A stretch of 64,000 nucleotides of DNA, taken from contig JAQBRH010000004.1 in the NCBI GenBank assembly GCA_028286565.1, positions 122,168 through 186,167 on the forward strand, read 5' to 3'. The translations under genes were made by a program, and so were the position numbers. Numbering within the stretch: position 1 is the stretch's first letter; the number at the start of each line of letters is the position of its first letter. Below are positions 1 through 64,000 of this stretch, piece after piece. Below the pieces are notes generated by a model. The model had not been told where the DNA came from and did no database searches. It was given only the letters and a program-made list of their open reading frames with translations. This DNA is from Parcubacteria group bacterium. GTDB taxonomy: Bacteria > Patescibacteriota > Minisyncoccia > Phycocordibacterales > Zambryskibacteraceae.

Positions 1-82
1 GGGCAAAACGCTCGAGCGGAGAAAGAGAGAGCTTGGTTTCTTTGACCGGATTCCGGAGGATCGGACGCTTGTCGCGAACTTC

Positions 83-697
83 TTGAAGCGTCGGAAGCTC
101 GTGTTTGTATTGCATACAGTAATAGTAGGCGGTTCTCGTACGTTAGTAAATAGGACAATATGTGCTATACTCACCCTAATAAACAAAGAATTGCAGACGA
201 CCCGCATTAACCATCGCATTACCGCCCGAGAGCTACGCGTTATCGGACCCGCCGGAGAGAACTTCGGCGTTATCCCTCTCGAGGAAGCCCTCCGCAAAGC
301 CGGAGAGCTTGGCCTTGACCTCATTGAGATCTCCCCTAACGCAAACCCTCCTGTAGCCAAGATCTCGGACTTCGGCAAGTATCAATACGAAGAGAACAAG
401 AAGCAAAAACTGGCCAAATCCAAATCCCATTCGGTCGAAGTAAAGACAGTCCAGGTCAAGCTCGGCACCGGAGACCACGACCTCAGCCTCAAAGCCAGGA
501 AGACCTCAGAGTGGCTCGCCGAGGGTAACCGGGTCAAGGTGGACCTCTTTCTCCCTGGACGAGCCAAGTACCTCGATGAGAAGTTCCTCAAGGAGAGGAT
601 CGAGCGCATGCTGAAGCTCCTCACTGTGCCCCACAAAGTGGCCGCCCCTGCGGTCAAAAGCCCTAAAGGCATGACGGTCATCGTCGAAAAGGCCTAG
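83..697 (+). CDS. infC: Translation initiation factor IF-3
   Basis: The ORF translation (INHRITARELRVIGPAGENFGVIPLEEALRKAGELGLDLIEISPNANPPVAKISDFGKYQYE...) matches the IF-3 N- and C-domains. The frame is open back to the window start. The true start is probably internal, e.g. TTG at 191 just before RINHRITA, and IF-3 classically uses atypical start codons. Confidence 0.85.
   Translation: MKRRKLVFVLHTVIVGGSRTLVNRTICAILTLINKELQTTRINHRITARELRVIGPAGENFGVIPLEEALRKAGELGLDLIEISPNANPPVAKISDFGKYQYEENKKQKLAKSKSHSVEVKTVQVKLGTGDHDLSLKARKTSEWLAEGNRVKVDLFLPGRAKYLDEKFLKERIERMLKLLTVPHKVAAPAVKSPKGMTVIVEKA
143..171 (+). promoter_or_regulatory. Candidate sigma70-type promoter for infC: -35 TTAGTA (143-148), 17-nt spacer, extended -10 TGc-TATACT (163-171)
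   Basis: Hexamers and 17-nt spacing read directly from sequence. A similar TGnTATACT extended -10 recurs upstream of ndk and of the 86-aa gene. Confidence 0.45.
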
Positions 698-785
698 AGA
701 GTCTACATAAACGGCCAAAGCTGGACAAAATCCGGCAAATCCGTAATATATACAACCTAGCCCCACGAGGGCCACTTCTAAAAAT

Positions 786-977
786 ATGGCTATGAAGACC
801 AACAAATCCTACGCGAAACGCCTCAAGGTCACAAAGACCGGTAAGATCTTGGCGCGCAAGACCGGACAGAACCACTTCAATTCCAAGGAGCGCCGAGCCC
901 AGAAGCTCGGAAAGAAGGGAAAGGTCGAATTTCATATGTCGAACAAAGAACGAAGCCGCTTCCTCGTGAACATGTAA
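786..977 (+). CDS. rpmI: 50S ribosomal protein L35
   Basis: 63-aa highly basic protein (MAMKTNKSYAKRLKVTKTGKILARK...) in the canonical position between infC and rplT. Confidence 0.9.
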   Translation: MAMKTNKSYAKRLKVTKTGKILARKTGQNHFNSKERRAQKLGKKGKVEFHMSNKERSRFLVNM

Positions 978-993
978 TCTATTATTTAATCCC

Positions 994-1338
994 ATGACCA
1001 GAGTCAAAAAAGGCGTAAACGCCCTCAAATCCAGACGAAATATCCTCCGAAAGGTAAAAGGATACAGACACGGACGATCGACCAAAGAGCGCCAGGCGAA
1101 CGAGGCCATCTTCCACGCCGGCACTTACGCCTTCGCCCACCGCAGAGACAAGAAGGGAGATTTCCGCCGACTCTGGAACGTCAAGATGAGCGCGAGCCTC
1201 AAAGAGCTTGGAACCTCATACTCGAAGTTCATCAATGCGTTGAAAAAGTCCGAGATCGCCCTCGATCGAAAGATCCTCGCCCACCTCGCCGAATTCCATC
1301 CGGAAACATTCAAAAAGATCGTCGAAACAGCAAAATAA
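994..1338 (+). CDS. rplT: 50S ribosomal protein L20
   Basis: 114-aa basic protein (MTRVKKGVNALKSRRNILRKVKGYRHGRS...) completing the conserved infC-rpmI-rplT operon. Confidence 0.95.
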   Translation: MTRVKKGVNALKSRRNILRKVKGYRHGRSTKERQANEAIFHAGTYAFAHRRDKKGDFRRLWNVKMSASLKELGTSYSKFINALKKSEIALDRKILAHLAEFHPETFKKIVETAK

Positions 1339-1343
1339 AAAAA

Positions 1344-1366
1344 CTCCGGGAAACCGGAGTTTTTTA
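1344..1366. terminator. Bidirectional rho-independent terminator (ctccgg-gaaa-ccggag with flanking A and T runs)
   Basis: Perfect 6-bp GC-rich stem and GAAA loop, followed by TTTTTTATTT on plus and preceded by an A-run. It sits between convergent rplT and a small minus-strand ORF. Confidence 0.7.
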
Positions 1367-1367
1367 T

Positions 1368-1532
1368 TTATCGACTGATCTTGAATCCTATATAAATGCC
1401 GATGATGGCGCCGATGGCGCTGCAGAAGACGCCGGAAAAAGAGAGCGAGCCCGCGCCCCAGAGAGCCGGGACGAAGTTCCCTACCGTAGAACCCACGAAC
1501 ATCCCGAACCATATCATTTGTTTTTGATCCAT
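1368..1532 (-). CDS. Small hydrophobic Gly-rich protein of 54 aa (MDQKQMIWFGMFVGSTVGNFVPALWGAGSLSFSGVFCSAIGAIIGIYIGFKISR)
   Basis: Hand translation of the minus strand: ATG at 1532, TAA at 1368-1370, below the 60-aa cutoff of the ORF track. Single TM-like Gly-zipper peptide, in tight tandem with the downstream gene (3-nt gap). Confidence 0.35.
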   Translation of the reverse strand: MDQKQMIWFGMFVGSTVGNFVPALWGAGSLSFSGVFCSAIGAIIGIYIGFKISR

Positions 1533-1534
1533 GA

Positions 1535-2899
1535 TTATAGATCTAGTTCATAGTGCTTCCCTCTTTCGGGCTGGACGGCGGTGACGCCGAGCTCGTCGTG
1601 AAGGCGCTGACAGAGGAAGGCCGCGGCCCTCGGCTCGCCCATAGCCACGAATACTTTCTTCACCGTCTCCGCTGTGTGAGAAGCAAATTCGACGAGGCCA
1701 TTCGAATCTTTATGCGCGCTGAATCCGTCGATCTTCTCTACGTGAGCGCGAAGCGGGATCCGCTCGCCTTTGATGAATACCTCCTTGCCTCCCTCTTCGA
1801 TGATGCGGCCGAGGGTGCCGACGGCTTGGTAGCCGACGAGGAGAAGGGTGGCGTTCGGATCAGGGAGAAAGGTCATCTCGTGGTTGACGATCCTGCCCGC
1901 GGTCGACATGCCCGATCCGGCCATGATGATCTTCGGTCCGGGAATGCGGACAAGCTCGTGAGACTCGCGCGCCTGGGCGATGGAGCGGAGCTTTGGGAAG
2001 ACAAAGATATCATCTCCGGCTTTGATGTCCGCCTGGACCGACGGCTTATATTCTTTCGAAACCCGTTCATAGATCTGCGTCACTCGGATGGCGAGCGGAG
2101 AGTCGAGGAACACCGGGACGGTCGGGATCTCTTTTGATTCAAAAAGTTCGTTCAGCTTGTACAAGAGGACTTGAGTCCGCTCGAGAGAGAAAACCGGGAT
2201 GAGAAGTGTGCCCTTCTTCTCTATGACTCGTCTGAGGACATCCTTGAATTTTTGGTCCCTGACGGCTTTGTCCTCGTGGTTCCTATCCCCGTACACCGAA
2301 TCCATAAGGAGATAGTCGAGGCCGGAAACGTTCTCAGTGTCTCGAAGCAGGGCCGAAGGAGAGTTGCCCAGATCTCCCGTGAAGAGGATGGATCGGCCCG
2401 AAGAGAATGTAAATTTGTACATGGCCGACCCGAGAATGTGGCCCGCATCAAAAAGTTCGACAGAAAAGCCTTCAAAGTCCTGTTTTGCATGATACTCGAT
2501 CGGACGCCACATATGCATAGTCCGATCAACGTCGTGGGCGGTGTAGAGAGGCAGGGTGCCTTCTCTTCTGGCATTACCTTCGGTGATCTTCGCCGTATCC
2601 ATAAGCATCAATTCGGCGATGGCTTTCGTCTCAGGCGTCGAATAGATGATCCCTTTAAAGCCGTCCTTCACGAGCTTTGGGATCTTGCCGATGTGATCTA
2701 TGTGAGCGTGTGTGATGAAGAGAAGATCGATAAGAGTAGGATCATAATCGAACTTCGAAGCGTTCACTTCATCCGCTCCATGCACGCCCTGAAGCAACCC
2801 GCAGTCGATAAGACATTTTTTAGATCCGGTCTCAAGCAAAAAATTGGCGCCGGTCACGGCCCCGACCCCCCCGTAGCATGTAAGGGCAGGTTTAGACAT
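1535..2899 (-). CDS. MBL-fold beta-CASP family ribonuclease (RNase J / CPSF-like)
   Basis: HxHxDH motif (ITHAHIDHIG), about 450 aa, with the C-terminal beta-CASP region typical of RNA-processing metallo-beta-lactamases. Assigned on motifs only. Confidence 0.8.
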   Translation of the reverse strand: MSKPALTCYGGVGAVTGANFLLETGSKKCLIDCGLLQGVHGADEVNASKFDYDPTLIDLLFITHAHIDHIGKIPKLVKDGFKGIIYSTPETKAIAELMLMDTAKITEGNARREGTLPLYTAHDVDRTMHMWRPIEYHAKQDFEGFSVELFDAGHILGSAMYKFTFSSGRSILFTGDLGNSPSALLRDTENVSGLDYLLMDSVYGDRNHEDKAVRDQKFKDVLRRVIEKKGTLLIPVFSLERTQVLLYKLNELFESKEIPTVPVFLDSPLAIRVTQIYERVSKEYKPSVQADIKAGDDIFVFPKLRSIAQARESHELVRIPGPKIIMAGSGMSTAGRIVNHEMTFLPDPNATLLLVGYQAVGTLGRIIEEGGKEVFIKGERIPLRAHVEKIDGFSAHKDSNGLVEFASHTAETVKKVFVAMGEPRAAAFLCQRLHDELGVTAVQPERGKHYELDL

Positions 2900-3308
2900 A
2901 TCTTTTTATTCCGGCGAGGAACCCCGCGAGCGCGCCGCCGAACGTGTCCGCCAAGAGATCATGAAATGTATCGAGCGCATATCCTTCGGTCGACTGGGTC
3001 AGGCCGTTTGCATACTCAAAGAGCTCCCATCCTGCTCCGACGACAACGGTCAAGAAGAGCGAGGTAAAGAATATTTTCTTCCTGCTCGGCAGCTCCGAGC
3101 CGAAGATCCCCGAATACAGAGAGAGCCACACCATGAAAAATCCGACGCCTACCCCTCCGGTGAAGTGCACAAGGTTATCGAACCACCACGCCGTCCAATA
3201 CAGATACAGATAGCTGCCCAAAAGGTGCAAGATGAACATAAGAAAAAAGAGCCCGAGAGAAACAAAAAGGAATTTAGACTTCATGTGATCATTATAACCC
3301 TTCGACAA
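2892..3308 (-). CDS. Integral membrane protein of unknown function (4 predicted TM segments)
   Basis: Hydrophobic ORF ending 2 nt upstream of the beta-CASP gene start. The track start is TTG at 3308. The internal ATG at 3284 (MKSKFLFVSLGLFF...) lies 6 nt downstream of a perfect TATAAT, suggesting a leaderless start. Confidence 0.6.
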   Translation of the reverse strand: MSKGYNDHMKSKFLFVSLGLFFLMFILHLLGSYLYLYWTAWWFDNLVHFTGGVGVGFFMVWLSLYSGIFGSELPSRKKIFFTSLFLTVVVGAGWELFEYANGLTQSTEGYALDTFHDLLADTFGGALAGFLAGIKRYV

Positions 3309-3320
3309 GCTTAGGGTAAA
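3291..3320 (-). promoter_or_regulatory. Candidate promoter: -35 TTTACC, 17-nt spacer, -10 TTATAAT; ATG 6 nt downstream (leaderless)
   Basis: Read on the minus strand: ctgTTTACC-ctaagcttgtcgaaggg-TTATAAT-gatcac-ATG. Confidence 0.45.
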
Positions 3321-3333
3321 CAGATACTAAAAA

Positions 3334-3357
3334 TCTGCTCCGAAGAGCAGAGTTTTA
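3334..3357. terminator. Bidirectional terminator hairpin tctgctc-cgaa-gagcaga with A-run and T-run flanks
   Basis: 7-bp stem plus tetraloop, flanked by aaaaa and gtttta; lies downstream of ndk on the minus strand. Confidence 0.6.
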
Positions 3358-3546
3358 GTAGGGTTATTTTCAGTATACCCTAGTTATAAAACTAGGTGGG
3401 TGCCCGCAATTCGTGACCAAGATCTCGAATGATGTAAGACTCCCTGAAAAAAGTTTGCTAGATAATACCTCAAATAACCCTTGCCATATTATACTCTCCC
3501 CGTCCTTCTTGGGAACCTGAAAACCTCTGGATAAGAGAGTACGAAA

Positions 3547-4149
3547 TTATTCGAGAATGCCGTCAATGTTCGCATCGTAGAGTATCTTCTCTTGGATCGA
3601 TGTATAGCCGATGAGCTCTTCGGGTCTCCACCAGATCTGTATCTCCCGCTCGGCTTCTTCTATCTTGTCTGAACAGTGCATGAGGTTCCTGACCGCTCGG
3701 CCGTCGACGTTGGCTATCTCATATGAATCGAGGGTAAGGTCTCCTCGGATAGTGCCGACGTCGGAGGTGGTAGGTTCGGTGCCACCGACGAGCTTTTTCA
3801 CGATATCCACCGCCTTGTTGCCTTCTACAACGAATCCGACGATCGGCCCGAGAGTGAAGTATCTATAAAGAGCGTCCAAAATGCCTCGACCGTATTCGAG
3901 AGCGGTCTTTTCTGCGGTTCCGCCGTTCTTAATGAGAGCATCAATGGTCCTCTGCCCCGCCTTCTCACACCAAGCGTCGTCCTTGCCATAATGTTCGACG
4001 GTTTTGTCCATAGCCGGGACGAACATCTTGAGCCCGACGATCTTGAGACCGGTCCGCTCGATCCGGCTGATGATCTCCCCTACGAGTCCCCGCTGTACGC
4101 CGTCGTGCTTCACCACCACGAATGTCCGCTCTTTCTTTGGATGATTCAT
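3547..4149 (-). CDS. ndk: Nucleoside diphosphate kinase (long form with an insertion)
   Basis: N-terminal ERTFVVVKHDGVQRGLVGEIISRIERTGLKIVGLKM is the classic NDK fold signature. The protein is 200 aa, longer than the typical ~140. Confidence 0.9.
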   Translation of the reverse strand: MNHPKKERTFVVVKHDGVQRGLVGEIISRIERTGLKIVGLKMFVPAMDKTVEHYGKDDAWCEKAGQRTIDALIKNGGTAEKTALEYGRGILDALYRYFTLGPIVGFVVEGNKAVDIVKKLVGGTEPTTSDVGTIRGDLTLDSYEIANVDGRAVRNLMHCSDKIEEAEREIQIWWRPEELIGYTSIQEKILYDANIDGILE

Positions 4150-4167
4150 ATGATTTTGTTAGAAAAT

Positions 4168-4177
4168 GAGTATACCA
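4168..4177 (-). promoter_or_regulatory. Extended -10 element TGGTATACT upstream of ndk
   Basis: Minus-strand read ctgGTATACTcat. The start codon lies 19 nt downstream, after a terminator that closes the upstream gene. Confidence 0.4.
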
Positions 4178-4183
4178 GACCCA

Positions 4184-4217
4184 ATAAAAAAAGCTCGCCC
4201 TACACGGAGACGAGCTT
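4184..4217 (-). terminator. Terminator hairpin (aagctcg...cgagctt) overlapping the stop codon of the 111-aa gene, followed by a T-run on minus
   Basis: 7-bp stem; the minus strand reads hairpin then tttttttattggg. Confidence 0.5.
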
Positions 4218-4535
4218 GGAAAGAATGCCCCCGACGAGCTGCTTGGTGGGGAGCTTCCCGAAATGAGGCTCGGGGATCGGATCGATGACGCTGACCATGA
4301 AGGCCACCTCGAGGAGCTCCTTCCTAAGGGCGGACAAGAGGGACGGGGCCGCGTTCTTGTCCTCATCATCATACGGTCCGCAGGTGAACTCCTGGCCTTT
4401 GAATTCCACGTGTATGCAGTACATCGGACTCTCCGGAGGGGGTGTCTCGCGGTAGCTTACTATACCCACAACGCTCGCGCCAGCAAAAGAAAAACCGCCA
4501 AGCACGTGAGGTGCGGCGGCTATTAAGAAGGACAT
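4200..4535 (-). CDS. Hypothetical protein (111 aa)
   Basis: ORF whose start overlaps the upstream 146-aa gene by 13 nt (translational coupling) and which ends in a terminator; no recognisable motifs. Confidence 0.45.
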   Translation of the reverse strand: MSFLIAAAPHVLGGFSFAGASVVGIVSYRETPPPESPMYCIHVEFKGQEFTCGPYDDEDKNAAPSLLSALRKELLEVAFMVSVIDPIPEPHFGKLPTKQLVGGILSKLVSV

Positions 4536-4963
4536 AACTCTAAATAAAAGAAATTGTGCGCTCGAAGAAACTCAACCAGCTCTCCTGAAGTGAGGCTGCG
4601 TCCAAGCTCCTTCTGAACAGCTAGCACCTCAGCGGCAATTAAGGCACGCTTAGTGTGCCTTGCAGAAAAACCCTGAGCTTGAAATTCTTCTACTCGGCTC
4701 GCCCACTCTCTGGTCCAAATTGAGAACCTGGACATAGGACGGAAACGGTTATTCGCGTCATCCCACACACGCACAGCGCGCAATCCCCGCAATCTGTCAT
4801 GAGGGTTTATACCGTGCTTGTTGCATTGTTGTCTTGCCCACTCTCGTGTTCGGTCAAAAATAAGTCCAATGTCGTGGAGGGAATATTGCTCTTCCTCAAT
4901 CAGCAACCTAAGTGAGGGCACGAAGTCTTTATGGCTCACAAGAGAGCTCGCCTTACGTCCCAT
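4523..4963 (-). CDS. Hypothetical protein (146 aa) with a C-terminal helix-turn-helix-like segment
   Basis: C-terminal TKRALIAAEVLAVQKELGRSLTSGELVEFLRAHNF resembles a DNA-binding HTH. Assigned on pattern only. Confidence 0.45.
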   Translation of the reverse strand: MGRKASSLVSHKDFVPSLRLLIEEEQYSLHDIGLIFDRTREWARQQCNKHGINPHDRLRGLRAVRVWDDANNRFRPMSRFSIWTREWASRVEEFQAQGFSARHTKRALIAAEVLAVQKELGRSLTSGELVEFLRAHNFFYLELCPS

Positions 4964-5031
4964 GAGGCTCCTATGGAAAAGAACGGGGGAATTTTTATCT
5001 AAGGTTATTATATCACACTTATTATAAAAAT

Positions 5032-5817
5032 CTAGTCCCTCGTCAAAACGATGTTTCCTTCTTCGGTGATGGCCACTGTATGCTCAAAATGGGCGCTCCT
5101 TGAGCCGTCCTTGGTCTTTATCGTATATCCGTCGTCCGTCAGTTTGATGCCCGGCTTGCCGATGTTCACCATCGGCTCTATAGCTATGACCATGCCCGGG
5201 ACAAGCTTCTCGCCTTTCCCCGCCCGTCCGAAATTCGGCACGTAGGGATCCTCGTGGACCGCATATCCGACGCCGTGTCCGACCAGATCTTCGGCCAGAG
5301 AGAACCTGGATGCATTCACAACATCGGTGATAGCTTCGCCGATATCTCCGATGTGGCTTCCCGGCTGTGCGGCACTGATCCCCGCTTCGAGCGCGACCTT
5401 CGTCACCTGGAGAAGCGTTCGGGCTTCATCGTCTATGGCCCCTACTCCGACCGTGATCGCCGAATCGGTGAACAGCCCTTTATGAATGATAGAAAGATCG
5501 ATGGTCACGATGTCCCCCTGCTTCAAGACCTTCGGGACTTCGTTCGGGATACCGTGCACGATCTCGTCGTTTATTGAAACGCAGAGCACCGCGGGGAACG
5601 GCCGTGAAGCGCCCTCGGGCCGATAGCCGAGATGAGCCGGCTTGTCCCCTCCTTCTCGGACAAGTCGCGCCGCCTCTTCTTCGAGGATAAGGGTCGACAT
5701 CCCCGGTTCGACCATTTCGGCGAGGGCGCGAAGAATTTCCGCGTGGCGCTTGCCTCCTTCGCGGAGAATTTCTATCTCTTCTCTGGTCTTAGTTTTTATC
5801 ATACTGATATTTGGCAA
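5032..5817 (-). CDS. map: Methionine aminopeptidase type I
   Basis: Pita-bread fold motifs (GIPN...DIVTIDL...HGVGYAVHE...IAIEPM...EHTV). The likely true start is MIKTKT at 5799. Confidence 0.95.
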   Translation of the reverse strand: MPNISMIKTKTREEIEILREGGKRHAEILRALAEMVEPGMSTLILEEEAARLVREGGDKPAHLGYRPEGASRPFPAVLCVSINDEIVHGIPNEVPKVLKQGDIVTIDLSIIHKGLFTDSAITVGVGAIDDEARTLLQVTKVALEAGISAAQPGSHIGDIGEAITDVVNASRFSLAEDLVGHGVGYAVHEDPYVPNFGRAGKGEKLVPGMVIAIEPMVNIGKPGIKLTDDGYTIKTKDGSRSAHFEHTVAITEEGNIVLTRD

Positions 5818-6397
5818 TGATGTCCGAGTGGACCTTCTCGATCGGCTGTTCGCCGTTCACTTCGATGTAGAGGTAGTCCGAATTATGCTTATAGTACTCG
5901 ATGGCCGGCACGACATCCTTCTCAAACCAATCGAGCCGCTTGTTTATCTTCGCAAGCGTCGTGTCGTCCATGCGCCCTCGGGCGAGGAGATGCGTCTCCG
6001 ACCATTTCCTGCCGACCTCGATGTTGATGACCACGGGCCGTTCGCGCTTGTAGAATTTGATCGCCGTATCGAGCATTTCCGCCTCCGGCCTCGAACGAGG
6101 CGCTCCGTCGAAGATAAGATGCATATCGGCTTCGAGCTCGGAGAGAAGCATGTCTCCCCACATGAGCCCCGCAAGGAATGCCGGCTGAAGCGTGCCCTGC
6201 TCGTAGATATCTTTGGAAAGCTTGGCGGAAAAGGTCTTCTCGCGGATAAATGAGCGGAATTTTTCTCCTGTTTCCACATAGAGGATCTGCCGCTTCTCTT
6301 TGTCCAAGAGATTAATGCGGTTGCGAATGAGCGTGGCTTGCGTGCCCTTGCCCGAGCCGGAACGGCCGATAAGAATAATAGTAGTGAGTTCCACCAC
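5789..6397 (-). CDS. adk: Adenylate kinase
   Basis: P-loop GRSGSGKGTQA with NMP-binding and LID regions, in the canonical position downstream of secY. Confidence 0.95.
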   Translation of the reverse strand: MVELTTIILIGRSGSGKGTQATLIRNRINLLDKEKRQILYVETGEKFRSFIREKTFSAKLSKDIYEQGTLQPAFLAGLMWGDMLLSELEADMHLIFDGAPRSRPEAEMLDTAIKFYKRERPVVINIEVGRKWSETHLLARGRMDDTTLAKINKRLDWFEKDVVPAIEYYKHNSDYLYIEVNGEQPIEKVHSDIIAKYQYDKN

Positions 6398-6414
6398 CTT
6401 ATTCTACCTTACTC

Positions 6415-7686
6415 TTAATATTCTTTAACGGAAATTTGCGCATCGATCTTCTTGACGAGATCGATAACCACCGACACGACGATGAGGAGCGCGGTGCCTC
6501 CGATAGCGAGCGACTGAATGCCCGTGATCGCCTTGAGGATGAGAGGGAGGACGGCGATGAATCCGAGGAAGAGTGCTCCGACGAGGGTAAGGCGGGTCAG
6601 GATGCGAGAGATATAGTCTGCGGTCGGCTGGCCCGGTCGAACTCCGGGGATGAAGGCGCCTGATTTCTGAAGGTTCGTTGAGATCTGATCCGGATCAAAG
6701 GTAACGGCGGTGTAGAAGTAGGTGAAGAGGAAGACCAGGATGAAGTAGGCGATAGCATAGAAAAGCTGATTAGCCAGAAGGCCAAGAAGCACCGTCGAGA
6801 TGTGCTTGACCGCCGCAACCGAAGAATTAACCAAGAACTGGAGGATCATCTGCGGGAAGAGAAGGATCGAAAGGGCGAAGATGATCGGAATAACGCCGGC
6901 CTGGTTCACGCGAAGCGGAAGGTATGTTGATACTCCTCCTGAAGAAGCACCGCCTCTTGCCTGCTTGGCATAGGTGATGGGGATCGGCCGCTCGGCTTCG
7001 GTGATGTAGACCACCCCGAAGATCACAAGGAGGGTGACGACGATGCCGACGGCGTAGACCGGAAGGAGGGCGGGGGTAAAGGTGATCTGAAGCTGGGCAA
7101 GGCTCGCCGGAAGGCGCGAGACGATACCCGCAAAGATGATAAGGGAAATTCCGTTCCCCGCTCCGAATTCGCTAATGAGCTCGCCGAGCCAGACGAGGAG
7201 CATCGAACCCGCCACGACGACCAGGATGTCGAGGGCAAAGGCCGAGAATGAGAGATGAGGAAGCACTCCCTGTCTTTGGAAGAGAACGATGAAAGAGAAG
7301 GCCTGAAGAACCGCCAAAGGGACCGAGAGGAGGCGGGAGTATTGCGCAAAGCGCCGTCGTCCGGCATCGCCTTCGTCCTGATACATGGCTTTCATCTTGG
7401 GCACCATGAACGTCAGGAGCTGCATGATGATCGAGGCGGTGATGAACGGGCCGACCCCGAGCATGACGACCGAGAGCGTCGAGAGGCCGCCTCCGGAGAA
7501 AATATTCAAAAGGTTCAAGAACTGGCTGCCGTTAAAGAGGCTCTGCAGACGAGCGGCGTCGATGCCCGGGATCGGGATGACCGCCAGCACTCGTGAGGCG
7601 ACCAAAAGCCCGAGGGTAACGATTATCCTACGACGCAAGGTATCGTCCATAAAGACGAGCCGTAATTTTTCAAAAAAGGCCTTCAT
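6415..7686 (-). CDS. secY: Preprotein translocase subunit SecY
   Basis: 423-aa 10-TM protein with SecY signature regions, at the end of the spc operon. Confidence 0.97.
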   Translation of the reverse strand: MKAFFEKLRLVFMDDTLRRRIIVTLGLLVASRVLAVIPIPGIDAARLQSLFNGSQFLNLLNIFSGGGLSTLSVVMLGVGPFITASIIMQLLTFMVPKMKAMYQDEGDAGRRRFAQYSRLLSVPLAVLQAFSFIVLFQRQGVLPHLSFSAFALDILVVVAGSMLLVWLGELISEFGAGNGISLIIFAGIVSRLPASLAQLQITFTPALLPVYAVGIVVTLLVIFGVVYITEAERPIPITYAKQARGGASSGGVSTYLPLRVNQAGVIPIIFALSILLFPQMILQFLVNSSVAAVKHISTVLLGLLANQLFYAIAYFILVFLFTYFYTAVTFDPDQISTNLQKSGAFIPGVRPGQPTADYISRILTRLTLVGALFLGFIAVLPLILKAITGIQSLAIGGTALLIVVSVVIDLVKKIDAQISVKEY

Positions 7687-7691
7687 GGTAG

Positions 7692-7970
7692 TTAGGCGTT
7701 AGGAGCCTTCTTCGCACGCTTCTCGGCGAGATGAGCCCGGAGCGATGCGCCGACAAGCTTAACCTCTCGTGACTTGAATGAGTTTTTGCCTCGTCCGCGA
7801 AGCTTTGGGAAGCGCTTGATGAAATCGCGAAGTTCAGGGCGCTTCTTGCGTCCGGCTCGAGCGTTCTGACCTTTGGTCCCCTTTCCGCTGGTCTTTCCGC
7901 GAGTACCGCCTCGTCCAACCTGCTGAGAGGTTACGCGCTTGGTCCTGGCTTTAAGTGTGTGAGACTGCAT
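7692..7970 (-). CDS. rplO: 50S ribosomal protein L15 (short form)
   Basis: N-terminal GRGGTRGKTSGKGTKGQNARAG Gly/Arg-rich L15 signature, but only 92 aa; sits between secY and rpsE. Confidence 0.75.
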   Translation of the reverse strand: MQSHTLKARTKRVTSQQVGRGGTRGKTSGKGTKGQNARAGRKKRPELRDFIKRFPKLRGRGKNSFKSREVKLVGASLRAHLAEKRAKKAPNA

Positions 7971-7990
7971 AAAATTATGTATAGTGAAAA

Positions 7991-8641
7991 CTATTTTGAA
8001 GGTCTGATCTTCGTGTGTTCGAGCTGCCTCAAAGCTTCGATGGCAACATAGGCATTGTTGATGCTGTTCTTCGATCGGGACAAGAGCTTGGAAGAAACTT
8101 CCTTGATGCCCGCGAGTTCGAGGACGGTTCGGATGCTTGATCCGGCGAGCATTCCCTTGCCCGGAGCGGGCATGATCTTCACTCGGGAAGCCGCGTACTT
8201 GGCCTCGATCTCATGAGGAATGGACATGTTCGCGGTGGTGTTCACTTTGATCATGTTCTTCTTTGCGTCTCGGAAAGCCTTCTCGATAGCGAGCGGAGTG
8301 TCCGTCGCCTTTCCTTGTCCGACTCCGACGACGCCCTTCCTGTTACCTGCAACGACGCAGACAGAGAAAGCGAATCGGCGTCCTCCGGAGGTCACTCGAG
8401 TCACGCGCCTGAGGCTCACGATCTTTTGATCAAATTCGGGCTTCTGTCTTGTGTCTCGGCGAGGGCCTCGATTTCGTTGGCCGCTCTTTCCTCCTCTGCC
8501 TCGATCCCCTCCTCTGTCGCCTCCGCGTCCGCGAGATCGATCGAATTCAGGAGCTGGGGCAGCGGCCTGGACCAGAGGAACAACCGCTTCGGCGATCGGA
8601 GCTTCGGTAACTGCTGCGGTTGGGATGATTGTTTCGTCCAT
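7991..8641 (-). CDS. rpsE: 30S ribosomal protein S5 with an N-terminal low-complexity extension
   Basis: Core FDQKIVSLRRVTRVTSGGRRFAFSVCVVAGNRKGVVGVGQGKA matches S5. The ~60-aa N-terminal extension is rich in A/G/R/D. Confidence 0.95.
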   Translation of the reverse strand: MDETIIPTAAVTEAPIAEAVVPLVQAAAPAPEFDRSRGRGGDRGGDRGRGGKSGQRNRGPRRDTRQKPEFDQKIVSLRRVTRVTSGGRRFAFSVCVVAGNRKGVVGVGQGKATDTPLAIEKAFRDAKKNMIKVNTTANMSIPHEIEAKYAASRVKIMPAPGKGMLAGSSIRTVLELAGIKEVSSKLLSRSKNSINNAYVAIEALRQLEHTKIRPSK

Positions 8642-8645
8642 TGTT

Positions 8646-8960
8646 TTAAAATTTAAGTCCGGCTTCTCGGGCGCTGTCTGCGAGGATCTTTACCTTGCCT
8701 GTATATACATACCCGCCTCGGTCGAACACGACGGCTTCCACTTTCTTCGCGAGTGCGCCCTTGGCGATCTCTGCACCGACCTTCTTCGCATCAGTGCCTT
8801 TGGCTGCGGCGAGGGTCACTCCCTTGGTGTCGTCGATGATCTGAGCATAGAGAGATGTGTTCGATTTGAAAACGCAGAGGCGAGGGCGCGCCGCTGTACC
8901 GGATACGGTTGATCGTATCTTCTTGTGGTTCCTATCTCGTTTTTCTTTAGTGGTAGCCAT
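8646..8960 (-). CDS. rplR: 50S ribosomal protein L18
   Basis: 104-aa protein ([20 protein letters not shown]...[26 protein letters not shown]) matching L18. Confidence 0.93.
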
Positions 8961-8974
8961 TGTTGTGTATCACA

Positions 8975-9508
8975 CTATGCCGACTTCTTGCCCTGCTTCC
9001 TCTTGATCACTTCGCCGTCGTATCGCATACCCTTGCCTTTATACGGTTCGGGCTTCTTCAAGGCGCGGAGCGAAGCGGCGAACTGGCCGACGGCTTCTTT
9101 GTTGATACCGGAAACAGTGATGAGGTTCTTCTCTGCGGTCACCTTGATCCCGGCCGGGATAGCGACGATAACGGGGTGAGAGAATCCGAGAGCGAGCTGG
9201 ATGGAATCCCCTTTTACCTCTGATTTAAAACCGATGCCTTCGAGAATGAGCTTCTTTTCGAACGGCTTGTTGACCCCTTCGACCATGTTCTTCAAGTGCG
9301 AAGCGTAGGTGCCCCAGAGTGCGCGGGATTCAAGCGTCTCTCGCTTTGGATGGAGGGTAACCAAGTTGCCTTCTACCTTGACCACGATGATCGGATCAAA
9401 GATCTTTGAAAGCTCCCCTCCCGGACCCTTGATGGATACGGTAGAACCCGAGAGATTGATCTCGGTCTTCGGAGGAAGGGTGATGATTTGTTTGCCGATT
9501 CGTGACAT
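8975..9508 (-). CDS. rplF: 50S ribosomal protein L6
   Basis: 177-aa two-domain L6 (MSRIGKQIITLPPKTEINLSGSTVSIKGPGGELS...). Confidence 0.95.
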   Translation of the reverse strand: MSRIGKQIITLPPKTEINLSGSTVSIKGPGGELSKIFDPIIVVKVEGNLVTLHPKRETLESRALWGTYASHLKNMVEGVNKPFEKKLILEGIGFKSEVKGDSIQLALGFSHPVIVAIPAGIKVTAEKNLITVSGINKEAVGQFAASLRALKKPEPYKGKGMRYDGEVIKRKQGKKSA

Positions 9509-9518
9509 AAATATGAAA

Positions 9519-9905
9519 TTACCAGATCGAGAAGAGCACTTCTCCGCCGAGCTTGTTCTTCTTTGCCTCTCGGCCGCTCATGATGCCCTTAGGAGTTGAT
9601 ATGACGAGTGACCCATAGCCGCTCTTGACCGGGCGGATCTCGGACGACTTCTTGTAGACTCGCTTTGAGGTCTTTGAAAGCCGCTTGATCCCTTTGATCT
9701 TTGGAATGCGGTTTTCGAGAATGATGCCGACTTCAAGCACCGGTCGATTATTGGCCATCTTCTTCTCGACCGACTTCACGAACCCTTCGGACTTCAAGAC
9801 GTTTGCGATGTTCTCTTTGACCGCCGAGTATGGGACAACGGCCAAATCTCTGCCGGCCTTGCCTGCATTGGAGAGCTGAACGATCATGTTTGCGATAGGG
9901 TCCAT
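9519..9905 (-). CDS. rpsH: 30S ribosomal protein S8
   Basis: 128-aa protein (MDPIANMIVQLSNAGKAGRDLAVVPYS...). Confidence 0.95.
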   Translation of the reverse strand: MDPIANMIVQLSNAGKAGRDLAVVPYSAVKENIANVLKSEGFVKSVEKKMANNRPVLEVGIILENRIPKIKGIKRLSKTSKRVYKKSSEIRPVKSGYGSLVISTPKGIMSGREAKKNKLGGEVLFSIW

Positions 9906-9912
9906 AGATGAT

Positions 9913-10101
9913 TTACCAAGAAGCCTTCTTTACTCCGGGGATCTTGCCTTCGTTGGCAAGCTCTCTGAAGCAGATACGGCAGAGACCGAAGTCTCGCATG
10001 AATCCTCGTCCTCGACCGCATCGAAAACAGCGGTGAGTGGCCCGAGTGCTGAATTTCGGGGTCTTTTTGGATCGTGCGATGACTGAGGTCTTTGCCATGT
10101 G
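9913..10101 (-). CDS. rpsZ: 30S ribosomal protein S14 type Z (zinc-binding)
   Basis: 61-aa protein with a CxxC...CxxC zinc ribbon ([23 protein letters not shown]). Start taken at [12 protein letters not shown] rather than the track start. Confidence 0.9.
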
Positions 10102-10399
10102 AATAGAAAACGGCTTCAAAGCCGATGTGCTAGCTTATCATAGCCAATCCATATATTGCAAGGCCGTTTAGGAAAGGTCTATACTCAAGGGAGACCCCCT
10201 GTTCCCTGTCCTAAGGACCCCCGTGAATGTACATATAATTATCGAGCTGGCCCGAGGATTTGAGCCCGAGATCGGGCTTCTAGCCCTGATGTTCGCCTTT
10301 TGGCCCATCCTAGAGAAACCCAAGCCCTGGCTTCCCAAACCAATTTCTCGTCACCCGGACTATCCCATGCTCAGATCGCACGCCGACCTTGTAGCCGAA

Positions 10400-10444
10400 G
10401 AGGAGGAAGAGAACAAGAAACGCCCAAAGCCGCCCGAAGGCGGT
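10400..10444 (-). terminator. Terminator/attenuator-like hairpin (ccgcc-cgaa-ggcgg) plus U-rich tract directly after the rplE stop, inside the spc operon
   Basis: Minus-strand read TAA...ACCGCCTTCGGGCGGCTTTGGGCGTTTCTTGTTCTCTTCC. The U-tract is imperfect. Confidence 0.4.
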
Positions 10445-10459
10445 TGTTCATTTCTTCTT

Positions 10460-10993
10460 TTACTTTTTGAAAGGAAACCCGAGATGTTCAAGGAAGGCTT
10501 GGACTTCCTTCTTTGACTTCGCAGTGGTGACGATAGTGATGGCCATGCCGAAAACGTCCTTCAGTTCTTCATCGGCGGTTTCGGGGAAGATGGTGTGCTC
10601 CTTGATGCCGAGGGTGTAGTTCCCCATATCGTCGGCGGCGTCTCGTGAAATGCCACGGAAGTCCTTGGTTCGAGGAAGGGAGATGTGGATCAACTTCTCG
10701 AGGAAGTCGTGCATGCGGGCTCCGCGAAGCGTCACCTGGTAGCCGACGAGGTCTCCCTCGCGTGATTTAAAGTTCGCAATAGCGACCTTGGCGGTTCGGG
10801 CGGCGGCCTTCTGTCCGGTGATCTTTGAAAGGCGGTCTTCGATCAATTTGATCTTGGCCTTGTCCTTCACCGAGCCGACGCCGACGGAAATAACCACCTT
10901 CTTGATCGAAGGAGACTGCATCGGGTTCTTGTAGCCGTGCGTCTTCGTCATCTCCTCATACGCCGACTTAGTTTTGTGTTTAAGAGTTTCCAT
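10460..10993 (-). CDS. rplE: 50S ribosomal protein L5
   Basis: 177-aa L5 (ISVGVGSVKD...GYQVTLRGARMHDFLEKLIHISLPR...). Confidence 0.95.
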   Translation of the reverse strand: METLKHKTKSAYEEMTKTHGYKNPMQSPSIKKVVISVGVGSVKDKAKIKLIEDRLSKITGQKAAARTAKVAIANFKSREGDLVGYQVTLRGARMHDFLEKLIHISLPRTKDFRGISRDAADDMGNYTLGIKEHTIFPETADEELKDVFGMAITIVTTAKSKKEVQAFLEHLGFPFKK

Positions 10994-10998
10994 TTTAT

Positions 10999-11307
10999 TT
11001 ATTCGATACTTGCTCCGGACTTTTTCGAAACGCGGACCATTTTCTCTCCTACTTTCTTCATCCCTACTCGAGTAGGCTTTTTGGTTTTTGGATCAAGGAT
11101 CGAGACGAGTGAGACGTGCATCGGATACGACTTCTCGATGATCTGGCCCTTCACCCCGGACTTCGTGGCCTTCTTGTGGACCTTGCGGATGTTCATCCCT
11201 TCGATCAAGACCTTCATTTCTTTAGGCAGCGCCTTCAAGACCTTGCCGGTCTTGCCTTTGTCTTTGCCTCCTCGAACTATGACTGTGTCTCCTTTTTTGA
11301 TCTTCAT
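10999..11307 (-). CDS. rplX: 50S ribosomal protein L24
   Basis: KOW motif (MKIKKGDTVIVRGGKDKGKTGKV). Confidence 0.93.
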   Translation of the reverse strand: MKIKKGDTVIVRGGKDKGKTGKVLKALPKEMKVLIEGMNIRKVHKKATKSGVKGQIIEKSYPMHVSLVSILDPKTKKPTRVGMKKVGEKMVRVSKKSGASIE

Positions 11308-11334
11308 AAATTTATTTATAGTGAGGGTCTCGAA

Positions 11335-11706
11335 CTATACGACCTCCGGGGCTAGAGAGATGATCTTCTGGAATCCCCTTTCTCCGATCTCCCGAGGGAT
11401 AGGTCCGAAGACGCGTCCGGCCTGTGGTTCTTTCTTGGCCTTATCCAAGATGACCACCGCGTTCTCATCAAAGCGAACATACGAGCCGTCCTTCCTGCGG
11501 AAAGGCGCCTTCTGGCGAACGACAACCGCATAGAGGACATCCTTTTTCTTCACCGCCTTTCGAGGCTCGGCCTTCTGGATCGAGAGAACGACGATGTCTC
11601 CGAGCTGCGCATAGCGCTTCTTCGAGCTGCCGAGCACCTTGAACACTCGTCCGATCTTTCCTCCGGAGTTGTCAGCGATCTCGACGATGGTCTGGGGCTG
11701 TACCAT
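11335..11706 (-). CDS. rplN: 50S ribosomal protein L14
   Basis: MVQPQTIVEIADNSGGK...VVVRQK... classic L14. Confidence 0.97.
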   Translation of the reverse strand: MVQPQTIVEIADNSGGKIGRVFKVLGSSKKRYAQLGDIVVLSIQKAEPRKAVKKKDVLYAVVVRQKAPFRRKDGSYVRFDENAVVILDKAKKEPQAGRVFGPIPREIGERGFQKIISLAPEVV

Positions 11707-11712
11707 AAATAG

Positions 11713-11952
11713 TTATATGACTTTGAATTTCTTGTCCTTGGAGATCGGCTTGGTCTCCGCGATGCGGACCTTCTCGCCGATCCGCTTGGTGTTGCCGGCG
11801 TCGTGGGCCTTGAACTTCTTCTTGTGCTTCACGAACTTGCCGTATTTCGGATGCTTCTCGTAGCGTTCGATCAAGACGACGATAGTGTCCTTCATCTTGT
11901 CCGAGACGACAACTCCTTCGAAGATCTTTGTTTTTGTAGCTTTAGCTTCCAT
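11713..11952 (-). CDS. rpsQ: 30S ribosomal protein S17
   Basis: 79-aa OB-fold protein (KIFEGVVVSDKMKDTIVVLIERYEKHPKYGKFVKHKKKFKAHD). Confidence 0.93.
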   Translation of the reverse strand: MEAKATKTKIFEGVVVSDKMKDTIVVLIERYEKHPKYGKFVKHKKKFKAHDAGNTKRIGEKVRIAETKPISKDKKFKVI

Positions 11953-11953
11953 A

Positions 11954-12136
11954 TTATTTGTTGCGATTGAGCTCGGTCATGATGCGGGCGATATCCTTCT
12001 TTGCCTCTCGGCCGGCCTTCACATTCTTCTTCGCGCCCGAAGCTCCGAAGCGGAAATCCCGGAGAGCGACTCGCTTGTCCGCGAGGGCTTTCTGGAGTTC
12101 AGGGGCGGCTTTGCCGATGTATGAGGTCTTTTTCAT
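11954..12136 (-). CDS. rpmC: 50S ribosomal protein L29
   Basis: 60-aa helical protein in the canonical slot between rplP and rpsQ. Confidence 0.85.
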   Translation of the reverse strand: MKKTSYIGKAAPELQKALADKRVALRDFRFGASGAKKNVKAGREAKKDIARIMTELNRNK

Positions 12137-12141
12137 AGTAG

Positions 12142-12561
12142 TTATATGCGGGCAACGATCTTCGTCTTGACGGGCAACTTAGTACCGGCCTTTCGAAGGG
12201 CTTCCTTGGCCACAGCCTCGGGAACTCCGTCGACCTCAAAGAGGATCCGGCCGGCTCGAACGGCGGCTACATAGCCTTCAAGTTCTCCCTTACCCTTTCC
12301 GAGCTTCACTTCTGCAGGTTTTTTAGTATACGGCATGTCGGGGAAAATGCGAATCCAGAGGCGGCCGGACTTCCCGATCGATCGAGAGAGCACTTTTCGA
12401 GCGGCTTCGATCTGGTTCGAGCGGATCCTCTGGGGAGCCATGGCCTTCAAGCCGAAAGATCCGAAAGCGACGGTCACTCCGCGGGTATCGGCGCCGACCT
12501 TTAGAGGGTTCTTCCTCATCGTGTGCCACTTTCTGAATTTAACTTTCTTTGGGAACAGCAT
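12142..12561 (-). CDS. rplP: 50S ribosomal protein L16
   Basis: MLFPKKVKFRKWHTMR... classic L16. Confidence 0.97.
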   Translation of the reverse strand: MLFPKKVKFRKWHTMRKNPLKVGADTRGVTVAFGSFGLKAMAPQRIRSNQIEAARKVLSRSIGKSGRLWIRIFPDMPYTKKPAEVKLGKGKGELEGYVAAVRAGRILFEVDGVPEAVAKEALRKAGTKLPVKTKIVARI

Positions 12562-12572
12562 GATAGTGAATA

Positions 12573-13250
12573 TTATTTCTGAACGTTAGCGTCCTTTTCG
12601 AAAATATCTCCCTTGTAGATCCAGACCTTCACGCCGAGAGTACCGTACGGCATGATCGCTCGAGTCGAGGCATAGTCCACGTCCGCGCGGAAGGTCTGGA
12701 GAGGGATCCGGCCGAGCTTTCTGTCTTCGGTTCGGCTCATGGTCGCTCCGCCGAGTCGTCCGGCGAGGAAGATGCGGACTCCGAGGACATCGCGGTTCGC
12801 CATGACCTTTTCGAGCGTCGACTTCATGACGCGCCTGAATGGGAGGCGTTTCTCAAGGCCTTCAACTACCATCTGGGAGACGATGGCGGCGTTCGATTCT
12901 GGCGAGCGGACTTCTTTTATGTCGAGCTTGAGGTCGACCTTCGCATCATAGAGCTTATGCTTTATCAAAAGCTTCTTCACGTCTTCACGGAGCTTGGTGG
13001 CGCCGTCTCCCTGTCGGCCGATGATCATACCGGGACGAGAGGTGCCGATGATGACGCGGAGGGCCTTTTGATTGCGTTCGATCTCTATATCGGATACAAA
13101 AAATCCCTTGAGCTTCTTTTCAAGGAACTGGCGAATAAGGACATCCCCCTTGAGGAATTCCTGATATTTGCCCTTAGGAGAGAACCATCGTGACTTCCAG
13201 TCGCGGAGGATACCAAGGCGGTGTGAATATGGATGTACTGTGTGGGACAT
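12573..13250 (-). CDS. rpsC: 30S ribosomal protein S3
   Basis: KH and S3-C domains. Start placed at MSHTVHPYSHRLG (13250) so that it abuts the rplV stop at 13252; the track ORF extends to 13307 into rplV. Confidence 0.95.
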   Translation of the reverse strand: MSHTVHPYSHRLGILRDWKSRWFSPKGKYQEFLKGDVLIRQFLEKKLKGFFVSDIEIERNQKALRVIIGTSRPGMIIGRQGDGATKLREDVKKLLIKHKLYDAKVDLKLDIKEVRSPESNAAIVSQMVVEGLEKRLPFRRVMKSTLEKVMANRDVLGVRIFLAGRLGGATMSRTEDRKLGRIPLQTFRADVDYASTRAIMPYGTLGVKVWIYKGDIFEKDANVQK

Positions 13251-13251
13251 A

Positions 13252-13626
13252 TTATTTTGAAATTTTCTTCGAAGACTTCTTCTCTTTCTTCGGTGCTCCT
13301 TCCGCAAGGATCACGTTCACGTGAGCAGTTCGCTTCCTAAGGACGAATGCTCGGCCTCGGGACATCGGCAGGCGCCTATAGAGGATCTTTCCTCCGTCGA
13401 CCCTGATCTCCTTGACCACGAGGTTGTCGAGCGAGAGCTCGAGGTTCTTGGCATTGGCCAGGGCGGACGCGAGGAGCTTCTGGAGAGGGGCGGCGGCGCG
13501 CTTTGGGACGAACGACAGGGTGACCAAAGCATCCTCGACCTTTTGGCCGCGGACCATGTCAGCCACCACTCGGACCTTGCGAGGAGACTGTCGATAATCT
13601 GAAAGTGTAGCTTTTGCTTCGGCCAT
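13252..13626 (-). CDS. rplV: 50S ribosomal protein L22
   Basis: 124-aa L22 (MAEAKATLSDYRQSPRKVRVVADMVRGQKVEDALVTLSF...). Confidence 0.93.
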   Translation of the reverse strand: MAEAKATLSDYRQSPRKVRVVADMVRGQKVEDALVTLSFVPKRAAAPLQKLLASALANAKNLELSLDNLVVKEIRVDGGKILYRRLPMSRGRAFVLRKRTAHVNVILAEGAPKKEKKSSKKISK

Positions 13627-13631
13627 AATGG

Positions 13632-13970
13632 TTATTTCTTATCTGCGGACCCCTTGGCGGCCTTAGCGGCGGAGACTTCTGCCTCCTTTTTCTTGATCTC
13701 GAGGTCCTTTTGCATCTTTCCTCCGTGCTTGGTGAACTTCCTGGTGAGGGAGAACTCTCCGAGTCTGTGGCCGACCATGTCTTCGCTCACGAAGACCTCG
13801 ATATGGTCCTTGCCGTTGTGGACGCCGAAAGTAAACCCGACCATCTCAGGAGCGATCTGCGAGGCTCGGGCCCAGGTCTTGATAACACCGGTTGTACCGG
13901 GTTTCTTGCCCTCTATCTTTTTAAGGACGCGAGGGTCGACATATGGGCCTTTTTTGCTTGATCGTGTCAT
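13632..13970 (-). CDS. rpsS: 30S ribosomal protein S19 with a lysine-rich C-terminal tail
   Basis: Core [14 protein letters not shown]...[35 protein letters not shown] matches S19, with an extra ~25-aa K/A-rich tail. Confidence 0.95.
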
Positions 13971-14008
13971 GAGAAATAAAGAAAGCTCGCACGAGCTTCG
14001 GGAAATAT

Positions 14009-14035
14009 AGTATAGAAATCAGGCTTTAATGTCAA
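14009..14035 (-). promoter_or_regulatory. Strong consensus promoter for rpsS: -35 TTGACA, 15-nt spacer, -10 TATACT, followed by a 5'-UTR hairpin (13993-14008)
   Basis: Minus-strand read TTGACA-ttaaagcctgatttc-TATACT...cccgaagctcgtgcgagctttc...ATG. It shows that rpsS heads its own transcription unit after the S10-cluster split. Confidence 0.5.
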
Positions 14036-14036
14036 A

Positions 14037-15473
14037 TTGGGCCTCTCTGCATGCTATGATATCCGCATGGATTCGGACCGCATGAGGTTAAAAGCTCTCG
14101 AAAGGGAAAAACTCGAGAAGGAAAAGGCTATCCATCCTGAGTTTTTCCCCGAGCAGGCCTGGGTGGACGATAAAGAACTCCTCGAAACCTTGGGTATTCA
14201 TATACCGAACAAGGAGAACCTCCCAAGTGCTTATCTCAAGCTCCTTCCGAGTGACTTCATAGTGGAAGAAGAAACCCAGACCGGGTACCAAACTGACACC
14301 CTCCCTGAACGTACTGCCCTAACAGGAGAAGATGGAGGCACTGTGTATGCGACGCTCGTCAAATGCGGGCTTTCGACCATTGAAGCGGTGGATGAGCTGG
14401 CTAAGCTTTTGAACACAACCAAAGACAAGATCCAGTACGCCGGCATCAAAGACAAGGACGCCGTCACCTCTCAAGAAATTTCTTTTAGAGGCTCTTCGCT
14501 TGAAGCGATAAAGAATATGCGCTCTCCCCATTTCTTCCTCAAGGATGTACGCCCGGGCAAGGGCATCGTGATGCGAGGAGGACTTAACGCAAATAGATTT
14601 ACTATCCTCCTGCGAATAGGAGAAGACATGGAAGATAAGGCTAAGATGAAAAATGCCCTCGAAGCTCTTGAGAGGGTAAAGAATGAAGGGTTTTATAATT
14701 ATTTTTATCTTCAAAGGTTCGGTTCTCCGCGTCTCAATAACTACAAATGGGGGCTTTCTATACTTAAGGGTGACTACGAAAAGGCTGTTCGAGGGCTTAT
14801 CTCGGATCCGGGACTTCGAGAGATACCGTTTTTCTTGAAACAAAGAGAGGAGATCATCGCTCTGGCTCCCGATTGGGCCAAGGTGCTCGCCCGACTGAAT
14901 GAATTCCCTCTCGTCTTCCCTAGCGAGATCAGGGTAGTAGGGCATCTCGTGCAAAAACCGACCGATTTTCTTGGAGCTCTGATGAAGATCGAGGAGCAAG
15001 TTGTACTCTGGGTAAGCGCGGTCGCGTCTCTCATGTATAACCGCAAAGTGAGCGCATACCTCATGGCAGGAATGGAACCCCCCCGCACGCTCCCCCTCTT
15101 CCTCAGTCCGGACAAGAACGATTGGCTGCCCTATATGGAAGATATGGAAAATGTGGGGATCTTCCCTCCTAACTTCAATACTCTTCGGTCATTCCAGCGA
15201 ATATCCATTATGCATAAAGAGATAGAAACCAAGGACAAACCGAAGATCCATGCGGCAGAGGTCATCGCCGAAGGGATCGTGGTCAATTTTTCTCTTGGAA
15301 AAGGAGAATACGCGACCACTTTCCTCTCTCATTTCGTAAATTTATTGAACGGCTGGCCTCCGAAAGAAATGAATGGCGAGATCATCGACCTCAAAAAGCA
15401 TTTGGGCCAAGAACCTCTTGAAAAGACTCTCAAGTATTTCGAGACTGTAAATCTATCCAAGAAAAACGAGTAA
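14037..15473 (+). CDS. truD: tRNA pseudouridine synthase, TruD/Pus7 family
   Basis: Family motifs PSDFIVEE (PEDFxVxE), YAGIKDKDAVTSQ (GxKD catalytic-Asp loop) and NYFYLQRFG (NYFGxQRFG). The likely true start is MDSDRMRL at 14067, 6 nt after a TATGAT -10, i.e. leaderless. Confidence 0.75.
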   Translation: MGLSACYDIRMDSDRMRLKALEREKLEKEKAIHPEFFPEQAWVDDKELLETLGIHIPNKENLPSAYLKLLPSDFIVEEETQTGYQTDTLPERTALTGEDGGTVYATLVKCGLSTIEAVDELAKLLNTTKDKIQYAGIKDKDAVTSQEISFRGSSLEAIKNMRSPHFFLKDVRPGKGIVMRGGLNANRFTILLRIGEDMEDKAKMKNALEALERVKNEGFYNYFYLQRFGSPRLNNYKWGLSILKGDYEKAVRGLISDPGLREIPFFLKQREEIIALAPDWAKVLARLNEFPLVFPSEIRVVGHLVQKPTDFLGALMKIEEQVVLWVSAVASLMYNRKVSAYLMAGMEPPRTLPLFLSPDKNDWLPYMEDMENVGIFPPNFNTLRSFQRISIMHKEIETKDKPKIHAAEVIAEGIVVNFSLGKGEYATTFLSHFVNLLNGWPPKEMNGEIIDLKKHLGQEPLEKTLKYFETVNLSKKNE

Positions 15474-15480
15474 AAGAAGA

Positions 15481-15509
15481 GGCCGAACCCGTAGGTTCGG
15501 CCTTTGTCC
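15481..15509. terminator. Bidirectional terminator ggccgaacc-cgta-ggttcggcc between convergent truD and the 188-aa gene
   Basis: Perfect 9-bp stem with U-rich flanks on both strands. Confidence 0.7.
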
Positions 15510-15528
15510 ATTGAAGGACCCTTCTCAC

Positions 15529-16095
15529 TTACTGAACTGCCGCCGCGTGACGACTGTCCATCTCGGCGTCAGCCGGCCGGTCGATGCGCTCGATCCCGGC
15601 GGGAACTCGCTTCTCGTTCGTGAAGAAGAACTTCACGAGGACAAGCTTGATCTCGTCGAGCCGGACACCGTCGGTAACCGGGCCTTCGAAGCCGGCAGGG
15701 ACGATGCCGAGTACGTCATCGCGAACGGTGACGTTCTGCTTCGGCGAGCCCTGTTGGACACCGACGAAGTTGATCGTCAGCACGCCGTTCGGATTCAGCC
15801 AGATGTGGCAGAACCAGGGCGTCGATGCGAGGTCGCGAAGCGCTTCGGTCGTCGCACGGCTGAGCTCCGCGATCGGAGTGCCAGCCGGCGAGTACGCGAG
15901 TGTGACAACGAACTTGGTAGTGGCGCCTTCCTTCTGCTGCTTGTGCATCTGAGCGCGATCGAGGCCAAAGCCTGCGTTCGTGAGTGCTCGACGGACGAGC
16001 TCTGCGCTCACCATCTTCTCGTTGTTGTAGATCTGCACACCGGTGTCGACGCGTCCATCGCGGATACGTCCGACTGCTGCGAGATTCTCGGTCAT
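15529..16095 (-). CDS. Hypothetical protein (188 aa); visibly GC-richer than its neighbours
   Basis: Long ORF bounded by terminators on both sides, with no recognisable catalytic motif. The segment GVLTINFVG is weakly reminiscent of small heat-shock protein beta-strands; this is not established. Confidence 0.5.
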   Translation of the reverse strand: MTENLAAVGRIRDGRVDTGVQIYNNEKMVSAELVRRALTNAGFGLDRAQMHKQQKEGATTKFVVTLAYSPAGTPIAELSRATTEALRDLASTPWFCHIWLNPNGVLTINFVGVQQGSPKQNVTVRDDVLGIVPAGFEGPVTDGVRLDEIKLVLVKFFFTNEKRVPAGIERIDRPADAEMDSRHAAAVQ

Positions 16096-16214
16096 GCGAC
16101 TTCCTCCGGGCTTCTGCCCTAGTGGTAAGTGAGGAGTGAATGTACATCAGGTACCTGCCTGATTTGTTAATCATATCATATTCAATACCCAATGTCAAGA
16201 ACAACTAAGGCGCA

Positions 16215-16241
16215 GAAAAGGGCCCAACTGGGCCCTTTTCC
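16215..16241. terminator. Bidirectional terminator gggccc-aact-gggccc
   Basis: Perfect 6-bp GC stem flanked by aaaag and ttttcc. Confidence 0.65.
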
Positions 16242-16273
16242 GGCTATTTCGGTATTATCTAGCGTATACCGAG

Positions 16274-16963
16274 TTAGCGCTTGTCGCTCATTTCGCCGCG
16301 AACGCGTTCGATGAAGCGTCCTGCCGCTTCCTGTCCGCCGAGGCCGAAGGAGAGGCCAAGGGCAAGAGAGATAGCGATCACGATGCCTGTGAAGAGAGTT
16401 TGCGAGAATGCCGCTGCGATACCAAGCTGTGAAAGAGCGACGAGGATGGTGAAGATCCAGATTGCCCACTTGGCGATCGTGCCTGCGAAGTGCGCTGAGG
16501 TGATCTGAGCGCTCTTTGCTGCGGTGACGACCACTCGGTCGACCACATCCCCTACCACGCCTCCGACGAGGAGGATGAGGGCTGCGACGATAACACGAGG
16601 GAGGTACGCAATGACAACGTCCTGGAGGAATACGTTGACCTGGTTAAGGCCGAGGACGTTGAAGGCTGCGATAAGGAACACGAGGATCACGAACCACTTG
16701 ACGAGACCGCCGATGAAGGCGCCTGAGTCGAGGTTCATGCCGCTTCGTCGAAGGAATGTTTCAAATCCTGCTCGGCGAAGCGCTTCGTCAACACGGAGAG
16801 ATCGGAACACCTGCCAGATCGCTCGGCCAAAGAGTGCGCCGATGAGCCATCCCAAGATGAGGATGATGATCGCGATAATAAGGTTTGGAACAAAGCTGAC
16901 GATCCCTAACCAAAGATTTTGGAAGGAAAGAGTCAATACTTGTCCCCATGTAGTCATAATCAT
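16274..16963 (-). CDS. Membrane protein with internally repeated conserved-TM-helix modules (MscS N-terminal-like)
   Basis: 229 aa, 5-6 TM segments and two similar halves (LWLGIVSFVPNLIIAIIILILGW... and AKWAIWIFTILVALSQLGIAAAF...). Assigned on pattern only. Confidence 0.6.
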   Translation of the reverse strand: MIMTTWGQVLTLSFQNLWLGIVSFVPNLIIAIIILILGWLIGALFGRAIWQVFRSLRVDEALRRAGFETFLRRSGMNLDSGAFIGGLVKWFVILVFLIAAFNVLGLNQVNVFLQDVVIAYLPRVIVAALILLVGGVVGDVVDRVVVTAAKSAQITSAHFAGTIAKWAIWIFTILVALSQLGIAAAFSQTLFTGIVIAISLALGLSFGLGGQEAAGRFIERVRGEMSDKR

Positions 16964-17079
16964 ATATTCTGGACTGTAGACCGTTACTTATTAATTACCA
17001 CCCGATGTGGTTATGCCCTATTATACACCTCTATTTCTGATTTAAATCAACTCTTGGCCCGACTGTGGATAGGAATCGC

Positions 17080-17640
17080 CTAGAGCCCGAGTTTGTTGTG
17101 GATCTTCTTGTGGTTAAAATCGAGAATATCGCGGACAAGCTTGTCGTAGAGGCCCAAGCGATAGTGGAAATCGGCGGTCTCAAAAGCCGCATAGCGGATC
17201 TCTCGGCCAAGTTCGGCTTCGATCGACTCTATGGCGTGGATAAGGATCCCCTTCTTCAAATGGTCGCCGACAACAAGGAGGTCGACCCGAGCTTCGGGGT
17301 CATGAAGGAATACGCCGGAGATGAGCACGAGCTTGAGGGCGCCGCCGCGGGCCAGCTTTTTTATGAGCTCCTTTTCGGTGATCGGGGTCGCATCGACGAG
17401 GAAATGCTCGAGGGGCTTTAGGTATCTGTATACGGTGTTCAAGGTGTAGCCCTTGGCCCTCTTCCTGATGAGGCCGGAGCGGTGGAGATTTCTGATCTCT
17501 CGGGCGACGAGCGGGCGTCGTTCTTGGGTTCGTTCGGCGACGGTCCCGGCATCATAGACGGAGCCCGGATTAAAGACAAAGAGGCGCATGATCTTTACTT
17601 TAGCCTCTCCGCCGAATATCTGAGCAACCGATTTGGTCAT
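17080..17640 (-). CDS. Hypothetical protein with an N-terminal winged-helix DNA-binding-like domain
   Basis: N-terminal KVKIMRLFVFNPGSVYDAGTVAERTQERRPLVAREIRNLHRSGLIRK resembles a wHTH. The C-terminal part (LVLISGVFLHDPEARVDLLVVGDH...) might be a degenerate nucleotidyltransferase-like fold; this is uncertain. Confidence 0.55.
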   Translation of the reverse strand: MTKSVAQIFGGEAKVKIMRLFVFNPGSVYDAGTVAERTQERRPLVAREIRNLHRSGLIRKRAKGYTLNTVYRYLKPLEHFLVDATPITEKELIKKLARGGALKLVLISGVFLHDPEARVDLLVVGDHLKKGILIHAIESIEAELGREIRYAAFETADFHYRLGLYDKLVRDILDFNHKKIHNKLGL

Positions 17641-17724
17641 GGGGCCATTCTACACATATCCCCTGCGAGGCGCCAGGGCAATAAAAAGCTGGCATAAATT
17701 GCCAGCTACCCCTTCCGATTTGGT

Positions 17725-18177
17725 TCAGGTTCCAAATATAGCGTTGACTAGTCTCCTGGCATCAGCATCTCGAGCAGCATCGGCATCTCGAGCGGCATGA
17801 GCAACCTGAGCTTGCCACCTTATGGCATCTTGAGCCCAGCCGCAAGGCACATACAAATGCTCAGGCTTGAAGTCATTGCAGAGTTTGGCTAGGTTATCGA
17901 CCTTCACCTTAACGAAATCGATCTGCTTTTGCTCCTGATCGAAAGTCATGACCCACAGTTCCTTGCGCACTTTGCCTTTGTTCTCGAGATGCATCCTGCG
18001 TGTGTCGAGCAGAACGTGTGCACTCTCGGTGGTCTGCACCAGTCCTCTACTACGTAACAACTCCCAGACTTCGCTTAGAAGACACCACCCCCAGTAGGCC
18101 ATCTTTCCCGCACGTTCGAATTCGTCTGAATTACCGTGGAGGTGATATGTCTGGGGTAACACCGGAAGAAGTTGCAC
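17725..18177 (-). CDS. Hypothetical protein (150 aa) with a short ARDADA tandem repeat at the C-terminus
   Basis: ORF with no motifs. A 21-nt near-perfect tandem duplication at about 17760-17805 encodes ARDADAARDADARR. Confidence 0.45.
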   Translation of the reverse strand: MQLLPVLPQTYHLHGNSDEFERAGKMAYWGWCLLSEVWELLRSRGLVQTTESAHVLLDTRRMHLENKGKVRKELWVMTFDQEQKQIDFVKVKVDNLAKLCNDFKPEHLYVPCGWAQDAIRWQAQVAHAARDADAARDADARRLVNAIFGT

Positions 18178-18277
18178 GATGGATCCTTCCTGCCTTGGGC
18201 AGGTGGCTTAAGGATAATGGGTGCACGGGGTGTGCAGTCCGAAAATTAAAATATCACAACATTATAGGTTAGTCAAC

Positions 18278-18355
18278 ACAAAACCCCGCCATGCGGGGTT
18301 TTGTCCCCTCTCCCTACCTAGGAGAGGGGAGACACGGCGTACGGGTGAGGTTATT
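18278..18355 (-). repeat. Copy A of a ~70-nt 3'-flank element: two tandem hairpins (ccccgc/gcgggg and ccctctcc/ggagaggg) plus U-tract, abutting a stop codon
   Basis: Near-identical to 21118-21186 (aaaa-cccc-gcgggg-ttttgtc-cctctcc...taggagagggg...ggtgaggttattt). Acts as a terminator for minus-strand transcription. Confidence 0.7.
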
Positions 18356-18419
18356 TGAGTGTTACTTTTCCACCAGCCGTCGTCGCAAGCTCCTCCTTAA
18401 GAACCCTCGGTTCTCAACG
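18351..18419 (-). pseudogene. Degenerate duplicated 3' end of rplL (encodes ...EPRVLKEELATTAGGKVTLK then stop)
   Basis: Hand translation of the minus strand gives GGKVTLK-stop, identical to the C-terminus of the intact rplL 150 nt away (..EEAGGKVTLK), preceded by a related LKEEL segment and an in-frame TGA upstream. Confidence 0.55.
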
Positions 18420-18502
18420 AAAAATGCCCATATGGGCATTTTTCTGCTTTCCTCCACGGGAGACCAGATGTTCTCCCGACCCCTCTCAAGCTGTCGTAAA
18501 AG

Positions 18503-18991
18503 TTACTTTAAAGTAACTTTTCCTCCAGCTTCTTCGATTCGCTTCTTCAATTCTGCGGCTTCTTCGTTCTTCATATCGGTCTTCAACATAGAAGGAGCTG
18601 CGTCGACGAGATCCTTGGCTTCCTTGAGGCCGAGTCCGAGGATTTCCTTGACCACCTTGATGACGGCGATCTTGTTCGCACCGCCGTCGGTGAGCTCAAC
18701 GTTCGCGGTCGACTTTGCGTCTTCTGCAGGACCCGCTGCGGCGGCCGGGCCGGCTGCGGCGACGGCGGTAGCCGAGACGCCGAACTTCTCTTCGAATACC
18801 TTGACGAGTTCGTTAAGGTCGAGGACAGACATCTCTTCGATCTCCTTTACGATCTTTGAGAACTTCGCAGGAACTGCGACTTCTTTCTCCGCCTTGGCTT
18901 CAGGCTTAACTTCCGCCTTAGCCTCTGCTTTGGCCTCGGGAGCGGGAGCGGCAGTTTCCTCCGCCGGTGCTGTGTTTGTAGTGTCGTCCAT
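18503..18991 (-). CDS. rplL: 50S ribosomal protein L7/L12
   Basis: Ala/Glu-rich hinge and C-terminal domain (GGANKIAVIKVVKEILGLGLKEAKDLVDAAPSMLK...EEAGGKVTLK). Confidence 0.93.
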   Translation of the reverse strand: MDDTTNTAPAEETAAPAPEAKAEAKAEVKPEAKAEKEVAVPAKFSKIVKEIEEMSVLDLNELVKVFEEKFGVSATAVAAAGPAAAAGPAEDAKSTANVELTDGGANKIAVIKVVKEILGLGLKEAKDLVDAAPSMLKTDMKNEEAAELKKRIEEAGGKVTLK

Positions 18992-19009
18992 TGTGGTAAT
19001 TTTAATTTA

Positions 19010-19498
19010 TTAAGACTTCTTCTCTGCTATCTGACCGAGCGCGATAGCGAAACGCTGTATCGGAGAATTGATGATGTTCACGAACATGCCTCGGAGCACC
19101 GGAGTGGTCGGGATCGTAGCGATCCCCTCCATCTCGGACTTCGACATGTATCTTCCTTCGAAAACTCCGCCGAGGATCTTCAATCCTTCAGGGAATTTCT
19201 TCTGGAATCCGTAGACTCCTCTCGCCGGAGCGATGAGGTCATCGGACCAGGCCATAGCGAGCTCGCCTGTGAGTTCGGGCTGAGCGCCTTCGAACTTTTC
19301 GGAATCGAGCACGCGCTTGGTCAAGGATTTCTTGGCCACCGAGTACGACACTCCCTCTGTTTTGAGGGTGCGGCGCATGGCGGAAGCCTGCGAAACCTTG
19401 AGGCCGTGGAAGTTGACGAAGACGAGGGACTTGGCGCTCTTTAGAGCATCCGCGAGCTTGTCTACAATTTCTCCTTTCTTGGCTTTGGATATTGCCAT
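19010..19498 (-). CDS. rplJ: 50S ribosomal protein L10
   Basis: 162-aa L10 (MAISKAKKGEIVDKLADALKSAKSLVFVNFHGLKVSQASAMRRTLK...) immediately upstream of rplL. Confidence 0.93.
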   Translation of the reverse strand: MAISKAKKGEIVDKLADALKSAKSLVFVNFHGLKVSQASAMRRTLKTEGVSYSVAKKSLTKRVLDSEKFEGAQPELTGELAMAWSDDLIAPARGVYGFQKKFPEGLKILGGVFEGRYMSKSEMEGIATIPTTPVLRGMFVNIINSPIQRFAIALGQIAEKKS

Positions 19499-19664
19499 GC
19501 TGTTAATGGTTAACGAACAAAAAAAGACCCATATAAGGCCTCGACATCCACATATGAAATGGGAGTGAGAGAGATCTCGGAAGGAGCTTAGTACCCTTGC
19601 GGGCTGCCTTCTGTCTTCGACCTTACGGGGATTACTTTATAGGAAAACGGAGAAAAGTCAAATA
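19499..19664 (-). promoter_or_regulatory. Long 5' leader of rplJ (candidate L10 autoregulatory leader) with upstream -35 TTGACT / -10 TAAAGT
   Basis: About 150-nt untranslated region between a terminator (19665-19690) and the rplJ start. L10 operons classically carry a structured leader bound by L10-(L12)n. The structure here was not verified. Confidence 0.35.
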
Positions 19665-19690
19665 AAAAAATCCTGACCGTAGTCAGGAAA
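19665..19690 (-). terminator. Terminator cctgac-cgta-gtcagg plus T7 run (minus orientation)
   Basis: Minus-strand read tttcctgactacggtcaggattttttt; it overlaps the stop of the 91-aa ORF at 19683. Confidence 0.6.
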
Positions 19691-19958
19691 CTTGGGATAC
19701 AACTCTCAGGCCCAGTCGCGCCGCATGGAAGCGCCGATAGGAAGAAATGTTCGGGATAGTCTCCGTAAGCTCTCGGAGCTTTTTGTGAAGCTCATCCGGA
19801 TTGTAGCGGATAAAAGCTCTCCGACTACCGCCTCTTCTTTCTACGCACCAGAGGCAGAAGTCGAGATACAGCCATTCCGCAAGACCGAAGATCGCAAGGG
19901 CAAAGAATACATAAGACGCAGCCAATGGGCGCATACGCTCCTCTCTGAGAAAGGACAT
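19683..19958 (-). CDS. Possible small membrane protein (91 aa)
   Basis: ORF ending in the terminator above, with a hydrophobic segment YVFFALAIFGLAEWLYLDFCLWCV. A competing plus-strand ORF overlaps it, so the call is low confidence. Confidence 0.3.
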   Translation of the reverse strand: MSFLREERMRPLAASYVFFALAIFGLAEWLYLDFCLWCVERRGGSRRAFIRYNPDELHKKLRELTETIPNISSYRRFHAARLGLRVVSQVS

Positions 19959-20014
19959 GGGTCTAAAGCCAGACTATCTTAATTAAAATAAAAAGCAAAT
20001 AAAAAAGCACGAAA

Positions 20015-20290
20015 TTATTCGCGCTGAGCGGGAACGTAATGTTCGACGGTGCAGGCAGAAACACTCTCGATCGCAAGGGGGTTTTTCGCCCGCAGCGTAT
20101 TGCATCGCTTGAGCAGAAGTTCTGCACGCTGCTGAATGAAGACTGTGGGCGCGTCCGTCTGAGCGAGGACGAGCAAGTGGCCAATGTCAGAGATGATCTT
20201 GCGCCGAAGCTTGAGTCTCTCAGGATCAGCTCTGTTAGCCTGAGCATCCTCTTCTGCGGTGGGCATTTCGTCGATATCGGGACCGGGCAT
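20015..20290 (-). CDS. Hypothetical small protein (91 aa, acidic N-terminus)
   Basis: GAGGA RBS 6 nt upstream of the ATG and a perfect TTGACA -35 further upstream. A competing plus-strand ORF (20039-20332) cannot be excluded. Confidence 0.35.
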   Translation of the reverse strand: MPGPDIDEMPTAEEDAQANRADPERLKLRRKIISDIGHLLVLAQTDAPTVFIQQRAELLLKRCNTLRAKNPLAIESVSACTVEHYVPAQRE

Positions 20291-20398
20291 TGTGTCCTCA
20301 CTGGTAAAAGAGCGTGTACCTTACTCCTTTAAGAAATATCATTTCAACCAACTAATGTCAATCAAAAAACTCGGGGATTTTTGAATTTTAAACGTGTA

Positions 20399-20737
20399 TT
20401 ACTTCGGTTCAACAATTACCGCTGTGCCGTAGGCGAGGACTTCGGTGACGCCCTGCATCAGCTCTGTGGTGTCGTATTTGAACCCTATGACGGCGTTTGC
20501 GCCCATTTCTGCAGCATGGGTGAGCATCAGGTCAAAAGCATCTTCTCTGGTCTTCTCGCAGAGTTCGGTCAGGATCGTGATGTTCCCTCCGATGAGAGTC
20601 TGGAGCCCCGCTCCGATCGATCCGACGATCGAACGCGAACGCACAATGATGCCTCGAGAAATACCGATATTCTTTACTACCTTATACGCATCGAGCTCGA
20701 ACGCTGTGGTCACCATGTTGTGGGGTATTGTTGTCAT
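20399..20737 (-). CDS. YbjQ/UPF0145 family protein
   Basis: ~110-aa protein with the typical Gly-rich repeated pattern (GIIVRSRSIVGSIGAGLQTLIGGNITILTE...GANAVIGFKYD...GTAVIVEP). Confidence 0.8.
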   Translation of the reverse strand: MTTIPHNMVTTAFELDAYKVVKNIGISRGIIVRSRSIVGSIGAGLQTLIGGNITILTELCEKTREDAFDLMLTHAAEMGANAVIGFKYDTTELMQGVTEVLAYGTAVIVEPK

Positions 20738-20809
20738 AAACCTATTTTAACACAAGCAAAAATCAATTTTTACGTGAGATATCCCAGGAGAGAAGGGATA
20801 AATTAAACC

Positions 20810-21103
20810 TCAGGAAGTCCAAATGGAACTGATAATCCAAACTGAACCGAGGATCAGGATGACCGCAGAGACTCCAAACAAAGTAATAAATCTTCCCTCT
20901 TGTTGTTTTCTGACTTCACTCACCAGTCCCACAATCAGTCCAAGAATTGCAACAATAGCTACGATTATCGCAGCACCGTAAATGCCAAAAGCGACTCCGA
21001 AGCCTTCCGCACCGCTAGCTGTATTGCTTTCGTATATCCAAAAGAATAAATGCACAACTACCACAGCTATAAGTGAAAGAAACACCTTGGTAATTATTTT
21101 CAT
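20810..21103 (-). CDS. Small membrane protein (97 aa, 3 TM)
   Basis: Start taken at the internal ATG (MKIITKVFLSLIAVVVVHLFF...). The track ORF runs upstream into rplB and is not credible. The ATG lies 6 nt after a TATACT (leaderless pattern). Confidence 0.55.
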   Translation of the reverse strand: MKIITKVFLSLIAVVVVHLFFWIYESNTASGAEGFGVAFGIYGAAIIVAIVAILGLIVGLVSEVRKQQEGRFITLFGVSAVILILGSVWIISSIWTS

Positions 21104-21117
21104 ATATACAGTATATA

Positions 21118-21186
21118 CACAAAATCCCCTTGCGGGGACTTTTGTCTCCCTCTCCTTTCGTCTAGGAGAGGGGTGGGGTGAGGTTA
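21118..21186 (-). repeat. Copy B of the ~70-nt tandem-hairpin 3'-flank element, immediately after the rplB stop codon
   Basis: The alignment to 18278-18355 is near-identical across both hairpins and through the stop codon (ggtgaggTTAttt). Confidence 0.7.
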
Positions 21187-22023
21187 TTTCTTTCCGACCT
21201 TTCGTCTTCGGACGATGAATTTGTTCGAGTATTTCTTTGCTCGGCGGGATTTCTGGCCCTTTCCGGTCGGCTTGCCGTAGATAGAGATCGCTCGGCGTCG
21301 TCCTCGACCCTGGCGGCCTTCTCCTCCTCCGTGCGGGTGGTCGACGGGGTTCATGGCCGTACCGCGGACGGTAGGGCGAATGCCAAGCCATCGTGAGCGT
21401 CCGGCCTTCCCGAGGTTTGTGAGGCGGTTCTCATCGTTCGAGACCTCGCCGATGGTTGCCCAGGCGTTCTCAGGGACCTTCCTCACTTCGCTCGAAGGCA
21501 TCTTGATGTCCACGTAGCCTCCGTCCTTGGCCGAGACCTCGACATAGTTCCCTCCTGATCGAGCTACTCGCGCGCCTCCTTGAGACTTGAGCTCGACGTT
21601 GTAGATAAATGTTCCGACGGGGATGTTTTTGAGGGGAAGCTTGTTGCCGGGAACGAGCGGAGCATTATCTGAAGCGATGAAAGTATCTCCGACCTTCACA
21701 TTCTTCGGGAGAAGGGCGTATCGCCTCTCTCCGTCCTTGTAGGCCACGAGTCCGATGAATCCCGAGCGGTTCGGATCGTATTCAACGGTCTTCACGGTGA
21801 AGGGGACGTTCGGCTTGTTGTATGTAAAATCAATGTCTCGGAACAATCTTTTGTGCCCGCCACCCTTGTGTCGAGTAGTGATGCGCCCGGTGTTGTTGCG
21901 TCCGTTCGCTCGGCGAAAACCGGTGGTAAGGGACTTCAAAGGCTCGCTCTTCGTCAAGAACTTCTTGAATTCGACGTGAGTCGTTTGTCGGTTCGATTTG
22001 GTTGTGGGTTTGTATCGTTTCAT
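21184..22023 (-). CDS. rplB: 50S ribosomal protein L2
   Basis: 279-aa L2 (..GRNNTGRITTRHKGGGHKRLFR..., C-terminal GGGEGRQGRGRR...). Confidence 0.97.
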   Translation of the reverse strand: MKRYKPTTKSNRQTTHVEFKKFLTKSEPLKSLTTGFRRANGRNNTGRITTRHKGGGHKRLFRDIDFTYNKPNVPFTVKTVEYDPNRSGFIGLVAYKDGERRYALLPKNVKVGDTFIASDNAPLVPGNKLPLKNIPVGTFIYNVELKSQGGARVARSGGNYVEVSAKDGGYVDIKMPSSEVRKVPENAWATIGEVSNDENRLTNLGKAGRSRWLGIRPTVRGTAMNPVDHPHGGGEGRQGRGRRRAISIYGKPTGKGQKSRRAKKYSNKFIVRRRKVGKK

Positions 22024-22054
22024 CGCTGTTTTTTATTGCTCGCGGGCTCGCAGA

Positions 22055-22348
22055 TTATATGACGTCGATCTTATCGTCCTTTTTCAAATAGACGTAGGCC
22101 TTCTTGCCGCCGCCCTTCACTCCCCGCTTGCCGCCTCGAAAGACCTTCTTTGTTGGGATGGCGAGGAGGCGAACCTTGATCGGAGTGACCTTGTAGGCGT
22201 CCTTGATCGAAGCGATGACGGATCTATGCGTCGCATCTTCGGTCACTTCGAATACGTAGACCCGATCCTTGTCCGCCTTCAAAGCCGCCTTCTCGGTGAT
22301 GCGAGGGCGAAGGAGAACGGTAGCCGGTTTGATGTGGATCTGGGTCAT
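22055..22348 (-). CDS. rplW: 50S ribosomal protein L23
   Basis: 97-aa protein in the canonical position between rplD and rplB. Confidence 0.93.
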   Translation of the reverse strand: MTQIHIKPATVLLRPRITEKAALKADKDRVYVFEVTEDATHRSVIASIKDAYKVTPIKVRLLAIPTKKVFRGGKRGVKGGGKKAYVYLKKDDKIDVI

Positions 22349-22349
22349 G

Positions 22350-23126
22350 TTATTTCTTTGAAGCGGTTACCTTCTTGGCCTTGCTCTTCGAAGCCTTTGG
22401 CGTAGTAGGGGCTTTCTTCTCCCTGCCCGCAACGCTCTCGCTTGCGAGGCGGGCGGGTCCTCCAAAATAATTCTTGCCCGGAAGGAGGTCGATCGAGACC
22501 GAAGGGTTTTCGATCACAACGTATTTATATTTAAGAAGCGCAAGCGGATGGAGGTTTCGGGTTTCAACGACCTCGAAGTTGCCGAGGTTGCCCATGGCTC
22601 TCTCGACATCCTTGTTCTTCGTTGAAAGGGCGACGATGGCCGAGTTGTTTCTCTTTGAGACCAATGTCTCGAACCCCTTGATGCCGGCGAATCCTTTCAT
22701 GAGCGCGATCGCATTTTTTGTCTTTGGTTCGGTCATGCCGATCGAATCAACAAAGAGCACTTCCCCGTCCTTGAACTTGCGCGAAAGGAGGGTGAAGAAG
22801 GCCTTGGCCTTCATCTTCTTCGAGATCTTCCTCTCGAAGTTCTTCTCGTTTCGTGGTCCGTGGGTGATACCTCCGCCGACCCAGATAGGAGATCGAGTAG
22901 ATCCGTGTCGGGCACGGCCGGTTCCCTTCTGCTGCCACGGCTTCTTACCTCCTCCGCGGACCTCAGAACGATCCTTGGTATGAGCGATGGCCTTGCGCTT
23001 CGAGGATTCGAGCGAGGTCGCTACCTGGTGGACAAGGTCGGAGTTCCAGTGCAAGCCGAAGAGATTCTCCGGGAGGGAGACTGAGCTGACCGCTTTGGCA
23101 TTCTTGTCGTAGACTTTTGCTTCCAT
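22350..23126 (-). CDS. rplD: 50S ribosomal protein L4 with a C-terminal K/A-rich extension
   Basis: Core RGGGKKPWQQKGTGRARHGSTRSPIWVGGGITHGP matches L4, followed by an ~40-aa lysine-rich tail. Confidence 0.95.
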   Translation of the reverse strand: MEAKVYDKNAKAVSSVSLPENLFGLHWNSDLVHQVATSLESSKRKAIAHTKDRSEVRGGGKKPWQQKGTGRARHGSTRSPIWVGGGITHGPRNEKNFERKISKKMKAKAFFTLLSRKFKDGEVLFVDSIGMTEPKTKNAIALMKGFAGIKGFETLVSKRNNSAIVALSTKNKDVERAMGNLGNFEVVETRNLHPLALLKYKYVVIENPSVSIDLLPGKNYFGGPARLASESVAGREKKAPTTPKASKSKAKKVTASKK

Positions 23127-23127
23127 G

Positions 23128-23760
23128 TTACTTGTTTATTTTTGGAGAAAGGGATTTGATCTCGACGAGGGTTCCGCGTCGTCCGGGAACGGCTCCGCCG
23201 ATCATGATCTCGTGCGTTTCAGGCACGATCTTCACGATCTTGAGGTTCTTGACCGTCACACGGTCCCCTCCCATGCGGCCTGCCATGCGCATACCGGCCA
23301 TGACTCGGCCTCCGGCTCGTCCGCCGCCTCCGATGGATCCAGGCTCGCGTTCGGAGTGCTTCTGACCGTGTGAGCGTCGGCCTCCTTTAAAGCCGTGCCG
23401 CTTTACTACTCCCTGAAATCCCTTGCCTTTGGAAATGGCAGTCACTGAGACCGTATCCCCTTCGGCAAAGATCGAGAGATCGATCGTGTCCCCGACGTTC
23501 AATGTTTCCGCATCCGTCAGGCGATACTCCTTCAGGTGAGCGTGCTTCGCTCCCTTCATGTGGCCGAGGATCGCTTTGGTGATGTTCTTCTCGCGCTTTT
23601 CACCAAACCCGATCTGGGCCGCTTTGTATCCGTCTCTCGTCATGTCCTTCAAAGCGACGACGGTCGAAGGGGTCGCCGAAAGCACCGTGACCGGATAGGT
23701 CAGGCCTTGTTCGTCGAAGACTTGGGTCATCGCAACTTTTTTGGCAAGAAGAAATTTCAT
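23128..23760 (-). CDS. rplC: 50S ribosomal protein L3
   Basis: 210-aa L3 (..GTSKGKGFQGVVKRHGFKGG...). Confidence 0.95.
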   Translation of the reverse strand: MKFLLAKKVAMTQVFDEQGLTYPVTVLSATPSTVVALKDMTRDGYKAAQIGFGEKREKNITKAILGHMKGAKHAHLKEYRLTDAETLNVGDTIDLSIFAEGDTVSVTAISKGKGFQGVVKRHGFKGGRRSHGQKHSEREPGSIGGGGRAGGRVMAGMRMAGRMGGDRVTVKNLKIVKIVPETHEIMIGGAVPGRRGTLVEIKSLSPKINK

Positions 23761-23787
23761 GGCGGTGGAGTCTGTAGAGTTCAGACG

Positions 23788-24153
23788 TTAGATGAGTTTA
23801 ACGTCAATGTTCACTCCTGAGGGAAGACTGAGGTTTGTTAAGGACTCGATGATCTTCGGGGTCGGGTTCACTATATCGATGAGCCGTTTGTGTATTCGCA
23901 TCTCGAATTGTTCTCGCGCGTTCTTGTACACGAATGCAGCTCGGTTCACCGTATAGATCTTTTTCTCCGTCGGCAGAGGGATCGGTCCTTGCACTTCCGC
24001 GTCGAAGCGGAGAGCGGTATCGATGATCTGCTTCACGGAGACATCAAGGATCTTCGACTCATATGCGCGAACGCGTATGCGAAGGAGCGAACGGTCAGGC
24101 GCTGCGGCCTTCGCTTTCGAAGCTTTCTTTTCCTTGGTTGTTTCCTTGGTCAT
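23788..24153 (-). CDS. rpsJ: 30S ribosomal protein S10 with an N-terminal K/A-rich extension
   Basis: Core [71 protein letters not shown] matches S10. Confidence 0.93.
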
Positions 24154-24176
24154 TGTAAGGTGCTAGTAGAGGATGC

Positions 24177-25367
<1,191 letters not shown>

Positions 25368-25607
25368 TGTATTTTAAAGTGAGTTAATGAGACGAAGAGA
25401 GCGCGCGAGAACTGTTGCTCTCTTCGGCCCAGAACCGGTAATAAGCGCGCAGTAAAGCCATATACATCTGATTCTTATAAAGATTAGATCTCAAAGAGCC
25501 AAACGAACATAGCACATAACGCGTAAGCGCTATCTTAGCAGAGGGGTCAAAATAGTCAATGCCTTACGGGCTAAAACGGCAGGATAAGAAAAAATCCCAG
25601 CTTTCGG

Positions 25608-25940
25608 CTAGGACGAACGGCGGCGGAACATGAGCGACCGAGAGCTGAACGGCTCTTTGGGCGAATCTCCATAGACCTCGAAGGGAAACTCGGCGGCTTG
25701 AAGCCAGATATTCGTGATCCGGACATGCTCTTCGGTCATGCCAGGGGATCGGCATACCTCGCCGAAGCCATAGGCGGTGATGAGTACCTTGCAAAGGTCC
25801 AAGTCCCCTTCAAAGTGGACGAGCATATTCTCGTACGTCTCCTTGTCCGGCTTGCTCGGTGCTTCTGCGCGCGGTTTTGCGACAGCACCGCAGTCCGAGC
25901 CCACATATGTGGCCACTTCATCTGATCCGGGGTTCGACAT
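25608..25940 (-). CDS. Hypothetical protein (110 aa)
   Basis: ORF only; sits between the 105-aa ORF and tuf. A hairpin without a U-tract (25404-25437) follows it. Confidence 0.3.
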   Translation of the reverse strand: MSNPGSDEVATYVGSDCGAVAKPRAEAPSKPDKETYENMLVHFEGDLDLCKVLITAYGFGEVCRSPGMTEEHVRITNIWLQAAEFPFEVYGDSPKEPFSSRSLMFRRRSS

Positions 25941-26010
25941 GCATACCTCTCTTTGGAGTGCGAGTCTGCAGCTACTCTATACCAAGTCAGAGGTAAAAGA
26001 AAAGACCCCG

Positions 26011-26328
26011 TTATTCCGGGGTCACACGCTTGAGGATCACCTTGCCTTCTCTGGTAAGGCGGACTCGATGGGGCTTCTTGTGCTGGACAAAAACCCCGTT
26101 CATCCCTCCAACAATGGATCGCGCCCCTGAAGGAAGGTCGTTGATCTTGCACTCACCGGTCTTCGAGAGGAGGGCGAGGACAACGCGCGCGCCCTCCGCT
26201 TTGAAGAATCGGCTATAATCGGCCAGTTCATCAGGAGTCGGAAGGTCATCCTCGTCCGGGCCTGCAGATGTATACATATGCATGTCTCCACAAAGGGTCT
26301 GGGGACACTGTACTGAAACAAAAGACAA
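26011..26328 (-). CDS. Hypothetical small protein, possibly winged-helix-like (start uncertain; MHMYTS at 26283 is plausible)
   Basis: C-terminal RVVLALLSKTGECKINDLPSGARSIVGGMNGVFVQHKKPHRVRLTREGKVIL resembles a wHTH. Assigned on pattern only. Confidence 0.35.
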   Translation of the reverse strand: MSFVSVQCPQTLCGDMHMYTSAGPDEDDLPTPDELADYSRFFKAEGARVVLALLSKTGECKINDLPSGARSIVGGMNGVFVQHKKPHRVRLTREGKVILKRVTPE

Positions 26329-26334
26329 AAGAAA

Positions 26335-26350
26335 AGCCCCTCTCGGGCTC
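26335..26350 (-). terminator. Terminator agccc-ctctc-gggct followed by a U-rich tract, closing the 609-aa gene
   Basis: Minus-strand read agagcccgagaggggcttttcttttgtcttttg. Confidence 0.55.
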
Positions 26351-26370
26351 TTACAACCTCTGCCTCCTAT

Positions 26371-28200
26371 TTATCTCATAAGCCTGAACTTGAGGAATTC
26401 CTTGATGGTCATACTTAGCTCCTCTCCCGCCGGCTTAAGGGTCTCGAGCGCCAAAGCGCTCTTAACGGACTCATCGGATGCACTCGCGTCGGCGATCTTC
26501 TGCAAAGCCTCGGCGACGCTAGTGTGCTCCGGATCGATCGAATTGTAGATGCTTTCCGAAACCCCGAGCTCATGGCTCAGTTCTACAGGACTTACTTCAG
26601 ACAAAGGAAGGATAGGTTCATGCAGATCTATAGAATTATCCATGGCCTTCGATATTTCCGGCTTGGTATCCATAAGGCCGTGGAGCTTATTGACCTTCTC
26701 TTGGACGAGATCAGAAATTTTGTACGCGGGCTCGGGAGGAGCTTCGTGGATAGGCAGGACCGGTCCTGCGTGAGGCAAAGCAGTTACAGTTTCTGCCTCG
26801 GGGACGGCTTCATGCACTTCTACCTCCGGGACAAGAGCAGTGTGGGCCGTATCTACTGATGAAAGATCGGCCCTCGCTTCGAGAGCGACCGCTTGGACAT
26901 GCGCTAAATTTTCCCACAGACGATAGAAAGAGGTGGTAATGGTTTCGACCGTGGCCGCAGCTACCAAGGTCTTGCCTGCGAACCGAGCATATCGCGCCGC
27001 CATGGCCAGCCCGTCGACGGTTCCATACTGAGTGACGATCTTATCGAATTCCTGGAGGGTTTTTTCTTGTTTGGCAAAAAGGGCTTGTTTCTTTGTTTCT
27101 TTCTCTCTGGGAGAAAGTTTTGGATTGTTTTCTATTTTTGAAATTTTCTTTTCAAGGCTTTCTACGATCGAACTCACTTCCCTCTTCAGCATGCCTTGAA
27201 CGAATTTGTTCGCTTCCGCCGGAGTAGCTCTGCCCAATCTCTCCATGAGGTCTTTTGGCATCTTCTCTGTATAGGCCTTTTTGAGGTCTTCCGCCGTGAT
27301 TTCATGACCTTGGGATTCATCTTCGGCCTTTGTATAAATATTCCAAGCTTCTTCCTCTGCCTTATCCACATCAGCAAGTCTTGTCTGCTCGATCACCTCT
27401 TCGTTTTGCAGACGGACTTCTAGGGCAGCATCTCCGCCTCTGGCCACTCCGGCGCCGGCAAGCATCACGTAGCGGAGCGGAGAAGCGATGGCGTTGCCCG
27501 CAAAGTCGGCCGCGATACGTCCGTATTTCATCACATTTCCGGCCAAAGAAAGGGCATTCGAGATACGGGCGGTCTTCCCGTTCTTTGCATCAATGCCTTT
27601 TTGATACGCGGCATCGGCATCTTTAGTAAAAGAATCCCTGAGGGCGCCGCACCATTTGTTTACCGGATGATCCTCGCCGATCTTTTTTATCGTGTCCGAA
27701 TTGAACCAGCCGGCAAAGATCCTGTTCTTCTTTTCATCGAGGTTGAAGCCTATCCTATTCAGTCCCCACCCGATCTTTTCCCTTTCCGGAGCAGGGATAG
27801 CCTCTATCTCTGCCGCCGCCTTATCCTCCCAGCTTTCTTCCGATCCTTCTGAGACTTCTGAACTTCCGCCGAATAAAGACTTAGCCTTTCCCCAAAAGGT
27901 TTGCTTCTTGGATTTTTGTCTTTCAGCTACCTTGGTTAAAAATTCCGCTGAAGAATACGTAAAAGCTGGATTCGGGTCCCATGTCTCACCTTTATGAGGG
28001 TGTTTAAGTTCAGGCCCGGTCGGTTCAGGAGCGGGCGCTTCATCTTTTTTGGCCTTTGGCTCTTGTTCGATCGGCATTGCTAGAGAGATCTCTCTTTCGA
28101 GCATCTTCTCTGCTTCTTCTTGAGTAACAGGAATAGGAACTTCCACATCCCTCGGATTTTCTGGAGAATTACTCGAATTGTTCTCGAATCTTTCGGACAT
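26371..28200 (-). CDS. Large acidic hypothetical protein (609 aa) inserted between fusA and tuf
   Basis: Uninterrupted 1.8-kb ORF with no TM segment and no catalytic motif, rich in E/K/A/S. It has its own upstream terminator/promoter region (28231-28272) and a downstream terminator, so it is monocistronic. Confidence 0.7.
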   Translation of the reverse strand: MSERFENNSSNSPENPRDVEVPIPVTQEEAEKMLEREISLAMPIEQEPKAKKDEAPAPEPTGPELKHPHKGETWDPNPAFTYSSAEFLTKVAERQKSKKQTFWGKAKSLFGGSSEVSEGSEESWEDKAAAEIEAIPAPEREKIGWGLNRIGFNLDEKKNRIFAGWFNSDTIKKIGEDHPVNKWCGALRDSFTKDADAAYQKGIDAKNGKTARISNALSLAGNVMKYGRIAADFAGNAIASPLRYVMLAGAGVARGGDAALEVRLQNEEVIEQTRLADVDKAEEEAWNIYTKAEDESQGHEITAEDLKKAYTEKMPKDLMERLGRATPAEANKFVQGMLKREVSSIVESLEKKISKIENNPKLSPREKETKKQALFAKQEKTLQEFDKIVTQYGTVDGLAMAARYARFAGKTLVAAATVETITTSFYRLWENLAHVQAVALEARADLSSVDTAHTALVPEVEVHEAVPEAETVTALPHAGPVLPIHEAPPEPAYKISDLVQEKVNKLHGLMDTKPEISKAMDNSIDLHEPILPLSEVSPVELSHELGVSESIYNSIDPEHTSVAEALQKIADASASDESVKSALALETLKPAGEELSMTIKEFLKFRLMR

Positions 28201-28230
28201 GGCAAATATTTTGTAGTTTTAATATAACAC

Positions 28231-28253
28231 AAAAGCCCCGAACGGGGCTTTTG
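28231..28253. terminator. Bidirectional terminator gccccg-aa-cggggc after fusA
   Basis: 6-bp GC stem flanked by aaaa and ttttg. A TGtTATATT extended -10 follows on the minus strand, ahead of the 609-aa gene. Confidence 0.65.
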
Positions 28254-28272
28254 CTATATCTCGATCCTGTGG

Positions 28273-30441
28273 TTAGGCGGCCTTGGCCCCGGTACGGGTC
28301 TCGATGATGGTTGTGGCCACGTTCACAGGCACGACCGCATAGTGGTCGAACTCCATTGTGCTTGATCCCCGGCCTTCGGTCATCGAACGGAGGTTCGTGA
28401 CGTATCCGAACATTTCCGAAAGTGGGACCATGGCTCGGATGACCTTGAGCTCGTTCCTGTCTTCCATGGCTTCGATCTGGCCACGCTTGCCTGAGAGGTT
28501 GCCGGTGATGTCTCCCATGAACTTCTCCGGGACGACGACCTCGACCTTCATGATCGGCTCAAGGATGACCGGTTTTGCTCTCCTCGCTGCTTCCTGGAAG
28601 GCCTGGCTCGCGGCGATCTTGTAGGCGATCTCCGAGGAGTCGACGTCGTGGTATGAACCGAAGGTCAATTCTGCGGAGATATCGGTCATCTTGTAGCCGG
28701 CGAGAATGCCTCGCTCCATAGCTTCCTTGATGCCCTTCTCGACTGCGGGGATGAATTCCTGAGGGATGACTCCTCCCTTGATCGAATCGATGAATTCGAA
28801 TCCTTCTTCTCGATGAGCGTTCTTAGGCACTTTTTCTTCGGGATCGTACTGGGGAAGAGGCTTGATCTTGATCTTGACGTGTCCATACTGGCCCTTACCT
28901 CCTGTCTGCTTAATGTATTTGTTCTCGACCTCGGCTTCGCCCTGGATGGTTTCTTTGTAGGATACCTGAGGCTTGCCGACGTTCGCTTCGACGCCGAACT
29001 CTCTCTTCATGCGGTCGACGATGATCTCGAGGTGAAGCTCACCCATACCCATGATGACGGTCTCTCCTGTATCCTGGTCGGATTTAATGCGGAAGGTAGG
29101 ATCTTCGTCCGAAAGGCGCTTGAGGGCAAGGCCCATTTTCTCTTGGTCGGCCTTGGTCTTTGGTTCGATACGAAGGGAGATAACAGGCTCTGGGAAGGTG
29201 ATCTGGTCGAGGATGATCGGATTTTCTTCGTCAGAGAAGGTGTGCGAGGTCTTCGCGTCCTTCAGTCCGACGGCGGCGGCGATCTCTCCGGAGAAGACCT
29301 TCTTCACTTCCTCTCGCTGATCGGCCTGAAGGCGTACGATACGGCCGAGGCGCTCTTTCTGTCCGGTAGTTGAGTTGTATATATACGAACCTGATTCGAT
29401 CGTTCCAGAGTACACGCGGAAGAAGGTCAGCTGCCCGACGAATGGATCGGCCTGGAGCTTGAAGGCGAGAGCGGAGAATGGCTCCTCATCGGAGGCGTGG
29501 CGCTGGATCTCAAGTCCGGTGTTAGGGTCGAGGCCGGTGATAGGAGGGATGTCGAGAGGAGACGGGAGGTAGTCGACGACGGCGTCGAGGACGAGCTGAA
29601 CTCCCTTGTTCTTGAGCGCCGATCCGGCCATGACCGGGAAGATCTTGTTATCAATGACCGCTTTTCGAAGAGTATCCTTCAAAGCGGTGATGTCGATCTC
29701 TTTGCCTTCGAGGTAGGCGTTCATGAGGGCTTCGTCGTTTTCGACGATCCTCTCCACGAGTTCCGCTCGATATTTCGCCGCGTCAGCCTTGAGGTTGTCC
29801 GGGATCTCCTTTTCGACCACCGTGATACCCATGTTGCCTTCGAAGTAGTATGCCTTCATTTTCAAAAGGTCGATCACTCCGTCGTGGGCGTCTTCTTCTC
29901 CGATAGGGATCTGGAGGCGGACGGCTTTCTTTGAGAGTCGATCGAGGATCGATCTGTATGAGCGTTCAAATGATGCTCCGGTTCGGTCGAGCTTGTTGAT
30001 GAAGCAGATGCGTGGCACATGAGCTTCTTCCGCGTATCTCCAGTTGGTTTCTGATTGAGGCTCAACTCCGGCCACGCCGTCAAAGACGACGACCGCGCCG
30101 TCGAGCACGCGAAGAGATCGCTTCACTTCCACGGTGAAGTCGATGTGTCCGGGGGTGTCGATGACGTTGAATCTGACCTTTTTCTCTTTCTTCAAGCGAT
30201 CCGCGTCTGAGAAATAGCTAGGCGCCCAAAAGCAGGTGATGGCCGCGGCGGTGATGGTGATGCCTCGCTCGCGCTCCTGTTCCATCCAGTCGGTGGTCGT
30301 TCCTCCGTCGTGCACTTCCCCGATCTTGTGCTGGGCTCCGGTATAGAAAAGCACGCGCTCGGACGTGGTGGTCTTGCCGGCGTCGACGTGGGCTACGATC
30401 CCGAAGTTTCTGACCCTCTCAAGCGGATAATCTCGTTCCAT
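28273..30441 (-). CDS. fusA: Elongation factor G
   Basis: AHVDAGKTTTSE, DTPGHIDF and NKLD motifs; 722 aa covering all five EF-G domains. Confidence 0.98.
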   Translation of the reverse strand: MERDYPLERVRNFGIVAHVDAGKTTTSERVLFYTGAQHKIGEVHDGGTTTDWMEQERERGITITAAAITCFWAPSYFSDADRLKKEKKVRFNVIDTPGHIDFTVEVKRSLRVLDGAVVVFDGVAGVEPQSETNWRYAEEAHVPRICFINKLDRTGASFERSYRSILDRLSKKAVRLQIPIGEEDAHDGVIDLLKMKAYYFEGNMGITVVEKEIPDNLKADAAKYRAELVERIVENDEALMNAYLEGKEIDITALKDTLRKAVIDNKIFPVMAGSALKNKGVQLVLDAVVDYLPSPLDIPPITGLDPNTGLEIQRHASDEEPFSALAFKLQADPFVGQLTFFRVYSGTIESGSYIYNSTTGQKERLGRIVRLQADQREEVKKVFSGEIAAAVGLKDAKTSHTFSDEENPIILDQITFPEPVISLRIEPKTKADQEKMGLALKRLSDEDPTFRIKSDQDTGETVIMGMGELHLEIIVDRMKREFGVEANVGKPQVSYKETIQGEAEVENKYIKQTGGKGQYGHVKIKIKPLPQYDPEEKVPKNAHREEGFEFIDSIKGGVIPQEFIPAVEKGIKEAMERGILAGYKMTDISAELTFGSYHDVDSSEIAYKIAASQAFQEAARRAKPVILEPIMKVEVVVPEKFMGDITGNLSGKRGQIEAMEDRNELKVIRAMVPLSEMFGYVTNLRSMTEGRGSSTMEFDHYAVVPVNVATTIIETRTGAKAA

Positions 30442-30507
30442 AAAGTGATAAATTTCGGCTAAAAATAAAAAGCTCCTACGGCTTTGATGGCATTAGAATA
30501 CATGATT

Positions 30508-30538
30508 TATCCCTTTTGGGCAATAGAAAAAGCCCTAT
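30508..30538. terminator. Bidirectional terminator (agccc...gggct) downstream of the 86-aa gene
   Basis: The hairpin is flanked by A and T runs on both strands. Confidence 0.5.
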
Positions 30539-30588
30539 TGAACGCCTGGGCTTTTTCATACCAAAATTCACGCTCAGAATTTCTCGTC

Positions 30589-30849
30589 CTAGCCTGCGAG
30601 ATTTGTACTACGCGACTTTATAATAGCCTTAATCTGACTAATATCTTCCGGAGACAAATTTGCTCTTTGTATATCATGAGCAAGACCCGCTCTTTCCTCT
30701 TCATTATCCGCTAGCTCTCCAAAAAATGAAGGATTCTCTCCTTTATCTGTTTTTTCTGCCGCTTTTGTACGAAAGCGATCTCCAGCAATTGCCATCTCCT
30801 CGGCCTTCAAAGAATTGTCTACCAAATCATCTGATGATTCTATTCCCAT
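30589..30849 (-). CDS. Small acidic hypothetical protein (86 aa) inserted between rpsG and fusA
   Basis: ORF flanked by terminators on both sides, with a TGGTATACT extended -10 (30876-30885) 26 nt upstream of its ATG. No motifs. Confidence 0.5.
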   Translation of the reverse strand: MGIESSDDLVDNSLKAEEMAIAGDRFRTKAAEKTDKGENPSFFGELADNEEERAGLAHDIQRANLSPEDISQIKAIIKSRSTNLAG

Positions 30850-30894
30850 AATCTTTGATTAAATTGTTATATAAACAGTATACCAAACAAAAAA

Positions 30895-30918
30895 CTCCCT
30901 TTCGGGAGCTTTTGTTTG
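30895..30918. terminator. Bidirectional terminator ctccc-tttc-gggag after rpsG
   Basis: Perfect hairpin flanked by aaaaaa and cttttgtttg. Confidence 0.65.
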
Positions 30919-30935
30919 TATCTATATAGTGAGGA

Positions 30936-31406
30936 TTACCAAGCGAAGTGAGCGAAAGCCTTGTTGGCTTCGGCCATCTTGTGGGTATTCTCTCGCTTCT
31001 TCACCGCTTCCCCTTCGTTGTTCGAAGCCGAGATGATCTCTTCGGCGAGCTTTTCATGCATAGGCTTGCCTTTCTTCGATCGGGCGGCGTCGATGATCCA
31101 CTTCATGGAGAGCTGCTGGCGTCGCTCAGGGCGGACTTCTCGAGGGATCTGGTAGTTCGCGCCTCCGACTCGTCGGCTTCGGACTTCCATAGTAGGGCCG
31201 GTATTCTTGAGCGCAAGCTCGAAGAGTTCCAAAGGATCCTTTACCTTGGCCGTTTCTTTGATCTCGTCGAGGGCTCTGTAGACGACCGCTCGGGCGGTGG
31301 TTTTCTTGCCTTCGAGCATCACATAGTTGATGAACTTGGCGACCTTTTCTGATTCATAGACCGAATCAGGAACGATGGCTGGCTTTGTTTTAAGTTTGCG
31401 TCTCAT
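30936..31406 (-). CDS. rpsG: 30S ribosomal protein S7
   Basis: 156-aa S7 ([35 protein letters not shown]...). Confidence 0.97.
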
Positions 31407-31419
31407 TGAAAATTGTAAA

Positions 31420-31836
31420 TTACTTCCCTGCCTTAGGTCGCTTGGCTCCGTATCGGCTTCGAGACTGGCGTCTCTTGTCTACGCCCTGGGCGTCGAGAAG
31501 CCCTCGAACGATGGTATAGCGGACTCCGAGGTCCTTGACGCGTCCTCCGCGGATAACGACCACCGAGTGCTCCTGGAGGTTGTGGCCCATGCCCGGGATG
31601 TAGGCGGTCACTTCCGAGCCGTTCGAGAGGCGGACACGGGCGATCTTTCGGATAGCCGAGTTAGGCTTCTTTGGGGTCTTGGTGGTCACCTTGGTGCAGA
31701 CGCCTCGCTTGAAAGGAGAGTTAAAGAATACGGGTCGGTTCTTGATGGTATTGAACCCGCGCGTCAAAGCGATCGCCTTGGATTTCTTGGCGGTCTTGGA
31801 TCGCTTTCGTTTGACTAGCTGGTTGATTGTAGACAT
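31420..31836 (-). CDS. rpsL: 30S ribosomal protein S12
   Basis: [14 protein letters not shown]... and the [13 protein letters not shown] streptomycin loop. Start taken at the internal ATG rather than the track start. Confidence 0.97.
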
Positions 31837-31898
31837 AAAAAACCTCCCAAAAGGAGACATACACTGTACTAAATCAATCTTTAAAAGGCAAGCCCCGC

Positions 31899-32519
31899 TT
31901 AGGAAAGCGGCAAACCGGTGATGAGGGTGAAGAGGCCCCCGACGATCGGCGAGACGAACCCCCAGCCGTAGAATATAAAGAGAAGGACCAGGACGAACCC
32001 GTATCTCTCGAAAAAGTGCCTCATCTTGTACATCCTCTCCGGAAAAAGGGCGAACAAGAGCTTGGAGCCGTCCAAGGGAGGCAAGGGCACGAGGTTAAAG
32101 ACTGTGAGGACGAGGTTGACGAGGACGATCATCATGGTGATCTCTGCAAATCCGGCGTTCCCTACCCCGTGAACTAGCGAGAATCTGAGGAAAAGGCCGA
32201 AAACAACGGCCAAGATCAGATTCGAAGCCGGTCCGGCCAGGGCGACGAGAGCTTCCGGCCACCTCCCCGGACGGAGATTGTATGGGTTATACGGCACGGG
32301 TTTGGCCCAGCCGAAGATGAATCCGCCCGTAAAGTAGGCGATGACGGGTACGATAAAGGACCCAACGAGATCGAGGTGCTTTAAGGGATTCAAAGTGAGT
32401 CGGCCTTCGAGCTTGGCCGTCGGGTCCCCGAGGTAATTTGCCATGTATCCGTGCGACACTTCATGAATGACCACGGACATGATAAGGATGGCTATCTGGA
32501 AGATAAAAGCGGTAGTCAT
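31899..32519 (-). CDS. Site-2 protease family (M50) membrane metalloprotease
   Basis: HEVSHG (HExxH) in a TM segment and a downstream LDG motif ([14 protein letters not shown]); 206 aa. Confidence 0.85.
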
Positions 32520-32574
32520 AGATAGGTAGTATATCAGTTGCTTCTTTATGTTTATATGGTAGGATATCCCGACT

Positions 32575-32817
32575 ATGGCAAAGATTTGTCCGGTAACAAA
32601 AAAGGGATCGATGATGGCTGGAGGCTACTCCAACCGGACTCGTGCTACCCAATTCAACCCCACCGGTTCGGTCCGAAAATACACGAACCTTCAGAAAAAG
32701 AGGATCTACGTTCCCGAGCTGAAGAAGACGATCACCCTTACCCTTTCGACCAAGGCTATAAAGACCATCCAAAAGCGCGGAGCGCACTCGGTTCTGAAGA
32801 AAGCGGGCATCATCTAA
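32575..32817 (+). CDS. rpmB: 50S ribosomal protein L28
   Basis: MAKICPVTKKGSMMAGGYSNRTRATQFNPTGS... is the typical L28 N-terminus; 80 aa. Confidence 0.9.
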   Translation: MAKICPVTKKGSMMAGGYSNRTRATQFNPTGSVRKYTNLQKKRIYVPELKKTITLTLSTKAIKTIQKRGAHSVLKKAGII

Positions 32818-32835
32818 TCCGACCTTGGTCGGATT
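32807..32835 (+). terminator. rho-independent terminator after rpmB (atccgacc...ggtcggat plus T-run)
   Basis: Inverted repeat followed by tttgattcttt. Confidence 0.65.
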
Positions 32836-32900
32836 TTGATTCTTTATATAAAGCATGGTATTACAGTTGTAGAGCTGTACCGTCTCTCACTCTAGGAACC

Positions 32901-33044
32901 ATGAGGAATCTTGTCATCGCCGCCGGCGTCTTCGCTCTCGCCATCGGATACGCGGGGCTCACCGACTCCCACAAGCGCGGCCCGCGCGTCACCCACCGCT
33001 TCAAGACCCACCAAGTCCGGAGGAATGCCCTCTTCGTGTAGCTC
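32901..33044 (+). CDS. Possible 47-aa membrane-anchored peptide (MRNLVIAAGVFALAIGYAGLTDSHKRGPRVTHRFKTHQVRRNALFV)
   Basis: Hand-translated sub-ORF with AGGAA 5 nt upstream of the ATG and a weak hairpin plus T-run afterwards. Not supported by any motif. Confidence 0.25.
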
Positions 33045-33076
33045 TCCGCTCGATCATCTCTGATGTTCGGGCTTTT

Positions 33077-33934
33077 TTATTTTGTTACCAGGACTATCCC
33101 ATCCGTCTCGAATTGAATGGTGCCGAGCTCAGCCGTCGACAGGATCTTTGCGCCGATCTTTTTTAATATATCGAGCGTCTCGGCGTGAGGATGGCCGTAT
33201 GGATTATTCTTGCCTGCGGATATGATCGCGTACTCCGGAGCGACAGCCTCTGCATATGGGAGAGAAGTTGATGTGCGGGATCCATGATGCCCGGCCTTCA
33301 GAACCGTACTCTTCAAAACGGCTGGATCTAATCCAAGCAAAATGTATTCGGCTTTCTTGGTCGAATCGCCGGTGAGGAGAAATGATGTATTCCCGTACAC
33401 GAGTCGAGCGACGATCGAAGCGTCGTTCGTCTCCCAATTCGAAACGTCCTGATCCGGGAAGAGGATCTCGAGACGAACTCCGTCTCCGAAGTTCACGACC
33501 ATCCCTCTTCTCGCCAAGAGATGAGGAATATTTTTCTCATTGATCCTCCTCCGCAGTTCATCGTCGACCTTGTTCGGGGATTCAACGCCGGGTTCGAGGA
33601 AGGCTCCGACGTCGAAGCGCGATACCACGTCGGGCAATCCTCCGATGTGGTCTTTGTCCGGATGCGATTCGATCACCATGTCGATCCGCGTATCTCCAAA
33701 GGGCAATATCTTCCCGAGCTCAGTGAGAACTTTTGCATTCGGACCGCCGTCGAGGAGAATGCGCCCGTGGGTCGGTGAATCGATGAAGATCGAATCGCCC
33801 TGGCCGACGTCGAGAAAATACACATGGAGGAGATCCGATGGCTGCTTCTGCCATACGCAGATCCACACCGCCACCGAAGCCAAGAGAAGCGCCCCGAGCA
33901 ACGCTTCTCTCCAATATCGTTTTAGAAGATCCAT
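33077..33934 (-). CDS. comEC: ComEC/Rec2-type MBL-fold domain protein (C-terminal module of the DNA-uptake channel) with its own N-terminal TM anchor
   Basis: Metallo-beta-lactamase motifs (FLDVGQGDS...IESHPDKDHIGG...KAGHHGS) typical of the ComEC C-terminal domain. Confidence 0.8.
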   Translation of the reverse strand: MDLLKRYWREALLGALLLASVAVWICVWQKQPSDLLHVYFLDVGQGDSIFIDSPTHGRILLDGGPNAKVLTELGKILPFGDTRIDMVIESHPDKDHIGGLPDVVSRFDVGAFLEPGVESPNKVDDELRRRINEKNIPHLLARRGMVVNFGDGVRLEILFPDQDVSNWETNDASIVARLVYGNTSFLLTGDSTKKAEYILLGLDPAVLKSTVLKAGHHGSRTSTSLPYAEAVAPEYAIISAGKNNPYGHPHAETLDILKKIGAKILSTAELGTIQFETDGIVLVTK

Positions 33935-33959
33935 CTATTCATTATAAAAGAAAAAGACC

Positions 33960-34283
33960 CTACCCTGGTGTGGGCGGGTCTTGACGACGATCACCCTGGC
34001 GACGGTCCGTCTGTCGGCGATCGGTGTCTCTACGCCTCTCTTCTTTGAGAAGTTCGTCGACTTTGCTGCCGCGGCTTTGTATTCTTTCTTTAGTATCAGT
34101 TGAGAAGACCAGAAAGGAATGCCCATCTACTCGCACCCTTCTGTATTCTCCCCTCGCTAACCCGCCTACCAGGCTAAGGATCTCTTCCCAAGTCTTCTCG
34201 CAATCGAGTGTACCCTCCAGATCCACCAGAATGTCTGACGGATAACGGTTCTCGAAAGCCCTTCTCTGTTCGGGCGTCAACAT
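33960..34283 (-). CDS. Hypothetical protein (107 aa) with C-terminal DRRQ-type basic repeats
   Basis: ORF between the comEC MBL gene and sod. Its C-terminus RRRDTDRRQTDRRQGDRRQD is encoded by about three degenerate 15-nt tandem repeats. Confidence 0.35.
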   Translation of the reverse strand: MLTPEQRRAFENRYPSDILVDLEGTLDCEKTWEEILSLVGGLARGEYRRVRVDGHSFLVFSTDTKERIQSRGSKVDELLKEERRRDTDRRQTDRRQGDRRQDPPTPG

Positions 34284-34413
34284 GCCGCACCTGCATCGAT
34301 GAGGGTTCTGCGTACCGATTGTCTACCCCTATATGTACCATACTGGCGGGCCTCTGCAAGCAAAAGCTCCGGAAATCGGTGTATAATAAAAGCCTAAAAG
34401 TAGCCCTACAAAT

Positions 34414-35010
34414 ATGAAGATATTCGAAGAAACAAAATTTAATATTCCCGAATTAAAGGGGATCTCGGCCAAGTCGGTTGAAGAACACCTCAAGCTCTAC
34501 TCGGGGTATGTAAAGAATGCGAACACCATCCTCCAAAAGATCGACGAGTATGCGAAGGATTCTGAAGCGAATGCCTATGCCCTTGGAGAACTTCAACGGA
34601 GATTCGGGTTCGAGTTCGACGGCATGCGAAACCACGAGATATATTTCTCTCACTTTGAAGGAGCTCCAACTGCGCTCAGTGCAAGCGGATCCTTATACAA
34701 AAAAATAGAAGAGGAATTCGGATCATTCGACGGATGGCTCGCACGGTTCAAATCTATCGCTCTCACCCGCGGCGTTGGCTGGGCCGTTCTCTATGTTGAT
34801 CCGAAGACCGATCGCCTCTTGAACGCCTGGATCGACGAACAGCACCTCGGCCACCTCACGGGGCTCTCCCCCGTCCTCATGCTCGATGTATGGGAGCATT
34901 CGTTCGTTTTGGATTATCTTCCGAGCGGCAAGAAAAATTATGTTGAGGATTTCTTCGTCAACCTTAATTGGCAGACGGCTGAAGCGAACTTCGCAAACGC
35001 CAAACGATAG
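34414..35010 (+). CDS. Fe/Mn-type superoxide dismutase
   Basis: C-terminal DVWEHSF..YL signature (the D-x-WEH metal-ligand motif) and a mid-protein NHEIYF motif. The N-terminal His pair is only partly conserved (EEHLKLY). Confidence 0.8.
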   Translation: MKIFEETKFNIPELKGISAKSVEEHLKLYSGYVKNANTILQKIDEYAKDSEANAYALGELQRRFGFEFDGMRNHEIYFSHFEGAPTALSASGSLYKKIEEEFGSFDGWLARFKSIALTRGVGWAVLYVDPKTDRLLNAWIDEQHLGHLTGLSPVLMLDVWEHSFVLDYLPSGKKNYVEDFFVNLNWQTAEANFANAKR

Positions 35011-36466
35011 CTCCGAAAACAAGATAGATGAGTACTGCAAGCCACCACGAGAGGTGGCTTATGCGTATGCTCGCCCACGGGAGAGAGCCGAGAGTATGAG
35101 CGACAAAGAGAATGTATGCGAGAAGTATGTGAGAAACATACGCGAACGGCAGGGCGATATACGGATGAATGAAAGCGAGCAGCGTCGCAAAAAATCCTGC
35201 GAGCATCGTGAACGGCACGAACACCAAGATCAAAATATTCGAAACGAGAGATACGACCGAAACACTCCCCACCGAATATACGAGGTACGGCAGGACGGTG
35301 ATCTGCGTCGCGACGGTCGTGGAAAGGATGGACCGCATCCCCCACCGTTCGGGCACGCGTACAAAATATTTCTTGATGATCGGTTCGACATACACAAGCG
35401 CGAGTACGGCAAGGAATGATAGCTGGAACGAAGGATCGAAGACGAGGATCTTCGGATTCAAGACGAGCATGAGGAACGCCGCCGAGAGAAGCGCCCGGGG
35501 CATCGAATACCCGCGCCCCAGCGTTTTGCCCATAAGCACGATGAGGGCCATGACGGCGGCGCGGACAACCGTGGCCGTCGCTCCGGTCATGAGGGTAAAA
35601 AGAATGATGCCTACCCCGGATATCACGGAGGCCCTGCGGGAACCGAGAAATCCGAGGAGCAACAAGAAAAATTCGGCGATGATGGTGATGTTATACCCGG
35701 AGAGAACGACGATGTGCACCACGCCCGCCCGTTTGAATTCATCAAGGACCGAAGCGGGCAATGCTTGTTTGCCCGAAACAAGAAGGCCGGCAAGGAGCGA
35801 AGACTCGGGTTCCGGCAAAATGCTGTTCATCCTATTTGTGAACGCGGATTTGATGCGAAGGAGAAATGCTTTGAGAAAATTCCCCTGCCCGGATCCGAGA
35901 ACTTCGACCTTGGCGAAACTTTCCGTGTAATAGATATCATCCTTGGATAGGTACGCGGCATAATCGAAGGTGCGCCCCGTGTCACTCTCGATGATCCCCG
36001 GTTTCTTTAATTTCCCCGTCACCCGCGCGCGATCTCCGTACGAGACGCGTGTGAGCAAGGGCGTACTCACGAGGATCTTGTCCGTATCCGTCTTCAGCAC
36101 AAAGCGCATGTCGTTCTCCCTGTTCTCCGGCTCGCTTACCACCACTCCTTCTCTCGTGATGACGGTATCGATGCCCGACTCGAGCAGAGGCTCGGGAGTG
36201 TGAAAATCTTTTATATCGAACCGCACTATTCCGGCTCCGAATGAAAGAAAGAACAGAAAGAGAAGAATATTTCTCCTGTCCGCACCATAGATCGCTCCGC
36301 CGATGAGCATGATGAAACACGCGGCCAGAGGCGAGATAGAGAAGAAAGATGAAACGAGGACGCCGAACATGAAGCCCCATATGAAAAGAAAAACGCCCCT
36401 CTGCGGGTCGTCCTCGAATTTCTTATAAAGCTCTTGGAGAGACTGAAAGCGGTACATAATATTCAT
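34964..36466 (-). CDS. comEC: ComEC/Rec2 N-terminal and competence (channel) domains
   Basis: Polytopic membrane protein with the competence-domain pattern (..LPASVLDEFKRAGVVHIVVLSGYNITIIAEFF..). Start taken at MNIMYRF (36466) to avoid overlap with rnhA. The 3' end overlaps the convergent sod gene by 47 nt. Confidence 0.8.
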   Translation of the reverse strand: MNIMYRFQSLQELYKKFEDDPQRGVFLFIWGFMFGVLVSSFFSISPLAACFIMLIGGAIYGADRRNILLFLFFLSFGAGIVRFDIKDFHTPEPLLESGIDTVITREGVVVSEPENRENDMRFVLKTDTDKILVSTPLLTRVSYGDRARVTGKLKKPGIIESDTGRTFDYAAYLSKDDIYYTESFAKVEVLGSGQGNFLKAFLLRIKSAFTNRMNSILPEPESSLLAGLLVSGKQALPASVLDEFKRAGVVHIVVLSGYNITIIAEFFLLLLGFLGSRRASVISGVGIILFTLMTGATATVVRAAVMALIVLMGKTLGRGYSMPRALLSAAFLMLVLNPKILVFDPSFQLSFLAVLALVYVEPIIKKYFVRVPERWGMRSILSTTVATQITVLPYLVYSVGSVSVVSLVSNILILVFVPFTMLAGFFATLLAFIHPYIALPFAYVSHILLAYILFVAHTLGSLPWASIRISHLSWWLAVLIYLVFGAIVWRLRSSLQPSAN

Positions 36467-36911
36467 GTCGTAGTCCGTCGAAGAGAAGCGGCTCGTGCCC
36501 GTCCGCGAACTCGGTGGCGATCTCGTCGCACCGCTCGTTCGCATGAACTCCGGAGTGCCCCGGCACGACGACCCATCTGATATCTTTATCCTTTGAGGCG
36601 GCGAGCAGCTCTTGCCAGAGGTCTTGGTTCAAAACGGGCTTCTTGGCTGCGGTTTTCCAATTATTGTTCTGCCAGCCCTTCACCCAGACAGTGATGCCTT
36701 TGACGATATATTCGGAGTCCGTATGAAGTTCGATGTTCCCGTCGGATACCTTGAGCGCTTCGATGACCGCCCGCAGCTCCATTCTGTTATTTGTGGTTTG
36801 AGCCTCTCCGCCCCCAAGCTCTCGCACCCGGTCCGCTTCGGCTACGATCGCTCCCCACCCCCCGGGCCCGGGGTTCCCTCTTGAAGATCCGTCGGTAAAG
36901 ATTGTGATCAT
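36423..36911 (-). CDS. rnhA: Ribonuclease HI
   Basis: TDGSSRGNPGPGGWGAIV...ELRAVIEAL...TDSEYIV matches RNase H catalytic DEDD residues. Confidence 0.93.
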   Translation of the reverse strand: MITIFTDGSSRGNPGPGGWGAIVAEADRVRELGGGEAQTTNNRMELRAVIEALKVSDGNIELHTDSEYIVKGITVWVKGWQNNNWKTAAKKPVLNQDLWQELLAASKDKDIRWVVVPGHSGVHANERCDEIATEFADGHEPLLFDGLRHEYYVPLSVSPRAL

Positions 36912-38572
36912 GCTCCTATAATATCAATGATTCGGAGGCGAAGCTCGGGGCGGTTCCTAAAATACGACTTTTCGAGATGGGCAGTGACGGCTACCGAATT
37001 CCCCGGATCGAGAGGCACGCCGATCGAGTCGAGAGTGGTGAAGAAAGAGATGGCCTTCACATCCCTCCCGCCCGGAGAGCGGAGAATAACTTCGAGATGG
37101 TCGCCGGTCTTTCCAAAATTCTTGGCGCTCTTTACTTCGGCATCAATATGAAAAATAGGCTTCGGGTTTCCCGTGCCGAACGGAGAAAGCTTGTCGATAG
37201 TGTCCCACAATCTTTCTCCGATGTGAGCGAGGTTAAGGGCGATGCCCTTCGTTTCTTTTTTGGATTCCCCTTCTTCCAATAGTTCGATCGCTTTCGAGAG
37301 TTCTTTTTCGAGGCGAGAGACATTTTCAAGCGTGAGGGAGAATCCCCCCGCCCCCGCGTGCCCGCCGTATTCTATAAAACATTCCGCCGCGCCGGACATC
37401 AGATCATGCAGATGATATCCGTTGTAGGAACGGCACGAGCCCTTGAGCACGCCGTCGCCGTCCCTTCCCCAGACGAACACGGGGCGGGAATATTCTTCGA
37501 CGAGAGTGTTCGCCACAAGGCCGAGGAGTGACGGTCTCCACTCCGGATTACCTATGACGATCACTTTGGGCAGATCTTGGCGCGTGGCCAAATGAGCCTT
37601 GGCTTCCTTCACGAGCCCTGCGACCACGCCTTTTCGTTCGTTGTTTATCTTTTCCAAATGGAGCGCGAGCTTTTCGGCTTCGAGCGGACTCCGGGTCGAG
37701 AGAAGCCTGAAGGCGTCTTCGGGCTTGCCCATCCTCGAGGCTGCATTGATCCTCGGGGTGATCATAAAGGCGATGTCGTCTTCGGAAATATGCGCCTGAT
37801 CCATATTCAGCTTCTTGAAAAGCGAGGCGAGGCCCGGGCGCGGGGACTTTTTTAAAACATCGAGGCCGTACTTTGCAAAGATCCTATTCTCCCCGACAAG
37901 CGGGACCATGTCCGAGAGCGTGGCGATGCCCACCATGTCGAGGGACCATTTTTCCATCCCTTCTTTGATGCCGAATCGCTCTTTCATGAGGACCGCCTGG
38001 ATAAGCTTAAAGCCGACGGCCGCGCCGCACAGCTCCGGGAAGGGATACGTTGAATCTTTTCTTTTATGATCGACGATCGCAAACGCTTTCGGCAACAGTT
38101 CCCGTCCATCCGCCTGCACAGGCAAGTGATGGTCCGTGATGATCACCTCTATGCCCTTTTCATTCGCATACTCGACCTCGTGCAGATCGGCTATGCCGCA
38201 GTCGATGGTGATAAGGAGCGTCGCTCCTTTCTCCGCCGCGGCGTCTATGGCGTCGCAGTTGAGGCCGAAGCCTTCGTCGTGCCGGTGAGGAATATAAAAC
38301 GACACCTTGTCATAGTCCGCTCTATGAAAAAAATCCGAGAAGACAACCGCTCCGGGAATGCCGTCCGCATCATAGTCCGAGAAGACCATGATGTGCTCTT
38401 TGTCCCGCATGGCCCGTATCACACGATCCCGGGCTTTCTCCATATCCGGCAAAAGCAGCGGATCATGAAGTTTTTTGTAGTCAGGATGCAAAAAATCCTC
38501 TACTTCGGAGGACGGAAGACCTCGTTCAAGGAGCAGTGTTTCAAGGATCGAATCGAGCTCGGAAGGCGACAT
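36908..38572 (-). CDS. recJ: Single-stranded-DNA-specific exonuclease RecJ
   Basis: DHH motifs (FSDYDADGI, ITDHHLP) and a DHHA1 domain; 554 aa. Confidence 0.93.
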   Translation of the reverse strand: MSPSELDSILETLLLERGLPSSEVEDFLHPDYKKLHDPLLLPDMEKARDRVIRAMRDKEHIMVFSDYDADGIPGAVVFSDFFHRADYDKVSFYIPHRHDEGFGLNCDAIDAAAEKGATLLITIDCGIADLHEVEYANEKGIEVIITDHHLPVQADGRELLPKAFAIVDHKRKDSTYPFPELCGAAVGFKLIQAVLMKERFGIKEGMEKWSLDMVGIATLSDMVPLVGENRIFAKYGLDVLKKSPRPGLASLFKKLNMDQAHISEDDIAFMITPRINAASRMGKPEDAFRLLSTRSPLEAEKLALHLEKINNERKGVVAGLVKEAKAHLATRQDLPKVIVIGNPEWRPSLLGLVANTLVEEYSRPVFVWGRDGDGVLKGSCRSYNGYHLHDLMSGAAECFIEYGGHAGAGGFSLTLENVSRLEKELSKAIELLEEGESKKETKGIALNLAHIGERLWDTIDKLSPFGTGNPKPIFHIDAEVKSAKNFGKTGDHLEVILRSPGGRDVKAISFFTTLDSIGVPLDPGNSVAVTAHLEKSYFRNRPELRLRIIDIIGA

Positions 38573-38634
38573 CCGGCTATTCTACCACGCGGGTCTCCCA
38601 TGCGAGATTGACGCTCTTGTATTATGATGAACCC

Positions 38635-39552
38635 ATGAGATCAAGACTAAAACGGAGCCTCGACCGAGGCGAAGCTATGGAAGGGTTGGTAGTGCTTGTG
38701 GGGTTATTCATCATTATTTTCGCCTTTGTCATCCCGCGCAAGGGTCCTCCGGCCGCCCAAAGCATCCCTTCTCTCACGGGAGGCAAGCCCCAGGCCGCCT
38801 GGACGACGACCGGCTCTCGATCATCCGGCACACAGGGAGGAGGTTCGAACTCTTCCCTTTCTATATACAAAGGCAACGCCGCGTATGAATACGACCCTCA
38901 GAGCGAATACATAGAGATAGAGAACAGAGGCACCGGCTCCGTCGACATCACCGGCTTTCGTTTAAAGAACGCCAAGGATGCCAAGACGTTCCAGGTCGGC
39001 TCGAGCGTACAGCGCTTTGCTTCGGACGTGGCCGAGATACCGAACGTCGTGCTCAAGGCCGGAGGCAAGGCGGTGGTCGTTTCCGGTCCCGCGCCGCAAG
39101 CCTCTCCGTATAAGGTCGCGAATTTTGAAGAGAATATGTGCTCGGGGTATCTTGCTCACATAAACGGATATTCCTTCAGCCCGGGCCTCGCCGAGAATTG
39201 CCCTCTTCCGAGACAAGAAGCGGGCTACCAAGGCCTCGACCGAGGATGCCAGGATTTCTTGAACAGCTTCACTTCCTGTCATATCCCGACATACGAAGGA
39301 CTCGACCAGAATCGCCGGTCGTGCAACGGTTGCATCGACGGCGTCGGCGGGCTTTCGAACTCATGCGTCGCTTTCATCAAGAGCCACTTTGATTATCCGT
39401 CCTGCCTCTTGAACCATGGGAGCGATCAGAATTTTAAAAGCGGAGTATGGCGCGTGTACCTCGGCCGCACATGGGAAATGTGGGCCAAAGATCACGAAAC
39501 TATTTCTCTCTTGGATCGTTTAGGGAACGTGGTGACCTCAATATCGTACTAG
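38635..39552 (+). CDS. Secreted/membrane-anchored protein with a lamin-tail-like domain and a Cys-rich C-terminal region
   Basis: N-terminal TM (LVVLVGLFIIIFAFVIP). YIEIENRGTGSVDITGFRL resembles the LTD beta-sandwich signature. 12 Cys in the C-terminal 150 aa. Start placed at the MRSRLKR ATG. Confidence 0.6.
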   Translation: MRSRLKRSLDRGEAMEGLVVLVGLFIIIFAFVIPRKGPPAAQSIPSLTGGKPQAAWTTTGSRSSGTQGGGSNSSLSIYKGNAAYEYDPQSEYIEIENRGTGSVDITGFRLKNAKDAKTFQVGSSVQRFASDVAEIPNVVLKAGGKAVVVSGPAPQASPYKVANFEENMCSGYLAHINGYSFSPGLAENCPLPRQEAGYQGLDRGCQDFLNSFTSCHIPTYEGLDQNRRSCNGCIDGVGGLSNSCVAFIKSHFDYPSCLLNHGSDQNFKSGVWRVYLGRTWEMWAKDHETISLLDRLGNVVTSISY

Positions 39553-39576
39553 TTCGACAGGCTCACTATAAATAAA

Positions 39577-39945
39577 ATGGAAGACTGCATCTTTTGTAAA
39601 ATTGTAAGAAAAGAGATCCCCGTTGAGATCGTGTATGAAGATGAGAATTTCGTTGCCTTTCTTGATATTCATCCCGAGTCCCCGGGGCACGTACAAGTGA
39701 TCCCTAAGGCGCATATCCGCTGGGTATGGGACGTCCCAAATGTCGGGGCATATTTTGAAGCAGCAAGGAAGATCGCTATCGCACAGCGCAAAGCATTTAA
39801 CACCGATTGGGTCCTCTCGCGAATTGTCGGAGAGGAAGTCGAGCATGCCCACATATGGGTCTACCCGGATTGGAACGTCGAAGGAGATAAAACCGATCTT
39901 AAGACAAACGCAGAAAAGATCCGAAGTGCTATAGCTTCTCTATAG
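39577..39945 (+). CDS. HIT-family (histidine triad) hydrolase
   Basis: N-terminal CIFCKI and the histidine triad VEHAHIWV. Confidence 0.9.
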   Translation: MEDCIFCKIVRKEIPVEIVYEDENFVAFLDIHPESPGHVQVIPKAHIRWVWDVPNVGAYFEAARKIAIAQRKAFNTDWVLSRIVGEEVEHAHIWVYPDWNVEGDKTDLKTNAEKIRSAIASL

Positions 39946-41067
39946 TTTCTTGAGAGCGTCGATGCCGGGAAGACTGCCCTTGGAGAGGAAATCGAGCATC
40001 GCCCCTCCTCCGGTCGAGATGAAAGAGAACTTCCCAAAGAGCCCGAGCTCTTTGATGGCCGCAAGCGTATCCGCTCCTCCGACGATTACTTCCCTCTCGC
40101 TCTGAGCAAGCATCCGCGCCAGGGCCAAAGTTCCTTCTTTGTATCCCTTTTCATAATTTCCGAGCGGTCCGTTCCAGAGGATGAACTGAGAATCATGGAT
40201 CTTTGTGCGGAGCGCTTCAAGCGTCTTTGGGCCCGCATCCATGATAACGTCGTGCTTTTCCATATCGGCGGGCAAGATCCCGAGGCTTTCTTCTCCGCGT
40301 TTGACGAGGACATCTTCCGGAAGCACAACTTTGCCTGAAGCGAATTTCTCCTTGAGGGCAAAATGTCCTTCCGAGACCAAGGAATCCCCGATCGGCTGCC
40401 CCAGCTCGACGAAGAAGTTGTGCGTCAGGGCTCCTCCGACGAAGATCGAGTCCGCGACGGTGATGAATTTCTCAATAAGAGGGATCTTGGTATCGAACTT
40501 CGCACCGCCGAGGATAAAGAGGAAGGGACGCTTGGGATAAAAGGCCTTTGAAAGCCGCTTCACTTCTTCGGTGAAATGCAGCCCGGCGAATCCCGGCAAC
40601 AGCTTCGGGATGCCGATGATCGACGCATGTTCTCTGTGGGAGGCGGAGAATGCCTCATTTATATATATATCTCCCAGTTCGGAGAGGGCTACGGCAAAAT
40701 TCCTATCATTGTCTTTCTCGCCTGCGTGCTTTCTGAGATTTTCAAGGAGGATAACCTCCCCTTCTTTCATCGAATCGATCTTTTTCTTCACCTCGTCCCC
40801 GACGGTCTCTTTGGAGAAAGAAAGATCGAGAAGCGTGCTCGCGTGCTCGTAGACCGCTTCGAGCGAATCGGTTTCTTTAGATTCGAGATGGGAAATAAGA
40901 ACAACCTTTGCGCCCGCTTTCGAGAGGTGCTCGATCGTCTGAAGCGACTGCCGGATACGATAGTCTTCTCTCACTTCGCCTTGCTGAAGAGGCACATTCC
41001 AATCTACCCGTACGAGTGCTCGTCTGCCTCGAAGATCCTGCGCTTCAAAAAGGGTCTTAAAATCCAT
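39940..41067 (-). CDS. pgk: Phosphoglycerate kinase
   Basis: 375 aa with N- and C-domain PGK signatures (..RVDWNVP.., ..GGGA..). Confidence 0.97.
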   Translation of the reverse strand: MDFKTLFEAQDLRGRRALVRVDWNVPLQQGEVREDYRIRQSLQTIEHLSKAGAKVVLISHLESKETDSLEAVYEHASTLLDLSFSKETVGDEVKKKIDSMKEGEVILLENLRKHAGEKDNDRNFAVALSELGDIYINEAFSASHREHASIIGIPKLLPGFAGLHFTEEVKRLSKAFYPKRPFLFILGGAKFDTKIPLIEKFITVADSIFVGGALTHNFFVELGQPIGDSLVSEGHFALKEKFASGKVVLPEDVLVKRGEESLGILPADMEKHDVIMDAGPKTLEALRTKIHDSQFILWNGPLGNYEKGYKEGTLALARMLAQSEREVIVGGADTLAAIKELGLFGKFSFISTGGGAMLDFLSKGSLPGIDALKKL

Positions 41068-41090
41068 TATATGTACCTTCCAGTATACAC

Positions 41091-41852
41091 CTAGGCGTGG
41101 GTTTCAAGGGCGGCCGCGATCTCGCCGAACATCTTCGGATCAAGCGAGGCGTGTCCCACCAAAAATCCGTTCACTCCGGTCTCGATAAGCGCCTTGGCAT
41201 TATCGCCTTCTACAGATCCTCCATAGAGAATGGGGATCATCTCCGCCGCTTCTCGGCCGAAGATATCCGTCAGCACCTTCTTTATAAAAATAACCATCTG
41301 CGCGAGGTCGGTCGGCTGCATGGCCTCCTTTGAACGCTTGCCTATGGCCCATACCGGCTCGTAGGCGATGATGAGCTTGCCTGCATCATCTTTTCTGCGG
41401 ACGCCTTCCAAGGAAAGCCTCAGTTCCTCGCGAATAAATTCAAAATGCTCGCCTTCCGCATCCCTCTCTTTTTCTCCTACGCACAAAAGCGGCGTGATCC
41501 CCGATCGGAGGGCGCATTTGATCTTGTCCGATGCGACCTCGTTCGTCTCGCCGAGGGCTCTTCGCTCGGAGTGTCCGATGATCGAAAGCTTTACTCCGAA
41601 TGATTTGAGGATATCGGGCGTTGTAGCCCCCGTGTACGTTCCCTCTGGGGCAAAAAAGATGTCTTGAGAGGCAAGATTCCCGAATCCTTTGATCTTTTTT
41701 GACACCGTCTCAAGATACGGAAGCGGAGGCGCGATATACGTAGCAAGCTTTTTGTACTGAGCGGACTTCTTGGCGAGCCCGCTCGCGATCGAAGCGGCCC
41801 GAGCAAGCGAGTCGGGGTGATTCTTCCAGTTGCCTACAAGTATTGGTTTCAT
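41091..41852 (-). CDS. tpiA: Triosephosphate isomerase
   Basis: NWK, IGHSERR and YGGS motifs. Confidence 0.97.
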   Translation of the reverse strand: MKPILVGNWKNHPDSLARAASIASGLAKKSAQYKKLATYIAPPLPYLETVSKKIKGFGNLASQDIFFAPEGTYTGATTPDILKSFGVKLSIIGHSERRALGETNEVASDKIKCALRSGITPLLCVGEKERDAEGEHFEFIREELRLSLEGVRRKDDAGKLIIAYEPVWAIGKRSKEAMQPTDLAQMVIFIKKVLTDIFGREAAEMIPILYGGSVEGDNAKALIETGVNGFLVGHASLDPKMFGEIAAALETHA

Positions 41853-41885
41853 AAAGATAGTATACCAGTAGAGACGTACGGCGGC

Positions 41886-43346
41886 TTAATTATTTTCAAC
41901 TTCCTGCCACGAGATGACCTGATATTGGTCGGATGTGAGGGGAAAAGATGGAGGAGGGGCATATAAGAGGTTCGGATCGTAGACAATGGTTCGTGTCTGA
42001 TAGCCCGTACCGTCCGTGTAGGCAAAGCCATAGCGAGTGGCGCTGCCGATCATCCCGTAGAGAGTGAGCGAGGTTCGGGTGTTATACGGAGAACAGCCTG
42101 AACCGTAATAATAACGCCCAACACGGCCATTTTGAGCCATAAGCGCCGCATCGATCCGGAGGGTAGTGAGGCCTTGCATGCCTACGTTTATATCTCCTTG
42201 GGACACAAGCGACAGCACATCGAGGCCGTTATAGTTTGTATAGAGGAGATTGTTGTTCACGGTAATGGACGGGCGTGTCGAGGGATTGTCCGGGAAGCGG
42301 GCGGCTGCCACAGTCACGCGCGCGGTATTTATCTGCCCTTCGACCCAGGCGTTGTCTTCGACAAAGACAATGCCGTTCGCCGGATTCGGATAGTTGCCCA
42401 CAAAGGTGGTGCTGTTCGGCATCCATGTCCCCCATCCCGTCTGCGAAGCTGAATTCGTACAACTGCCGGCGGGGCTGATGAGGTTCGTGACTTTGTAGAC
42501 ATCGAATGTGTCATTTGTTTTGAAAATGATCTTGTATCCCTGCCTTCCCGAACTTGAAAGATATTTCCCCGCGGCCTGCGCGTCCGTCTTCATCTGGGAG
42601 AGATTGGCGGTAATGCCCGTGAAGTCGACCGCAGGAACCGGGAACTGCCTTCCGGCGATAAACACATCGGCGCGGGGAGTTAAGGAGCTCGGAGGAGCTT
42701 CAAGAGGGCGGAAGTTGTCATCTACCCCGGATGCGGGAGGAATATTCTTGTGCGTATGGACGCCGAACTCGACGGCGCCCGTATGATCGGGGTCATTGTA
42801 GGTAGAGAGCGCGCTCGTTACCACATTGTGGGCGATGCCGTCAAAATGGATGCCCCCGTTCGAATGGAGAGGGCCGAACACTTCGGTGTCCTCGCCGATG
42901 CGGAGATCCGAGTTGCCTACGACCGCGAACTTGGCAAAAGAAGGAATGGCAAATTTTGCGATAATGGTTCTCTTGGCTGAACTATCGAGCGCGGACACCC
43001 CTACGGATCTGATAGTGACGAGCGTAGAGCCGAGAAGCGGAGGCGTAATGGTCAGGGTGAATGTACCCAACAGATCTCCGCTCTTATCATAAAAATTGTG
43101 GACCGACGGAGTTGAACTGCCCGTACCGTCCGTATAATCGGTCTTTGCGTGCGCGAGGTGCCAGCGATAATACTCGATCCCCGCTTCCGCCGCCTGGAAA
43201 GCCTGCTCTCGGAGGATGCCGATCCTTCCGGCCTTCATGTTGGTGTTCGCAAAGGTGATAAGCCCGCTGATCACGATCACCGCAATGCCCGCAAATACGA
43301 GCATCTGGATGAGAAAATATCCCTTTGAATATGTATGTTTTTTCAT
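41886..43346 (-). CDS. Type IV pilin-like / minor pseudopilin protein (degenerate prepilin N-terminus KGYFLIQ)
   Basis: N-terminal hydrophobic helix after a Gly-aromatic motif that lacks the Glu+5 residue; 486-aa Thr/Gly/Asn-rich extracellular body. Located directly downstream of two canonical prepilin genes. Confidence 0.5.
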   Translation of the reverse strand: MKKHTYSKGYFLIQMLVFAGIAVIVISGLITFANTNMKAGRIGILREQAFQAAEAGIEYYRWHLAHAKTDYTDGTGSSTPSVHNFYDKSGDLLGTFTLTITPPLLGSTLVTIRSVGVSALDSSAKRTIIAKFAIPSFAKFAVVGNSDLRIGEDTEVFGPLHSNGGIHFDGIAHNVVTSALSTYNDPDHTGAVEFGVHTHKNIPPASGVDDNFRPLEAPPSSLTPRADVFIAGRQFPVPAVDFTGITANLSQMKTDAQAAGKYLSSSGRQGYKIIFKTNDTFDVYKVTNLISPAGSCTNSASQTGWGTWMPNSTTFVGNYPNPANGIVFVEDNAWVEGQINTARVTVAAARFPDNPSTRPSITVNNNLLYTNYNGLDVLSLVSQGDINVGMQGLTTLRIDAALMAQNGRVGRYYYGSGCSPYNTRTSLTLYGMIGSATRYGFAYTDGTGYQTRTIVYDPNLLYAPPPSFPLTSDQYQVISWQEVENN

Positions 43347-43960
43347 AGGTTATCTTTAATGTTGCGAGGCGCAACTTCCGTCACGATCGAGATGGTATTC
43401 GGAGAGCGGTTTGGGTCCTTATCGATCAGGACGGTCACCTTTATTAAGCGGACCGCCGACGGAGTAACCGGGATGGACAGCGGGGTCGTAGTGCCCGCAT
43501 ACGTCGAGTCGTAATAATCGAACATCGGGGTCGAGGTGCCGTTCACGATCTCCGTCACAAGCGTGGTGACGGTCTCGGAATTGAGGTTGTATGAAGATGG
43601 ATTTCCGGACGGAGAGACAACCCCTTTTTTCAAAGTGCGGCTGCCTTGATCCAAAAAATACCGGATCCGATCCATCGATCCGTTGCCGTTGATGTCCGCG
43701 TAGAAGATGAGCGTACTCGTCGCCACCGTATCCAGAGGATATGAGCCGAGGGCCGAAGGAGCGATAGTGCGCAGCTCAGCCACCATGATCTTCAAGATCT
43801 TCCGGCCTTCGAGCTGGGCGGTAAGGCTGTTATACACGCCTGAATTCAGGATAAAAATATTTCGTATAAATTGGGATACGGCAAACCCAATGACGATCAT
43901 GATCCCGATAGAGATAATAAGTTCCGCGAGGGTAAATCCTTTTGTGGGCGAATGCGACAT
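43343..43960 (-). CDS. Type IV prepilin-like protein (canonical KGFTLAELII N-terminus)
   Basis: Prepilin peptidase motif G-FTLAE-L followed by a hydrophobic helix. Start placed at MSHSPTKGFTLAEL. Confidence 0.7.
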   Translation of the reverse strand: MSHSPTKGFTLAELIISIGIMIVIGFAVSQFIRNIFILNSGVYNSLTAQLEGRKILKIMVAELRTIAPSALGSYPLDTVATSTLIFYADINGNGSMDRIRYFLDQGSRTLKKGVVSPSGNPSSYNLNSETVTTLVTEIVNGTSTPMFDYYDSTYAGTTTPLSIPVTPSAVRLIKVTVLIDKDPNRSPNTISIVTEVAPRNIKDNL

Positions 43961-43962
43961 GG

Positions 43963-45732
43963 TTATGGGGCGAGGATCACTGAGAGCGACTGCCAGGCGG
44001 AACTCACGCTCACAGAACCCGTATATGTAGTATAGCCCGGCTCCGAGACGGTAACGGAGTACGTTCCCGAAGAAAGTCCGGAGAATGCGACTTGTCCCGG
44101 AGGCACGCATCCGGAAGTAAATGTGAACGACACATCGGACAGATTCGGGGTAGCGGTGCTCGAGGCGGTGCTGAGGAATAATTTGTACTTGGCATAACGG
44201 GAATTTGCGTGCCGGGTCGAGAGATCGCGCTCTGAAAGCGTATAGTAGCTGCCCCCGGTGCCGTCCGGACCGACGAACGCATACGCTCCCCCGTCGTTGT
44301 TTGAAGCGAATTGGAACTTAACGCTATTCGGCCCCGCAGCGGCGGGCTCGGAAGTAGGATTCCAGCTTATTTCTTGGAAGGTCGAGGTCGTCCCCGTGTC
44401 GAAAGCTGAGGAGATCAATTCCCCGCTCGGAGCATAACTGCCAAAGACTTGAGAGATCTTTACGTCCCCTGCCGGGCTGCCGGTCGATACGCTGAGTGAG
44501 CTTTGATACTTGGTCGGATCGCTTGAGGTGGCTTGACCGGATCCTCCTGACCAATCACTTTGAGTAATGGAACCGCGGCCGGTAAGCAGGGTTTGCGGCG
44601 AACCGTTAGAGATGGTCACTGACGCTCCTGAGATCGGCAGACCGGTGGAAGAATCAGAAACGGAGACAAGGAGCGTATTCGGATTTTTTGGTCCAAATAC
44701 AAGCTGCAGGGGTTGATTTGAGTTCGGCAGCACCGCGAGTGGCAAGAGCGGATTGGTGCCGATAAGCTCCCAAGTCGCGCTCGTATTGGTGAACGAATAT
44801 GTATCCCACTCGAGATTTGAGATGGTTTTCTGTCCCGCACTGTCTGTCGTGAGATTTTGATTATATTTATACACCGAAGGAGTGCCTATAAGCTTTGAAC
44901 CCTTCATGGTAAAAGGAATGGAGGAGACCGGGGAACAGGAAGAATCGACGGTGGAAACATTGAGAGTGCTTGTTTTATCTATGGCGAAACTCACCTGTGT
45001 CACTTGCTGAAGAGCGACCGTCGCATGGGGCTTGGTCGGATTCGAATTCCCCGCTCCCCCAAGAGGATATGTTTGATCGGTCGAATACCCGGGCTTTGAG
45101 ACGCTGATGCGATAACTCGAAGCAAACGGAGGAACATCGACGATCTGAAGTATCCCCTGAGCATTCGTGGTGTCATCGATCGTTAGGGTCGGCGTGGTCG
45201 ATGAGTTTGCAATGTGCACGTCCGCATCAGAAACAGGCTGGCCGTTCGCATCGAATGTCTGAACGAAGAGAGCCCCGTTCGTCGAAGCCGTTTCAAGGTT
45301 CCGCGGCGAGACCCGCCCAGTAAAGATGACCGGTGCAAAGTTTTTGCACGTCCCGCACAGCACTTCCACCTCAACGAGCTTGTAGTCGGCAGGAGACGTA
45401 TCGTTTGGAGTAGCGCCGATCCGGCCGTCAAAGGGGTCGTCGACGTTTCTGATCGTGGTCGTCACCTGAAAGCTGATGTTGTCGCGGACAATGGTTTGCA
45501 CATGCGGAACGATGCCGTTCGGGATGCCGCCCGGCTCCCCGACGTTCGCATACGGCAGATTTCGGACGACTTCAAATTCTTCGTTCGCAAGATCGGACGC
45601 TAGGATCTTAAAATGCGAGGACGAGACCGTCGCATAGACCGAGGCATAGCTTTGATAGATAGCCATGGCGACGATAACGAATATCGTCACCCCGACCAGG
45701 ATCTCGACCAGAGTAAAGCCTCGTTGTTTCAT
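43963..45732 (-). CDS. Large type IV prepilin-like protein (589 aa; RGFTLVEIL N-terminus) with a long beta-rich extracellular region
   Basis: Canonical prepilin N-terminus, then ~550 aa rich in S/T/G/N. Start placed at MKQRGFTLVEIL. Confidence 0.7.
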   Translation of the reverse strand: MKQRGFTLVEILVGVTIFVIVAMAIYQSYASVYATVSSSHFKILASDLANEEFEVVRNLPYANVGEPGGIPNGIVPHVQTIVRDNISFQVTTTIRNVDDPFDGRIGATPNDTSPADYKLVEVEVLCGTCKNFAPVIFTGRVSPRNLETASTNGALFVQTFDANGQPVSDADVHIANSSTTPTLTIDDTTNAQGILQIVDVPPFASSYRISVSKPGYSTDQTYPLGGAGNSNPTKPHATVALQQVTQVSFAIDKTSTLNVSTVDSSCSPVSSIPFTMKGSKLIGTPSVYKYNQNLTTDSAGQKTISNLEWDTYSFTNTSATWELIGTNPLLPLAVLPNSNQPLQLVFGPKNPNTLLVSVSDSSTGLPISGASVTISNGSPQTLLTGRGSITQSDWSGGSGQATSSDPTKYQSSLSVSTGSPAGDVKISQVFGSYAPSGELISSAFDTGTTSTFQEISWNPTSEPAAAGPNSVKFQFASNNDGGAYAFVGPDGTGGSYYTLSERDLSTRHANSRYAKYKLFLSTASSTATPNLSDVSFTFTSGCVPPGQVAFSGLSSGTYSVTVSEPGYTTYTGSVSVSSAWQSLSVILAP

Positions 45733-45733
45733 A

Positions 45734-46948
45734 TTAAATATTATTGACCAGAGAATACGTAGGCGCGAGCATCGAGATGGCAAAGACCCCGACGCCCGCC
45801 CCGATGATGATCATGAGCACGGGCTCGATGATGGTCGAAAGGTCCTTGGTCTTTTCCTCAACCTCCGCTTCGTAGTAGATGGCAACTTGGAGAAGCATAT
45901 CCGAGATCTTGCCCGTTTCTTCTCCGACGGCGATCATCTCCCCGACGAATGGAGGGTACAGGCCCTCATATTCCATGAACACCGAAGACATCGGCTCTCC
46001 TTTTTGGATGACCGTGCGGGCCACGTCGAGGGTTTTTTTGTACAAAGAGTTCTGCACCACATCGATCGTGACGCCGAGAGCCACCACCACGTCTACTCCG
46101 GAAGAAAGGAGCGAGGAAAGAGTGCGCGCGGCGCGAGCGCTTTGGACCTCCTTCACGATCTCTCCGATGACCGGGATGCGGATAGAAACGATATCCATGA
46201 CCCGCTGGCCGGGAGCGCTCTTTAGCGCGAAGGTCCCGCCGACGATAAGCCCGAGAAGCGCGCCCAGCACGATAAAGGTATGGTTAACCATGAAATCGCT
46301 CGCGGCGATGATCACCCGAGTAGAGAGAGGGAGCTCTGCGCCGATACCCTTGAAGGTAGCCGTCAGGGTAGGCACCATGTACACGAGCATTAGGATGGCG
46401 ATGACGATCATGGCCGAGAGGATGACCGCCGGATAGATAAGCGCACCCTTGACCTTTTTGGTCAAAGCAAAGGATTTATCCATCTGGCTGGCGACGATCT
46501 CAAGCGAGTTCGAGAGGTTCCCCGACTCTTCACCGGCCTTCACCATCGAGACGAAGAGGGACGAGAAGATATGAGGGCGCTTTCGCATGGAGTCCGAGAG
46601 AGTTTCTCCCTTGCTGACGTCGGAGGCAAGATCCGAGAGGAGCTGCTTCAAGTTCTTGTTCTTGGCCTGCTTTTCCATCACGGCAAGCGCTCGGGTCACC
46701 GAAAGACCGGCCTTGATCATGGTGCCCAGATTCCTGGCAAGGAGGATCTTGTCATGGGTCTTGATGCCTTTAAAGAGACTGTTGAAAATACCCCCGAGAG
46801 AAATCCCCGGGCGCGTTTCTTTGACCTCGATAACTGTCCCGCCTTCTTCTCTGATGGCCGCATAGAGCTCCACTCGGCTTGCGGCTTCATGGGTACCCTG
46901 ATATGACTTCCCTTCTTTATCTTTGGCTGTGTATGAATATATGGTCAT
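45734..46948 (-). CDS. pilC: Type IV pilus assembly platform protein PilC / GspF family
   Basis: Two repeated T2SS-F domains with 3 TM segments (..GETLSDSM.., ..GEPMSSVF..). Confidence 0.93.
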   Translation of the reverse strand: MTIYSYTAKDKEGKSYQGTHEAASRVELYAAIREEGGTVIEVKETRPGISLGGIFNSLFKGIKTHDKILLARNLGTMIKAGLSVTRALAVMEKQAKNKNLKQLLSDLASDVSKGETLSDSMRKRPHIFSSLFVSMVKAGEESGNLSNSLEIVASQMDKSFALTKKVKGALIYPAVILSAMIVIAILMLVYMVPTLTATFKGIGAELPLSTRVIIAASDFMVNHTFIVLGALLGLIVGGTFALKSAPGQRVMDIVSIRIPVIGEIVKEVQSARAARTLSSLLSSGVDVVVALGVTIDVVQNSLYKKTLDVARTVIQKGEPMSSVFMEYEGLYPPFVGEMIAVGEETGKISDMLLQVAIYYEAEVEEKTKDLSTIIEPVLMIIIGAGVGVFAISMLAPTYSLVNNI

Positions 46949-46966
46949 GTGTGTGATGAGCTCGAA

Positions 46967-48718
46967 CTATTCAGATATGACGCGGAGCACTTCTTCGATC
47001 GTGGTGACGCCCTCAACCGCTTTGAACACCCCGTCCTCGATCATAGTCATCATACCGTCTTTCTTGGCTTGCTCTTCTATCTCATGGATAGATGCGCCCT
47101 TGATCACAAGATTACGAATGGTTTCGGTTACTTTCAAGGCTTCATGGATGCCGATCCGGCCCTGGTAGCCGTCTTCGCTGTCCGCGCTCGCTTTTGGCCT
47201 CCAAAACGGGACTTTGTCCCAATCGGCTCCCTTCTCAACGAGCTTCTCTTCTTTCATGAGCGCCATCATGCGATCAAGATCGACGATCTTTCCGAGGGAA
47301 GCGATCTCTTCTTTATTCAAAAAATATTTTTCTTTGTTCTCTCCGATCTTCCTGATCAGACGCTGGGCGATCACCACATTCAAGGTCGACACGAGGAGGA
47401 ACGGCTCAACCTTCATGTCGACGAGTCGAGGGATGGCTCCGGCGGCGGAGTTGGTGTGAAGGGTCGAGAGCACCAAGTGCCCGGTCAGGGCCGCGTTCAC
47501 CGAGAGCGCGGCGGTCTCATTGTCTCGGATCTCTCCCACCATGATGATGTCCGGGTCCTGGCGAACGAGCGTACGCAACCCTTGGGCAAAGCTGAATCCG
47601 ATCTCCGGACGCACTTGGGTCTGGTTGATCCGCTTCATTTGGTATTCGATCGGATCTTCAATGGTAGAAATGTTGACGTCCGGCGTGTTCAACACATCGA
47701 GCACTGTGTAGAGGGTCGTCGTTTTACCCGAGCCGGTCGGACCGGTCGTGAGGATAAGTCCGGTGGTCGACTTCATGGCTTTGTGGATCACTTCGAGCGC
47801 ATAGCCGTGGAATCCGAGGCTCTCGAGGGTAAATCCGGATACGGATTCTCGGAGGAGGCGCATGACGGTCTTTTCTCCGTAGTAGACCGGGAGCGTCGAA
47901 ACGCGGAACGAGACCTTTTCTCCGTTCATGTCTATTTTGAATCGCCCGTCCTGAGGCACGCGCTTTTCATCAAGCTTCAGATTTGAAAGCACCTTGATGC
48001 GCGCGGTGATGCCCGAAGCGGTGTTCTTTGGCAGAACCATGGCGTCGTGGAGAAGCCCGTCGATCCTATAGCGGACCAAAACCTGCAGCTCTTCGGGCTC
48101 TATATGGATATCGGATGCGTCCTGGATGATGGCGTGCTTCAAGAGCGTGTCGACGATGCGGACGACGGGCACGTCTTCGGCAAGCTTTTTAAGATCCTTT
48201 TCATCCGCCTCTTCCCCTTCCTTCTCGGATACGGCGCGGAGAGAGCCCGCTTCCTTTTGGATAATGTCGCCGAACTCCGCCTTCAGGCTCTTTTGATACA
48301 GGAGAAGCGCCCACTTCATGGATTCGTTGTCGGTTAGGCGGGGCAAAATTCGGAGACCCACCTTTTTCTTGACGAAGTCTATAGCCGTCAGGTCTTCGGT
48401 ATCGAGCATGGCCACTTCGAGCGTCGCTTCGCCTTTTTTAAAGGCTACGATGTTGTGGTTTCGGGCGATCGGCTCAGGGATGAGAGAAAGGACTCCGAAA
48501 TCGAGCTTCTGGTTTTTAAGGTCAACGAAAGGAATGCCGAGGATATAGGCCTGCATCCGGCGGAGATCATCGTCGGTAATAATGCCTTTTTGGGCCAAGA
48601 GCTTCCCTATGTTCGTTTTCTTCTCGAGAGCCTCTTTGGCCGCTTCTTCTATCTCTTTCTTCGAGACAAGTCCCGAATCAAGAAGAAAATTTTTTAACTG
48701 AGTCTCATCAATGTGCAT
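46967..48718 (-). CDS. pilB: Type IV pilus assembly ATPase PilB / GspE family
   Basis: Walker A GPTGSGKTTTLY, Asp box, Walker B and His box. Start taken at MHIDETQL (ATG 48718) because the track ORF extends further upstream. Confidence 0.95.
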   Translation of the reverse strand: MHIDETQLKNFLLDSGLVSKKEIEEAAKEALEKKTNIGKLLAQKGIITDDDLRRMQAYILGIPFVDLKNQKLDFGVLSLIPEPIARNHNIVAFKKGEATLEVAMLDTEDLTAIDFVKKKVGLRILPRLTDNESMKWALLLYQKSLKAEFGDIIQKEAGSLRAVSEKEGEEADEKDLKKLAEDVPVVRIVDTLLKHAIIQDASDIHIEPEELQVLVRYRIDGLLHDAMVLPKNTASGITARIKVLSNLKLDEKRVPQDGRFKIDMNGEKVSFRVSTLPVYYGEKTVMRLLRESVSGFTLESLGFHGYALEVIHKAMKSTTGLILTTGPTGSGKTTTLYTVLDVLNTPDVNISTIEDPIEYQMKRINQTQVRPEIGFSFAQGLRTLVRQDPDIIMVGEIRDNETAALSVNAALTGHLVLSTLHTNSAAGAIPRLVDMKVEPFLLVSTLNVVIAQRLIRKIGENKEKYFLNKEEIASLGKIVDLDRMMALMKEEKLVEKGADWDKVPFWRPKASADSEDGYQGRIGIHEALKVTETIRNLVIKGASIHEIEEQAKKDGMMTMIEDGVFKAVEGVTTIEEVLRVISE

Positions 48719-48806
48719 TGAAAATATTTTATCACGATTATGGATATTAAAATCAACAAAAGAAAAAGGCCCACGCAACTTCGCGTGGGTCCGTACATCA
48801 TTTACT

Positions 48807-50123
48807 TCATGGAGCAACCGGCTCATATACATCCACCGGCTCTTCAGCACTCGCTCCGAACTTCTTTACCCGCTCACCCTGGTGAGCTTGGGGAAGCGAG
48901 AGACGTGTGTTGAGCGTACGCTCCGCAGCTGCGACAGCATCCATGAGCTGGATGTATGCCACGTCTTCCAGACTGAAGGTGCTGCTGGACCACATCACCG
49001 AGGCCCATGAGTTGGTGTGCCCAAAGCTCAGCACATGGCCGATTTCATGGCGAACGGTGCCGCCGTTATGGAAGTCGTCCCCCGTACGGGCGTTGACCGA
49101 TCCATAACTGAAATCACGGCCAGATATGGCGCCGAAACTTCCTCCTGCATGCGTTCCACCTGCGATTTTCAGCTCGATTGATCCGATAGGACCCGTGCAA
49201 GCTGTCTGGGAACTCGAGGCGGCAAACACCACCCTGCCCACAATCTGTTGAATGACTGCGGCAAAGGACCAGAAGCTTGCCGAATCATCGGCAGACATGG
49301 TTCCGAGAGCCGTTGTGCAAGCAAGAGTGGGTATGGCGCGGGGGTAACTGCCTACCGTGTATTTCCACGGCTTTCCTACCTGCCGACCACGTGTATAGAA
49401 CCCAGAAACTTCTCCCGATCCAGCTGGCGGAGCATAGGCGGCCTCAAGATCAACTGTGATCTTGGCGCCACCGTAGAGATCTCCCTTGATCGTCCACACC
49501 GCCGGAATACCGACAATGTTGAACGAAGAGAAGTACCGCTTTGGCACTCGGCCGAAGAAATCCTTCATCCTGGCACTTGGATCGATCGCCCGGAACACAA
49601 CAGTGTCTCCGAGAGCGAACTTGGTCGGAAGCGAGAAGGTACAATCGTTATGCACCTGAGTCGCATCTTCCTTGTTCTCTCCGGCAAAGACCATCGTACC
49701 CGTCGGGCATGATGAGCCGTCTGCCATTGCAATCTGCCCAATGATCAGAGGAGCGGCAACTACCACTTCAACGGAATCGACTTTCGTGACACCGCTCGCC
49801 GTGACTGCCGCCTTGATCACATGCTTCCCGATGGAAGCAGTGACACCTGAGCATAGCGTGACGGGGATACCGTCAACTGTGCACGAGATCTGAACATTCG
49901 ATAGCGTACTCGGAGAGTACCCTACCGTTACAGGGATCGTGGCGTTCGGCCACGTTGCCTGGGTCGGGTTCACTACGGCTGGCGCCGAGATGGAAGCTGA
50001 CACGAGGGCTTGTGTAGCCGTTGTGTCAACCGGATCGATACGAGGCTTGGTAGCCCCGTCCCCGCCGCAAGCGACGAGTGCGGCCGCCACAGCGGTCGCG
50101 AGACGCGCGAATGTCGGACGCAT
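48807..50123 (-). CDS. Predicted lipoprotein zinc metallopeptidase (metzincin HExxHxxGxxH)
   Basis: Signal peptide with lipobox LVAC-GG and catalytic HEIGHVLSFGH. The gene is visibly GC-richer than the flanking pilus genes. Confidence 0.7.
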   Translation of the reverse strand: MRPTFARLATAVAAALVACGGDGATKPRIDPVDTTATQALVSASISAPAVVNPTQATWPNATIPVTVGYSPSTLSNVQISCTVDGIPVTLCSGVTASIGKHVIKAAVTASGVTKVDSVEVVVAAPLIIGQIAMADGSSCPTGTMVFAGENKEDATQVHNDCTFSLPTKFALGDTVVFRAIDPSARMKDFFGRVPKRYFSSFNIVGIPAVWTIKGDLYGGAKITVDLEAAYAPPAGSGEVSGFYTRGRQVGKPWKYTVGSYPRAIPTLACTTALGTMSADDSASFWSFAAVIQQIVGRVVFAASSSQTACTGPIGSIELKIAGGTHAGGSFGAISGRDFSYGSVNARTGDDFHNGGTVRHEIGHVLSFGHTNSWASVMWSSSTFSLEDVAYIQLMDAVAAAERTLNTRLSLPQAHQGERVKKFGASAEEPVDVYEPVAP

Positions 50124-50253
50124 GGAACACCCTCCTTATGAGTTTATGAAGCAAACGATGACGAAGATCAGTGGGATACAATAATCCCAAGCCTAAGTCA
50201 ATAGTACTTTATATATAGGAATGTGTCAAGACTCTTACAACTCAAGTTGTGGA

Positions 50254-50733
50254 TTACTGGCGGACGACAAAACTGAGGAGAACGTTCATTCTTTGATCAT
50301 TTGGTGTGATGGTGATGGTAAGTTCCCCATTACCTTTTGTCGCAATATAGGCGGTATGCGAAACCGACTTGTCACCTAAGGTTATTTTATACCCCTTGTC
50401 TTTAAGATAGTTTGCGTAAATAACCGAGAGTTCTTCCTGCTGTTTCGCCGAAAAATAGCTTACGTTCGAAACCGTTGCCTTTCTATCGGGATACGAAAGG
50501 GTTTCAGACTGAGTGACATTCTCTATCTCTATAGGAATATCACTTGGTAAACCCGCAGGAAGCTTGCTTTGTCCTTGGACCGATGCGACATCCACGGGAT
50601 CGTAGATTACATTCTCGCTTGAGAACTTTGTTGCTGGCGTGCTTGATCTATATTTCATGAACAAGAGAACTCCGGCGACGACCAGAACCGCTACCAAGAG
50701 AACGGGCAGGATGGGTTTAGTTTTGTTTTCCAT
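50254..50733 (-). CDS. Membrane-anchored hypothetical protein (159 aa)
   Basis: N-terminal TM (ILPVLLVAVLVVAGVLLF) followed by a soluble domain; no motifs. Confidence 0.5.
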   Translation of the reverse strand: MENKTKPILPVLLVAVLVVAGVLLFMKYRSSTPATKFSSENVIYDPVDVASVQGQSKLPAGLPSDIPIEIENVTQSETLSYPDRKATVSNVSYFSAKQQEELSVIYANYLKDKGYKITLGDKSVSHTAYIATKGNGELTITITPNDQRMNVLLSFVVRQ

Positions 50734-50738
50734 ATATG

Positions 50739-53060
50739 TTAGATTTCTTGGAATCGAGGATTAAGGTTCACTTGGATGGTCCCTGCCGGACAGGTCCCTC
50801 GTGATCCGTTCCTGTCCGTCACAGTTGCTTGAGCGGTCTTTAAACCGGAAGTTGTGTATTGAACACCGAACGAGGCAGTTGTCGGAGACGGGCTCGGAAG
50901 GCTCGGTCCGGACCATGCATACGTATACGGGGCAACTCCTGTGCCGGAGACGGAGGCGTTCCACGTCACCGTATTCCCAACGATGGTAGTACCGGAAGGA
51001 TTAGAGGTACAGGAGACTGAGATGGCCGCAGAGGGAGTAACGGTCAGGGTGAAAGAAGTTGTCTTGTTGGGAGTACCGGCGGAAGACCCTGTTACTGTGA
51101 TCGGATAGTTCCCCGTTGCCGTTCCTGCCGCGATAGACATGGTGATATTCGAACTACACGTCGGAGTTGCGGGGAAACAGCTCGAAGGAGTGGCGGTGCT
51201 TCCCGGAGGCATGCCCGATGCAGACAGGGTCACCGGTTGAGAACTGCCCGAGATCAATGTCTCAGTAATGGTGATCGCCTGCGCACCTCCTTGAGGTATA
51301 GAGACACTTCCCGGGCTTGATAGAGAGTAGTTGAATGAAGGGCCGGAAGCAGCGTAGGTAAGAGTGTATGTACCGCTTTGTCCCGGAGAAAGAGGCATTG
51401 AAGCTCCTCCGGAATTAACGCTGTTTGTTACCGTAGGGCCGGTATACCCGGACACTGCAGCAGGAGAGATCACGTATGTAGACCCGCCCGCGGCCGGAGT
51501 GACTGTGTACGATCCGCTTGTTCCGGAACCGGATACCCCCCCGGGAGCAACCGTCCACGATGTAGCCACATTCGAAGAGACGTTTATGGCCGCAGTGGTA
51601 GGAGCAGAAACGTTGACCGTCGCGCTTGCGGACGGATTCGATCCGCCGACACTTGATATACAGCTGATGGTGTACGTGGTGTTCGAGACCGGAGAGACAG
51701 CCTTGTTTCCGTTCGTCGCAGAAGAGGAATTCCAGTTTGCGCTTGGTGCAGTGCCTGAGCACGAGCTCACGTTAGTTCCGGACCAGGTCAGCGTAGCGGA
51801 ATTCCCGCTTATGATCGTTTGAGAAGCCGGGGTCAAGGTAACCGAAGCGACCGGATTGACGGTCACCACGGCCGAGGCGGTATAGGATATATTGTTAGTA
51901 CCAGTACACGTCTTTGAATACGACGTATTCGATCCGGGAGAGACGTCGGTGAATCCGTTCGTAGCAGTACCGCTCCAGAAGTTAGCGTCGCACGAGCTCA
52001 TACCTGTTGTAGCCCATGTCACTCTTGAAATTCCGCCCGAAGAAATAGTAGGAGGATTTGCAGTAACACTTATCGTCGGAGTGGAGGCACAGCTTGATGA
52101 ATTATTTCCTTGGTATGTACAGACGGGGCCGCCGTAAGATGGATCGCCGTTAACACTGACGTTCGTCCAGGGACTGCAGTTATTCGCTTCATCGGACTCA
52201 GAAACAACCCCTGTACTGTCCGCACATGATCGAACCGAATATACATACGGCTGATTTGTAACGACGGTATATGTCGAGGGTGAAGTTACAGAGGTTGATT
52301 GGGAAGTATTAAGGATAGGCGTCGGAGCATCCCAGAGAGTACTTATCGTTCCGGAACCATTTGAACCTGACGCAACCTGGAAATTGGTGTATGAAGCTGC
52401 GGCGTCTGCAGCACCCGCGTTCGAGACCTGAGCAACAAACGTATTAGCTTGGCCGGAAGTAACCGGGCTCGGGGCGCTGACTGAAGTTGCAATTAAATCT
52501 GGAGATTGAACACGCTGGCAGTTAAGAATAAAGGAAGATGAACCACCTGGATATATTAATTGAGAATTTGGAGTTGCCCCTAAGTAATTCCATCCTGCCG
52601 GCACAGAAGCAGAGATACTTACGTTAGTGCCTCCCGCAGCAGGATTGAATGTAAAGCCACCATCATCTACTCCGCCTTGTGAAAGCCCTGAGCCCGTAGC
52701 CATCCATGAAGTACCGAAGGGACAAGTGCCCTGGGCGCTGTTTGCATATATTGCCACTGTTGCAGGAGGAGGAGATGCCGGCGGGGAGAACCATATAATT
52801 TGATAATGAAAATCAGTACCGTTGTTCCACAACTGACCGTCTTGAGGATTAGATCCAAAGTCTTCGCAATATCCCGTATAAGTTGTAGTGGGGTCAGAGT
52901 AGAGCGTATCGCACGGTGGATAACCTGGCCAAGGAAAAGGATTAGGATTTTGCGCATGTACGGAAGATCGCACAAATCCGAGGCCTCCGATAAGCAAAAC
53001 CCCAAAGATAGCTACAGGCAGACAAATATTAAAAAACTTGGAACTAGACATTTTTTTCAT
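50739..53060 (-). CDS. Large secreted Ser/Thr/Gly-rich surface protein (773 aa), possible adhesin with repeated beta-sandwich modules
   Basis: N-terminal signal anchor, extreme S/T/G/N bias, and recurring modules (..TLTWSGTNVSSCSGTAPS.., ..VTWNASVSGTGVAPYTYAWSGPS..). Confidence 0.6.
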   Translation of the reverse strand: MKKMSSSKFFNICLPVAIFGVLLIGGLGFVRSSVHAQNPNPFPWPGYPPCDTLYSDPTTTYTGYCEDFGSNPQDGQLWNNGTDFHYQIIWFSPPASPPPATVAIYANSAQGTCPFGTSWMATGSGLSQGGVDDGGFTFNPAAGGTNVSISASVPAGWNYLGATPNSQLIYPGGSSSFILNCQRVQSPDLIATSVSAPSPVTSGQANTFVAQVSNAGAADAAASYTNFQVASGSNGSGTISTLWDAPTPILNTSQSTSVTSPSTYTVVTNQPYVYSVRSCADSTGVVSESDEANNCSPWTNVSVNGDPSYGGPVCTYQGNNSSSCASTPTISVTANPPTISSGGISRVTWATTGMSSCDANFWSGTATNGFTDVSPGSNTSYSKTCTGTNNISYTASAVVTVNPVASVTLTPASQTIISGNSATLTWSGTNVSSCSGTAPSANWNSSSATNGNKAVSPVSNTTYTISCISSVGGSNPSASATVNVSAPTTAAINVSSNVATSWTVAPGGVSGSGTSGSYTVTPAAGGSTYVISPAAVSGYTGPTVTNSVNSGGASMPLSPGQSGTYTLTYAASGPSFNYSLSSPGSVSIPQGGAQAITITETLISGSSQPVTLSASGMPPGSTATPSSCFPATPTCSSNITMSIAAGTATGNYPITVTGSSAGTPNKTTSFTLTVTPSAAISVSCTSNPSGTTIVGNTVTWNASVSGTGVAPYTYAWSGPSLPSPSPTTASFGVQYTTSGLKTAQATVTDRNGSRGTCPAGTIQVNLNPRFQEI

Positions 53061-53143
53061 TTATCTTTTTATTAAATTCTTATTATTATAATAACAGAAA
53101 AAGGACAAGGAAGTTTTGACTATCCCCTGCTCCGTGCCATACT

Positions 53144-53557
53144 TTGAACATGTCCCCCCTCTCCAAAAATGAATCCTCCCGATTCTGGAGGTATCTGACG
53201 AACATTTGGACCCTTCTCTTTTTTGCCCTGATTATCGACGACTTTCTCCACCGTGGGGCCTACGAAGTGCTTATCGGACCGGCGGCGGCTATCTACACGG
53301 CCTGCCTCACCATATATAGCGCCGAGAAGGAGTTCGAAAGGTGGCAGTTCTACTTCATAGGCAAGCACCCGGGTGAAGTGTACGTAGCCCTGTGGACCCT
53401 CCTCCTCTTTGGGATCTTTGCCGCCGACATTGCGACCGGAAGCGACTACAGGGTCAGCCCGGAGATCATCGCTACATATATAGTAGTTCTCGGAGTTTTG
53501 GCCATTACCAAGAAATCCAAGGCGATCTTTAAGGAACGCTGCGAGCCTCGCGAATAA
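53144..53557 (+). CDS. Small membrane protein (3-4 TM)
   Basis: Hydrophobic ORF ending 2 nt before xth. Confidence 0.45.
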   Translation: MNMSPLSKNESSRFWRYLTNIWTLLFFALIIDDFLHRGAYEVLIGPAAAIYTACLTIYSAEKEFERWQFYFIGKHPGEVYVALWTLLLFGIFAADIATGSDYRVSPEIIATYIVVLGVLAITKKSKAIFKERCEPRE

Positions 53558-53558
53558 C

Positions 53559-54359
53559 ATGACCTCGATCATCACCTGGAACGTGAATGGTATCCGAGCC
53601 GTACACAAAAAAGGCTTATTTGTGCCCTTTATAGAGGAATACAACCCGGATATCCTCGCCCTTCAGGAAACCAAGGCCGAGCGCGGCCAAGCTGAGATCG
53701 ATCTGCCTGCATATAAAGAGTACTGGAACTCTTCGACCAGAAAGAAAGGCTACAGCGGGACGGTCATTTTCACCAAAGACGAGCCCGAGGCCACGAACAT
53801 CGGTTTCCCTATGGATATAGTAGAGAAATATGGCCTAGATAAAGACTCCTACGGCGATCCGAACGCCGAAGGCCGGGTCATTACGGCCGAATATAAGGAC
53901 TTTTTCCTTGTGAATTCTTATACCCCGAACTCCAAACCCGACCTCTCTCGCCTCTCGCTTCGGCACAAGCAATGGGACCCGGCTTTCCTTGAATATGTAA
54001 AACGACTGGACGAAAAGAAGCCCGTCATCTTTACCGGAGATCTGAATGCCGCCCACACCGAGGACGATCTGGCCAATCCAAAGGCCAATGAAGGCGAGCA
54101 CGGCTTCACCAAGGAAGAGCGCGAAGGGATAGACAAGATCATCGCCGCAGGGTTCGTGGACGCCTTTAGGGAGTTCACAAAAGGCAACGGGCACTACACG
54201 TGGTGGAGCCACTTTGCCTATGCGCGAGAGCGAAATGTCGGCTGGAGAATAGACTACTTTTTCGTTTCAAAACGGCTGATGAAGCGGGTAAAAAGTGTTG
54301 AGATCCTTGATCATATTCTCGGTTCTGACCATTGTCCGGTTCGAATTGTCCTTGACTGA
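53559..54359 (+). CDS. xth: Exodeoxyribonuclease III (AP endonuclease)
   Basis: WNVNGIRA, LQETK and C-terminal SDHCPV motifs of the ExoIII/APE1 family. Confidence 0.93.
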   Translation: MTSIITWNVNGIRAVHKKGLFVPFIEEYNPDILALQETKAERGQAEIDLPAYKEYWNSSTRKKGYSGTVIFTKDEPEATNIGFPMDIVEKYGLDKDSYGDPNAEGRVITAEYKDFFLVNSYTPNSKPDLSRLSLRHKQWDPAFLEYVKRLDEKKPVIFTGDLNAAHTEDDLANPKANEGEHGFTKEEREGIDKIIAAGFVDAFREFTKGNGHYTWWSHFAYARERNVGWRIDYFFVSKRLMKRVKSVEILDHILGSDHCPVRIVLD

Positions 54360-54394
54360 TTTCCCCTCACAAAAGGACATCAAGTTTTGTTATT

Positions 54395-54410
54395 TGTGGA
54401 GTTATCCACA
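54395..54410. promoter_or_regulatory. Perfect DnaA box TTATCCACA embedded in a 16-nt palindrome TGTGGAgtTATCCACA, next to an AT-rich tract
   Basis: Exact 9-mer consensus at 54402-54410, with a second perfect box in opposite orientation at 54827-54835. Confidence 0.5.
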
Positions 54411-54667
54411 GTTTTTATTTATTTTTGTCCTTTAAGGAGTATACTTCTATCCAGACGCAAAGCAGTGAATGTGGTTCCATCTGAACAACGCGAACTGCGG
54501 CATGGCACCTTGGGGTTAGTCGACGAACCCCTGAAAGAAGTGTTTGGTTTAAGAAGTGGGCCAACGCGAGGACGACATATCGACACCTTTATTTATGCGA
54601 TATAGTCTGTACATCGCTCCCCTCTTTTGCTGAGACTTCCTTTCCCTGGTCAGCCAGCAGCTGACAA

Positions 54668-54700
54668 CCCCGCCCCGCAGTTCGCCATGCGTGGCGGTTT
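54668..54700 (+). terminator. Hairpin cgcca-tgcg-tggcg followed by TTTTTTATTT in a non-coding region
   Basis: Terminator-like structure with no credible upstream CDS; it could mark the 3' end of an ncRNA. Confidence 0.4.
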
Positions 54701-54826
54701 TTTATTTGCCCAGAGCGGGAGATCAGGAGGATTGTCCTTCACCCGTCCCTTATACATAAGTGCTAAACTTAATAGGTGTCTTGAAAGCCCTTGGTTGAGC
54801 GGTGACTATACAACAGTTCTCGAATA

Positions 54827-54835
54827 TGTGGATAA
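54827..54835. promoter_or_regulatory. Second perfect DnaA box (TGTGGATAA, the reverse complement of TTATCCACA)
   Basis: Exact consensus, 425 bp from the first box, in the same 590-bp non-coding region. Confidence 0.5.
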
Positions 54836-54951
54836 CTATGGGGAAACTGTGTATTACGGACAGTTTTATAAAGTCATATGGCCTTAAGTCCCTTATTTTA
54901 AGCCATATTTTGGAAATAGATTTCACGTGAAACTATACACATAGGTTACAC

Positions 54952-55383
54952 ATGGAACAAGATAGAAGAACAGCCAAGCGTAAGCTTGGGGATATAGGAG
55001 AGTCTATAGCCTGTGATTATCTCACGAAGCATGGCTTTGCAGTCCTCGAAAGGAACTACCTGCGCAAATGGGGAGAGATCGATATCGTGGCCAAGAAGGG
55101 CAAGATCCTGCGCTTTATAGAGGTAAAGAGTGTTTCGTGTGTAACATTGCCTCCAATCGTTCCACATGTAACCTTGGGCCGTAGCCAGGCGGGCGAGGCG
55201 GATGGGTATAGGCCGGAAGACAATGTTCATCCTCAAAAGCTCCGCAGGCTGGCTCGGACCATACAGACATATCTCTTAGAGAAGAGGCTGGACGGGGATT
55301 GGCAATTGGACATCGTCACGGTCAAAATAAGCGAAAAGGACCGGATGGCCCGGGTAGAGATGATCGAGAATATTATTATCTAG
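54952..55383 (+). CDS. yraN: YraN/UPF0102 family endonuclease-like protein
   Basis: GEIDIVAKKGKILRFIEVKS matches the UPF0102 signature (GEIDLI...FVEVK); carries a ~30-aa insertion. Confidence 0.8.
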   Translation: MEQDRRTAKRKLGDIGESIACDYLTKHGFAVLERNYLRKWGEIDIVAKKGKILRFIEVKSVSCVTLPPIVPHVTLGRSQAGEADGYRPEDNVHPQKLRRLARTIQTYLLEKRLDGDWQLDIVTVKISEKDRMARVEMIENIII

Positions 55384-55401
55384 GTTTCTTGTGTAACAGC
55401 G

Positions 55402-55860
55402 TCAACCTTGAATATATAAATACCAACGAGTATTTTTCTTCCCATTTATATAAAAGTCATACCACTGCCTCATGAATTTGGCCTTGGTCATGCGTCGGAA
55501 ACCTCCAAGCTCCGGATCCATCATCCAGAGAGTCCTGCCTGTCATCTTGTATACAACCGAATAATGGCCGTCTGCAGGCGCCCCATAGTCAGACCACCAA
55601 TTGACGAGCACCGGGGTGTCCGAATCCACGAGAGTTTTCAATTCATTCCAAGTGCCCTTGTCCTTTGTTTTGACCTTAAATCCGAGCTTTTTGAGGCCTT
55701 TGGCAAGAGCTTCGGGCTCCGTCCCATTCTCAGTCGTGGTACCACAAAGACGGCCAAGTTCCGGCTCGGTCATATTTTTGCCATAGTATTGGACCAAAGA
55801 CACAAGGCTCGCCGGCCCACAGAAGCTCGCGCTTTGGCGGATAGGTTTGAGGCTGATCAT
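55402..55860 (-). CDS. Peptidase C39-like cysteine protease domain protein (standalone)
   Basis: QSASFCGPASLVSLVQYYG resembles the C39 catalytic Q...CGxAxL..YYG block, and a downstream His (..ADGHYSVVY..) is consistent with the Cys/His dyad. Start placed at MISLKP to avoid overlap with the tRNA. Confidence 0.65.
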   Translation of the reverse strand: MISLKPIRQSASFCGPASLVSLVQYYGKNMTEPELGRLCGTTTENGTEPEALAKGLKKLGFKVKTKDKGTWNELKTLVDSDTPVLVNWWSDYGAPADGHYSVVYKMTGRTLWMMDPELGGFRRMTKAKFMRQWYDFYINGKKNTRWYLYIQG

Positions 55861-55872
55861 AGAGTATCGAAT

Positions 55873-55946
55873 GGTGCGGGATGGGGGAATCGAACTCCCG
55901 ACCACAGTTTGGAAAACTGTTGTTTTACCACTAAACTAATCCCGCA
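55873..55946 (-). tRNA. tRNA-Gly (anticodon UCC), CCA encoded
   Basis: Manual fold: acceptor gcgggat/atcccgc, anticodon stem acagt/actgt with loop tttccaa, T-loop ttcgatt, 3' ACCA. Confidence 0.8.
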
Positions 55947-55986
55947 GTTGTCCTAATCTAGCAAACTTAGGACTTTCTATCAATTT

Positions 55987-56060
55987 TGGTCGGGGCGCTG
56001 GGAATCGAACCCAGACCACATGCTCCCAAAGCAAGTATACTACCACTATACTACGCCCCG
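55987..56060 (-). tRNA. tRNA-Pro (anticodon UGG), CCA encoded
   Basis: Manual fold: C1-G72 acceptor cggggcg/cgccccg, A73, anticodon loop tttggga (G37), T-arm ctggg-ttcgatt-cccag. There is one U-U mismatch in the anticodon stem. Confidence 0.7.
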
Positions 56061-56071
56061 ATTATTCACTG

Positions 56072-56144
56072 GGTCGGGCTGCTGGGAATCGAACCCAGGT
56101 CTCACGAACCCGAATCGTGAATACTACCGCTGTACTACAGCCCG
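56072..56144 (-). tRNA. tRNA-Pro (anticodon CGG), CCA not encoded
   Basis: Manual fold: acceptor cgggctg/cagcccg with C1-G72 and A73, anticodon stem cacga/tcgtg with loop ttcgggt, T-arm ctggg-ttcgatt-cccag. The 3' end reads ACCC. Confidence 0.7.
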
Positions 56145-56186
56145 CAATACAGTATCCTACCATCCGACCTTAGAGAAAGCTATACT

Positions 56187-57239
56187 ATGTCCGTGAGATC
56201 AACCGTCTTATTCCTGGTCGGCATTCTCCTTATCGGGGGATCTATTTTTTACTTTCTAAAGCAGCCGGCTCCGGACCGCCGAGCTTCGGCTTATGCATAT
56301 GATTCGAGCGTATGCAACACCGACTCGGACAAAAGCGCCTGCCTCAGCACCTTCTATGCCCACCTCGTCGACGCGTACGGAGCAAAGACGGCGATCGAGG
56401 ACTTGAAAACGCGAGGCGGGGAAGATCAGAGCGTGATGGGCCGATGCCACCCCTACATGCACACCATAGGGGAGAGCGCTTCGGAAAAATACAAAACCGT
56501 TTCTGAGGCCTATCTCTATGGAGATCCGTTCTGCTGGAGCGGGTATTACCACGGCGTCCTCGAAGGCGTGACGGCGAAGATCGGGGAAGAAAAGCTCCTG
56601 GCGAGCTTGAATTCGATCTGTGCGGACATCCCGGGCAAAGGAACCTACAGCTTCAACTACTACAACTGCGTGCACGGCCTCGGCCACGGGATCATGGAGC
56701 TCAAGGGAGACGAGCTCTTTGATTCGTTGAAGACCTGCGACAGCCTCATCGGAGATTGGGAACAGCAGTCCTGCCAGAGCGGGGTCTTCATGGAAAATGT
56801 CATTTTGTATACGAACTACGGCAAATCCGCCTACCTGAAGCCCGAAGAACCCCTCTATCCGTGCACGGCGGTCGAGGACAAATATAAATATCAATGCTAC
56901 CTCGGGCAAACCTCGTTCGCCTTGGAAGCGTCTCAGTATGATTTCAAGAAGGTGGCCGATCTCTGCACGACGGTTAAAGGACAATATAGAGATATATGTT
57001 TCCAAAGCCTCGGGCGAGATGCGGCGAATCAGGCAGGCCATGGATCTCCTAAGACAAGAACGACCTGCGACCTTGCTTCCATCCATACGGACAGAATGAA
57101 TTGTTATGTAGGAGCAGTGAAGGAATTTATCTCATATTACCACTCGATAACGGAAGCCAATGGCTTTTGCGGAGCGCTTGATGAAGCGGATAAAACCTCA
57201 TGCGTGCAGACGGGGGAAGAGTACTACAAAGCCTTCTGA
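56187..57239 (+). CDS. Membrane-anchored Cys-rich secreted protein (350 aa, ~20 Cys) of unknown function
   Basis: N-terminal TM (VLFLVGILLIGGSIFYF), then a domain with many spaced Cys and a GLGHG motif; no family recognised. Confidence 0.55.
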   Translation: MSVRSTVLFLVGILLIGGSIFYFLKQPAPDRRASAYAYDSSVCNTDSDKSACLSTFYAHLVDAYGAKTAIEDLKTRGGEDQSVMGRCHPYMHTIGESASEKYKTVSEAYLYGDPFCWSGYYHGVLEGVTAKIGEEKLLASLNSICADIPGKGTYSFNYYNCVHGLGHGIMELKGDELFDSLKTCDSLIGDWEQQSCQSGVFMENVILYTNYGKSAYLKPEEPLYPCTAVEDKYKYQCYLGQTSFALEASQYDFKKVADLCTTVKGQYRDICFQSLGRDAANQAGHGSPKTRTTCDLASIHTDRMNCYVGAVKEFISYYHSITEANGFCGALDEADKTSCVQTGEEYYKAF

Positions 57240-57281
57240 CCCTCGATTTTTTAGCCTAAATACGCTATTATCTCTTTTCGA

Positions 57282-57352
57282 GCGGCTATGGTTTAGTGGT
57301 AGAACACGTCCTTGCCAAGGACGGGATTCGGGTTCGATTCCCGGTAGCCGCA
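57282..57352 (+). tRNA. tRNA-Gly (anticodon GCC), CCA not encoded
   Basis: Manual fold: acceptor gcggcta/tagccgc, anticodon stem cgtcc/ggacg with loop ttgccaa, T-loop ttcgatt. Confidence 0.8.
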
Positions 57353-57364
57353 CACGGAAATATT

Positions 57365-57439
57365 GCCTCCGTAGCTTAATGGATAAAGTACTTGTCTTCG
57401 GAACAAGTGATGTGGGTTCGATTCCTGCCGGAGGCACCA
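57365..57439 (+). tRNA. tRNA-Arg (anticodon UCG), CCA encoded
   Basis: Manual fold: acceptor gcctccg/cggaggc, anticodon stem cttgt/acaag with loop cttcgga (G37), T-loop ttcgatt, 3' ACCA. Confidence 0.8.
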
Positions 57440-57467
57440 AAAGTTTTCAGGGCGTATACTAATTTCA

Positions 57468-58931
57468 ATGGTTACACTAAAGATCCCCAAAGAGATACAC
57501 GCTGTTTCAACTATTCTCAAAAAAAATAATTTTGAGGCTTTTGTCGTGGGAGGATCCGTTCGCGATCTCTTGATCGGACGAACTCCGACGGACTGGGACC
57601 TCACGACGTCCGCTACTCCGGAGAAAATAGTGGAGCTTTTTCCCCACACCTTTTATGAGAACGATTACGGCACCGTCGGAGTAGTAAACGACGAGACCGA
57701 AGATGAAACTCTTAAAACCGTAGAAGTAACTCCGTACCGGATCGAATCCGGCTATTCTGATTTCCGCCGCCCGGACAAAGTTGAATGGGGAAAGACGGTG
57801 GATGTTGACCTCGCGCGCCGAGACTTCACCATGAATGCGATCGCCTACGATGTGGATACAAAGACGCTTGTGGATCCATTTCACGGAGAAGAGGACATCC
57901 GGAAGAAGCTTATCCGCACAGTAGGGAAGCCGGATGAACGTTTCAGCGAAGACGCTCTCCGCATGCTGAGAGCCATCCGCCTCTCGGCCACGCTCGGCTT
58001 CGCCATCGAGCACGACACTCAGAAAGCGATCGAAGATAACAAGCAGCTGCTCGCCCATATTTCCAAAGAACGCATCAGAGATGAGTTCATAAAGATCATT
58101 TTGTCCGAAGCTCCGGCTCAAGCGCTCGACCTCGCCGCACGACTCGGCGTGCTCAAATATATCTCTCCGGAACTTTTGAAGGGCATCGGCGTCGAACAGA
58201 ACCGAGCGCACGCGTACACCGTCTGGGAACATCTTCTGCGTTCGCTCCAGCACGCCGCAGATAAAAAATATCCGCTTCATGTTCGGGTCTCCGCTCTTCT
58301 TCATGACATAGCCAAGCCCCACACCAGAAAATGGTTGAATGATCAGTGGACCTTTTACGGACACGAAGTGGTCGGAGCAAAGATCGCGAAGAGCTTACTG
58401 AACGATCTGAAATTTCCAAAAGAGATCGTGGACAAGGTGCACAAACTCGTTCGCTGGCATATGTTCTTCTCGGATACCGAAGAGATCTCGCTCTCGGCTG
58501 TTCGTCGCATGGTGCGAAACGTCACTCCGGAGCTCATTTGGGACCTCATGGATGTTCGTGCGGCGGACAGGATAGGCACTGGCAGGCCAAAGGAAGCTCC
58601 GTACCGCCTCAGGAAGTACCACGCGATGATCGAAGAGGTCATGCGCGATCCGATCAGCGTAAAGCAGCTCAAGGTGAACGGGGGAGATATCATGAAGATA
58701 ACGAGCGCTCCGGCGGGACCGCATATCGGTTTCATCTTGGAAATTTTGCTCTCAGAAGTGCTTGAAGATCCAAAGTTGAATACAAAAGAATATTTGGAGG
58801 ACAAGGTCCGGGAGTTACACGCACTTTCTCCGGAGGAACTTTCACAGCTCGGAAGGGAAGCGCGAATGAGGAATGAGCTCGAGGATGAGAAGGAGGTAGA
58901 GAAGATCAAAGGCAAACACGGGGTGAAGTAG
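57468..58931 (+). CDS. cca: tRNA nucleotidyltransferase (CCA-adding enzyme) with a C-terminal HD domain
   Basis: Pol-beta nucleotidyltransferase head (GGSVRDLLIGRTPTDWDLTT), tRNA-NT body and an HD motif (LLHDIAKP); 487 aa. Confidence 0.85.
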   Translation: MVTLKIPKEIHAVSTILKKNNFEAFVVGGSVRDLLIGRTPTDWDLTTSATPEKIVELFPHTFYENDYGTVGVVNDETEDETLKTVEVTPYRIESGYSDFRRPDKVEWGKTVDVDLARRDFTMNAIAYDVDTKTLVDPFHGEEDIRKKLIRTVGKPDERFSEDALRMLRAIRLSATLGFAIEHDTQKAIEDNKQLLAHISKERIRDEFIKIILSEAPAQALDLAARLGVLKYISPELLKGIGVEQNRAHAYTVWEHLLRSLQHAADKKYPLHVRVSALLHDIAKPHTRKWLNDQWTFYGHEVVGAKIAKSLLNDLKFPKEIVDKVHKLVRWHMFFSDTEEISLSAVRRMVRNVTPELIWDLMDVRAADRIGTGRPKEAPYRLRKYHAMIEEVMRDPISVKQLKVNGGDIMKITSAPAGPHIGFILEILLSEVLEDPKLNTKEYLEDKVRELHALSPEELSQLGREARMRNELEDEKEVEKIKGKHGVK

Positions 58932-58990
58932 TTGACACTCATAATAAAATAGGTTATTATCCAAATAGATCACTCTTCCCTCGAGGCTCC

Positions 58991-59362
58991 ATGAAGAAAG
59001 TTCTTCTGATCGAAGACAACGAAATGTTCGTCAAAGCTTTCAAAGCTCTGACCAAGCACAAAGCGCCGGAGATCATCCTCCTCACCGCAGAATCAATCTG
59101 GGATGGACGCGCGCTCATGGACACCCACAAAGATTGGGATCTGGTGATCCTCGACGGGTCGATCAATGCTCCGCTCGACGGACTTGAGCTGATCGAAGAA
59201 CTGCGTACCTGGAACTATGAAGGACCCATCCTCACTATCGCCGGGACAGGAACCGACCGTCAGAAAATGCTCGAGTTCGGAGCTACTGACGAAGCCGACA
59301 AAACTCTCGGTCCATCTAAAGTGATCGAGAAGGCGCTGGAGATACTCGCACGAGCCACATGA
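58991..59362 (+). CDS. Single-domain response-regulator receiver (CheY-like) protein
   Basis: MKKVLLIEDNEMF...DLVILDGSI...GPILTIAG matches a REC-domain layout of 123 aa with no output domain. No histidine kinase is present in the window. Confidence 0.7.
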   Translation: MKKVLLIEDNEMFVKAFKALTKHKAPEIILLTAESIWDGRALMDTHKDWDLVILDGSINAPLDGLELIEELRTWNYEGPILTIAGTGTDRQKMLEFGATDEADKTLGPSKVIEKALEILARAT

Positions 59363-59374
59363 ACATTGCTGAAT

Positions 59375-59400
59375 GCCGCAACACACCGCGGCGTTTTTTA
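59375..59400 (+). terminator. Terminator gccgc-aacacac-gcggc plus T6 after the receiver gene
   Basis: GC stem followed by ttttttatttat. Confidence 0.65.
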
Positions 59401-59411
59401 TTTATACACAA

Positions 59412-59438
59412 ACAAAAAATCCTCTTTGCGGGAGGATC
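59412..59438 (-). terminator. Terminator atcctc-tttgcg-gaggat plus T-run after hup (minus)
   Basis: Minus-strand read caaaagatcctcccgcaaagaggattttttgttt. Confidence 0.65.
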
Positions 59439-59461
59439 TTTTGCAATGATCTGTAAAAAGA

Positions 59462-59734
59462 TTATTTGACTGCGTCTTTCAGGGCCTTTGCGGGGCGGAA
59501 CTTGGGAACGCGCATTGCGGGAACCGAGATCGATTCGCCGGTACGAGGATTTCGCGCCATGCGAGCCGCTCGAGTCTTCGTCGAGAAGATGCCGAGGCCA
59601 GCGATCGATACTTCGCCTCCTTTTTTCAAAGAAGAAACGATCGAATCGATGATAGTGTCGACGACTTCTTCCGCTTGTACCTTCGTACCGCCGAGCTTGC
59701 CGTGAACTGCTTCCACGATTAATGCTTTATTCAT
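59462..59734 (-). CDS. hup: HU-family nucleoid DNA-binding protein
   Basis: 90 aa with the HU arm GLGIFSTKTRAARMARNPRTGESISVPAMRVPKFRPAKALKD. Confidence 0.93.
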   Translation of the reverse strand: MNKALIVEAVHGKLGGTKVQAEEVVDTIIDSIVSSLKKGGEVSIAGLGIFSTKTRAARMARNPRTGESISVPAMRVPKFRPAKALKDAVK

Positions 59735-59857
59735 TTTGCTTGCTTAAACCGCTGATAAACGTTTGATCAGGATTTGGAATCCTATAAAAATTATATAGGA
59801 AGCCATTTTTTAAGCAACAACCTTGAAAATCTGGAACTTTATTGTATAAAAATCAGT

Positions 59858-61387
59858 TTATCTGGCGAACTCGATGGCGCGCTGTTCGCGGATGACATTC
59901 ACCTTGATCTCGCCCGGATATTTAAGATCGCGCTCGATCTTTAAAGCTATATCCCTGGCCATTTTCTGAGCTTCAAGGTCGGTCACTTTCTCCGGAGTGA
60001 CGAAGACTCGGATCTCTCGGCCCGCCTGAAGGGCATAGGCCTTTTCGACTCCGGGGAAGGCAAGAGCGATGCCTTCAAGGTCGCCAAGGCGCTTCAAATA
60101 GTGCTCAACTGTGTCCCGGCGGGCGCCCGGGCGGCCTCCGGAGATAGCATCCGCGGTCTGGACGATGATCGACTCGATAGTTTCGTACGGATATTCTCCG
60201 TGGTGAGCTTGCATGGCTTTGATCACATCCTCGGATACATTAAATTTCTGCAGGATCCTGCGTCCGATCTCCACGTGCGTGCCTGAAACTTCATGATCGA
60301 GAGCTTTGCCTATGTCGTGGAGAAGGGCGCCGGCCTTGGCCACCGCGACGTTCGCTCCGAGTTCTTCGGCGATCATGCCCGCGAGGTGGGCCATCTCGAC
60401 CGAGTGGTTAAGCACATTTTGTCCATATGACGTTCGGAAGAAGAGGCGCCCGAGGATAGCAAGGAGTTTTGGATCAAGGTTATAGACTCCGCACTCAAAG
60501 GCCGCGGCTTCGCCTTTCTCTTTGATCATCTTATTTATTTCAGCGCGAGCGTTCTCGACGAATTCTTCGATCTTCGCCGGCTGAATGCGCCCATCGACGA
60601 GAAGATTCTCGAGAGCGAGCTTCGCGACCGCCCGGCGCACGGGGTCGAACGAAGAGAGGGTGATGGATCCGGGAGTGTCATCAACGATCACTTCGACTCC
60701 CGTCGCTCGTTCGAAAGCTTTGATGTTGCGGCCTTCCTTACCGATGATCTTGCCCTTGAGCTCGTCCGAAGGAAGGGGGACAGAGGTGGCCATCACTTCG
60801 CCTGTGACAGAAGAAGCGAGGCGCTGGATCACGGTAGATAATATTTCTCGAGCTCGATCGGACAAGCGCTCTTCGGCCTGGCTTTCGAGCTTTTGCATGC
60901 GGACCAAGAGATCCTCCTCTGCGTTCCTCTCCGCGAGGGCCAGAAGCTCTTCTTTTGCCTCTTCGACCGAAAGACCCGCCACCTTGGCGAGTTCTTGGTT
61001 GCGGAGCTGGATCAGCTCGTCGGCCCGTTCGCGAATGGCGCGGATCTCCGAGGCTTTCTCTTTTATATATTCGGCTTCTTTATCAATATCGACCTGGCGC
61101 TTGTCCAAGAACTCCTCCTTTTTGACCAAGCGGTCCTCGGTCTTCTTGGTTCTCTCTTCGCGCTCGCCGATGACGGTCTCTGATTTATCCAAAAGCTCGC
61201 TCGCCTTTGCCTCTGCCTCGTCAATGACCGCTTCGGCCTCTTCTCGGGCCCGAAGTTCCATCTGTTTGATGTCGAGCTCCATCGAACCCTTGCGGCCGAG
61301 GGAGATGATGAGGCGCAGCAAATAGCCGAACCCTGTACCGGCGGCGGCGGCGAGCAATGCTAATAAAAAAGCTAACTTAAGCGACAT
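59858..61387 (-). CDS. rny: Ribonuclease Y
   Basis: N-terminal TM, coiled coil, KH domain (GKIIGKEGRNIKAFERATGVEVIVDD) and HD domain (LLHDIGKALDHEVSGTHVEIG). Confidence 0.93.
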   Translation of the reverse strand: MSLKLAFLLALLAAAAGTGFGYLLRLIISLGRKGSMELDIKQMELRAREEAEAVIDEAEAKASELLDKSETVIGEREERTKKTEDRLVKKEEFLDKRQVDIDKEAEYIKEKASEIRAIRERADELIQLRNQELAKVAGLSVEEAKEELLALAERNAEEDLLVRMQKLESQAEERLSDRAREILSTVIQRLASSVTGEVMATSVPLPSDELKGKIIGKEGRNIKAFERATGVEVIVDDTPGSITLSSFDPVRRAVAKLALENLLVDGRIQPAKIEEFVENARAEINKMIKEKGEAAAFECGVYNLDPKLLAILGRLFFRTSYGQNVLNHSVEMAHLAGMIAEELGANVAVAKAGALLHDIGKALDHEVSGTHVEIGRRILQKFNVSEDVIKAMQAHHGEYPYETIESIIVQTADAISGGRPGARRDTVEHYLKRLGDLEGIALAFPGVEKAYALQAGREIRVFVTPEKVTDLEAQKMARDIALKIERDLKYPGEIKVNVIREQRAIEFAR

Positions 61388-61538
61388 TTGCGGAATGGAT
61401 CCGCTTTCGAGTCTCTATATGGTGGGGTTGGAAAGGAAGGCGAGGCGGTCAGACGGACGTGGAGGGAAGGACAGAGGGTACCGAAAGCGAACAGTTTCAA
61501 TTAATCGTGTAGAGGGGAACAATTAGAGAGTACCCTAC

Positions 61539-62114
61539 CTAGAGAACTTTGTCTATGATGCCGTACTTTTTGGCGTCATCCGCTCCCATAAAAAAGTCTC
61601 GGTCAACATCCTTCTCGACTTTTGATACTGGCTGCCCTGTAGCCGAGGCCATCATTTTAATCAGACTGTTCTTGGTTTTAAGGAGCCATTCGGCGCGAAT
61701 AACGATGTCGGAGGCCTGCCCCTCGGCTCCTCCAAGGGGCTGGTGGATCATCACTTCAGAATTAGGGAGAGCAAATCTTTTGCCCTTAGCCCCGGCTGCT
61801 AACAGCCAAGCTCCTCCGGAAGCTGCCATGCCTACACACAAAGTCGAAACATCCGGTTTTATGTGGTTCATAGTATCGATCATCGCCAAGGTGGCAGTTA
61901 CCGAACCGCCGGGAGAATTGATATACAGAGAGATGTCTTTCTTCGCATCTTCTGACTGGAGAAAGAGAAGCTGGGCAATGACGATGTTGGCCGAATCATC
62001 GTCGATAGGACCGGTGAGAAATATGATCCGCTCCTTGAGGAGACGTGAATATATATCATAGGCGCGTTCGCCGAGAGGGGACTTCTCTATAACTGTGGGT
62101 ACGAGGTAACTCAT
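61539..62114 (-). CDS. clpP: ATP-dependent Clp protease proteolytic subunit
   Basis: Catalytic triad context [11 protein letters not shown] (Ser), MIHQPLGG (His) and downstream Asp. Start taken at [11 protein letters not shown] because the track ORF adds an implausible S/K-rich 44-aa N-terminus. Confidence 0.95.
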
Positions 62115-62151
62115 GCCGACACTATATATAAAAGGAGGAAGAGAATCAACT

Positions 62152-62420
62152 TTAGTGGCCGAGCTTGAGGGCGCCGATCTCTTTTTCGATCTGGGCGAGC
62201 TCTTCTTCGAGGGCGGGGAGCTTGCTCTCATGCAGGACCTCATCATGATCCGTACCGTTGTTGAGCTCGAGGGAAACGCGATGAGCTTCGGCTTCGACCT
62301 CTTCGTTCAATTTCCGTGCCTTATCTGCGAGAGTGTCCATTTCTCCTTGTCGCAGGGGATCATGAGCGGCCGGAGTGTTTTCAAGATAAAACTTCGAATA
62401 CGATTCTGTTTGTTTTTCCA
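62152..62420 (-). CDS. Small coiled-coil hypothetical protein (~86-89 aa)
   Basis: ORF preceded by a terminator (62441-62470) and a TATATA box abutting the ATGs (leaderless pattern). Heptad-like C-terminus ([17 protein letters not shown]). Confidence 0.4.
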
Positions 62421-62473
62421 TACTAGGCATTATATAGATAAAAATAAAAAAAGCCCGTACACGCGTACGGAGC

Positions 62474-62773
62474 TCATTTGACGACAAATCCGCTTATGTG
62501 CTCGGCCATGGCGCGCAGAACGAGGGGATCGAGAACCTCGGCCGACTGACCCGAGATCTGCAGCTCGAGAAGCCGGTTGTTCAGGGCCCGATTGTAGTCG
62601 GTGTACCTCACCAACAGAGCGTTGCGAGAGATGGTTCTGCTTTGTAGATAAGCGTCGAGGTGCATTAGGTGATCTCTACACGCTTCATCCCCCAGCAAGT
62701 CTCTCACCAGGGCAAGGTTTTTTGAGTCTATCACCCCGAGCCCGTCGACTTTCTCATGACTAACGGCAGACAT
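62474..62773 (-). CDS. Hypothetical protein (99 aa)
   Basis: ORF followed on the minus strand by the hairpin gctccgtac-gcgt-gtacgggc plus a T-run; no motifs. Confidence 0.4.
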   Translation of the reverse strand: MSAVSHEKVDGLGVIDSKNLALVRDLLGDEACRDHLMHLDAYLQSRTISRNALLVRYTDYNRALNNRLLELQISGQSAEVLDPLVLRAMAEHISGFVVK

Positions 62774-62868
62774 GCACGCCTCCGAAGGTTCAGCTCTTTA
62801 GAAACTATGCTCCGGCTTCTAGTCTAAAGCAAGCAAAGAAAAAGCCCCGCGCAAAGCGGAGCAGGATA

Positions 62869-64000
62869 CTAAGGAACTTTCAGGAGCGTGAAACGACGTT
62901 CCGGACTCAGCCACTTTAGAGCTGAACGGACATCCTCCATGGTGAGCTTGCGAAGCGAGTCTCTGCTCTCTTTACAAGTAACCACCTTTTGCTCTTTTTC
63001 AAGATCTTTGAGAGCGCTGCCTCGGATAGCCGTCCCGTTCAGATCGCTCATGTCATAGGAGGCAAGCGACTGGTTAAGGGTCTTTTCAAAGAGATCTTCA
63101 CTGCTTCCTACCAGAGCAACGGACTTGGTTATGACTTCCTCGATACTGTCGACAGCCTTCAAGACCAAGGCCGAAGAGAATACCGAGAAGTCAATGACAT
63201 CCTGGTGGTAGGAACGCTCGGCTCTGATCTCATAGGCCCATCCGCGAGTTTCTCTCACTTCGTCAAACAAGATCCGGTTTAGCATCTCGCTCATGATGTA
63301 CACAGAGAAATCTTTGACCGATCCGGCGGGAATCACGCAGGCGCTGCCATAACTAGCAACTTCCCTCGCAGCATTAGTAACGATGTGCTTAGAAAATTCA
63401 AACACGTGGCGGCTCTCGGACGGAGCGGGATACGCTTCGAGTGGTGAGAGCAGGGGCTGGCGATCTCCAGATCTGATACGGCCCAGTGGGCTTTTTTCAA
63501 GAAGATCGACCGCCTTTTCCAGCGAAAGTCCGCCGACGAACACCATGCTCATGTTTCGAGCTGCATAATGTTCATCATGGAAAAGCTGCAGATCCGATTG
63601 AGCAATGCGACAGATCGACTCGGGCGATCCCATAGGCGAAAGATATCGACCGAGCCAGTGCGCCCCATACAGAACCTGGTTGAACTTTCCTTGGAGGTCA
63701 GCGAGCACCTTCACGGGATTTCTGCGCTGGTATTCGCCGAGAATTACTTCGCGTTGAATTTCTACAAAATTTTCTATTGGCCTCTCGGCAAATATCGCCC
63801 CGAAAATATCCAAGGCCTGACGCAAAATTGCATCATGTGTTGGTACAAAGAAGTGATATTTCGTCGCGTGATAATTCGTGGCGCCGAGTCTCACTCCGCC
63901 GCCCGTACTTTCAAAGAACTTGCGGATCTCGAGGTAGGGAACTGGTGTGTTGCGTGACACCAGGTGCTCTACAAAATGGGCAGAACCCTCAAGCCCGACA
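62869..64000 (-). CDS. M16 (pitrilysin/insulinase) family zinc peptidase, N-terminally truncated by the window edge
   Basis: The minus-strand reading frame continues past the track start. The last codons in the window encode ..GSAHFVEHLV.., the inverted HxxEH zinc-binding motif of M16. The region shown is the inactive C-terminal half-domains. Confidence 0.85.
   Translation of the reverse strand, partial: VGLEGSAHFVEHLVSRNTPVPYLEIRKFFESTGGGVRLGATNYHATKYHFFVPTHDAILRQALDIFGAIFAERPIENFVEIQREVILGEYQRRNPVKVLADLQGKFNQVLYGAHWLGRYLSPMGSPESICRIAQSDLQLFHDEHYAARNMSMVFVGGLSLEKAVDLLEKSPLGRIRSGDRQPLLSPLEAYPAPSESRHVFEFSKHIVTNAAREVASYGSACVIPAGSVKDFSVYIMSEMLNRILFDEVRETRGWAYEIRAERSYHQDVIDFSVFSSALVLKAVDSIEEVITKSVALVGSSEDLFEKTLNQSLASYDMSDLNGTAIRGSALKDLEKEQKVVTCKESRDSLRKLTMEDVRSALKWLSPERRFTLLKVP

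Follow-up and report, generated by a model that had tools for sequence, protein, structure and literature searches.

A dead remnant of the rplL 3' terminus lies downstream of the intact rplL gene in a Parcubacteria group bacterium, and on sequence grounds its homology to rplL is clear. The remnant, called the relic here, was probably left when two rplL ends from diverged alleles of related lineages were joined by one-sided homologous plus illegitimate recombination, and it would be functionless. It is a fresh case of a known type of scar, in which the 3' end of a gene is left displaced where two sequences recombined, and it is situated here beside a known repeat. The window, the whole stretch of DNA that was analysed, comprises 64,000 nt (GCA_028286565.1, JAQBRH010000004.1, positions 122,168-186,167 of the forward strand), and the features of the locus are collected in the table.

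Read along the minus strand, the window runs through rpsJ-rplC-rplD-rplW-rplB, repeat copy B, ORF97, a ybjQ-like gene, about 900 nt and rplJ-rplL. It continues with the relic, repeat copy A, ORF150, ORF186, an MscS-like gene, ORF188, truD (on the plus strand) and rpsS-rplV and onward. Throughout the clade, rplJ-rplL and a number of further genes stand between rplB and rpsS (L001, L132, L135, L136), and L134 and L138 show the same rplB-rpsS arrangement in the part that is covered. The slot from rplL to the next gene is variable across these relatives, spanning only ~90 nt in L001, holding an antisense small ORF in L132 and reaching ~800 nt in L134. Proteins of Zambryskibacteria, Parcubacteria and Patescibacteria are the top matches of the window rplL. 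The closest relative is L132 (GCA_040384245.1), with ~85% DNA identity and 92% identity in the ORF186 protein; its rplL aligns with that of the window over the full length at ~87% nucleotide identity. An exact-protein look-up found no identical copies of the window rplL, rplJ or ORF186 proteins on record.

Features of the rplL-ORF186 interval and of the rplB 3' end in the window (window positions; strand left empty for symmetrical elements)
Feature	Position	Strand	Basis or content
Repeat copy B	21117..21189	-	last codon and stop of rplB 21184-21189, motif B 21148-21183, rplB terminator 21117-21145
Intact rplL (L7/L12, 162 aa)	18503..18991	-	Pfam Ribosomal_L12 and Ribosomal_L12_N; ends AGGKVTLK-TAA
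Inverted repeat over the rplL stop codon	18488..18531		23-nt arms, 87% complementary (repeat finder)
Perfect 24-nt palindrome AAAAGTTACTTTAAAGTAACTTTT	18498-18521		core of the stop-codon inverted repeat; self-match 18498-18520 / 18521-18499
Stretch of ~39 nt missing in L132, with GGGAGA...TCTCCC hairpin (18458-18477)	18454..18492	-	alignment gap, fold
Terminator-like hairpin T1 GAAAAATGCCCATATGGGCATTTTTC, first terminator 3' of intact rplL	18419..18444	-	26-nt palindrome, stem-loop in fold
41-nt tail between T1 and relic	18378..18418	-	holds an in-frame TGA (18414-18416) and an AAGGAGG
Relic: last 8 rplL codons and TAA (18351-18377) plus first 6 nt of 3' flank	18345..18377	-	rplL homology, position
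Triplex-motif copy A (BoxC/PIT/TM type)	18305..18350	-	CCTCACCC, 11-nt spacer, CTCCCCTCTCC-TAGGTA-GGGAGAGGGG
Terminator T2 (ACAAAA-CCCCGC-ATG-GCGGGG-TTTTGTG)	18277..18304	-	orthologous to the rplL terminator of L136, L138, L139; alignment, fold
Promoter-like site TTGACT-17 nt-TATTTT before ORF150	18248..18276	-	consensus scan; L136 has the same -35 box and 17-nt spacing
Conserved ORF150 5' leader	18178..18240	-	predicted hairpin pairs UUCCUU with Shine-Dalgarno AAGGA(G)
ORF150, small protein of a rare family	17725..18177	-	homologs directly 3' of rplL in L136-L139
Terminator T3 after ORF150	17687..17707	-	terminator scan
Conserved ORF186 promoter region	17641-17664	-	identical to L132 at 24/24 positions, immediately before the ORF186 start

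Minus-strand positions 18351-18446 translate as QKNAHMGIFR, a stop, EPRVLKEELATTAGGKVTLK and a second stop. The initial annotation had read E-P-R-V-L-K-E-E-L-A-T-T-A-G-G-K-V-T-L-K-stop after an in-frame TGA, which the translation bears out, and had seen there a pseudogene remnant of the rplL 3' end, which formal homology within the window and to L132 upholds. It had counted seven C-terminal residues identical to rplL in different synonymous codons; the identity and the codons stand, and the count becomes eight, AGGKVTLK followed by the stop. The intact protein ends in ELKKRIEEAGGKVTLK and a stop, and AGGKVTLK is the C terminus of 96 of the 120 closest rplL proteins. At the DNA level, the relic GCTGGTGGAAAAGTAACACTCAAATAA and the true end GCTGGAGGAAAAGTTACTTTAAAGTAA are identical at 21 of 27 positions. 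The six differences occupy codon positions 3, 3, 3, 1, 3 and 3 and are all synonymous, with no amino-acid change and no indel. On formal alignment, the likeness (8/8 residues plus stop, 21/27 nt) thus exceeds a trivial run of 4-5 residues. A repeat finder reports the same pair as 18350-18377 / 18502-18529, 79% identical at a spacing of 152.

The match is specific within the window. In the 64 kb there are exactly two occurrences of the back-translated pattern GCNGGNGGNAARGTNACNYTNAAR, one at the relic and one at the true end, compared with 0.00 in 100 shuffles. Of the rplL 8-mers that are not of low complexity, AGGKVTLK alone recurs elsewhere in the six-frame translation. In L132, the rplL end reads GCAGGAGGAAAGGTTACACTCAAGTAA, then CACTCACGTTTCGAATAA, then the terminator ACAAAAAATCCCCGATGGGGATTTTTT. 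This L132 end is matched by the relic at 28 of 34 positions and by the true end of the window at 28 of 36, with E = 1.4e-4 for each; because the scores are equal, the relic is as good an rplL-end homolog as the live end. The match of the relic to L132 also continues beyond the stop codon into the 3' flank (TAAC-CTCAC). Upstream the likeness fades. The initial annotation had heard an echo of ELKKRIEE there, which did not hold up: when protein and DNA alignments were compared with shuffles and random windows, EPRVLKEELATT gave P = 0.19-0.78 against the rplL C-terminal region, and the 45 nt upstream gave P = 0.14. Since the upstream similarity is not significant, only 18345/18351-18377 is demonstrably derived from rplL.

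Several properties of the relic bear on function. Downstream of the in-frame TGA, the 20 codons leading to the AGGKVTLK stop contain no in-frame ATG, GTG or TTG; the offset of 152 nt places the relic in a frame other than that of rplL; and the relic is weakly paired or unpaired in the predicted fold. Because it has no start codon, lies out of the rplL frame and follows a terminator, the relic presumably has no present function.

The position of the relic is best understood from the relatives. A scan for a second-end motif covered eight sequences (the window, L001-L004, L132, L134 and L135) and found a second rplL end in the window only; L136, L138 and L139 have one intact rplL end each. A lone rplL end is seen in twelve syntenic loci of the relatives. 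In L136/L137, L138 and L139, the order is rplL-TAA, 18 nt, terminator, promoter, leader and an ORF150 homolog. Their terminator after rplL has the form ACAAAA..TTTTGTGTTGACT (in full, ACAAAAGCCCCGAAAGGGGCTTTTGTGTTGACT), their promoter is TTGACT-17 nt-TATTAT, and their leader runs CCTTAAGCCACCTGCC..GGCAGGAAGGAG and contains CATTTCCTTAAGCCACCTGCCnnnGGCAGGAAGGAG. The window stretch from the relic through T2, the promoter-like site and the leader to ORF150 aligns column for column with this arrangement. The initial annotation had suggested looking in relatives for an ancestral rplL at this position, and intact rplL does end there in L136, L137, L138 and L139. From this positional equivalence, the relic sits exactly where an rplL end belongs.

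The block downstream of the relic is conserved in some parts and diverged in others. The leader, CCTTAAGCCACCTGCC...GGCAGGAAGGA, is invariant in four genomes whose ORF150-family proteins are only ~32-36% identical. ORF150 itself has no Pfam, PHROG or viral-contig relatives, on which ground a phage or mobile origin was rejected, and it gave no match in a word-indexed search. A HMMER search of 1.84 billion representatives returned 7 matches, the best with E = 2e-13, and BLASTP aligns it to P0241 with E = 9e-22. Its codon usage is atypical, at -0.13 per codon compared with +0.38 to +0.69 in native genes. The terminators of the region form one similar family, with 24-34 of ~35 positions identical; T2 matches the rplB terminator of the window at 30 of 33 positions, T1 matches T2 at 25 of 35, and T1 matches the rplL terminator of L132 at 27 of 37. 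Because they are all of one family, the terminators are uninformative on which of the two units is orthologous to that of L132.

The intact gene has its own elaborate 3' region. The stop-codon palindrome uses the Leu codon TTA, which makes up 1% of the Leu codons in native genes. The predicted fold of 18255-18540 is a row of hairpins with a minimum free energy of -119 kcal/mol (z = -6.6), in the order stop-codon palindrome, GGGAGA/TCTCCC, T1, a small AGAACC/GGTTCT hairpin, the motif hairpin and T2. Rfam gave no matches at the gathering score, and 18100-18600 drew sub-threshold matches only. Comparisons of the 41-nt tail with rplL, with L132 and with the promoter/leader blocks of copy A and of the relatives gave nothing significant. 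The candidacy of the tail as a collapsed ORF150 promoter and leader was rejected, the comparisons with copy A, L136 and L139 being not significant (P = 0.31-0.41). By eye, the tail, TTCTTAAGGAGGAG, resembled TTCCTTAAG..GGAAGGAG of the ORF150 promoter/leader.

The pattern of differences between the two ends carries most of the argument about origin. The relic and the true end differ at four of six four-fold sites, at least as large a share as between window-L132 orthologs (0.32-0.60 of such sites). Six random substitutions would all be synonymous with P ~1e-4. In a Jukes-Cantor simulation, the best likelihood was 0.27 with both copies constrained, compared with 2e-4 for a neutral relic after in-situ duplication, a ratio of ~1300, where likelihood means the probability of six differences with the same translation and rests on 27 nt and a simple substitution model. 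Because the four-fold divergence is of species level and every difference is synonymous, the two ends likely diverged under selection. The initial annotation had proposed a past duplication or recombination breakpoint; this is supported, and the synonymous-only differences favour joined diverged alleles over a simple local duplication. When L132 is used as an outgroup, only three changes fall on the relic branch (P ~0.02), and selection for its palindrome may have added synonymous changes to the true end, which would inflate the apparent divergence. Each of the two ends differs from the L132 rplL end at 5 of 27 positions. Beyond the 27-34 nt that the two 152-nt units share, local alignment of the 125 nt following the stop in each of them gives no significant similarity (P = 0.23).

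The preferred mechanism can be laid out as follows. The two rplL ends would first have diverged while still in functional genes, in two related lineages, until recombination set a whole rplL 3' terminus upstream of the block that reaches from the relic to ORF150, at a distance of 152 nt. The upstream end would have carried its own stop-codon hairpin, the second hairpin, terminator T1 and the 41-nt tail, and the relic would have kept its connection to what stands after intact rplL in related Parcubacteria (T2, promoter, leader and ORF150-family gene). The homologous side of the exchange may lie within rplJ-rplL, or within ORF186 and beyond, and the illegitimate junction would be at or just upstream of 18377/18378. 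In one form of the event, a donor patch with the 3' part of rplL would have displaced the last 27 nt of the resident gene; in the other, the DNA inserted behind the resident terminator would have been a donor block that starts with the relic, takes in ORF150 and perhaps reaches into ORF186. Both the import from another lineage and the one-sided illegitimate mechanism are suggested by the arrangement and divergence of the sequences. Joining that is homologous on one side and illegitimate on the other is an established mechanism in several bacteria (PMC3240628), and it has been put forward to account for gene 3' ends that lie displaced downstream in T6SS and Rhs loci (PMC5361080).

Which of the two blocks is native can be approached from several sides. 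A motif family shared with the resident rplB site hints that the relic block is native. The atypical codon usage of ORF150 and the high divergence of ORF186 hint that the relic-to-ORF186 block was imported. Four-fold divergence between the window and L132 is 49 of 82 sites in ORF186 and 14 of 60 in the adjoining half of the Msc gene. Such uneven divergence along the locus fits a mosaic history, and different constraint could give the same pattern. A recombination breakpoint inside rplL was rejected, since four-fold divergence from L132 is even over thirds of rplL and over rplJ. The codon usage of the two ends is atypical in both (log-likelihoods -19.7 and -18.7) and uninformative on the native end. 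A donor or pre-event allele was sought among 241 million metagenome records, in which no rplL end stands directly before CCTCACCC; the scan, for KVTLK-stop with CCTCACCC within 8 nt, gave seven matches, none of them rplL. The 31-mer at the junction is GCTTGCGACGACGGCTGGTGGAAAAGTAACAC, and that of the hypothetical live allele is ATCGAAGAAGCTGGTGGAAAAGTAACACTCAAATAA. Microhomology at the junction is readable only with the parental sequences.

The relic adjoins a repeat that has a second copy at the rplB end. The initial annotation had placed the remnant at the start of repeat copy A, and the repeat indeed begins at the last codon of the remnant. The identity starts at AAATAACCTCACCC (18343-18356 and 21176-21189), and copies A (~18277-18356) and B (~21117-21189) align locally with a score of 58, compared with 14.3 +/- 2.2 in shuffles. 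By its sequence pattern, the A/B repeat is a known element, the G/C-rich BoxC/PIT/TM intrastrand triplex motif, together with a terminator. On the minus strand, the motif consists of CCTCACCC, a spacer, CCCCTCTCC, a loop and GGAGAGGG; on the plus strand, both copies show pyrimidine, purine and purine blocks (CCCTCTCC / GGAGAGGG / GGGTGAGG). The loops measure 6 nt and 11 nt in copy A, and ~6-9 nt (block boundaries vary) and ~1-2 nt in copy B. Across phyla, an A precedes CCTCACCC in 32 of 43 cases, so part of the 14-nt identity AAATAACCTCACCC may belong to the motif.

The motif is widespread. The hairpin pattern alone occurs in more than 120 genome contigs among the matches listed, usually with the third block adjoining, and the phyla among these listed matches include Chloroflexota, Cyanobacteriota, Pseudomonadota, Ignavibacteriota, Saccharibacteria and Parcubacteria. 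Long-spacer variants are also found in other Patescibacteria and Saccharibacteria contigs. The window has two copies in 64 kb, both intergenic, with each copy set precisely between the stop codon of a ribosomal-protein gene and the terminator of that gene. None of the syntenic loci L001-L004 and L132-L139 has the motif. At the rplB site, TAA in L132 is followed at once by the terminator (34/35 identical), and the window has ~39 extra nt of motif between the two. The triplex motif is a separate small insertion between stop codon and terminator, and it may have helped make the site fragile.

Much of this agrees with what is known of the BoxC/PIT/TM family. Holder et al. 2015 described E. coli copies of the form CCCTCTCCC..GGGAGAGGG..GGGTGAGGG (PMC4666352). 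In that study the motif showed neither promoter nor terminator activity and gave no evidence of a stable triplex in vivo, the triplex being seen in vitro on single strands only, and loci that bear the motif were significantly more variable (PMC4666352). Copies A and B resemble the family in having three blocks, in being intergenic and in varying in presence among close relatives, in line with the reported variability of such loci. They differ in their Patescibacteria host, in standing precisely between a ribosomal-protein stop and its terminator, and in loop length, as the second loop of copy A and the first loop of copy B lie at or beyond the 1-6 nt of the ITxF definition (PMC4666352).

Other explanations of the relic have to be weighed against the joining of diverged alleles. 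An in-situ tandem duplication of ~152 nt by slippage or unequal crossing-over, from the last 27 nt of rplL through the terminator and with decay of the downstream copy, would account for two direct and close copies at a spacing of 152, for terminators T1 and T2 that match at 25 of 35 positions and for a shared layout of rplL end, G/C-rich hairpin spacer, ACAAAA/AGAAAA stem-loop-TTTT terminator and GTTGA..AACC. Both ends also have GCT and AAA where L132 has GCA and AAG. However, a drifting duplicate would hardly show only synonymous differences and no frameshift at a synonymous divergence of between-species size, as the simulation above indicates, and the units lack significant similarity outside the coding 27 nt. 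The shared layout is weak evidence, since the terminators are alike throughout, that of rplB included. On this reading, hairpins and the triplex motif would have been inserted into the non-coding parts. A duplication is on balance unlikely; duplication of the whole unit was rejected on the comparison of the 125 nt after each stop and because the terminators did not identify an orthologous unit. Short tandem duplications made by slippage or template switching at hairpin DNA are likewise local, direct and close in hairpin-rich stretches, but the divergence of the relic, all synonymous and of species level, misfits a neutrally drifted duplicate. A related idea gives the motif itself the leading part: BoxC/PIT/TM elements actively spreading in this Patescibacteria lineage, by precise insertion between stop and terminator of highly expressed genes (rplB, rplL), would have provoked template switching as non-B DNA, which could have given both an inverted copy of the rplL end (the 24-nt perfect palindrome over the stop codon) and the direct 27-nt copy, so that the relic would be a triplex-induced footprint and not an import. 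This is a long shot.

The remaining readings are weaker still. An assembly artefact, in which two strains or species that live together but differ downstream of rplL were merged in one contig, would put selection-diverged alleles side by side, and the genome is of an uncultured Patescibacteria type whose relatives are all metagenome assemblies. Against this, the sequence upstream of 18377 is unrelated to rplL, leaving a path overlap of at most a few bases, far below an assembler k, and both flanks are collinear with relatives in otherwise intact synteny; an artefact is very improbable. Integration into gene ends classically leaves direct repeats of the gene 3' end on both sides of the inserted DNA. 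The relic and true end resemble this pattern, with the upstream copy keeping the gene intact, as if an integrative element had targeted the rplL 3' end, supplied a replacement end and later been mostly deleted. But only 125 nt lie between the copies, Pfam found no integrase, recombinase or transposase domain in the ORFs scanned from 13.6-21.1 kb, PHROGs gave nothing relevant, and ORF150 is without viral-contig relatives. The repeats also differ at 6 of 27 positions (22%), whereas fresh attachment-site cores are identical, which makes attachment-site duplication extremely improbable. Coincidence or some other constraint is scarcely credible. The strong structure of the region (z = -6.6) could speak for an RNA or DNA structural element, but the relic itself is left weakly paired or unpaired in the fold. 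Another frame of the relic, RRRLVEK-stop, resembles the rplB C terminus, RRRKVGKK-stop, and the repeat that follows is common to the rplB end; a copy of that end was rejected, because it needs an 8-nt gap and matches at 15 of 21 positions, whereas the rplL match is ungapped. Chance is also contradicted by the absence of the pattern from shuffles, by the run of the match into the L132 3' flank and by the coincidence of position with the intact rplL end of four relatives.

Joining of diverged rplL alleles, the preferred reading, has its closest parallel in the orphan 3' ends of Rhs, CDI and T6SS loci, where a complete gene is followed by a promoter-less 3'-end fragment of an earlier or other allele and the proposed cause is alike (PMC5361080). 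The tips in those systems encode different toxins with immunity genes and are kept or reused (PMC5361080). In the rplL case, both tips encode the same eight ribosomal-protein residues, the displaced piece is 27 nt only, and there is no sign of reuse.

Taken alone, the relic amounts to a minor evolutionary scar for which no function is indicated, and for annotation it serves as a warning that neither a second rplL nor a small ORF should be called at this site. The neighbouring repeat offers a clean case of BoxC/PIT/TM presence and absence, a terminator with and without the ~39-nt motif in two ~85% identical relatives, which could aid the study of how such widespread, unexplained motifs arise. 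As a dated footprint, the relic shows that recombination rebuilds the interval separating rplL from the next conserved gene in this Parcubacteria clade. It suggests that DNA diverged at the level of species was taken in beside an essential ribosomal gene of a Patescibacteria genome.

The S10 operon of this Parcubacteria clade is interrupted downstream of rplB, as seen in the window and in related-genome loci L001, L132, L134, L135, L136, and L138. Between rplB and rpsS lie a ybjQ-like gene, rplJ–rplL, ORF186, an MscS-like gene, and several small genes that are specific to individual lineages, and in some clade members truD is also found here on the opposite strand. Three positions within this arrangement (rplB–ybjQ, ybjQ–rplJ, and rplL–ORF186) act as variable slots where each genome carries different small orphan ORFs. 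Two further inserts found in the window and absent from L132, the locus of the closest relative, carry the small ORFs ORF97 and ORF91. Both ORFs are atypical in their codon usage, at -0.14 and -0.40 per codon, with GC3 values of 0.39 and 0.55 versus 0.60–0.72 in native genes. Neither ORF has a homolog in the relatives retrieved for comparison. ORF97 resembles a small membrane protein.

Coordinates of the features in the window and at related-genome loci
Feature	Location	Strand	Remark
Split S10 operon region	window 13632-22023		
Divergence comparison	window 16242-17664; L132 9977-11397		ORF186/MscS-like boundary
ORF150	window 17725-18177	-	
ORF150-family 5' leader	window 18178-18240	-	
ORF150-family 5' leader	L136 3940-4000		
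ORF150-family 5' leader	L138 2985-3048		
ORF150-family 5' leader	L139 110-175		
BoxC/PIT/TM triplex motif	window 18305-18350		one of two copies
Palindrome over rplL end	window 18498-18521		arms 18488-18531
rplL N-terminal extension	window 18870-18991	-	
Stretch reported with the window-specific inserts	window 19662-20399		relative to L132
ORF91	window 19683-19958		in insert relative to L132
ORF97	window 20810-21103		in insert relative to L132
BoxC/PIT/TM triplex motif	window 21148-21183		one of two copies

In the product of the intact rplL gene, the dimerization domain is preceded by an N-terminal extension of about 40 residues that is rich in Ala, Glu, Lys, and Pro (MDDTTNTAPAEETAAPAPEAKAEAKAEVKPEAKAEKEVAVPA). 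Many close homologs align over about 78% of the query and do not have the extension, and others have N-terminal extensions of differing lengths. At the other end of the gene, the final codons and stop fall inside a perfect 24-nt palindrome, AAAAGTTACTTTAAAGTAACTTTT. The palindrome contains the Leu codon TTA, which is very rare (1% of Leu codons), and the plus strand therefore likewise reads KVTLK-stop. Shorter stop-codon hairpins (GTTACT..AGTAAC), read by eye from the sequences, occur in L001, L004, L135, and L136.

In this patescibacterial genome, the BoxC/PIT/TM triplex motif sits precisely between the stop codon of a ribosomal-protein gene and that gene's terminator. The same hairpin with the CCTCACCCC/GGGGTGAGG third block is found in at least 120 genome contigs from many phyla (L005–L124). 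Of 43 cases, 32 have an A immediately before CCTCACCC, and 19 have a stop triplet no more than 6 nt away.

At the boundary between ORF186 and the MscS-like gene there is a sharp shift in divergence from the closest relative, suggesting a recombination mosaic. DNA identity to L132 is ~0.78–0.85 over ORF186, with differences at 49 of 82 four-fold sites, and rises to 0.93–0.97 in the first half of the MscS-like gene, where 14 of 60 such sites differ.

The small protein ORF150 may be the counterpart of a repeat unit in giant proteins, given that its residues ~36–149 match seven repeated stretches in proteins of 3433 and 642 amino acids (P0244 and P0245). A Pfam scan of P0245, one of these two matched proteins, returned no family at threshold. 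Even though ORF150 proteins from four genomes (window, L136, L138, and L139) share only ~32–36% identity, their 5' leaders carry a near-invariant CAUUUCCUUAAGCCACCUGCC-nnn-GGCAGGAAGGAG. Within the leader, UUCCUU is complementary to the Shine–Dalgarno sequence AAGGAG, and a small hairpin farther upstream shows three to four compensatory pairs. An Rfam search of the leader gave no match. The leader is a candidate cis-regulatory RNA that would control translation of a gene always found directly after rplL.

Follow-up and report, generated by a model that had tools for sequence, protein, structure and literature searches.

A conserved type IV pilus operon with a predicted ComZ-like tip pilin and a separate, variable surface island in a soil Parcubacteria genome

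Several type IV filament systems are known to carry large and unusual minor pilins, and these are the closest described counterparts of the locus reported here. ComZ of Thermus has a Gly at position 5, is missed by PilFind, and binds both the adjacent pilin PilA2 and DNA (PMC6561018). The same kind of solenoid insertion is present in the cyanobacterial PilX, a member of core minor-pilin sets, for which plug and adhesin roles have been proposed (bioRxiv 10.64898/2026.02.12.705559). Saccharibacteria possess two large tip pilins, PilX1 and PilX2, without PilD signals (PMC11623550). Modular type IV pilins carry bulky accessory domains, whose role in other systems is adhesion, and CPR examples of this design already appear in the survey that described them (PMC8179133). 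CPR bacteria have neither secretins nor an outer membrane, and their genomes typically hold further pilin genes elsewhere (PMC6744442).

Here we describe a locus in a 64-kb stretch of DNA (the window) from the small-genome MAG of a soil Parcubacteria (Patescibacteria). The ORF list of the window contains eight ORFs at 53060-41886, all on the minus strand and located as first described (Table 1). The stretch from tpiA to comEC is conserved context outside the pilus operon proper. The original prediction was right that this small-genome member of the Patescibacteria has type IV filament machinery, as Pfam, NCBIfam and homologue searches agree, and also that ComEC is near the pilus genes, with RecJ close by. 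It had further read the eight genes as one pilus locus with divergent pilins, a protease and a Ser/Thr-rich protein as candidates for host interaction. With moderate confidence we favor instead two independent units, namely a vertically inherited, constrained pilus operon (48718..41886) and a flexible surface island (53060..48807).

Table 1. Features of the pilus operon, the surface island and the downstream backbone (positions in the window).
Feature	Position	Strand	Description
CARDB S/T-rich protein	50739..53060	-	773 aa; ORF and Pfam; opens the variable surface island
159-aa protein	50254..50733	-	ORF; one N-terminal transmembrane helix and ~120-aa extracytoplasmic domain
Promoter-like site TTGACA-17-TACTAT	50201..50229	-	In the 130-bp gap before the metzincin gene; weak evidence only
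Metzincin-like predicted lipoprotein	48807..50123	-	438 aa; lipobox LVA/C and C-terminal zinc site
Intrinsic terminator	48770..48789	-	Between metzincin stop codon and pilB start
PilB/GspE-family assembly ATPase	46967..48718	-	583 aa from conserved ATG; MshEN and T2SSE
PilC/GspF-family polytopic platform protein	45734..46948	-	404 aa; Pfam T2SSF, two repeats
Modular type IV prepilin	43963..45732	-	589 aa; class III signal; N_methyl and TIGR02532
Canonical type IV prepilin	43343..43960	-	205 aa; N-terminus TKG/FTLAE
Non-canonical pilin, ComZ/PilX/GspK class	41886..43346	-	486 aa; N-terminus SKG/YFLIQ
tpiA	41091..41852	-	Downstream backbone; ORF and Pfam
pgk	39940..41067	-	Downstream backbone; ORF and Pfam
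HIT	39577..39945	+	Downstream backbone; ORF and Pfam
LTD-domain protein	38536..39552	+	Downstream backbone; ORF and Pfam
recJ	36908..38572	-	Downstream backbone; ORF and Pfam
comEC core	34964..36544	-	Downstream backbone; ORF and Pfam

The first unit, pilB-pilC followed by the genes of the 589-, 205- and 486-aa pilins, is an ordinary and very strongly conserved syntenic core operon of Parcubacteria. Pfam detects the domains MshEN (E = 1.6e-9) and T2SSE (E = 1.5e-119) in PilB; although the ORF opens at 48850, the gene itself begins with the ATG at 48718, which is conserved in the relative L007. PilC matches T2SSF (E = 1.1e-54). Judged by profile scores, NCBIfam is unable to separate a type IV pilus from a type II secretion motor at PilB (GspE 518 bits, PilB 515 bits, both under their equivalog cut-offs), and the GspF and PilC models likewise match PilC under their cut-offs. 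The order pilB-pilC-~600-205-~485-tpiA-pgk is common to L004, L005, and L006 and is seen in Zambryskibacteria and other Parcubacteria, and the downstream backbone has the same order in L004, L005, and L006. In L002 the pilin trio is kept together while pilB-pilC is absent beside it, and therefore the trio is the conserved unit. Amino acid identity to L004/L006 is 72/74% for PilB, 63/62% for the 486-aa protein, 56/57% for PilC, 55/55% for the 589-aa protein, 51/53% for RecJ, 47/50% for the 205-aa protein, 43/45% for Pgk, and 44/43% for Tpi; in this comparison PilC, RecJ, Tpi, and Pgk all fall below the 486-aa protein, and the 589-aa protein is on par with or above them. The 589-aa protein has more than 2,100 significant homologues and the 486-aa protein more than 3,400, the best 120 listed for each being 53–76% identical over full length, and the 205-aa protein has 1,093 clusters at 50% identity with E <= 1e-3. 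The pilins, originally proposed to be divergent, are thus neither divergent nor lineage-specific but ordinary pilus components with homologues throughout the lineage, and the conservation of the two large ones is not what host-specific adhesins under diversifying selection would be expected to show.

The genes of the operon are packed closely, with a gap of 1 nt between the pilC stop and the start of the 589-aa gene, 2 nt between the latter and the 205-aa gene, and a 4-nt overlap (ATGA) between the 205-aa stop and the 486-aa start. Such tight coupling of the pilin genes suggests a tip or priming complex. The 589-aa protein, as oversized as had been claimed, begins with MKQRG/FTLVE and scores above the cut-offs of both N_methyl and TIGR02532. 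An alpha-1 helix (residues 8–58) and a small four-stranded pilin sheet (78–141) are followed by a beta-sandwich chain of transthyretin/CarboxypepD_reg, CnaB/SpaA-like, and PEGA domains, and the structure model (pLDDT 82.8) matches transthyretin-like and CnaB/SpaA stalk domains. As modeled, it is a modular pilin with a chain of transthyretin/CnaB-like domains, an architecture that fits the modular-pilin concept (PMC8179133). N_methyl is found in 46 of 49 members of the 205-aa family; for the globular part no solved pilin is alike by sequence, the PDB profile matches spanning the N-terminal helix only, and a GspJ/PilW-like role is our guess.

The 486-aa protein is a degenerate prepilin without Glu5, as originally noticed, with Gly at -1 and Gln at +5. 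Its model comprises an alpha-1 helix (8–66), four strands (82–133), a large triangular beta-solenoid (~142–455), and a last strand (476–483), so that the solenoid is putatively inserted ahead of the last pilin strand. Residues 164–240 have pLDDT <40, and a His/Asp-rich block at 149–249 is highly conserved and unmodelled. Similarity of the solenoid extends to tapirins and to ice-binding adhesin-like domains. A search of the PDB with the family profile found neither ComZ nor any other pilin by sequence, and in the model the resemblance to ComZ is structural only; we predict that the 486-aa protein belongs to the pilus tip, as a counterpart of Thermus ComZ. The three translationally coupled pilins would form a core minor-pilin set, priming assembly first and occupying the filament tip afterwards. 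Its cap would be the 486-aa protein, which has a pilin module without Glu5 as in GspK, PilX, and ComZ and a solenoid like those of the latter two; the 205-aa and 589-aa prepilins would stack under it through their alpha-1 helices, and the 589-aa subunit would supply stalk domains, a chain of transthyretin/CnaB-like modules. The ligand of this tip is most likely something invariant because the conservation is extreme, and DNA would be the leading candidate in view of the ComZ analogy and of recJ and comEC close by.

The modeled fold fits a glycan or surface ligand equally well. The same tip complex could then bear a 486-aa glycan or cell-surface adhesin of the tapirin or ice-binding type, or a structural plug, in place of a DNA receptor, which we consider possible although less likely. 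The roles proposed for the cyanobacterial solenoids point in this direction (bioRxiv 10.64898/2026.02.12.705559), as does the lack of sequence similarity to ComZ, by which the DNA-binding lysines of ComZ are not mappable onto the 486-aa protein; however, 60–74% conservation across lineages with presumably different hosts favors a universal ligand or an internal structural role, and the linkage to recJ and comEC also weighs against it.

Genes for a major pilin, PilD, PilT, or PilM/N/O were not found within the 64-kb window, and the filament subunit could therefore be the 205-aa protein. A self-contained comG-like competence pseudopilus, that is a short DNA-uptake filament with the 205-aa protein as major and the two large proteins only as minor pilins, would suit this finding, and the window has no further prepilin motif G[FY][TS]xx[EQ] elsewhere. 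In layout the operon is similar to comGA-comGB-comGC..G, its tip pilin is ComZ-like in fold, and recJ and comEC lie 3–7 kb downstream with synteny conserved in L006. We nevertheless regard this reading as doubtful. The ComGA and ComGB models match PilB and PilC at 252 and 149 bits, under their cut-offs and lower than GspE/PilB; the coupling of the 205-aa gene on both sides suits equimolar subunits and poorly suits one needed in large excess; the trio stands apart from pilB-pilC in L002; and CPR genomes typically have more pilin genes elsewhere (PMC6744442), 64 kb being covered here. Under the favored reading of a minor-pilin set, genes for the major pilin, PilD, PilM/N/O, and PilT would lie at other sites in the genome.

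The second unit, the surface island, consists of the CARDB protein, the 159-aa membrane protein, and the metzincin-like lipoprotein. A terminator of its own, with an 8-bp stem containing 6 G-C pairs and then a T-run, closes the island, which is a separate transcription unit from the pilB operon. In L007 the hairpin recurs, altered by compensatory changes (CCCACGC/GCGTGGG versus CCCGCAC/GTGCGGG), ahead of the same pilB start. Promoter-like sites in the region are no more numerous than in shuffled sequence. Between the window and L007, Xth is 93% and UPF0102 84% identical, whereas the CARDB, 159-aa, and metzincin proteins reach 46%, 49%, and 37%, and a third relative carries other cargo in the same slot. 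The 773-aa CARDB protein is secreted, Cys-rich, and almost uncharged (S+T 30.8%, K+R 1.8%, 17 Cys) and has an N-terminal signal-like hydrophobic helix, a CARDB domain at residues 186–295 (Pfam E = 1.7e-11, above cut-off), and further beta-rich repeats; it shares the C-terminus ...NP(R/Q)F(Q/R)EI with its L007 ortholog, and its gene has a GC3 of 0.48 against 0.61–0.71 in core genes. The 159-aa protein gave no match in a Pfam search; its gene is the only island gene retained in all three relatives examined, and the orthologs in L007 and L015 are 48–49% identical and occupy the same slot after xth.

The metzincin-like protein does contain the HEIGHVLSFGH motif that had been reported, along with a lipobox, LVAC. 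Its zinc site reads H359-E-xx-H363-xx-S-x-G-H369 with a Met-turn at M377, and H359, E360, H363, G368, H369, and M377 are invariant in an alignment of 16 sequences, and protease activity is predicted; all aligned homologues keep the Gly of the consensus HExxHxxGxxH. Matrixin/Reprolysin and matrilysin profiles gave sub-threshold matches only. The family is very rare, with 16 homologues in 5.8 billion (5.8e9) proteins; most are unnamed, and those with a taxon are one Gemmatimonadaceae, one unclassified ‘bacterium’, and two Patescibacteria. The two named high-identity matches outside Patescibacteria are thus from Gemmatimonadota or unclassified bacteria, the two such contigs inspected have ~69% GC and shared local synteny, and more distant relatives (26–28%) occur in Longimicrobiaceae. 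Homologues outside Patescibacteria lack the N-terminal ~100 residues, and in a neighbor-joining tree the Parcubacteria copies are not nested inside the other clade. The gene is indeed GC-richer in total (0.575 versus a window mean of 0.525), but the excess lies at codon position 2 (0.54) because of an Ala/Gly/Thr/Pro-rich composition, and GC3 (0.60) is not above that of core genes, so composition alone does not indicate the suspected foreign origin. It is the phyletic distribution that suggests transfer, and the gene was probably exchanged horizontally with Gemmatimonadota, an unrelated phylum of soil.

Could all eight genes nevertheless form a single host-attachment locus, with the oversized pilins, the protease, and the S/T-rich protein as lineage-specific host-interaction factors? 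The genes are adjacent on one strand, large accessory domains of pilins serve adhesion in other systems (PMC8179133; PMC11623550), and the island genes diverge as fast as expected of surface proteins exposed to host or phage. This is improbable, since a strong terminator separates the island from pilB, Zambryskibacteria and other more distant relatives have nusA in place of the island upstream of pilB, the slot carries other cargo in the third relative, and the pilin part is contradicted by proteins that are among the most conserved of the region over a wide range of Parcubacteria. What stands of the host-interaction idea concerns the protease and the S/T-rich protein, for which it is reasonable and strengthened by their very fast divergence. 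A T2SS-like pseudopilus exporting proteins such as the neighboring metzincin is very unlikely, for although the best NCBIfam matches of the ATPase and platform are GspE and GspF and the tip pilin resembles GspK, all scores are under the equivalog cut-offs with PilB close to GspE, CPR bacteria are without secretins and outer membrane (PMC6744442), and the metzincin carries a lipoprotein signal peptide and belongs to a transcription unit of its own.

Compared with Matrixin (M10) and other metzincins, the island protein shares the extended zinc motif of three His and a catalytic Glu and a Met-turn eight residues past the third His, and its best, weak profile matches (matrilysin and Peptidase_M10, none statistically significant) fall at the active site; it differs in the Ser at the consensus Gly, in ~230 residues of unassigned fold ahead of the motif, and in being a predicted lipoprotein of a family with only 16 known members. 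The 589-aa protein, like PilB/PilC of Streptococcus sanguinis and CofB, joins a canonical prepilin module to bulky non-pilus domains, but these are a chain of stalk domains plus PEGA and not a single vWA or lectin effector, and its family is unusually conserved (53–76% among the best 120 listed). Canonical core sets comprise four minor pilins, whereas the operon here has three. Compared with the GspI-GspJ-GspK pseudopilus tip of type II secretion and with FimU-PilV-PilW-PilX of T4aP, it is without a fourth, GspH/FimU-like member, and the domain inserted in its cap is a solenoid, unlike the alpha-helical one of GspK. PilX1 and PilX2 of Saccharibacteria are likewise large minor pilins of Patescibacteria with accessory domains and a proposed tip location (PMC11623550), although these domains are a jelly-roll and a beta-propeller and not a solenoid. 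The 486-aa protein differs from ComZ of Thermus thermophilus (PDB 6QVI) in that no sequence similarity is detectable, its His/Asp-rich conserved block has no identifiable counterpart, and DNA binding is putative by analogy; it also differs from both ComZ and PilX in belonging to a monoderm-like CPR bacterium without secretin and in having two pilin partners, one being the 589-aa multi-domain pilin, and not three or four. With these two proteins it nonetheless shares a hydrophobic pilin helix without Glu5 that standard pilin signatures miss, a GspK-like pilin sheet, a large triangular solenoid resembling ice-binding proteins, and a gene immediately after other pilin genes.

All eight minus-strand open reading frames that the original prediction placed at 53060 to 41886 are present as described, and exact database matches to proteins of the window carry the locus tags JWN89_540, JWN89_542, and JWN89_545. 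An exact-sequence search with PilC adds a single 3.8-kb Logan contig, from which no further genomic context is gained. Five of them form a pilus operon and three form a surface island directly upstream, as listed in the table.

Features of the window and protein identities to relatives (L004, a Zambryskibacteria contig with the pilin trio; L006, a second contig with the trio; L007, the same as L012, a second Patescibacteria MAG); slashes in N-termini stand between positions -1 and +1
Feature	Position	Strand	Evidence	Identity to L004, L006	Identity to L007
tRNA cluster	55402-57439	both	minus Gly-TCC, Pro-TGG, Pro-CGG; plus Gly-GCC, Arg-TCG
350-aa ORF	56187..57239		no Pfam match
167-aa ORF	55905..55402		C39-like cysteine peptidase
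UPF0102					84%
Xth					93%
773-aa protein		minus	30.8% Ser+Thr, 4.5% charged, 17 Cys, signal-like N-terminus, CARDB domain		46%
159-aa protein		minus	single N-terminal membrane helix		49%
438-aa predicted lipoprotein (metzincin-like)		minus	HEIGHVLSFGH		37%
Intrinsic terminator	48789-48770	minus	18 nt past metzincin stop; 8-bp stem, 6 G-C pairs, T-run
PilB/GspE-family hexameric ATPase	ATG at 48718	minus	Pfam T2SSE E = 1.5e-119 + MshEN	72%, 74%
PilC/GspF-family platform protein		minus	Pfam T2SSF E = 1.1e-54, two repeats	56%, 57%
589-aa prepilin		minus	N-terminus MKQRG/FTLVE	55%, 55%
205-aa prepilin		minus	N-terminus TKG/FTLAE	47%, 50%
486-aa protein	41886-43346	minus	N-terminus ..SKG/YFLIQ	63%, 62%
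Tpi				44%, 43%
Pgk				43%, 45%
HIT
338-aa LTD protein	38536-39552	plus	lamin-tail domain
RecJ				51%, 53%
ComEC, apparently split	33077-36544	minus
ComEC core, 526 aa	36544..34964	minus	DUF4131 + Competence
ORF between ComEC parts	34414..35010	plus
Lactamase_B protein, 285 aa	33934..33077	minus	own N-terminal membrane helix
fusA (EF-G)	30441..28273
609-aa ORF	26371-28200	minus	no Pfam match, GC3 0.52
tuf (EF-Tu)	25367..24177

The filament is assigned here to no single subtype (T4P, Com, or T2SS), because the ATPase scores under both NCBIfam equivalog cut-offs, PilB and GspE. Both the 589-aa and the 205-aa protein carry the class III signal (Gly at -1, a hydrophobic residue at +1, Glu at +5, and a hydrophobic alpha-1N), and the prepilin motif is retained in 46-50 of about 50 homologues in each family. 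The genes are tightly packed: pilC and the 589-aa gene lie 1 nt apart, the 589-aa and 205-aa genes 2 nt apart, and the 205-aa and 486-aa genes overlap in ATGA, which points to coupled and about equimolar synthesis of the pilins. A motif scan of the 64-kb window found no prepilin motif beyond the pilins of the operon, and neither PilD, PilM/N/O, PilT, nor a major pilin is encoded in it. Downstream follow tpiA, pgk, the HIT gene, the gene of the LTD-domain protein, recJ, and comEC.

For the 589-aa pilin, a database search at E ≤ 0.001 counted more than 2,143 homologues, of which the best 120 are 53-76% identical and nearly all cover 98-100% of its length; the 486-aa protein has more than 3,429 homologues, the best 120 being 60-74% identical. 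Both sets derive from MAGs of Parcubacteria, Zambryskibacteria, and Minisyncoccia. The gene order is shared by long contigs from three relatives (L004, L005, and L006), with a divergent nusA followed by pilB-pilC-~600-205-~485-tpiA-pgk-HIT-recJ. On a fourth contig, L002, the three pilin genes still form a cluster although pilB-pilC is missing beside them; pilM, pilO, and a second pilB lie about 7 kb away. The trio is therefore regarded as the conserved unit; no major pilin is present near the pilM/N/O genes of that contig. The original prediction took these pilins for divergent. On the contrary, the exposed, pilin-like 486-aa protein is more conserved than the two glycolytic enzymes Pgk and Tpi in the comparison with L004 and L006, which argues against host-specific adhesins under diversifying selection, and close homologues of the components occur across the lineage, the very outcome that the original prediction had named as its refutation. 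The pilus operon is thus ordinary, highly conserved core equipment. About 5 kb upstream of pilB on L004 (MHWT01000026.1, 278-1743) we also observed a bAvd accessory gene with a reverse transcriptase (RVT_1), a pair typical of a diversity-generating retroelement.

The 589-aa protein is a modular type IV pilin, that is, a prepilin module joined to domains that are not T4P-specific. Its model (pLDDT 82.8) consists of a canonical pilin helix, a small four-stranded sheet, and then a string of beta-sandwich domains, and the model and its fold matches agree with the Pfam domains (N_methyl, CarboxypepD_reg, PEGA, and SpaA-like). It is modular in the sense of Raynaud et al., whose list already includes CPR examples (PMC8179133). 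The 205-aa protein has relatives in 1,093 clusters (50% identity) at E ≤ 1e-3, and N_methyl is found in 46 of 49 relatives, so that by its sequence signature it is a true prepilin. Its assignment by sequence to GspJ, PilW, or another minor pilin was tried and rejected, as profiles built from 5 and from 49 members match PDB entries only at the N-terminal helices of major pilins; against Pfam they match N_methyl alone, and the globular part is without a sequence match. Among its relatives, P0329, P0345, and P0395 form the C-terminal part of proteins of 626-769 aa. In these, the ~600-aa and 205-aa pilins have probably been joined by fusion or by gene mis-calls, which fits a tight coupling of the two genes.

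The named members of the 486-aa family all lack Pfam domains and are annotated as "hypothetical protein" throughout, apart from a single evident mis-call, "phage protein U". An AlphaFold2 model from a 51-sequence alignment (mean pLDDT 72.9, and 82-96 across residues 250-440) predicts that residues 8-66 form an alpha-helix and residues 82-133 four strands; a large beta-rich domain (about 142-455) and a final strand (476-483) follow. The predicted structure contains a GspK-like pilin beta-sheet and a triangular beta-solenoid akin to ice-binding proteins; the order of four strands, solenoid, and final strand with invariant W480 and E482, as read from secondary structure, would fit a solenoid placed between the penultimate and last strands of the sheet. 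In the family, Gly at -1 is found in 50 of 51 members, and position +5 is Gln in 45 and Glu in none. A residue other than Glu at +5 is a hallmark of cap subunits such as GspK. The competence-pilus tip pilin ComZ of Thermus thermophilus has a pilin domain resembling that of GspK, with a solenoid of the ice-binding-protein kind inserted ahead of the last strand; it has Gly at position 5 and is missed by PilFind (PMC6561018). The same architecture is reported for the cyanobacterial PilX core minor pilins (2026 preprint, bioRxiv 10.64898/2026.02.12.705559). A profile of 51 family members matches no PDB pilin at E ≤ 10, and it gave no sequence link of the family to any solved structure. Since this leaves no sequence link to ComZ, we file the 486-aa protein as a structural member of the ComZ class, not as a proven homologue; on the model it would be an analogue or a very remote homologue.

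From the motifs, predicted folds, synteny, gene coupling, and conservation, we propose that the trio would form a set of core minor pilins, priming assembly on PilC and finally sitting at the filament tip. The 486-aa solenoid pilin lacking Glu5 would be the cap, with the 589-aa and 205-aa pilins beneath it, the former contributing a stalk of Ig-like domains. ComZ binds its adjacent pilin PilA2 and dsDNA (PMC6561018); in comparison, the gene of the 486-aa protein adjoins that of the 205-aa pilin with a start/stop overlap, which makes this pilin a candidate partner. Three points together suggest an invariant ligand, with DNA as the favored candidate: conservation is extreme, ComZ offers an analogy, and the neighborhood with recJ and comEC is conserved. 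Glycan binding or a "plug" role would agree with the fold just as well, as the solenoid matches tapirin and ice-binding-protein folds and the study of cyanobacterial PilX is in line with such a role (bioRxiv 10.64898/2026.02.12.705559). The main structural rival of the tip complex is a self-contained, comG-like competence pseudopilus with the 205-aa protein as major subunit, which agrees with the lack of a major pilin, PilD, PilT, and PilM/N/O in the window.

In the proposed cap, residues 149-249 hold the densest run of conserved residues of the family, HSNGGIRFDGxAHN...YDDPDH..EFGVHTH, in which H161, H173, D185, D187, H188, H197, and H199 are close to invariant among aligned homologues. This His/Asp-rich block coincides with a stretch modeled at pLDDT 31-38, and a profile of the segment has no match in the PDB or Pfam. 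The block could serve as a metal site, as a loop for partner binding, or in catalysis, and it may even form a metal-dependent site at the pilus tip that binds or cleaves DNA. We know of no pilin for which such a metal-dependent DNA site or DNA cleavage at the tip has been described. Parcubacteria cannot synthesize nucleotides and are believed to rely on pili and ComEC to obtain DNA. The most far-reaching reading, in which the 486-aa protein is the receptor of an essential nucleotide-scavenging or DNA-uptake pilus with a metal-dependent DNA site and, secondarily, the metzincin marks Gemmatimonadota as host, seems to us improbable; its receptor role would, if true, explain how an exposed tip protein came to be conserved above glycolytic enzymes.

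Two genes near the operon deserve a separate record. ComEC usually ends in a C-terminal metallo-beta-lactamase domain, which the ComEC core of the window lacks; the separate Lactamase_B protein lies about 1 kb downstream, and two ORFs, one encoded in the opposite orientation, separate it from the core. The LTD gene, located between recJ and the HIT gene, runs antiparallel to recJ and overlaps the start of that gene with its 5' end. LTD proteins are frequently extracellular, and DNA binding is known for some.

The original prediction counted the protease and the Ser/Thr-rich protein as part of the pilus locus, a view that did not hold. The terminator separates them from pilB, which starts about 50 nt beyond it; their genes diverge fast; and in more distant relatives nusA stands upstream of pilB in their stead, so that they form a separate, unrelated hypervariable island. 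In L007 the genes for UPF0102 and xth are likewise followed by a CARDB protein (817 aa), a 153-aa protein, a 433-aa metzincin, the same terminator, and the same start of pilB. The stems differ by compensatory substitutions, CCCACGC/GCGTGGG in the window and CCCGCAC/GTGCGGG in L007 (~6925-6945), which supports a functional terminator. At the DNA level the flanks of the two are about 77% identical, while the island is mostly unalignable. In a third relative, L015 (Ga0172379_10000927, 2757-8656), the slot after UPF0102 and xth retains a homologue of the 159-aa protein (48% identical), and the genes of the CARDB protein and the metzincin are replaced by those of an S9 prolyl oligopeptidase and of a radical-SAM/SPASM enzyme. 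The small membrane protein thus recurs beside different peptidases. A metagenome scan with the 159-aa protein returned one locus. The island is a flexible surface-protein slot that abuts the pilus operon in one genus.

The 773-aa protein has no match in a PDB search. Its C-terminus (50739-50780, minus strand), ...VQINLNPRFQEI, is nearly identical to that of the L007 ortholog (4985-5020), ...VQINFNPQFREI, although the two are 46% identical overall. Judged from sequence, this end may be a sorting or anchoring signal; it contains neither an LPXTG motif nor a C-terminal membrane helix. Mobile-element boundaries were also sought around the island and rejected, as no convincing direct or inverted repeats are present and the tRNA cluster is non-adjacent, 2.8 kb off. 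This cluster flanks the 350-aa ORF, and the 167-aa ORF overlaps tRNA-Gly at its annotated start.

The metzincin-like lipoprotein belongs to a very small family, with 16 matches among 5.8 billion proteins. Its N-terminus, MRPTFARLATAVAAALVA followed by Cys, fits the lipobox [LVI][ASTVI][GAS]C that closes a signal peptide, and the Cys is conserved family-wide at that position. The aligned family has H359, E360, H363, H369, and the Met-turn M377 without exception, and M377 lies eight residues past H369, the same spacing as in aligned matrilysin. The Gly of the consensus HExxHxxGxxH/D is kept by all other aligned members and is Ser in the window copy. Matches to curated families are sub-threshold (Peptidase_M10 with E = 0.057 in the window copy and E = 0.0042 in P0253; matrilysin PDB profile E = 0.05), and the similarity to matrixins is restricted to the active site.

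Thirteen of the 16 members are about 340-367 aa long and mutually 72-87% identical. The taxon names are few, namely one Gemmatimonadaceae, one unclassified "bacterium", and the two Patescibacteria copies. The two non-Patescibacteria contigs inspected have about 69% GC and a common local synteny (MFS transporter, metzincin gene, and 223-aa gene), and remote relatives at 26-28% identity occur in Longimicrobiaceae, also of the phylum Gemmatimonadota. A profile scan of the genome collection, which under-samples the family, gave at least three loci. Both Parcubacteria copies are extended at the N-terminus by about 100 residues. Either copy shares more identity with the other clade (39-50%) than the two share with each other (36%), a sign of long, fast branches. 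From these relationships the rare gene in the island was probably exchanged horizontally between the phyla. Transfer from Gemmatimonadota to Parcubacteria appears the more likely direction, since the family spans two Gemmatimonadota families and one Parcubacteria genus only; a neighbor-joining tree did not settle the direction. The gene may mark Gemmatimonadota as the host of this genus.

The higher GC content originally noted for the metzincin gene stands (total 0.575; window mean 52.5%), but the foreign origin read from its composition was rejected: the excess is in GC2 (0.54), GC3 (0.60) is not raised and lies at or below that of core genes, and the moderately high codon-usage distance (0.175) is matched by EF-G and EF-Tu. 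In the two neighboring island genes GC3 is low, at 0.48. Between the genes of the two elongation factors we observed the 609-aa ORF, whose GC3 is lower, in a stretch that normally lies inside the str operon.

The island illustrates how a fixed pilus operon can adjoin a hypervariable surface locus, and its rare gene common to Gemmatimonadota and Parcubacteria might hint at soil partnerships. On the side of the pilus, the trio conserved across Parcubacteria may represent a complex for the tip or for priming, in which the 486-aa protein is a concrete candidate for a DNA or host receptor; its very high conservation also makes it a candidate probe or target for the whole class. By structural assignment, more than 3,400 "hypothetical", Pfam-less proteins can now be annotated as putative tip pilins of the ComZ/PilX class. 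Large tip pilins without a PilD signal have already been described in Saccharibacteria, which are also Patescibacteria (PMC11623550), and the tip-pilin concept is therefore not new. Nothing here overturns current views, as CPR type IV pili, modular pilins, and solenoid tip pilins were all described previously, and what the pilus part adds to these known systems is the model-based structural annotation of a very large "hypothetical" family.

Follow-up and report, generated by a model that had tools for sequence, protein, structure and literature searches.

A structured RNA gene with a putative DnaA site on its promoter, and a parS-like site ahead of yraN, in the xth-yraN spacer of Paceibacteria

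The spacer between xth and yraN

Between the genes xth and yraN, in the 64-kb stretch of DNA analysed here (the window), lie 590 bp in which no open reading frame beginning with ATG reaches 40 aa. A small protein beginning with TTG was considered and rejected, as relatives with alignable DNA show no match to the TTG reading frames at the protein level. The view of the first-pass annotation that the region is non-coding therefore holds. What it does contain (Table 1) falls into two modules, the first anchored by xth, the gene 5' of the spacer in the window and the anchor in all relatives, the second by yraN, the gene 3' of the spacer, whose family is also present in locus L022.

The spacer was compared with about 160 related Paceibacteria loci, 1.11 Mb in total, retrieved by way of xth. 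Scans of genomes and metagenomes gave no relative whose xth identity exceeds 76%. A search of the literature on CPR origins, on parS together with yraN and on CPR non-coding RNAs found nothing specific.

Table 1. Features of the xth-yraN spacer and its flanking genes (positions are those of the window)
Feature	Position	Strand	Basis or remark
xth, exodeoxyribonuclease III family	53559..54359	+	Exo_endo_phos, Pfam PF03372, E=5.9e-31
AAAGGACA, inverted TGTCCTTT copy 5' of box 1	54372..54379	+	inverted repeat I10 with 54426-54433
Weak hairpin TTGTGGAGTTATCCACAG and T-run, terminator-like end of xth	54394..54421	+	terminator scan; contains box 1
DnaA box 1, perfect, TTATCCACA	54402..54410	+	inside TGTGGAgtTATCCACA
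AT-rich tract gtttttatttatttttg	54411..54427	+	3' of box 1; clade comparison and spacing
TGTCCTTTA element, putative factor site, in promoter spacer	54426..54434	+	motif counts
-10 hexamer TATACT of ncRNA promoter	54440..54445	+	same in window, L001, L002 and L006
Structured non-coding RNA, ~250 nt (xth-downstream RNA)	about 54452..54703	+	conservation, covariation, fold
Intrinsic terminator of ncRNA	54682..54703	+	terminator scan; hairpin TCGCCATGCGTGGCGG (54682-54697) and TTTTTT
Triple DnaA-box array	54827..54856	+	conserved block TGTGGATAAnnnTGGGGAnATGTGnATnA in at least 16 loci
Box 2, perfect, TGTGGATAA	54827..54835	- for TTATCCACA	reverse complement of TTATCCACA
Second unit of array, TGGGGAAAC	54839..54847		3 mismatches to DnaA box
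Third unit of array, TGTGTATTA	54848..54856		2 mismatches to DnaA box
Degenerate AAGGACA element, CGGACAG	54857..54863	+	directly 3' of triple array
Inferred yraN promoter, TGGAAA-17-TATACA	54911..54939	+	own reading of the sequence
parS-like site GATTTCACGTGAAACT	54919..54934	.	core TTTCACGTGAAA (54921-54932), a perfect palindrome
yraN, UPF0102 family nuclease-like protein	54952..55383	+	Pfam PF02021, E=3.1e-18

The two perfect DnaA boxes that first drew attention to the region are there as claimed, TTATCCACA on the plus strand and its reverse complement further on. The whole window holds only three perfect boxes, the third at 27362, where about 0.5 would be expected for one 9-mer counted on both strands. 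The related loci hold 50, against 8.5 expected. Seventeen of these lie directly 3' of xth and 15 lie 5' of yraN, each group in a single orientation, which is plus for those next to xth. With such counts and fixed orientations in the relatives, the co-occurrence of the boxes goes far beyond chance, and it was right to call the pair notable.

It was not right to treat the pair as one cluster. In about 15 relatives (judged by eye), cca on the minus strand and tRNA genes, some 2.3 kb altogether, lie between the boxes, which makes them parts of two independent modules. The gene of about 490 aa found between the modules in relatives was considered as a possible dnaA and proved to encode the CCA-adding enzyme, and the apparent small reading frames beside it are the tRNA genes. 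In L013 the array-yraN unit is inverted whole, and in the clade of the window cca has been relocated. The orientation of the array and its linkage to yraN survive these rearrangements, which indicates a relationship in cis with yraN.

Module 1: a DnaA box on the promoter of a structured RNA

In 39 loci a DnaA box adjoins the -35 side of a sigma-70-type promoter, in the order box-N3/4-TGTCC-TTTACA-N16/17-TAnnnT. The search behind this count allowed the box up to one mismatch, followed by N2-5, TGTCCTTTAnn, N16/17 and TAnnnT. Where a box is followed by N2-5 and TGTCCTT, the arrangement lies on the xth strand in 34 of the 39 loci, and the gap between box and TGTCC is 3-4 nt in 35 of them. The spacing of TTTAnn and TAnnnT is 16 nt in 30 loci and 17 nt in the other 9. 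A box at fixed distance and in fixed orientation from a core promoter is one mark of a DnaA-regulated promoter, and module 1 has it. Most relatives have one box at this module, L069 has two and L031 has four. Box 1 of the window occupies about -50 to -42, its centre some 46 nt upstream of the inferred start of the RNA.

The AT-rich stretch said to abut box 1 does so. It occupies the place where other clades carry their TGTCC-TTTACA copy of the -35 element, and it is present only in the clade of the window. I read it as a weak -35/UP region of the ncRNA promoter that would double as the T-run of the hairpin at the end of xth. That hairpin is specific to the lineage of the window and is absent from L001, L002 and L006.

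A second motif accompanies the box: the promoter also carries TGTCC(TTTA) repeats, putative sites for a further factor. A perfect match to GTCCTTTAAGG occurs only once in the window, and TGTCCTTT is found 242 times in the related loci, against 34 expected. The arrangement AAAGGACA-box-TGTCCTTT recurs in at least 14 relatives. The idea that TGTCCTTTA is a general promoter element was dropped, for it is missing 5' of nearly all of the 35 tRNA genes examined; its TTTACA part does seem to act as the -35 element in the grammar of the ncRNA promoter.

The hairpin and T-run that had been noted as a terminator without a gene do form a terminator, judged by a terminator scan, and the suggestion of a small RNA ending there is borne out by covariation and by the conservation of both promoter and start. 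Within the clade of the window, conservation begins at the predicted +1, with a conserved 5' end CAGACGC, and stops at the terminator. In L001, L002 and L006, and in many loci besides, the homologous stretch likewise ends in a GC hairpin and T-run. Module 1 is followed by a non-coding stretch in 37 loci, before cca in most of them; a strong terminator closes it in 21 of these as found automatically, and in further loci by eye. Throughout this Paceibacteria group the stretch lies 3' of xth, measures 230-390 nt and ends in a terminator.

The fold predicted by RNAalifold for the clade of the window has 64 pairs, 22 of them compensatory, against 9.0+/-2.2 in shuffled alignments (none of 500 reached 22) and 0-4 in controls in which the alignment was slid (alignment A3, three sequences). 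The 3' hairpin of the sister clade shows 96% pairing; 8 of its pairs covary, against 4.2+/-1.1, and slid controls again give 0-4 (alignment A6). Both tests scored the structures on the small alignments from which these had been built. Covariation above the controls supports the fold, and the minimum free energy has a z-score of -2.4. A perfect long-range pairing of 11 nt (54490-54500 with 54675-54685) is not kept in L001 or L002 and was therefore left out.

A covariance model of the window clade (R1) matches L001 and L002 at E ~1e-76. Neither nhmmer nor two covariance models brought up distant homologues of the RNA, and the model of one clade misses the other clades. Since the models stay within their clades, homology of the RNA across clades rests on synteny, the promoter grammar and a short GUUCUU motif. 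Comparison with Rfam assigned the RNA to no known family: there was no match at E<=10 in positions 54200-55100 of the window and no hit overlapping the RNA in 8 relatives searched to E<=5, and among 18 relatives tRNAs alone reached the gathering score. ARAGORN found no tmRNA. A comparison by eye with the P4/CR motifs of RNase P, helix 8 of SRP and the pairing ends of 6S gave only coincidental matches.

With what appear to be its own promoter, a defined 5' end, an intrinsic terminator and no conserved reading frame, the stretch has the marks of an independent ncRNA gene. Judged from its sequence, then, the spacer holds a previously undescribed structured RNA gene, and the box on its promoter is a putative DnaA site. 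Transcription would start near 54452, and the RNA is presumably functional.

Module 2: a triple DnaA-box array and a parS site ahead of yraN

The list of features first drawn up for the region had both perfect boxes and overlooked the two degenerate boxes beside box 2, as well as parS. The three boxes form an array with offsets 0/12/20-21, its units about one turn of the helix apart. Of 22 loci that have a triple cluster, most share these offsets. In the 13 of them where yraN can be seen, the array always lies 5' of it and on the same strand. The distance from the array to the start of yraN runs from about 70 to 330 nt among relatives. Such variation is loose for a classical operator and suits an origin or a titration site equally. 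At the position of the AAGGACA element, relatives have ...ATTAAAGGACA, in many cases with an inverted TGTCC after it.

The core TTTCACGTGAAA of the parS site falls between the -35 and -10 elements inferred for yraN, and in most relatives a -10-like element lies 2-4 nt 3' of parS. The inferred start of yraN, about 5 nt before its ATG, would make the mRNA nearly leaderless. Compared with the consensus TGTTNCACGTGAAACA, GATTTCACGTGAAACT matches at 12 of 12 positions in the palindromic core and at 13 of 16 overall. The core occurs once in the window and is invariant in four aligned relatives. In the related loci the 12-mer is strongly clustered, with 109 copies in 1.11 Mb against 2.5 expected and up to five in a single 8.8-kb locus, and a logo of the 109 copies extends with G/C flanks to GTTTCACGTGAAAC. 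In 16 of the 31 loci with yraN, a copy lies no more than 70 nt 5' of the start of that gene.

It seems likely from these matches that ParB binds the core and that the site has a part in a partition zone. A tblastn search with approximate B. subtilis Spo0J and Soj queries, run without a positive control, found neither protein in the window, nor in flanks of +/-4 kb in about 160 relatives.

A proposed hub for regulation and chromosome maintenance

I propose to read the spacer as a compact hub of two modules, serving regulation and chromosome maintenance, in which the promoters of the ncRNA and of yraN, both regulated by DnaA, lie within a ParB partition zone. I think this reading probable, though far from certain. 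What the sequences show directly are the motifs, their enrichment and their fixed spacing and orientation, and the conservation, covariation and terminator of an RNA that has no coding potential. That DnaA and ParB bind here is predicted from matches to their consensus sites, and the direction of regulation is likewise a prediction.

If the proposal is right, then DnaA acts at this locus as a transcription factor, binding box 1 and filling the triple array cooperatively. Expression of the ncRNA and yraN would then depend on the level of DnaA-ATP, and hence on the replication cycle. The array might also titrate DnaA, as datA and the DnaA-box clusters of B. subtilis do. ParB would nucleate at parS and, in the relatives, at the further copies inside cca and yraN, and this would make the neighbourhood a partition (centromere) zone. 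Bacterial partition zones are found near oriC without having to coincide with it. The suggestion of the first-pass annotation that the boxes regulate a flanking gene fits well, given their fixed positions relative to what are probably the promoters of the flanking transcription units.

Is the locus an origin of replication?

Another view, also raised in the first-pass annotation, is that the locus is oriC, or part of an oriC detached from dnaA. In this case box 1 would be the distal box, the array would be the region where DnaA oligomerises, the stretch 54860-54920 would unwind, parS would mark an adjacent centromere and the ncRNA promoter would provide transcriptional activation. I consider this unlikely. 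There is a cluster of boxes in non-coding DNA, as the idea requires: four DnaA-box-like sites fall within 460 bp, and three of them, about one helical turn apart, keep their spacing and orientation in at least 22 relatives. The clustering of parS sites at the locus speaks for it as well, inasmuch as such sites are typically origin-proximal, as Livny and colleagues reportedly found in 2007. Genes for ribosomal proteins, tuf, fusA and secY lie to the left, all transcribed away from the locus. A single distal box with tandem proximal boxes resembles incC of B. subtilis, which has one distal box and two proximal ones and tolerates the distal box at 132-462 bp in either orientation (PMC6669920). 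The stretch 54860-54920, 3' of the array, is about 68% AT (my own count), but the equivalent stretch is only about 50-58% AT in L013, L014 and L018 (likewise), so the richness in AT is not conserved, and the stretch beside box 1 is only moderately AT-rich and confined to the clade of the window.

Other hallmarks of an origin are absent. Pfam finds no dnaA, dnaN or other origin-marker gene among 38 open reading frames of the window, in agreement with the first annotation on dnaA and dnaN, and neither those two genes nor parAB turned up in the window or the flanks of about 160 relatives. For DnaA the search was by tblastn over the window and +/-4 kb flanks, with an approximate B. subtilis query and no positive control. 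In Paceibacteria the usual cluster dnaA-dnaN-rnpA-rpmH is located elsewhere (PMC12102498). The criterion for DnaA-trios is a run of three or more NAN repeats (consensus 3'-GAT-5') no further than 16 bp from a box (PMC8287927); no such run lies beside either module on either strand, by eye, in the window and 16 aligned relatives. Box 1 is already accounted for by its fixed position at a promoter, and in most relatives the modules are 2.3 kb apart.

Nor does the direction of genes switch at the locus. To the left, genes lie on the minus strand for 51 kb, and on the right minus-strand genes resume at 59.8 kb and continue to at least 66.9 kb; the plus-strand block between these runs (53.1-59.4 kb) is an island of 6 kb. 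GC skew shows no change of sign within the window, 64 kb being too short to give a genome-wide minimum, and skew at 4-fold sites is dominated by codon bias and uninformative. The locus probably marks an origin-proximal part of the chromosome, with the replication origin itself elsewhere.

A bolder form of the same idea would make the locus the bipartite, dnaA-detached origin of these Paceibacteria, its modules flanking either cca or the ncRNA gene only, with a DnaA-controlled RNA taking part in initiation and a ParB centromere carried in the neighbouring coding sequences. The RNA might act by transcriptional activation, by priming or by control of the initiator. I regard this as quite unlikely.

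It is also conceivable that the triple array serves mainly as a sink that buffers free DnaA after initiation, the RNA and yraN being mere neighbours. There are precedents for titration in datA of E. coli and in six DnaA-box clusters of B. subtilis. What would be a high-affinity box next to weak cooperative ones, in fixed arrangement, suits a sink, as do the variable distance to the start of yraN and the origin-proximal context that parS implies. For titration, however, three sites are not many. The array has also stayed strictly linked to yraN, in one orientation, through several rearrangements, and the promoter-bound box 1 is left unexplained. I find this account distinctly improbable.

That the non-coding stretch is merely a long 3' UTR of xth, or a remnant left behind by the departure of cca, its boxes there by chance or as relics, is hardly credible: the hairpin at 54394-54411 is weak, so read-through from xth is plausible, cca does fill the interval between the modules in relatives, and the RNA sequence evolves fast, beyond the reach of covariance models from other clades, but 39 loci have a full, conserved promoter of 16/17-nt spacing ahead of the stretch, the stretch precedes cca in relatives rather than replacing it, compensatory changes exceed the controls, tblastn with the CCA enzyme of the window finds no match in the spacer, and the enrichment and fixed orientation of the boxes exclude chance.

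Comparison with known systems

DnaA is known to regulate its own promoter, those of sda, yydA and ywlC in B. subtilis and that of nrdAB in E. coli. Module 1 is like these in having a box at conserved distance and orientation from a sigma-70-type promoter. It differs in that its box is always paired with a second motif, TGTCCTTTA, and in that the product of the predicted regulation is a structured ncRNA and not a protein. I know of no described bacterial ncRNA under direct DnaA control. If this RNA is under such control, it would connect RNA-based regulation with the initiator of replication in organisms whose regulatory repertoire is minimal.

In its 230-390 nt, strong promoter, intrinsic terminator, multi-helix covarying fold and conserved genomic position, the RNA resembles the large ncRNAs of Rfam (6S, tmRNA, RNase P, SRP, OLE, raiA, ROOL). 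It matches none of their covariance models, however, and its sequence diverges much faster. Its 5' and 3' ends do not pair, unlike those of 6S. The family is missing from Rfam and could be added, and the promoter grammar offers an initial look at how promoters are built in Paceibacteria.

As in incC, the tandem boxes share one orientation and the best of them is the upstream one; another box stands at a distance of a few hundred bp, and the array adjoins a moderately AT-rich stretch. Unlike incC, the locus has no DnaA-trios, no adjacent dnaA or dnaN and no switch of skew or orientation, its distal box is explained by a promoter, and its modules stand 2.3 kb apart in most relatives. With datA and the DnaA-box clusters of B. 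subtilis it shares a cluster outside the assumed origin, in origin-proximal intergenic DNA, but it has just three closely packed sites, strictly linked to yraN and parS.

To my knowledge, almost nothing is known of how the CPR bacteria, none of them easy to culture, initiate replication and segregate their tiny chromosomes. The locus offers handles that can be tested: a stereotyped predicted DnaA array, a candidate ParB zone partly within coding sequence, and a structured RNA, abundant by its looks, with what is probably a DnaA box on its promoter.

Like the centromeres on which ParB acts, the locus has a perfect 12-bp palindromic core, in clustered copies among relatives. It is unlike them in where the copies lie: the single copy of the window is in a promoter spacer, whereas those of relatives are mostly inside coding sequence, 50 in cca and 23 in yraN. 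Some are tandem copies, which give YraN additional SRE/FSHET peptide repeats.

Two conserved modules between xth and yraN

Both perfect DnaA boxes that the first-pass annotation placed in the 590-bp non-coding spacer between xth and yraN are there, TTATCCACA (box 1) and its reverse complement TGTGGATAA (box 2), as are the AT-rich run beside box 1 and the hairpin with its T-run, the latter recovered by a terminator scan. The whole 64-kb window holds a single further perfect box, at 27362. The idea that the two boxes form one cluster does not survive. Alignment of the spacer with L001, L002 and L006, the three nearest relatives, and a scan of 161 xth loci of related Paceibacteria put each box into its own conserved module: module 1 after xth, module 2 before yraN. 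Related loci contain 50 perfect boxes against 8.5 expected; 17 lie directly 3' of xth, all on the xth strand, and 15 lie upstream of yraN, all reading TGTGGATAA towards yraN.

Features of the spacer and its flanks (window coordinates)
Feature	Position	Strand	Remark
xth	53559-54359	+	flanks spacer on one side
Box 1, perfect DnaA box TTATCCACA	54402-54410	+	within TGTGGAgtTATCCACA
AT-rich run	54411-54427	+	directly 3' of box 1
-10 hexamer TATACT	54440-54445	+	from promoter comparison across clades
ncRNA (predicted)	~54452 to terminator 54682-54703	+	~250 nt, non-coding
GC hairpin and T-run	54682-54703	+	terminator scan
Box 2 TGTGGATAA	54827-54835		first unit of triple array
Second array unit TGGGGAAAC	54839-54847		
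Third array unit TGTGTATTA	54848-54856		
parS-like palindrome ATTTCACGTGAAAC	core 54921-54932		invariant, downstream of array
yraN/UPF0102	54952-55383	+	flanks spacer on other side

I propose, as the best explanation, that the spacer comprises a DnaA-box promoter and a new structured ncRNA gene, followed by a DnaA-box array and parS at the yraN promoter. DnaA-regulated promoters and parS sites are of kinds already known. What is new is a structured RNA that is clade-wide and unannotated, with a promoter apparently controlled by DnaA, a fixed module of triple box, parS and yraN, and copies of parS embedded in coding sequence.

The source organism is a Paceibacteria-like member of the Patescibacteria (CPR), and its closest xth relatives (identity at most 76%) come from MAGs labelled Kaiserbacteria, Paceibacterota or Parcubacteria. 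In about 15 relatives inspected by eye, xth(+) is followed by module 1, some 300 nt of non-coding sequence, cca(-), the genes for tRNA-Arg and tRNA-Gly, module 2 and then yraN(+). The window's cca (57468-58931, + strand) is on the far side of yraN, a move that places the modules at most 430 bp apart in the window clade. In most relatives the gene, which encodes the CCA-adding enzyme, occupies the - strand between the modules. The window shares the position beyond yraN on the + strand with L002 and L006, and the tRNA-Gly(gcc) and tRNA-Arg(tcg) pair has moved along. In L013 the unit of module 2 and yraN is inverted and upstream of xth. The neighbourhood rearranges while the modules stay intact. 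Near yraN in the window, the 3' part of tRNA-Gly (55872-55945, -) is overlapped for about 34 nt by the start of an ORF (55402-55905, -) with Peptidase_C39 matches (E=7e-17), whose true start codon is probably farther downstream, unless the ORF is a remnant.

A predicted promoter and its structured RNA

After xth, 39 loci share the arrangement TTATCCACA (at most one mismatch)-N2-5-TGTCC-TTTAnn-N16/17-TAnnnT, which by its form is a promoter. The gap from box to TGTCC is 3-4 nt in 35 of the 39, 30 have a -35/-10 spacer of 16 nt and nine one of 17 nt, and TTTACA closely resembles the -35 consensus hexamer. In the window clade the AT-rich tract stands in place of the TGTCC-TTTACA copy, and TGTCCTTTA (54426-54434), within the promoter spacer, is the counterpart of the second TGTCC copy. 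Conservation restarts at CAGACGC (54452), precisely the expected start position. Given that start and the -10 hexamer, box 1 would occupy about -50 to -42 (about -53 to -45 in other clades). At this position L069 has two DnaA boxes and L031 four. The earlier suggestion that the boxes regulate a flanking gene gains a fixed position and orientation at promoters. The analysis shows the motifs, how they are arranged and enriched, and that the RNA is conserved; that DnaA and ParB bind, in which direction regulation would run and what part the RNA plays are inferred. DnaA most likely acts at the locus as a transcription factor.

Copies of the 8/9-mer TGTCCTTT(A) exceed expectation about 7-fold in xth-cca-yraN loci (242 vs 34), with window copies at 54371-54379, 54426-54434 and 56975-56983. 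Often two copies are paired, direct or inverted; the motif borders DnaA boxes and occurs also within cca; as a general tRNA promoter element it was rejected.

That an RNA might end at the orphan terminator is supported by the conserved promoter, the start and a fold with covariation. The fold is more stable than shuffles (z = -2.4), and in the multi-helix consensus with L001 and L002, 22 of 64 pairs show compensatory changes, against 9.0+/-2.2 in shuffles (0/500 as high) and 0-4 in slid controls. No protein-level conservation was found for the spacer's TTG ORFs. The Rfam scan that the annotation had called for returned no known family for the window RNA, even at E<=10; among relatives it gave only tRNAs (18 at the gathering threshold) and nothing overlapping the RNA (eight at E<=5), and ARAGORN found no tmRNA.

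Module 1 is followed by a non-coding stretch of 230-390 nt in 37 loci, mostly ahead of the cca 3' end. Automatic detection places a strong terminator at its close in 21 of the 37, and inspection by eye adds further loci. The RNAs of a sister clade (L009, L011, L016, L018, L020, L031, L093, L100 and L161) have in common conserved blocks, CGATTGGATGCAAACGTAnTTTGTC among them, a variable-stem hairpin with a CUCU/CUCC loop, and a long 3' hairpin, 96% paired, with eight covarying pairs. Their model also recovers in L036 a copy that is inverted relative to xth (3383-3540, -), and a second copy in L161, a 6.5-kb contig with copies in opposite orientations (1344-1497, -; 4954-5109, +). Neither single-clade models nor nhmmer detect the RNA across clades, and it evolves fast. 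That the clades form one family I infer from the position of the RNA, the promoter they have in common and a GUUCUU motif lying 15-75 nt past the start. The window RNA also holds a perfect 11-nt long-range complementarity (54490-54500/54675-54685, GCGAACTGCGG/CCGCAGTTCGC), not conserved in L001 or L002. It overlaps the terminator's 5' arm and could offer an alternative, anti-terminator-like pairing.

DnaA-box array and parS before yraN

The block TGTGGATAAnnnTGGGGAnATGTGnATnA-AAGGACA is kept in at least 16 loci. By a formal cluster criterion the triple array is found in 22, with offsets 0/12/20-21 in most; yraN is visible in 13 of these, and every time the array shares its strand and precedes the yraN match by about 90-360 nt. 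The array may additionally be a local DnaA sink.

The parS consensus is TGTTNCACGTGAAACA, which ATTTCACGTGAAAC matches. At one mismatch or fewer the core has 109 copies, 50 perfect, where 2.5 would be expected in the 1.11 Mb of loci, and with flanks its logo extends to GTTTCACGTGAAAC. Of 31 loci with yraN, 16 have a copy in the 70 nt before its start. The window's copy plausibly sits in the spacer of a TGGAAA-17-TATACA promoter starting about 5 nt before the ATG. ParB, if it loads at these sites, would define a partition zone.

In relatives, parS-like palindromes also lie inside coding sequence, 50 copies in cca (for example in L022, L041, L042, L036 and L003), with a hot spot around residue 320, where the copies encode FSRET, and 23 in yraN (for example L019:7500-7541, L010:7898-7933, L020:5832-5867 and L013), some in tandem and adding SRE/FSHET peptide repeats. 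Such placement suggests that ParB sites within genes are under selection at the DNA level. In the window, neither cca nor yraN has an embedded copy.

Is the locus an origin of replication?

A true origin would make the locus considerably more interesting, and there is something to be said for one: four sites resemble DnaA boxes, and three of these are spaced by about one helical turn; moderately AT-rich DNA follows the array; parS sites cluster at the locus; and the translation genes to the left all point away from it. The layout also resembles B. subtilis incC in having a distal box plus proximal boxes; in incC the distal one functions over 132-462 bp and in either orientation (PMC6669920). 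Nevertheless, I consider oriC unlikely. The promoter accounts fully for box 1, the AT-richness is not conserved among relatives, and neither module adjoins a DnaA-trio run by published criteria (PMC8287927). Pfam finds no DnaA or DnaN among 38 window ORFs, as the annotation had said, nor ParA or ParB; tblastn of the window and all loci, with unverified B. subtilis query sequences for DnaA, Spo0J and Soj, gave no match. In Paceibacteria dnaA, dnaN, rnpA and rpmH are reported clustered near virB4 (PMC12102498), and none of these is at the locus. GC skew does not change sign in the 64-kb window, and codon bias dominates the skew at 4-fold sites. The + strand genes at 53.1-59.4 kb form an island of 6 kb. 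On both sides of it genes run on the - strand, for 51 kb to the left and, to the right, from 59.8 kb up to 66.9 kb at least (rny, clpP, M16 peptidase, tig, ppa and small ORFs).

The left-hand run (1535-53060) is unbroken, a very strong strand bias, with about 47 genes including the S10-spc ribosomal operon, tuf, fusA, secY, pgk, tpiA, recJ, comEC and type IV pilus genes. DnaA-box-like 9-mers (at most one mismatch; ranges 3526-52915 and 57851-62651) number 21, three of them perfect, against 8.5 expected in the window. Of the 13 left of the spacer, 12 are on the - strand, the sense strand of the local genes, so the enrichment is probably an effect of codon usage. Three of these 9-mers lie within 180 bp (17064-17243) inside the ribosomal-protein operon.
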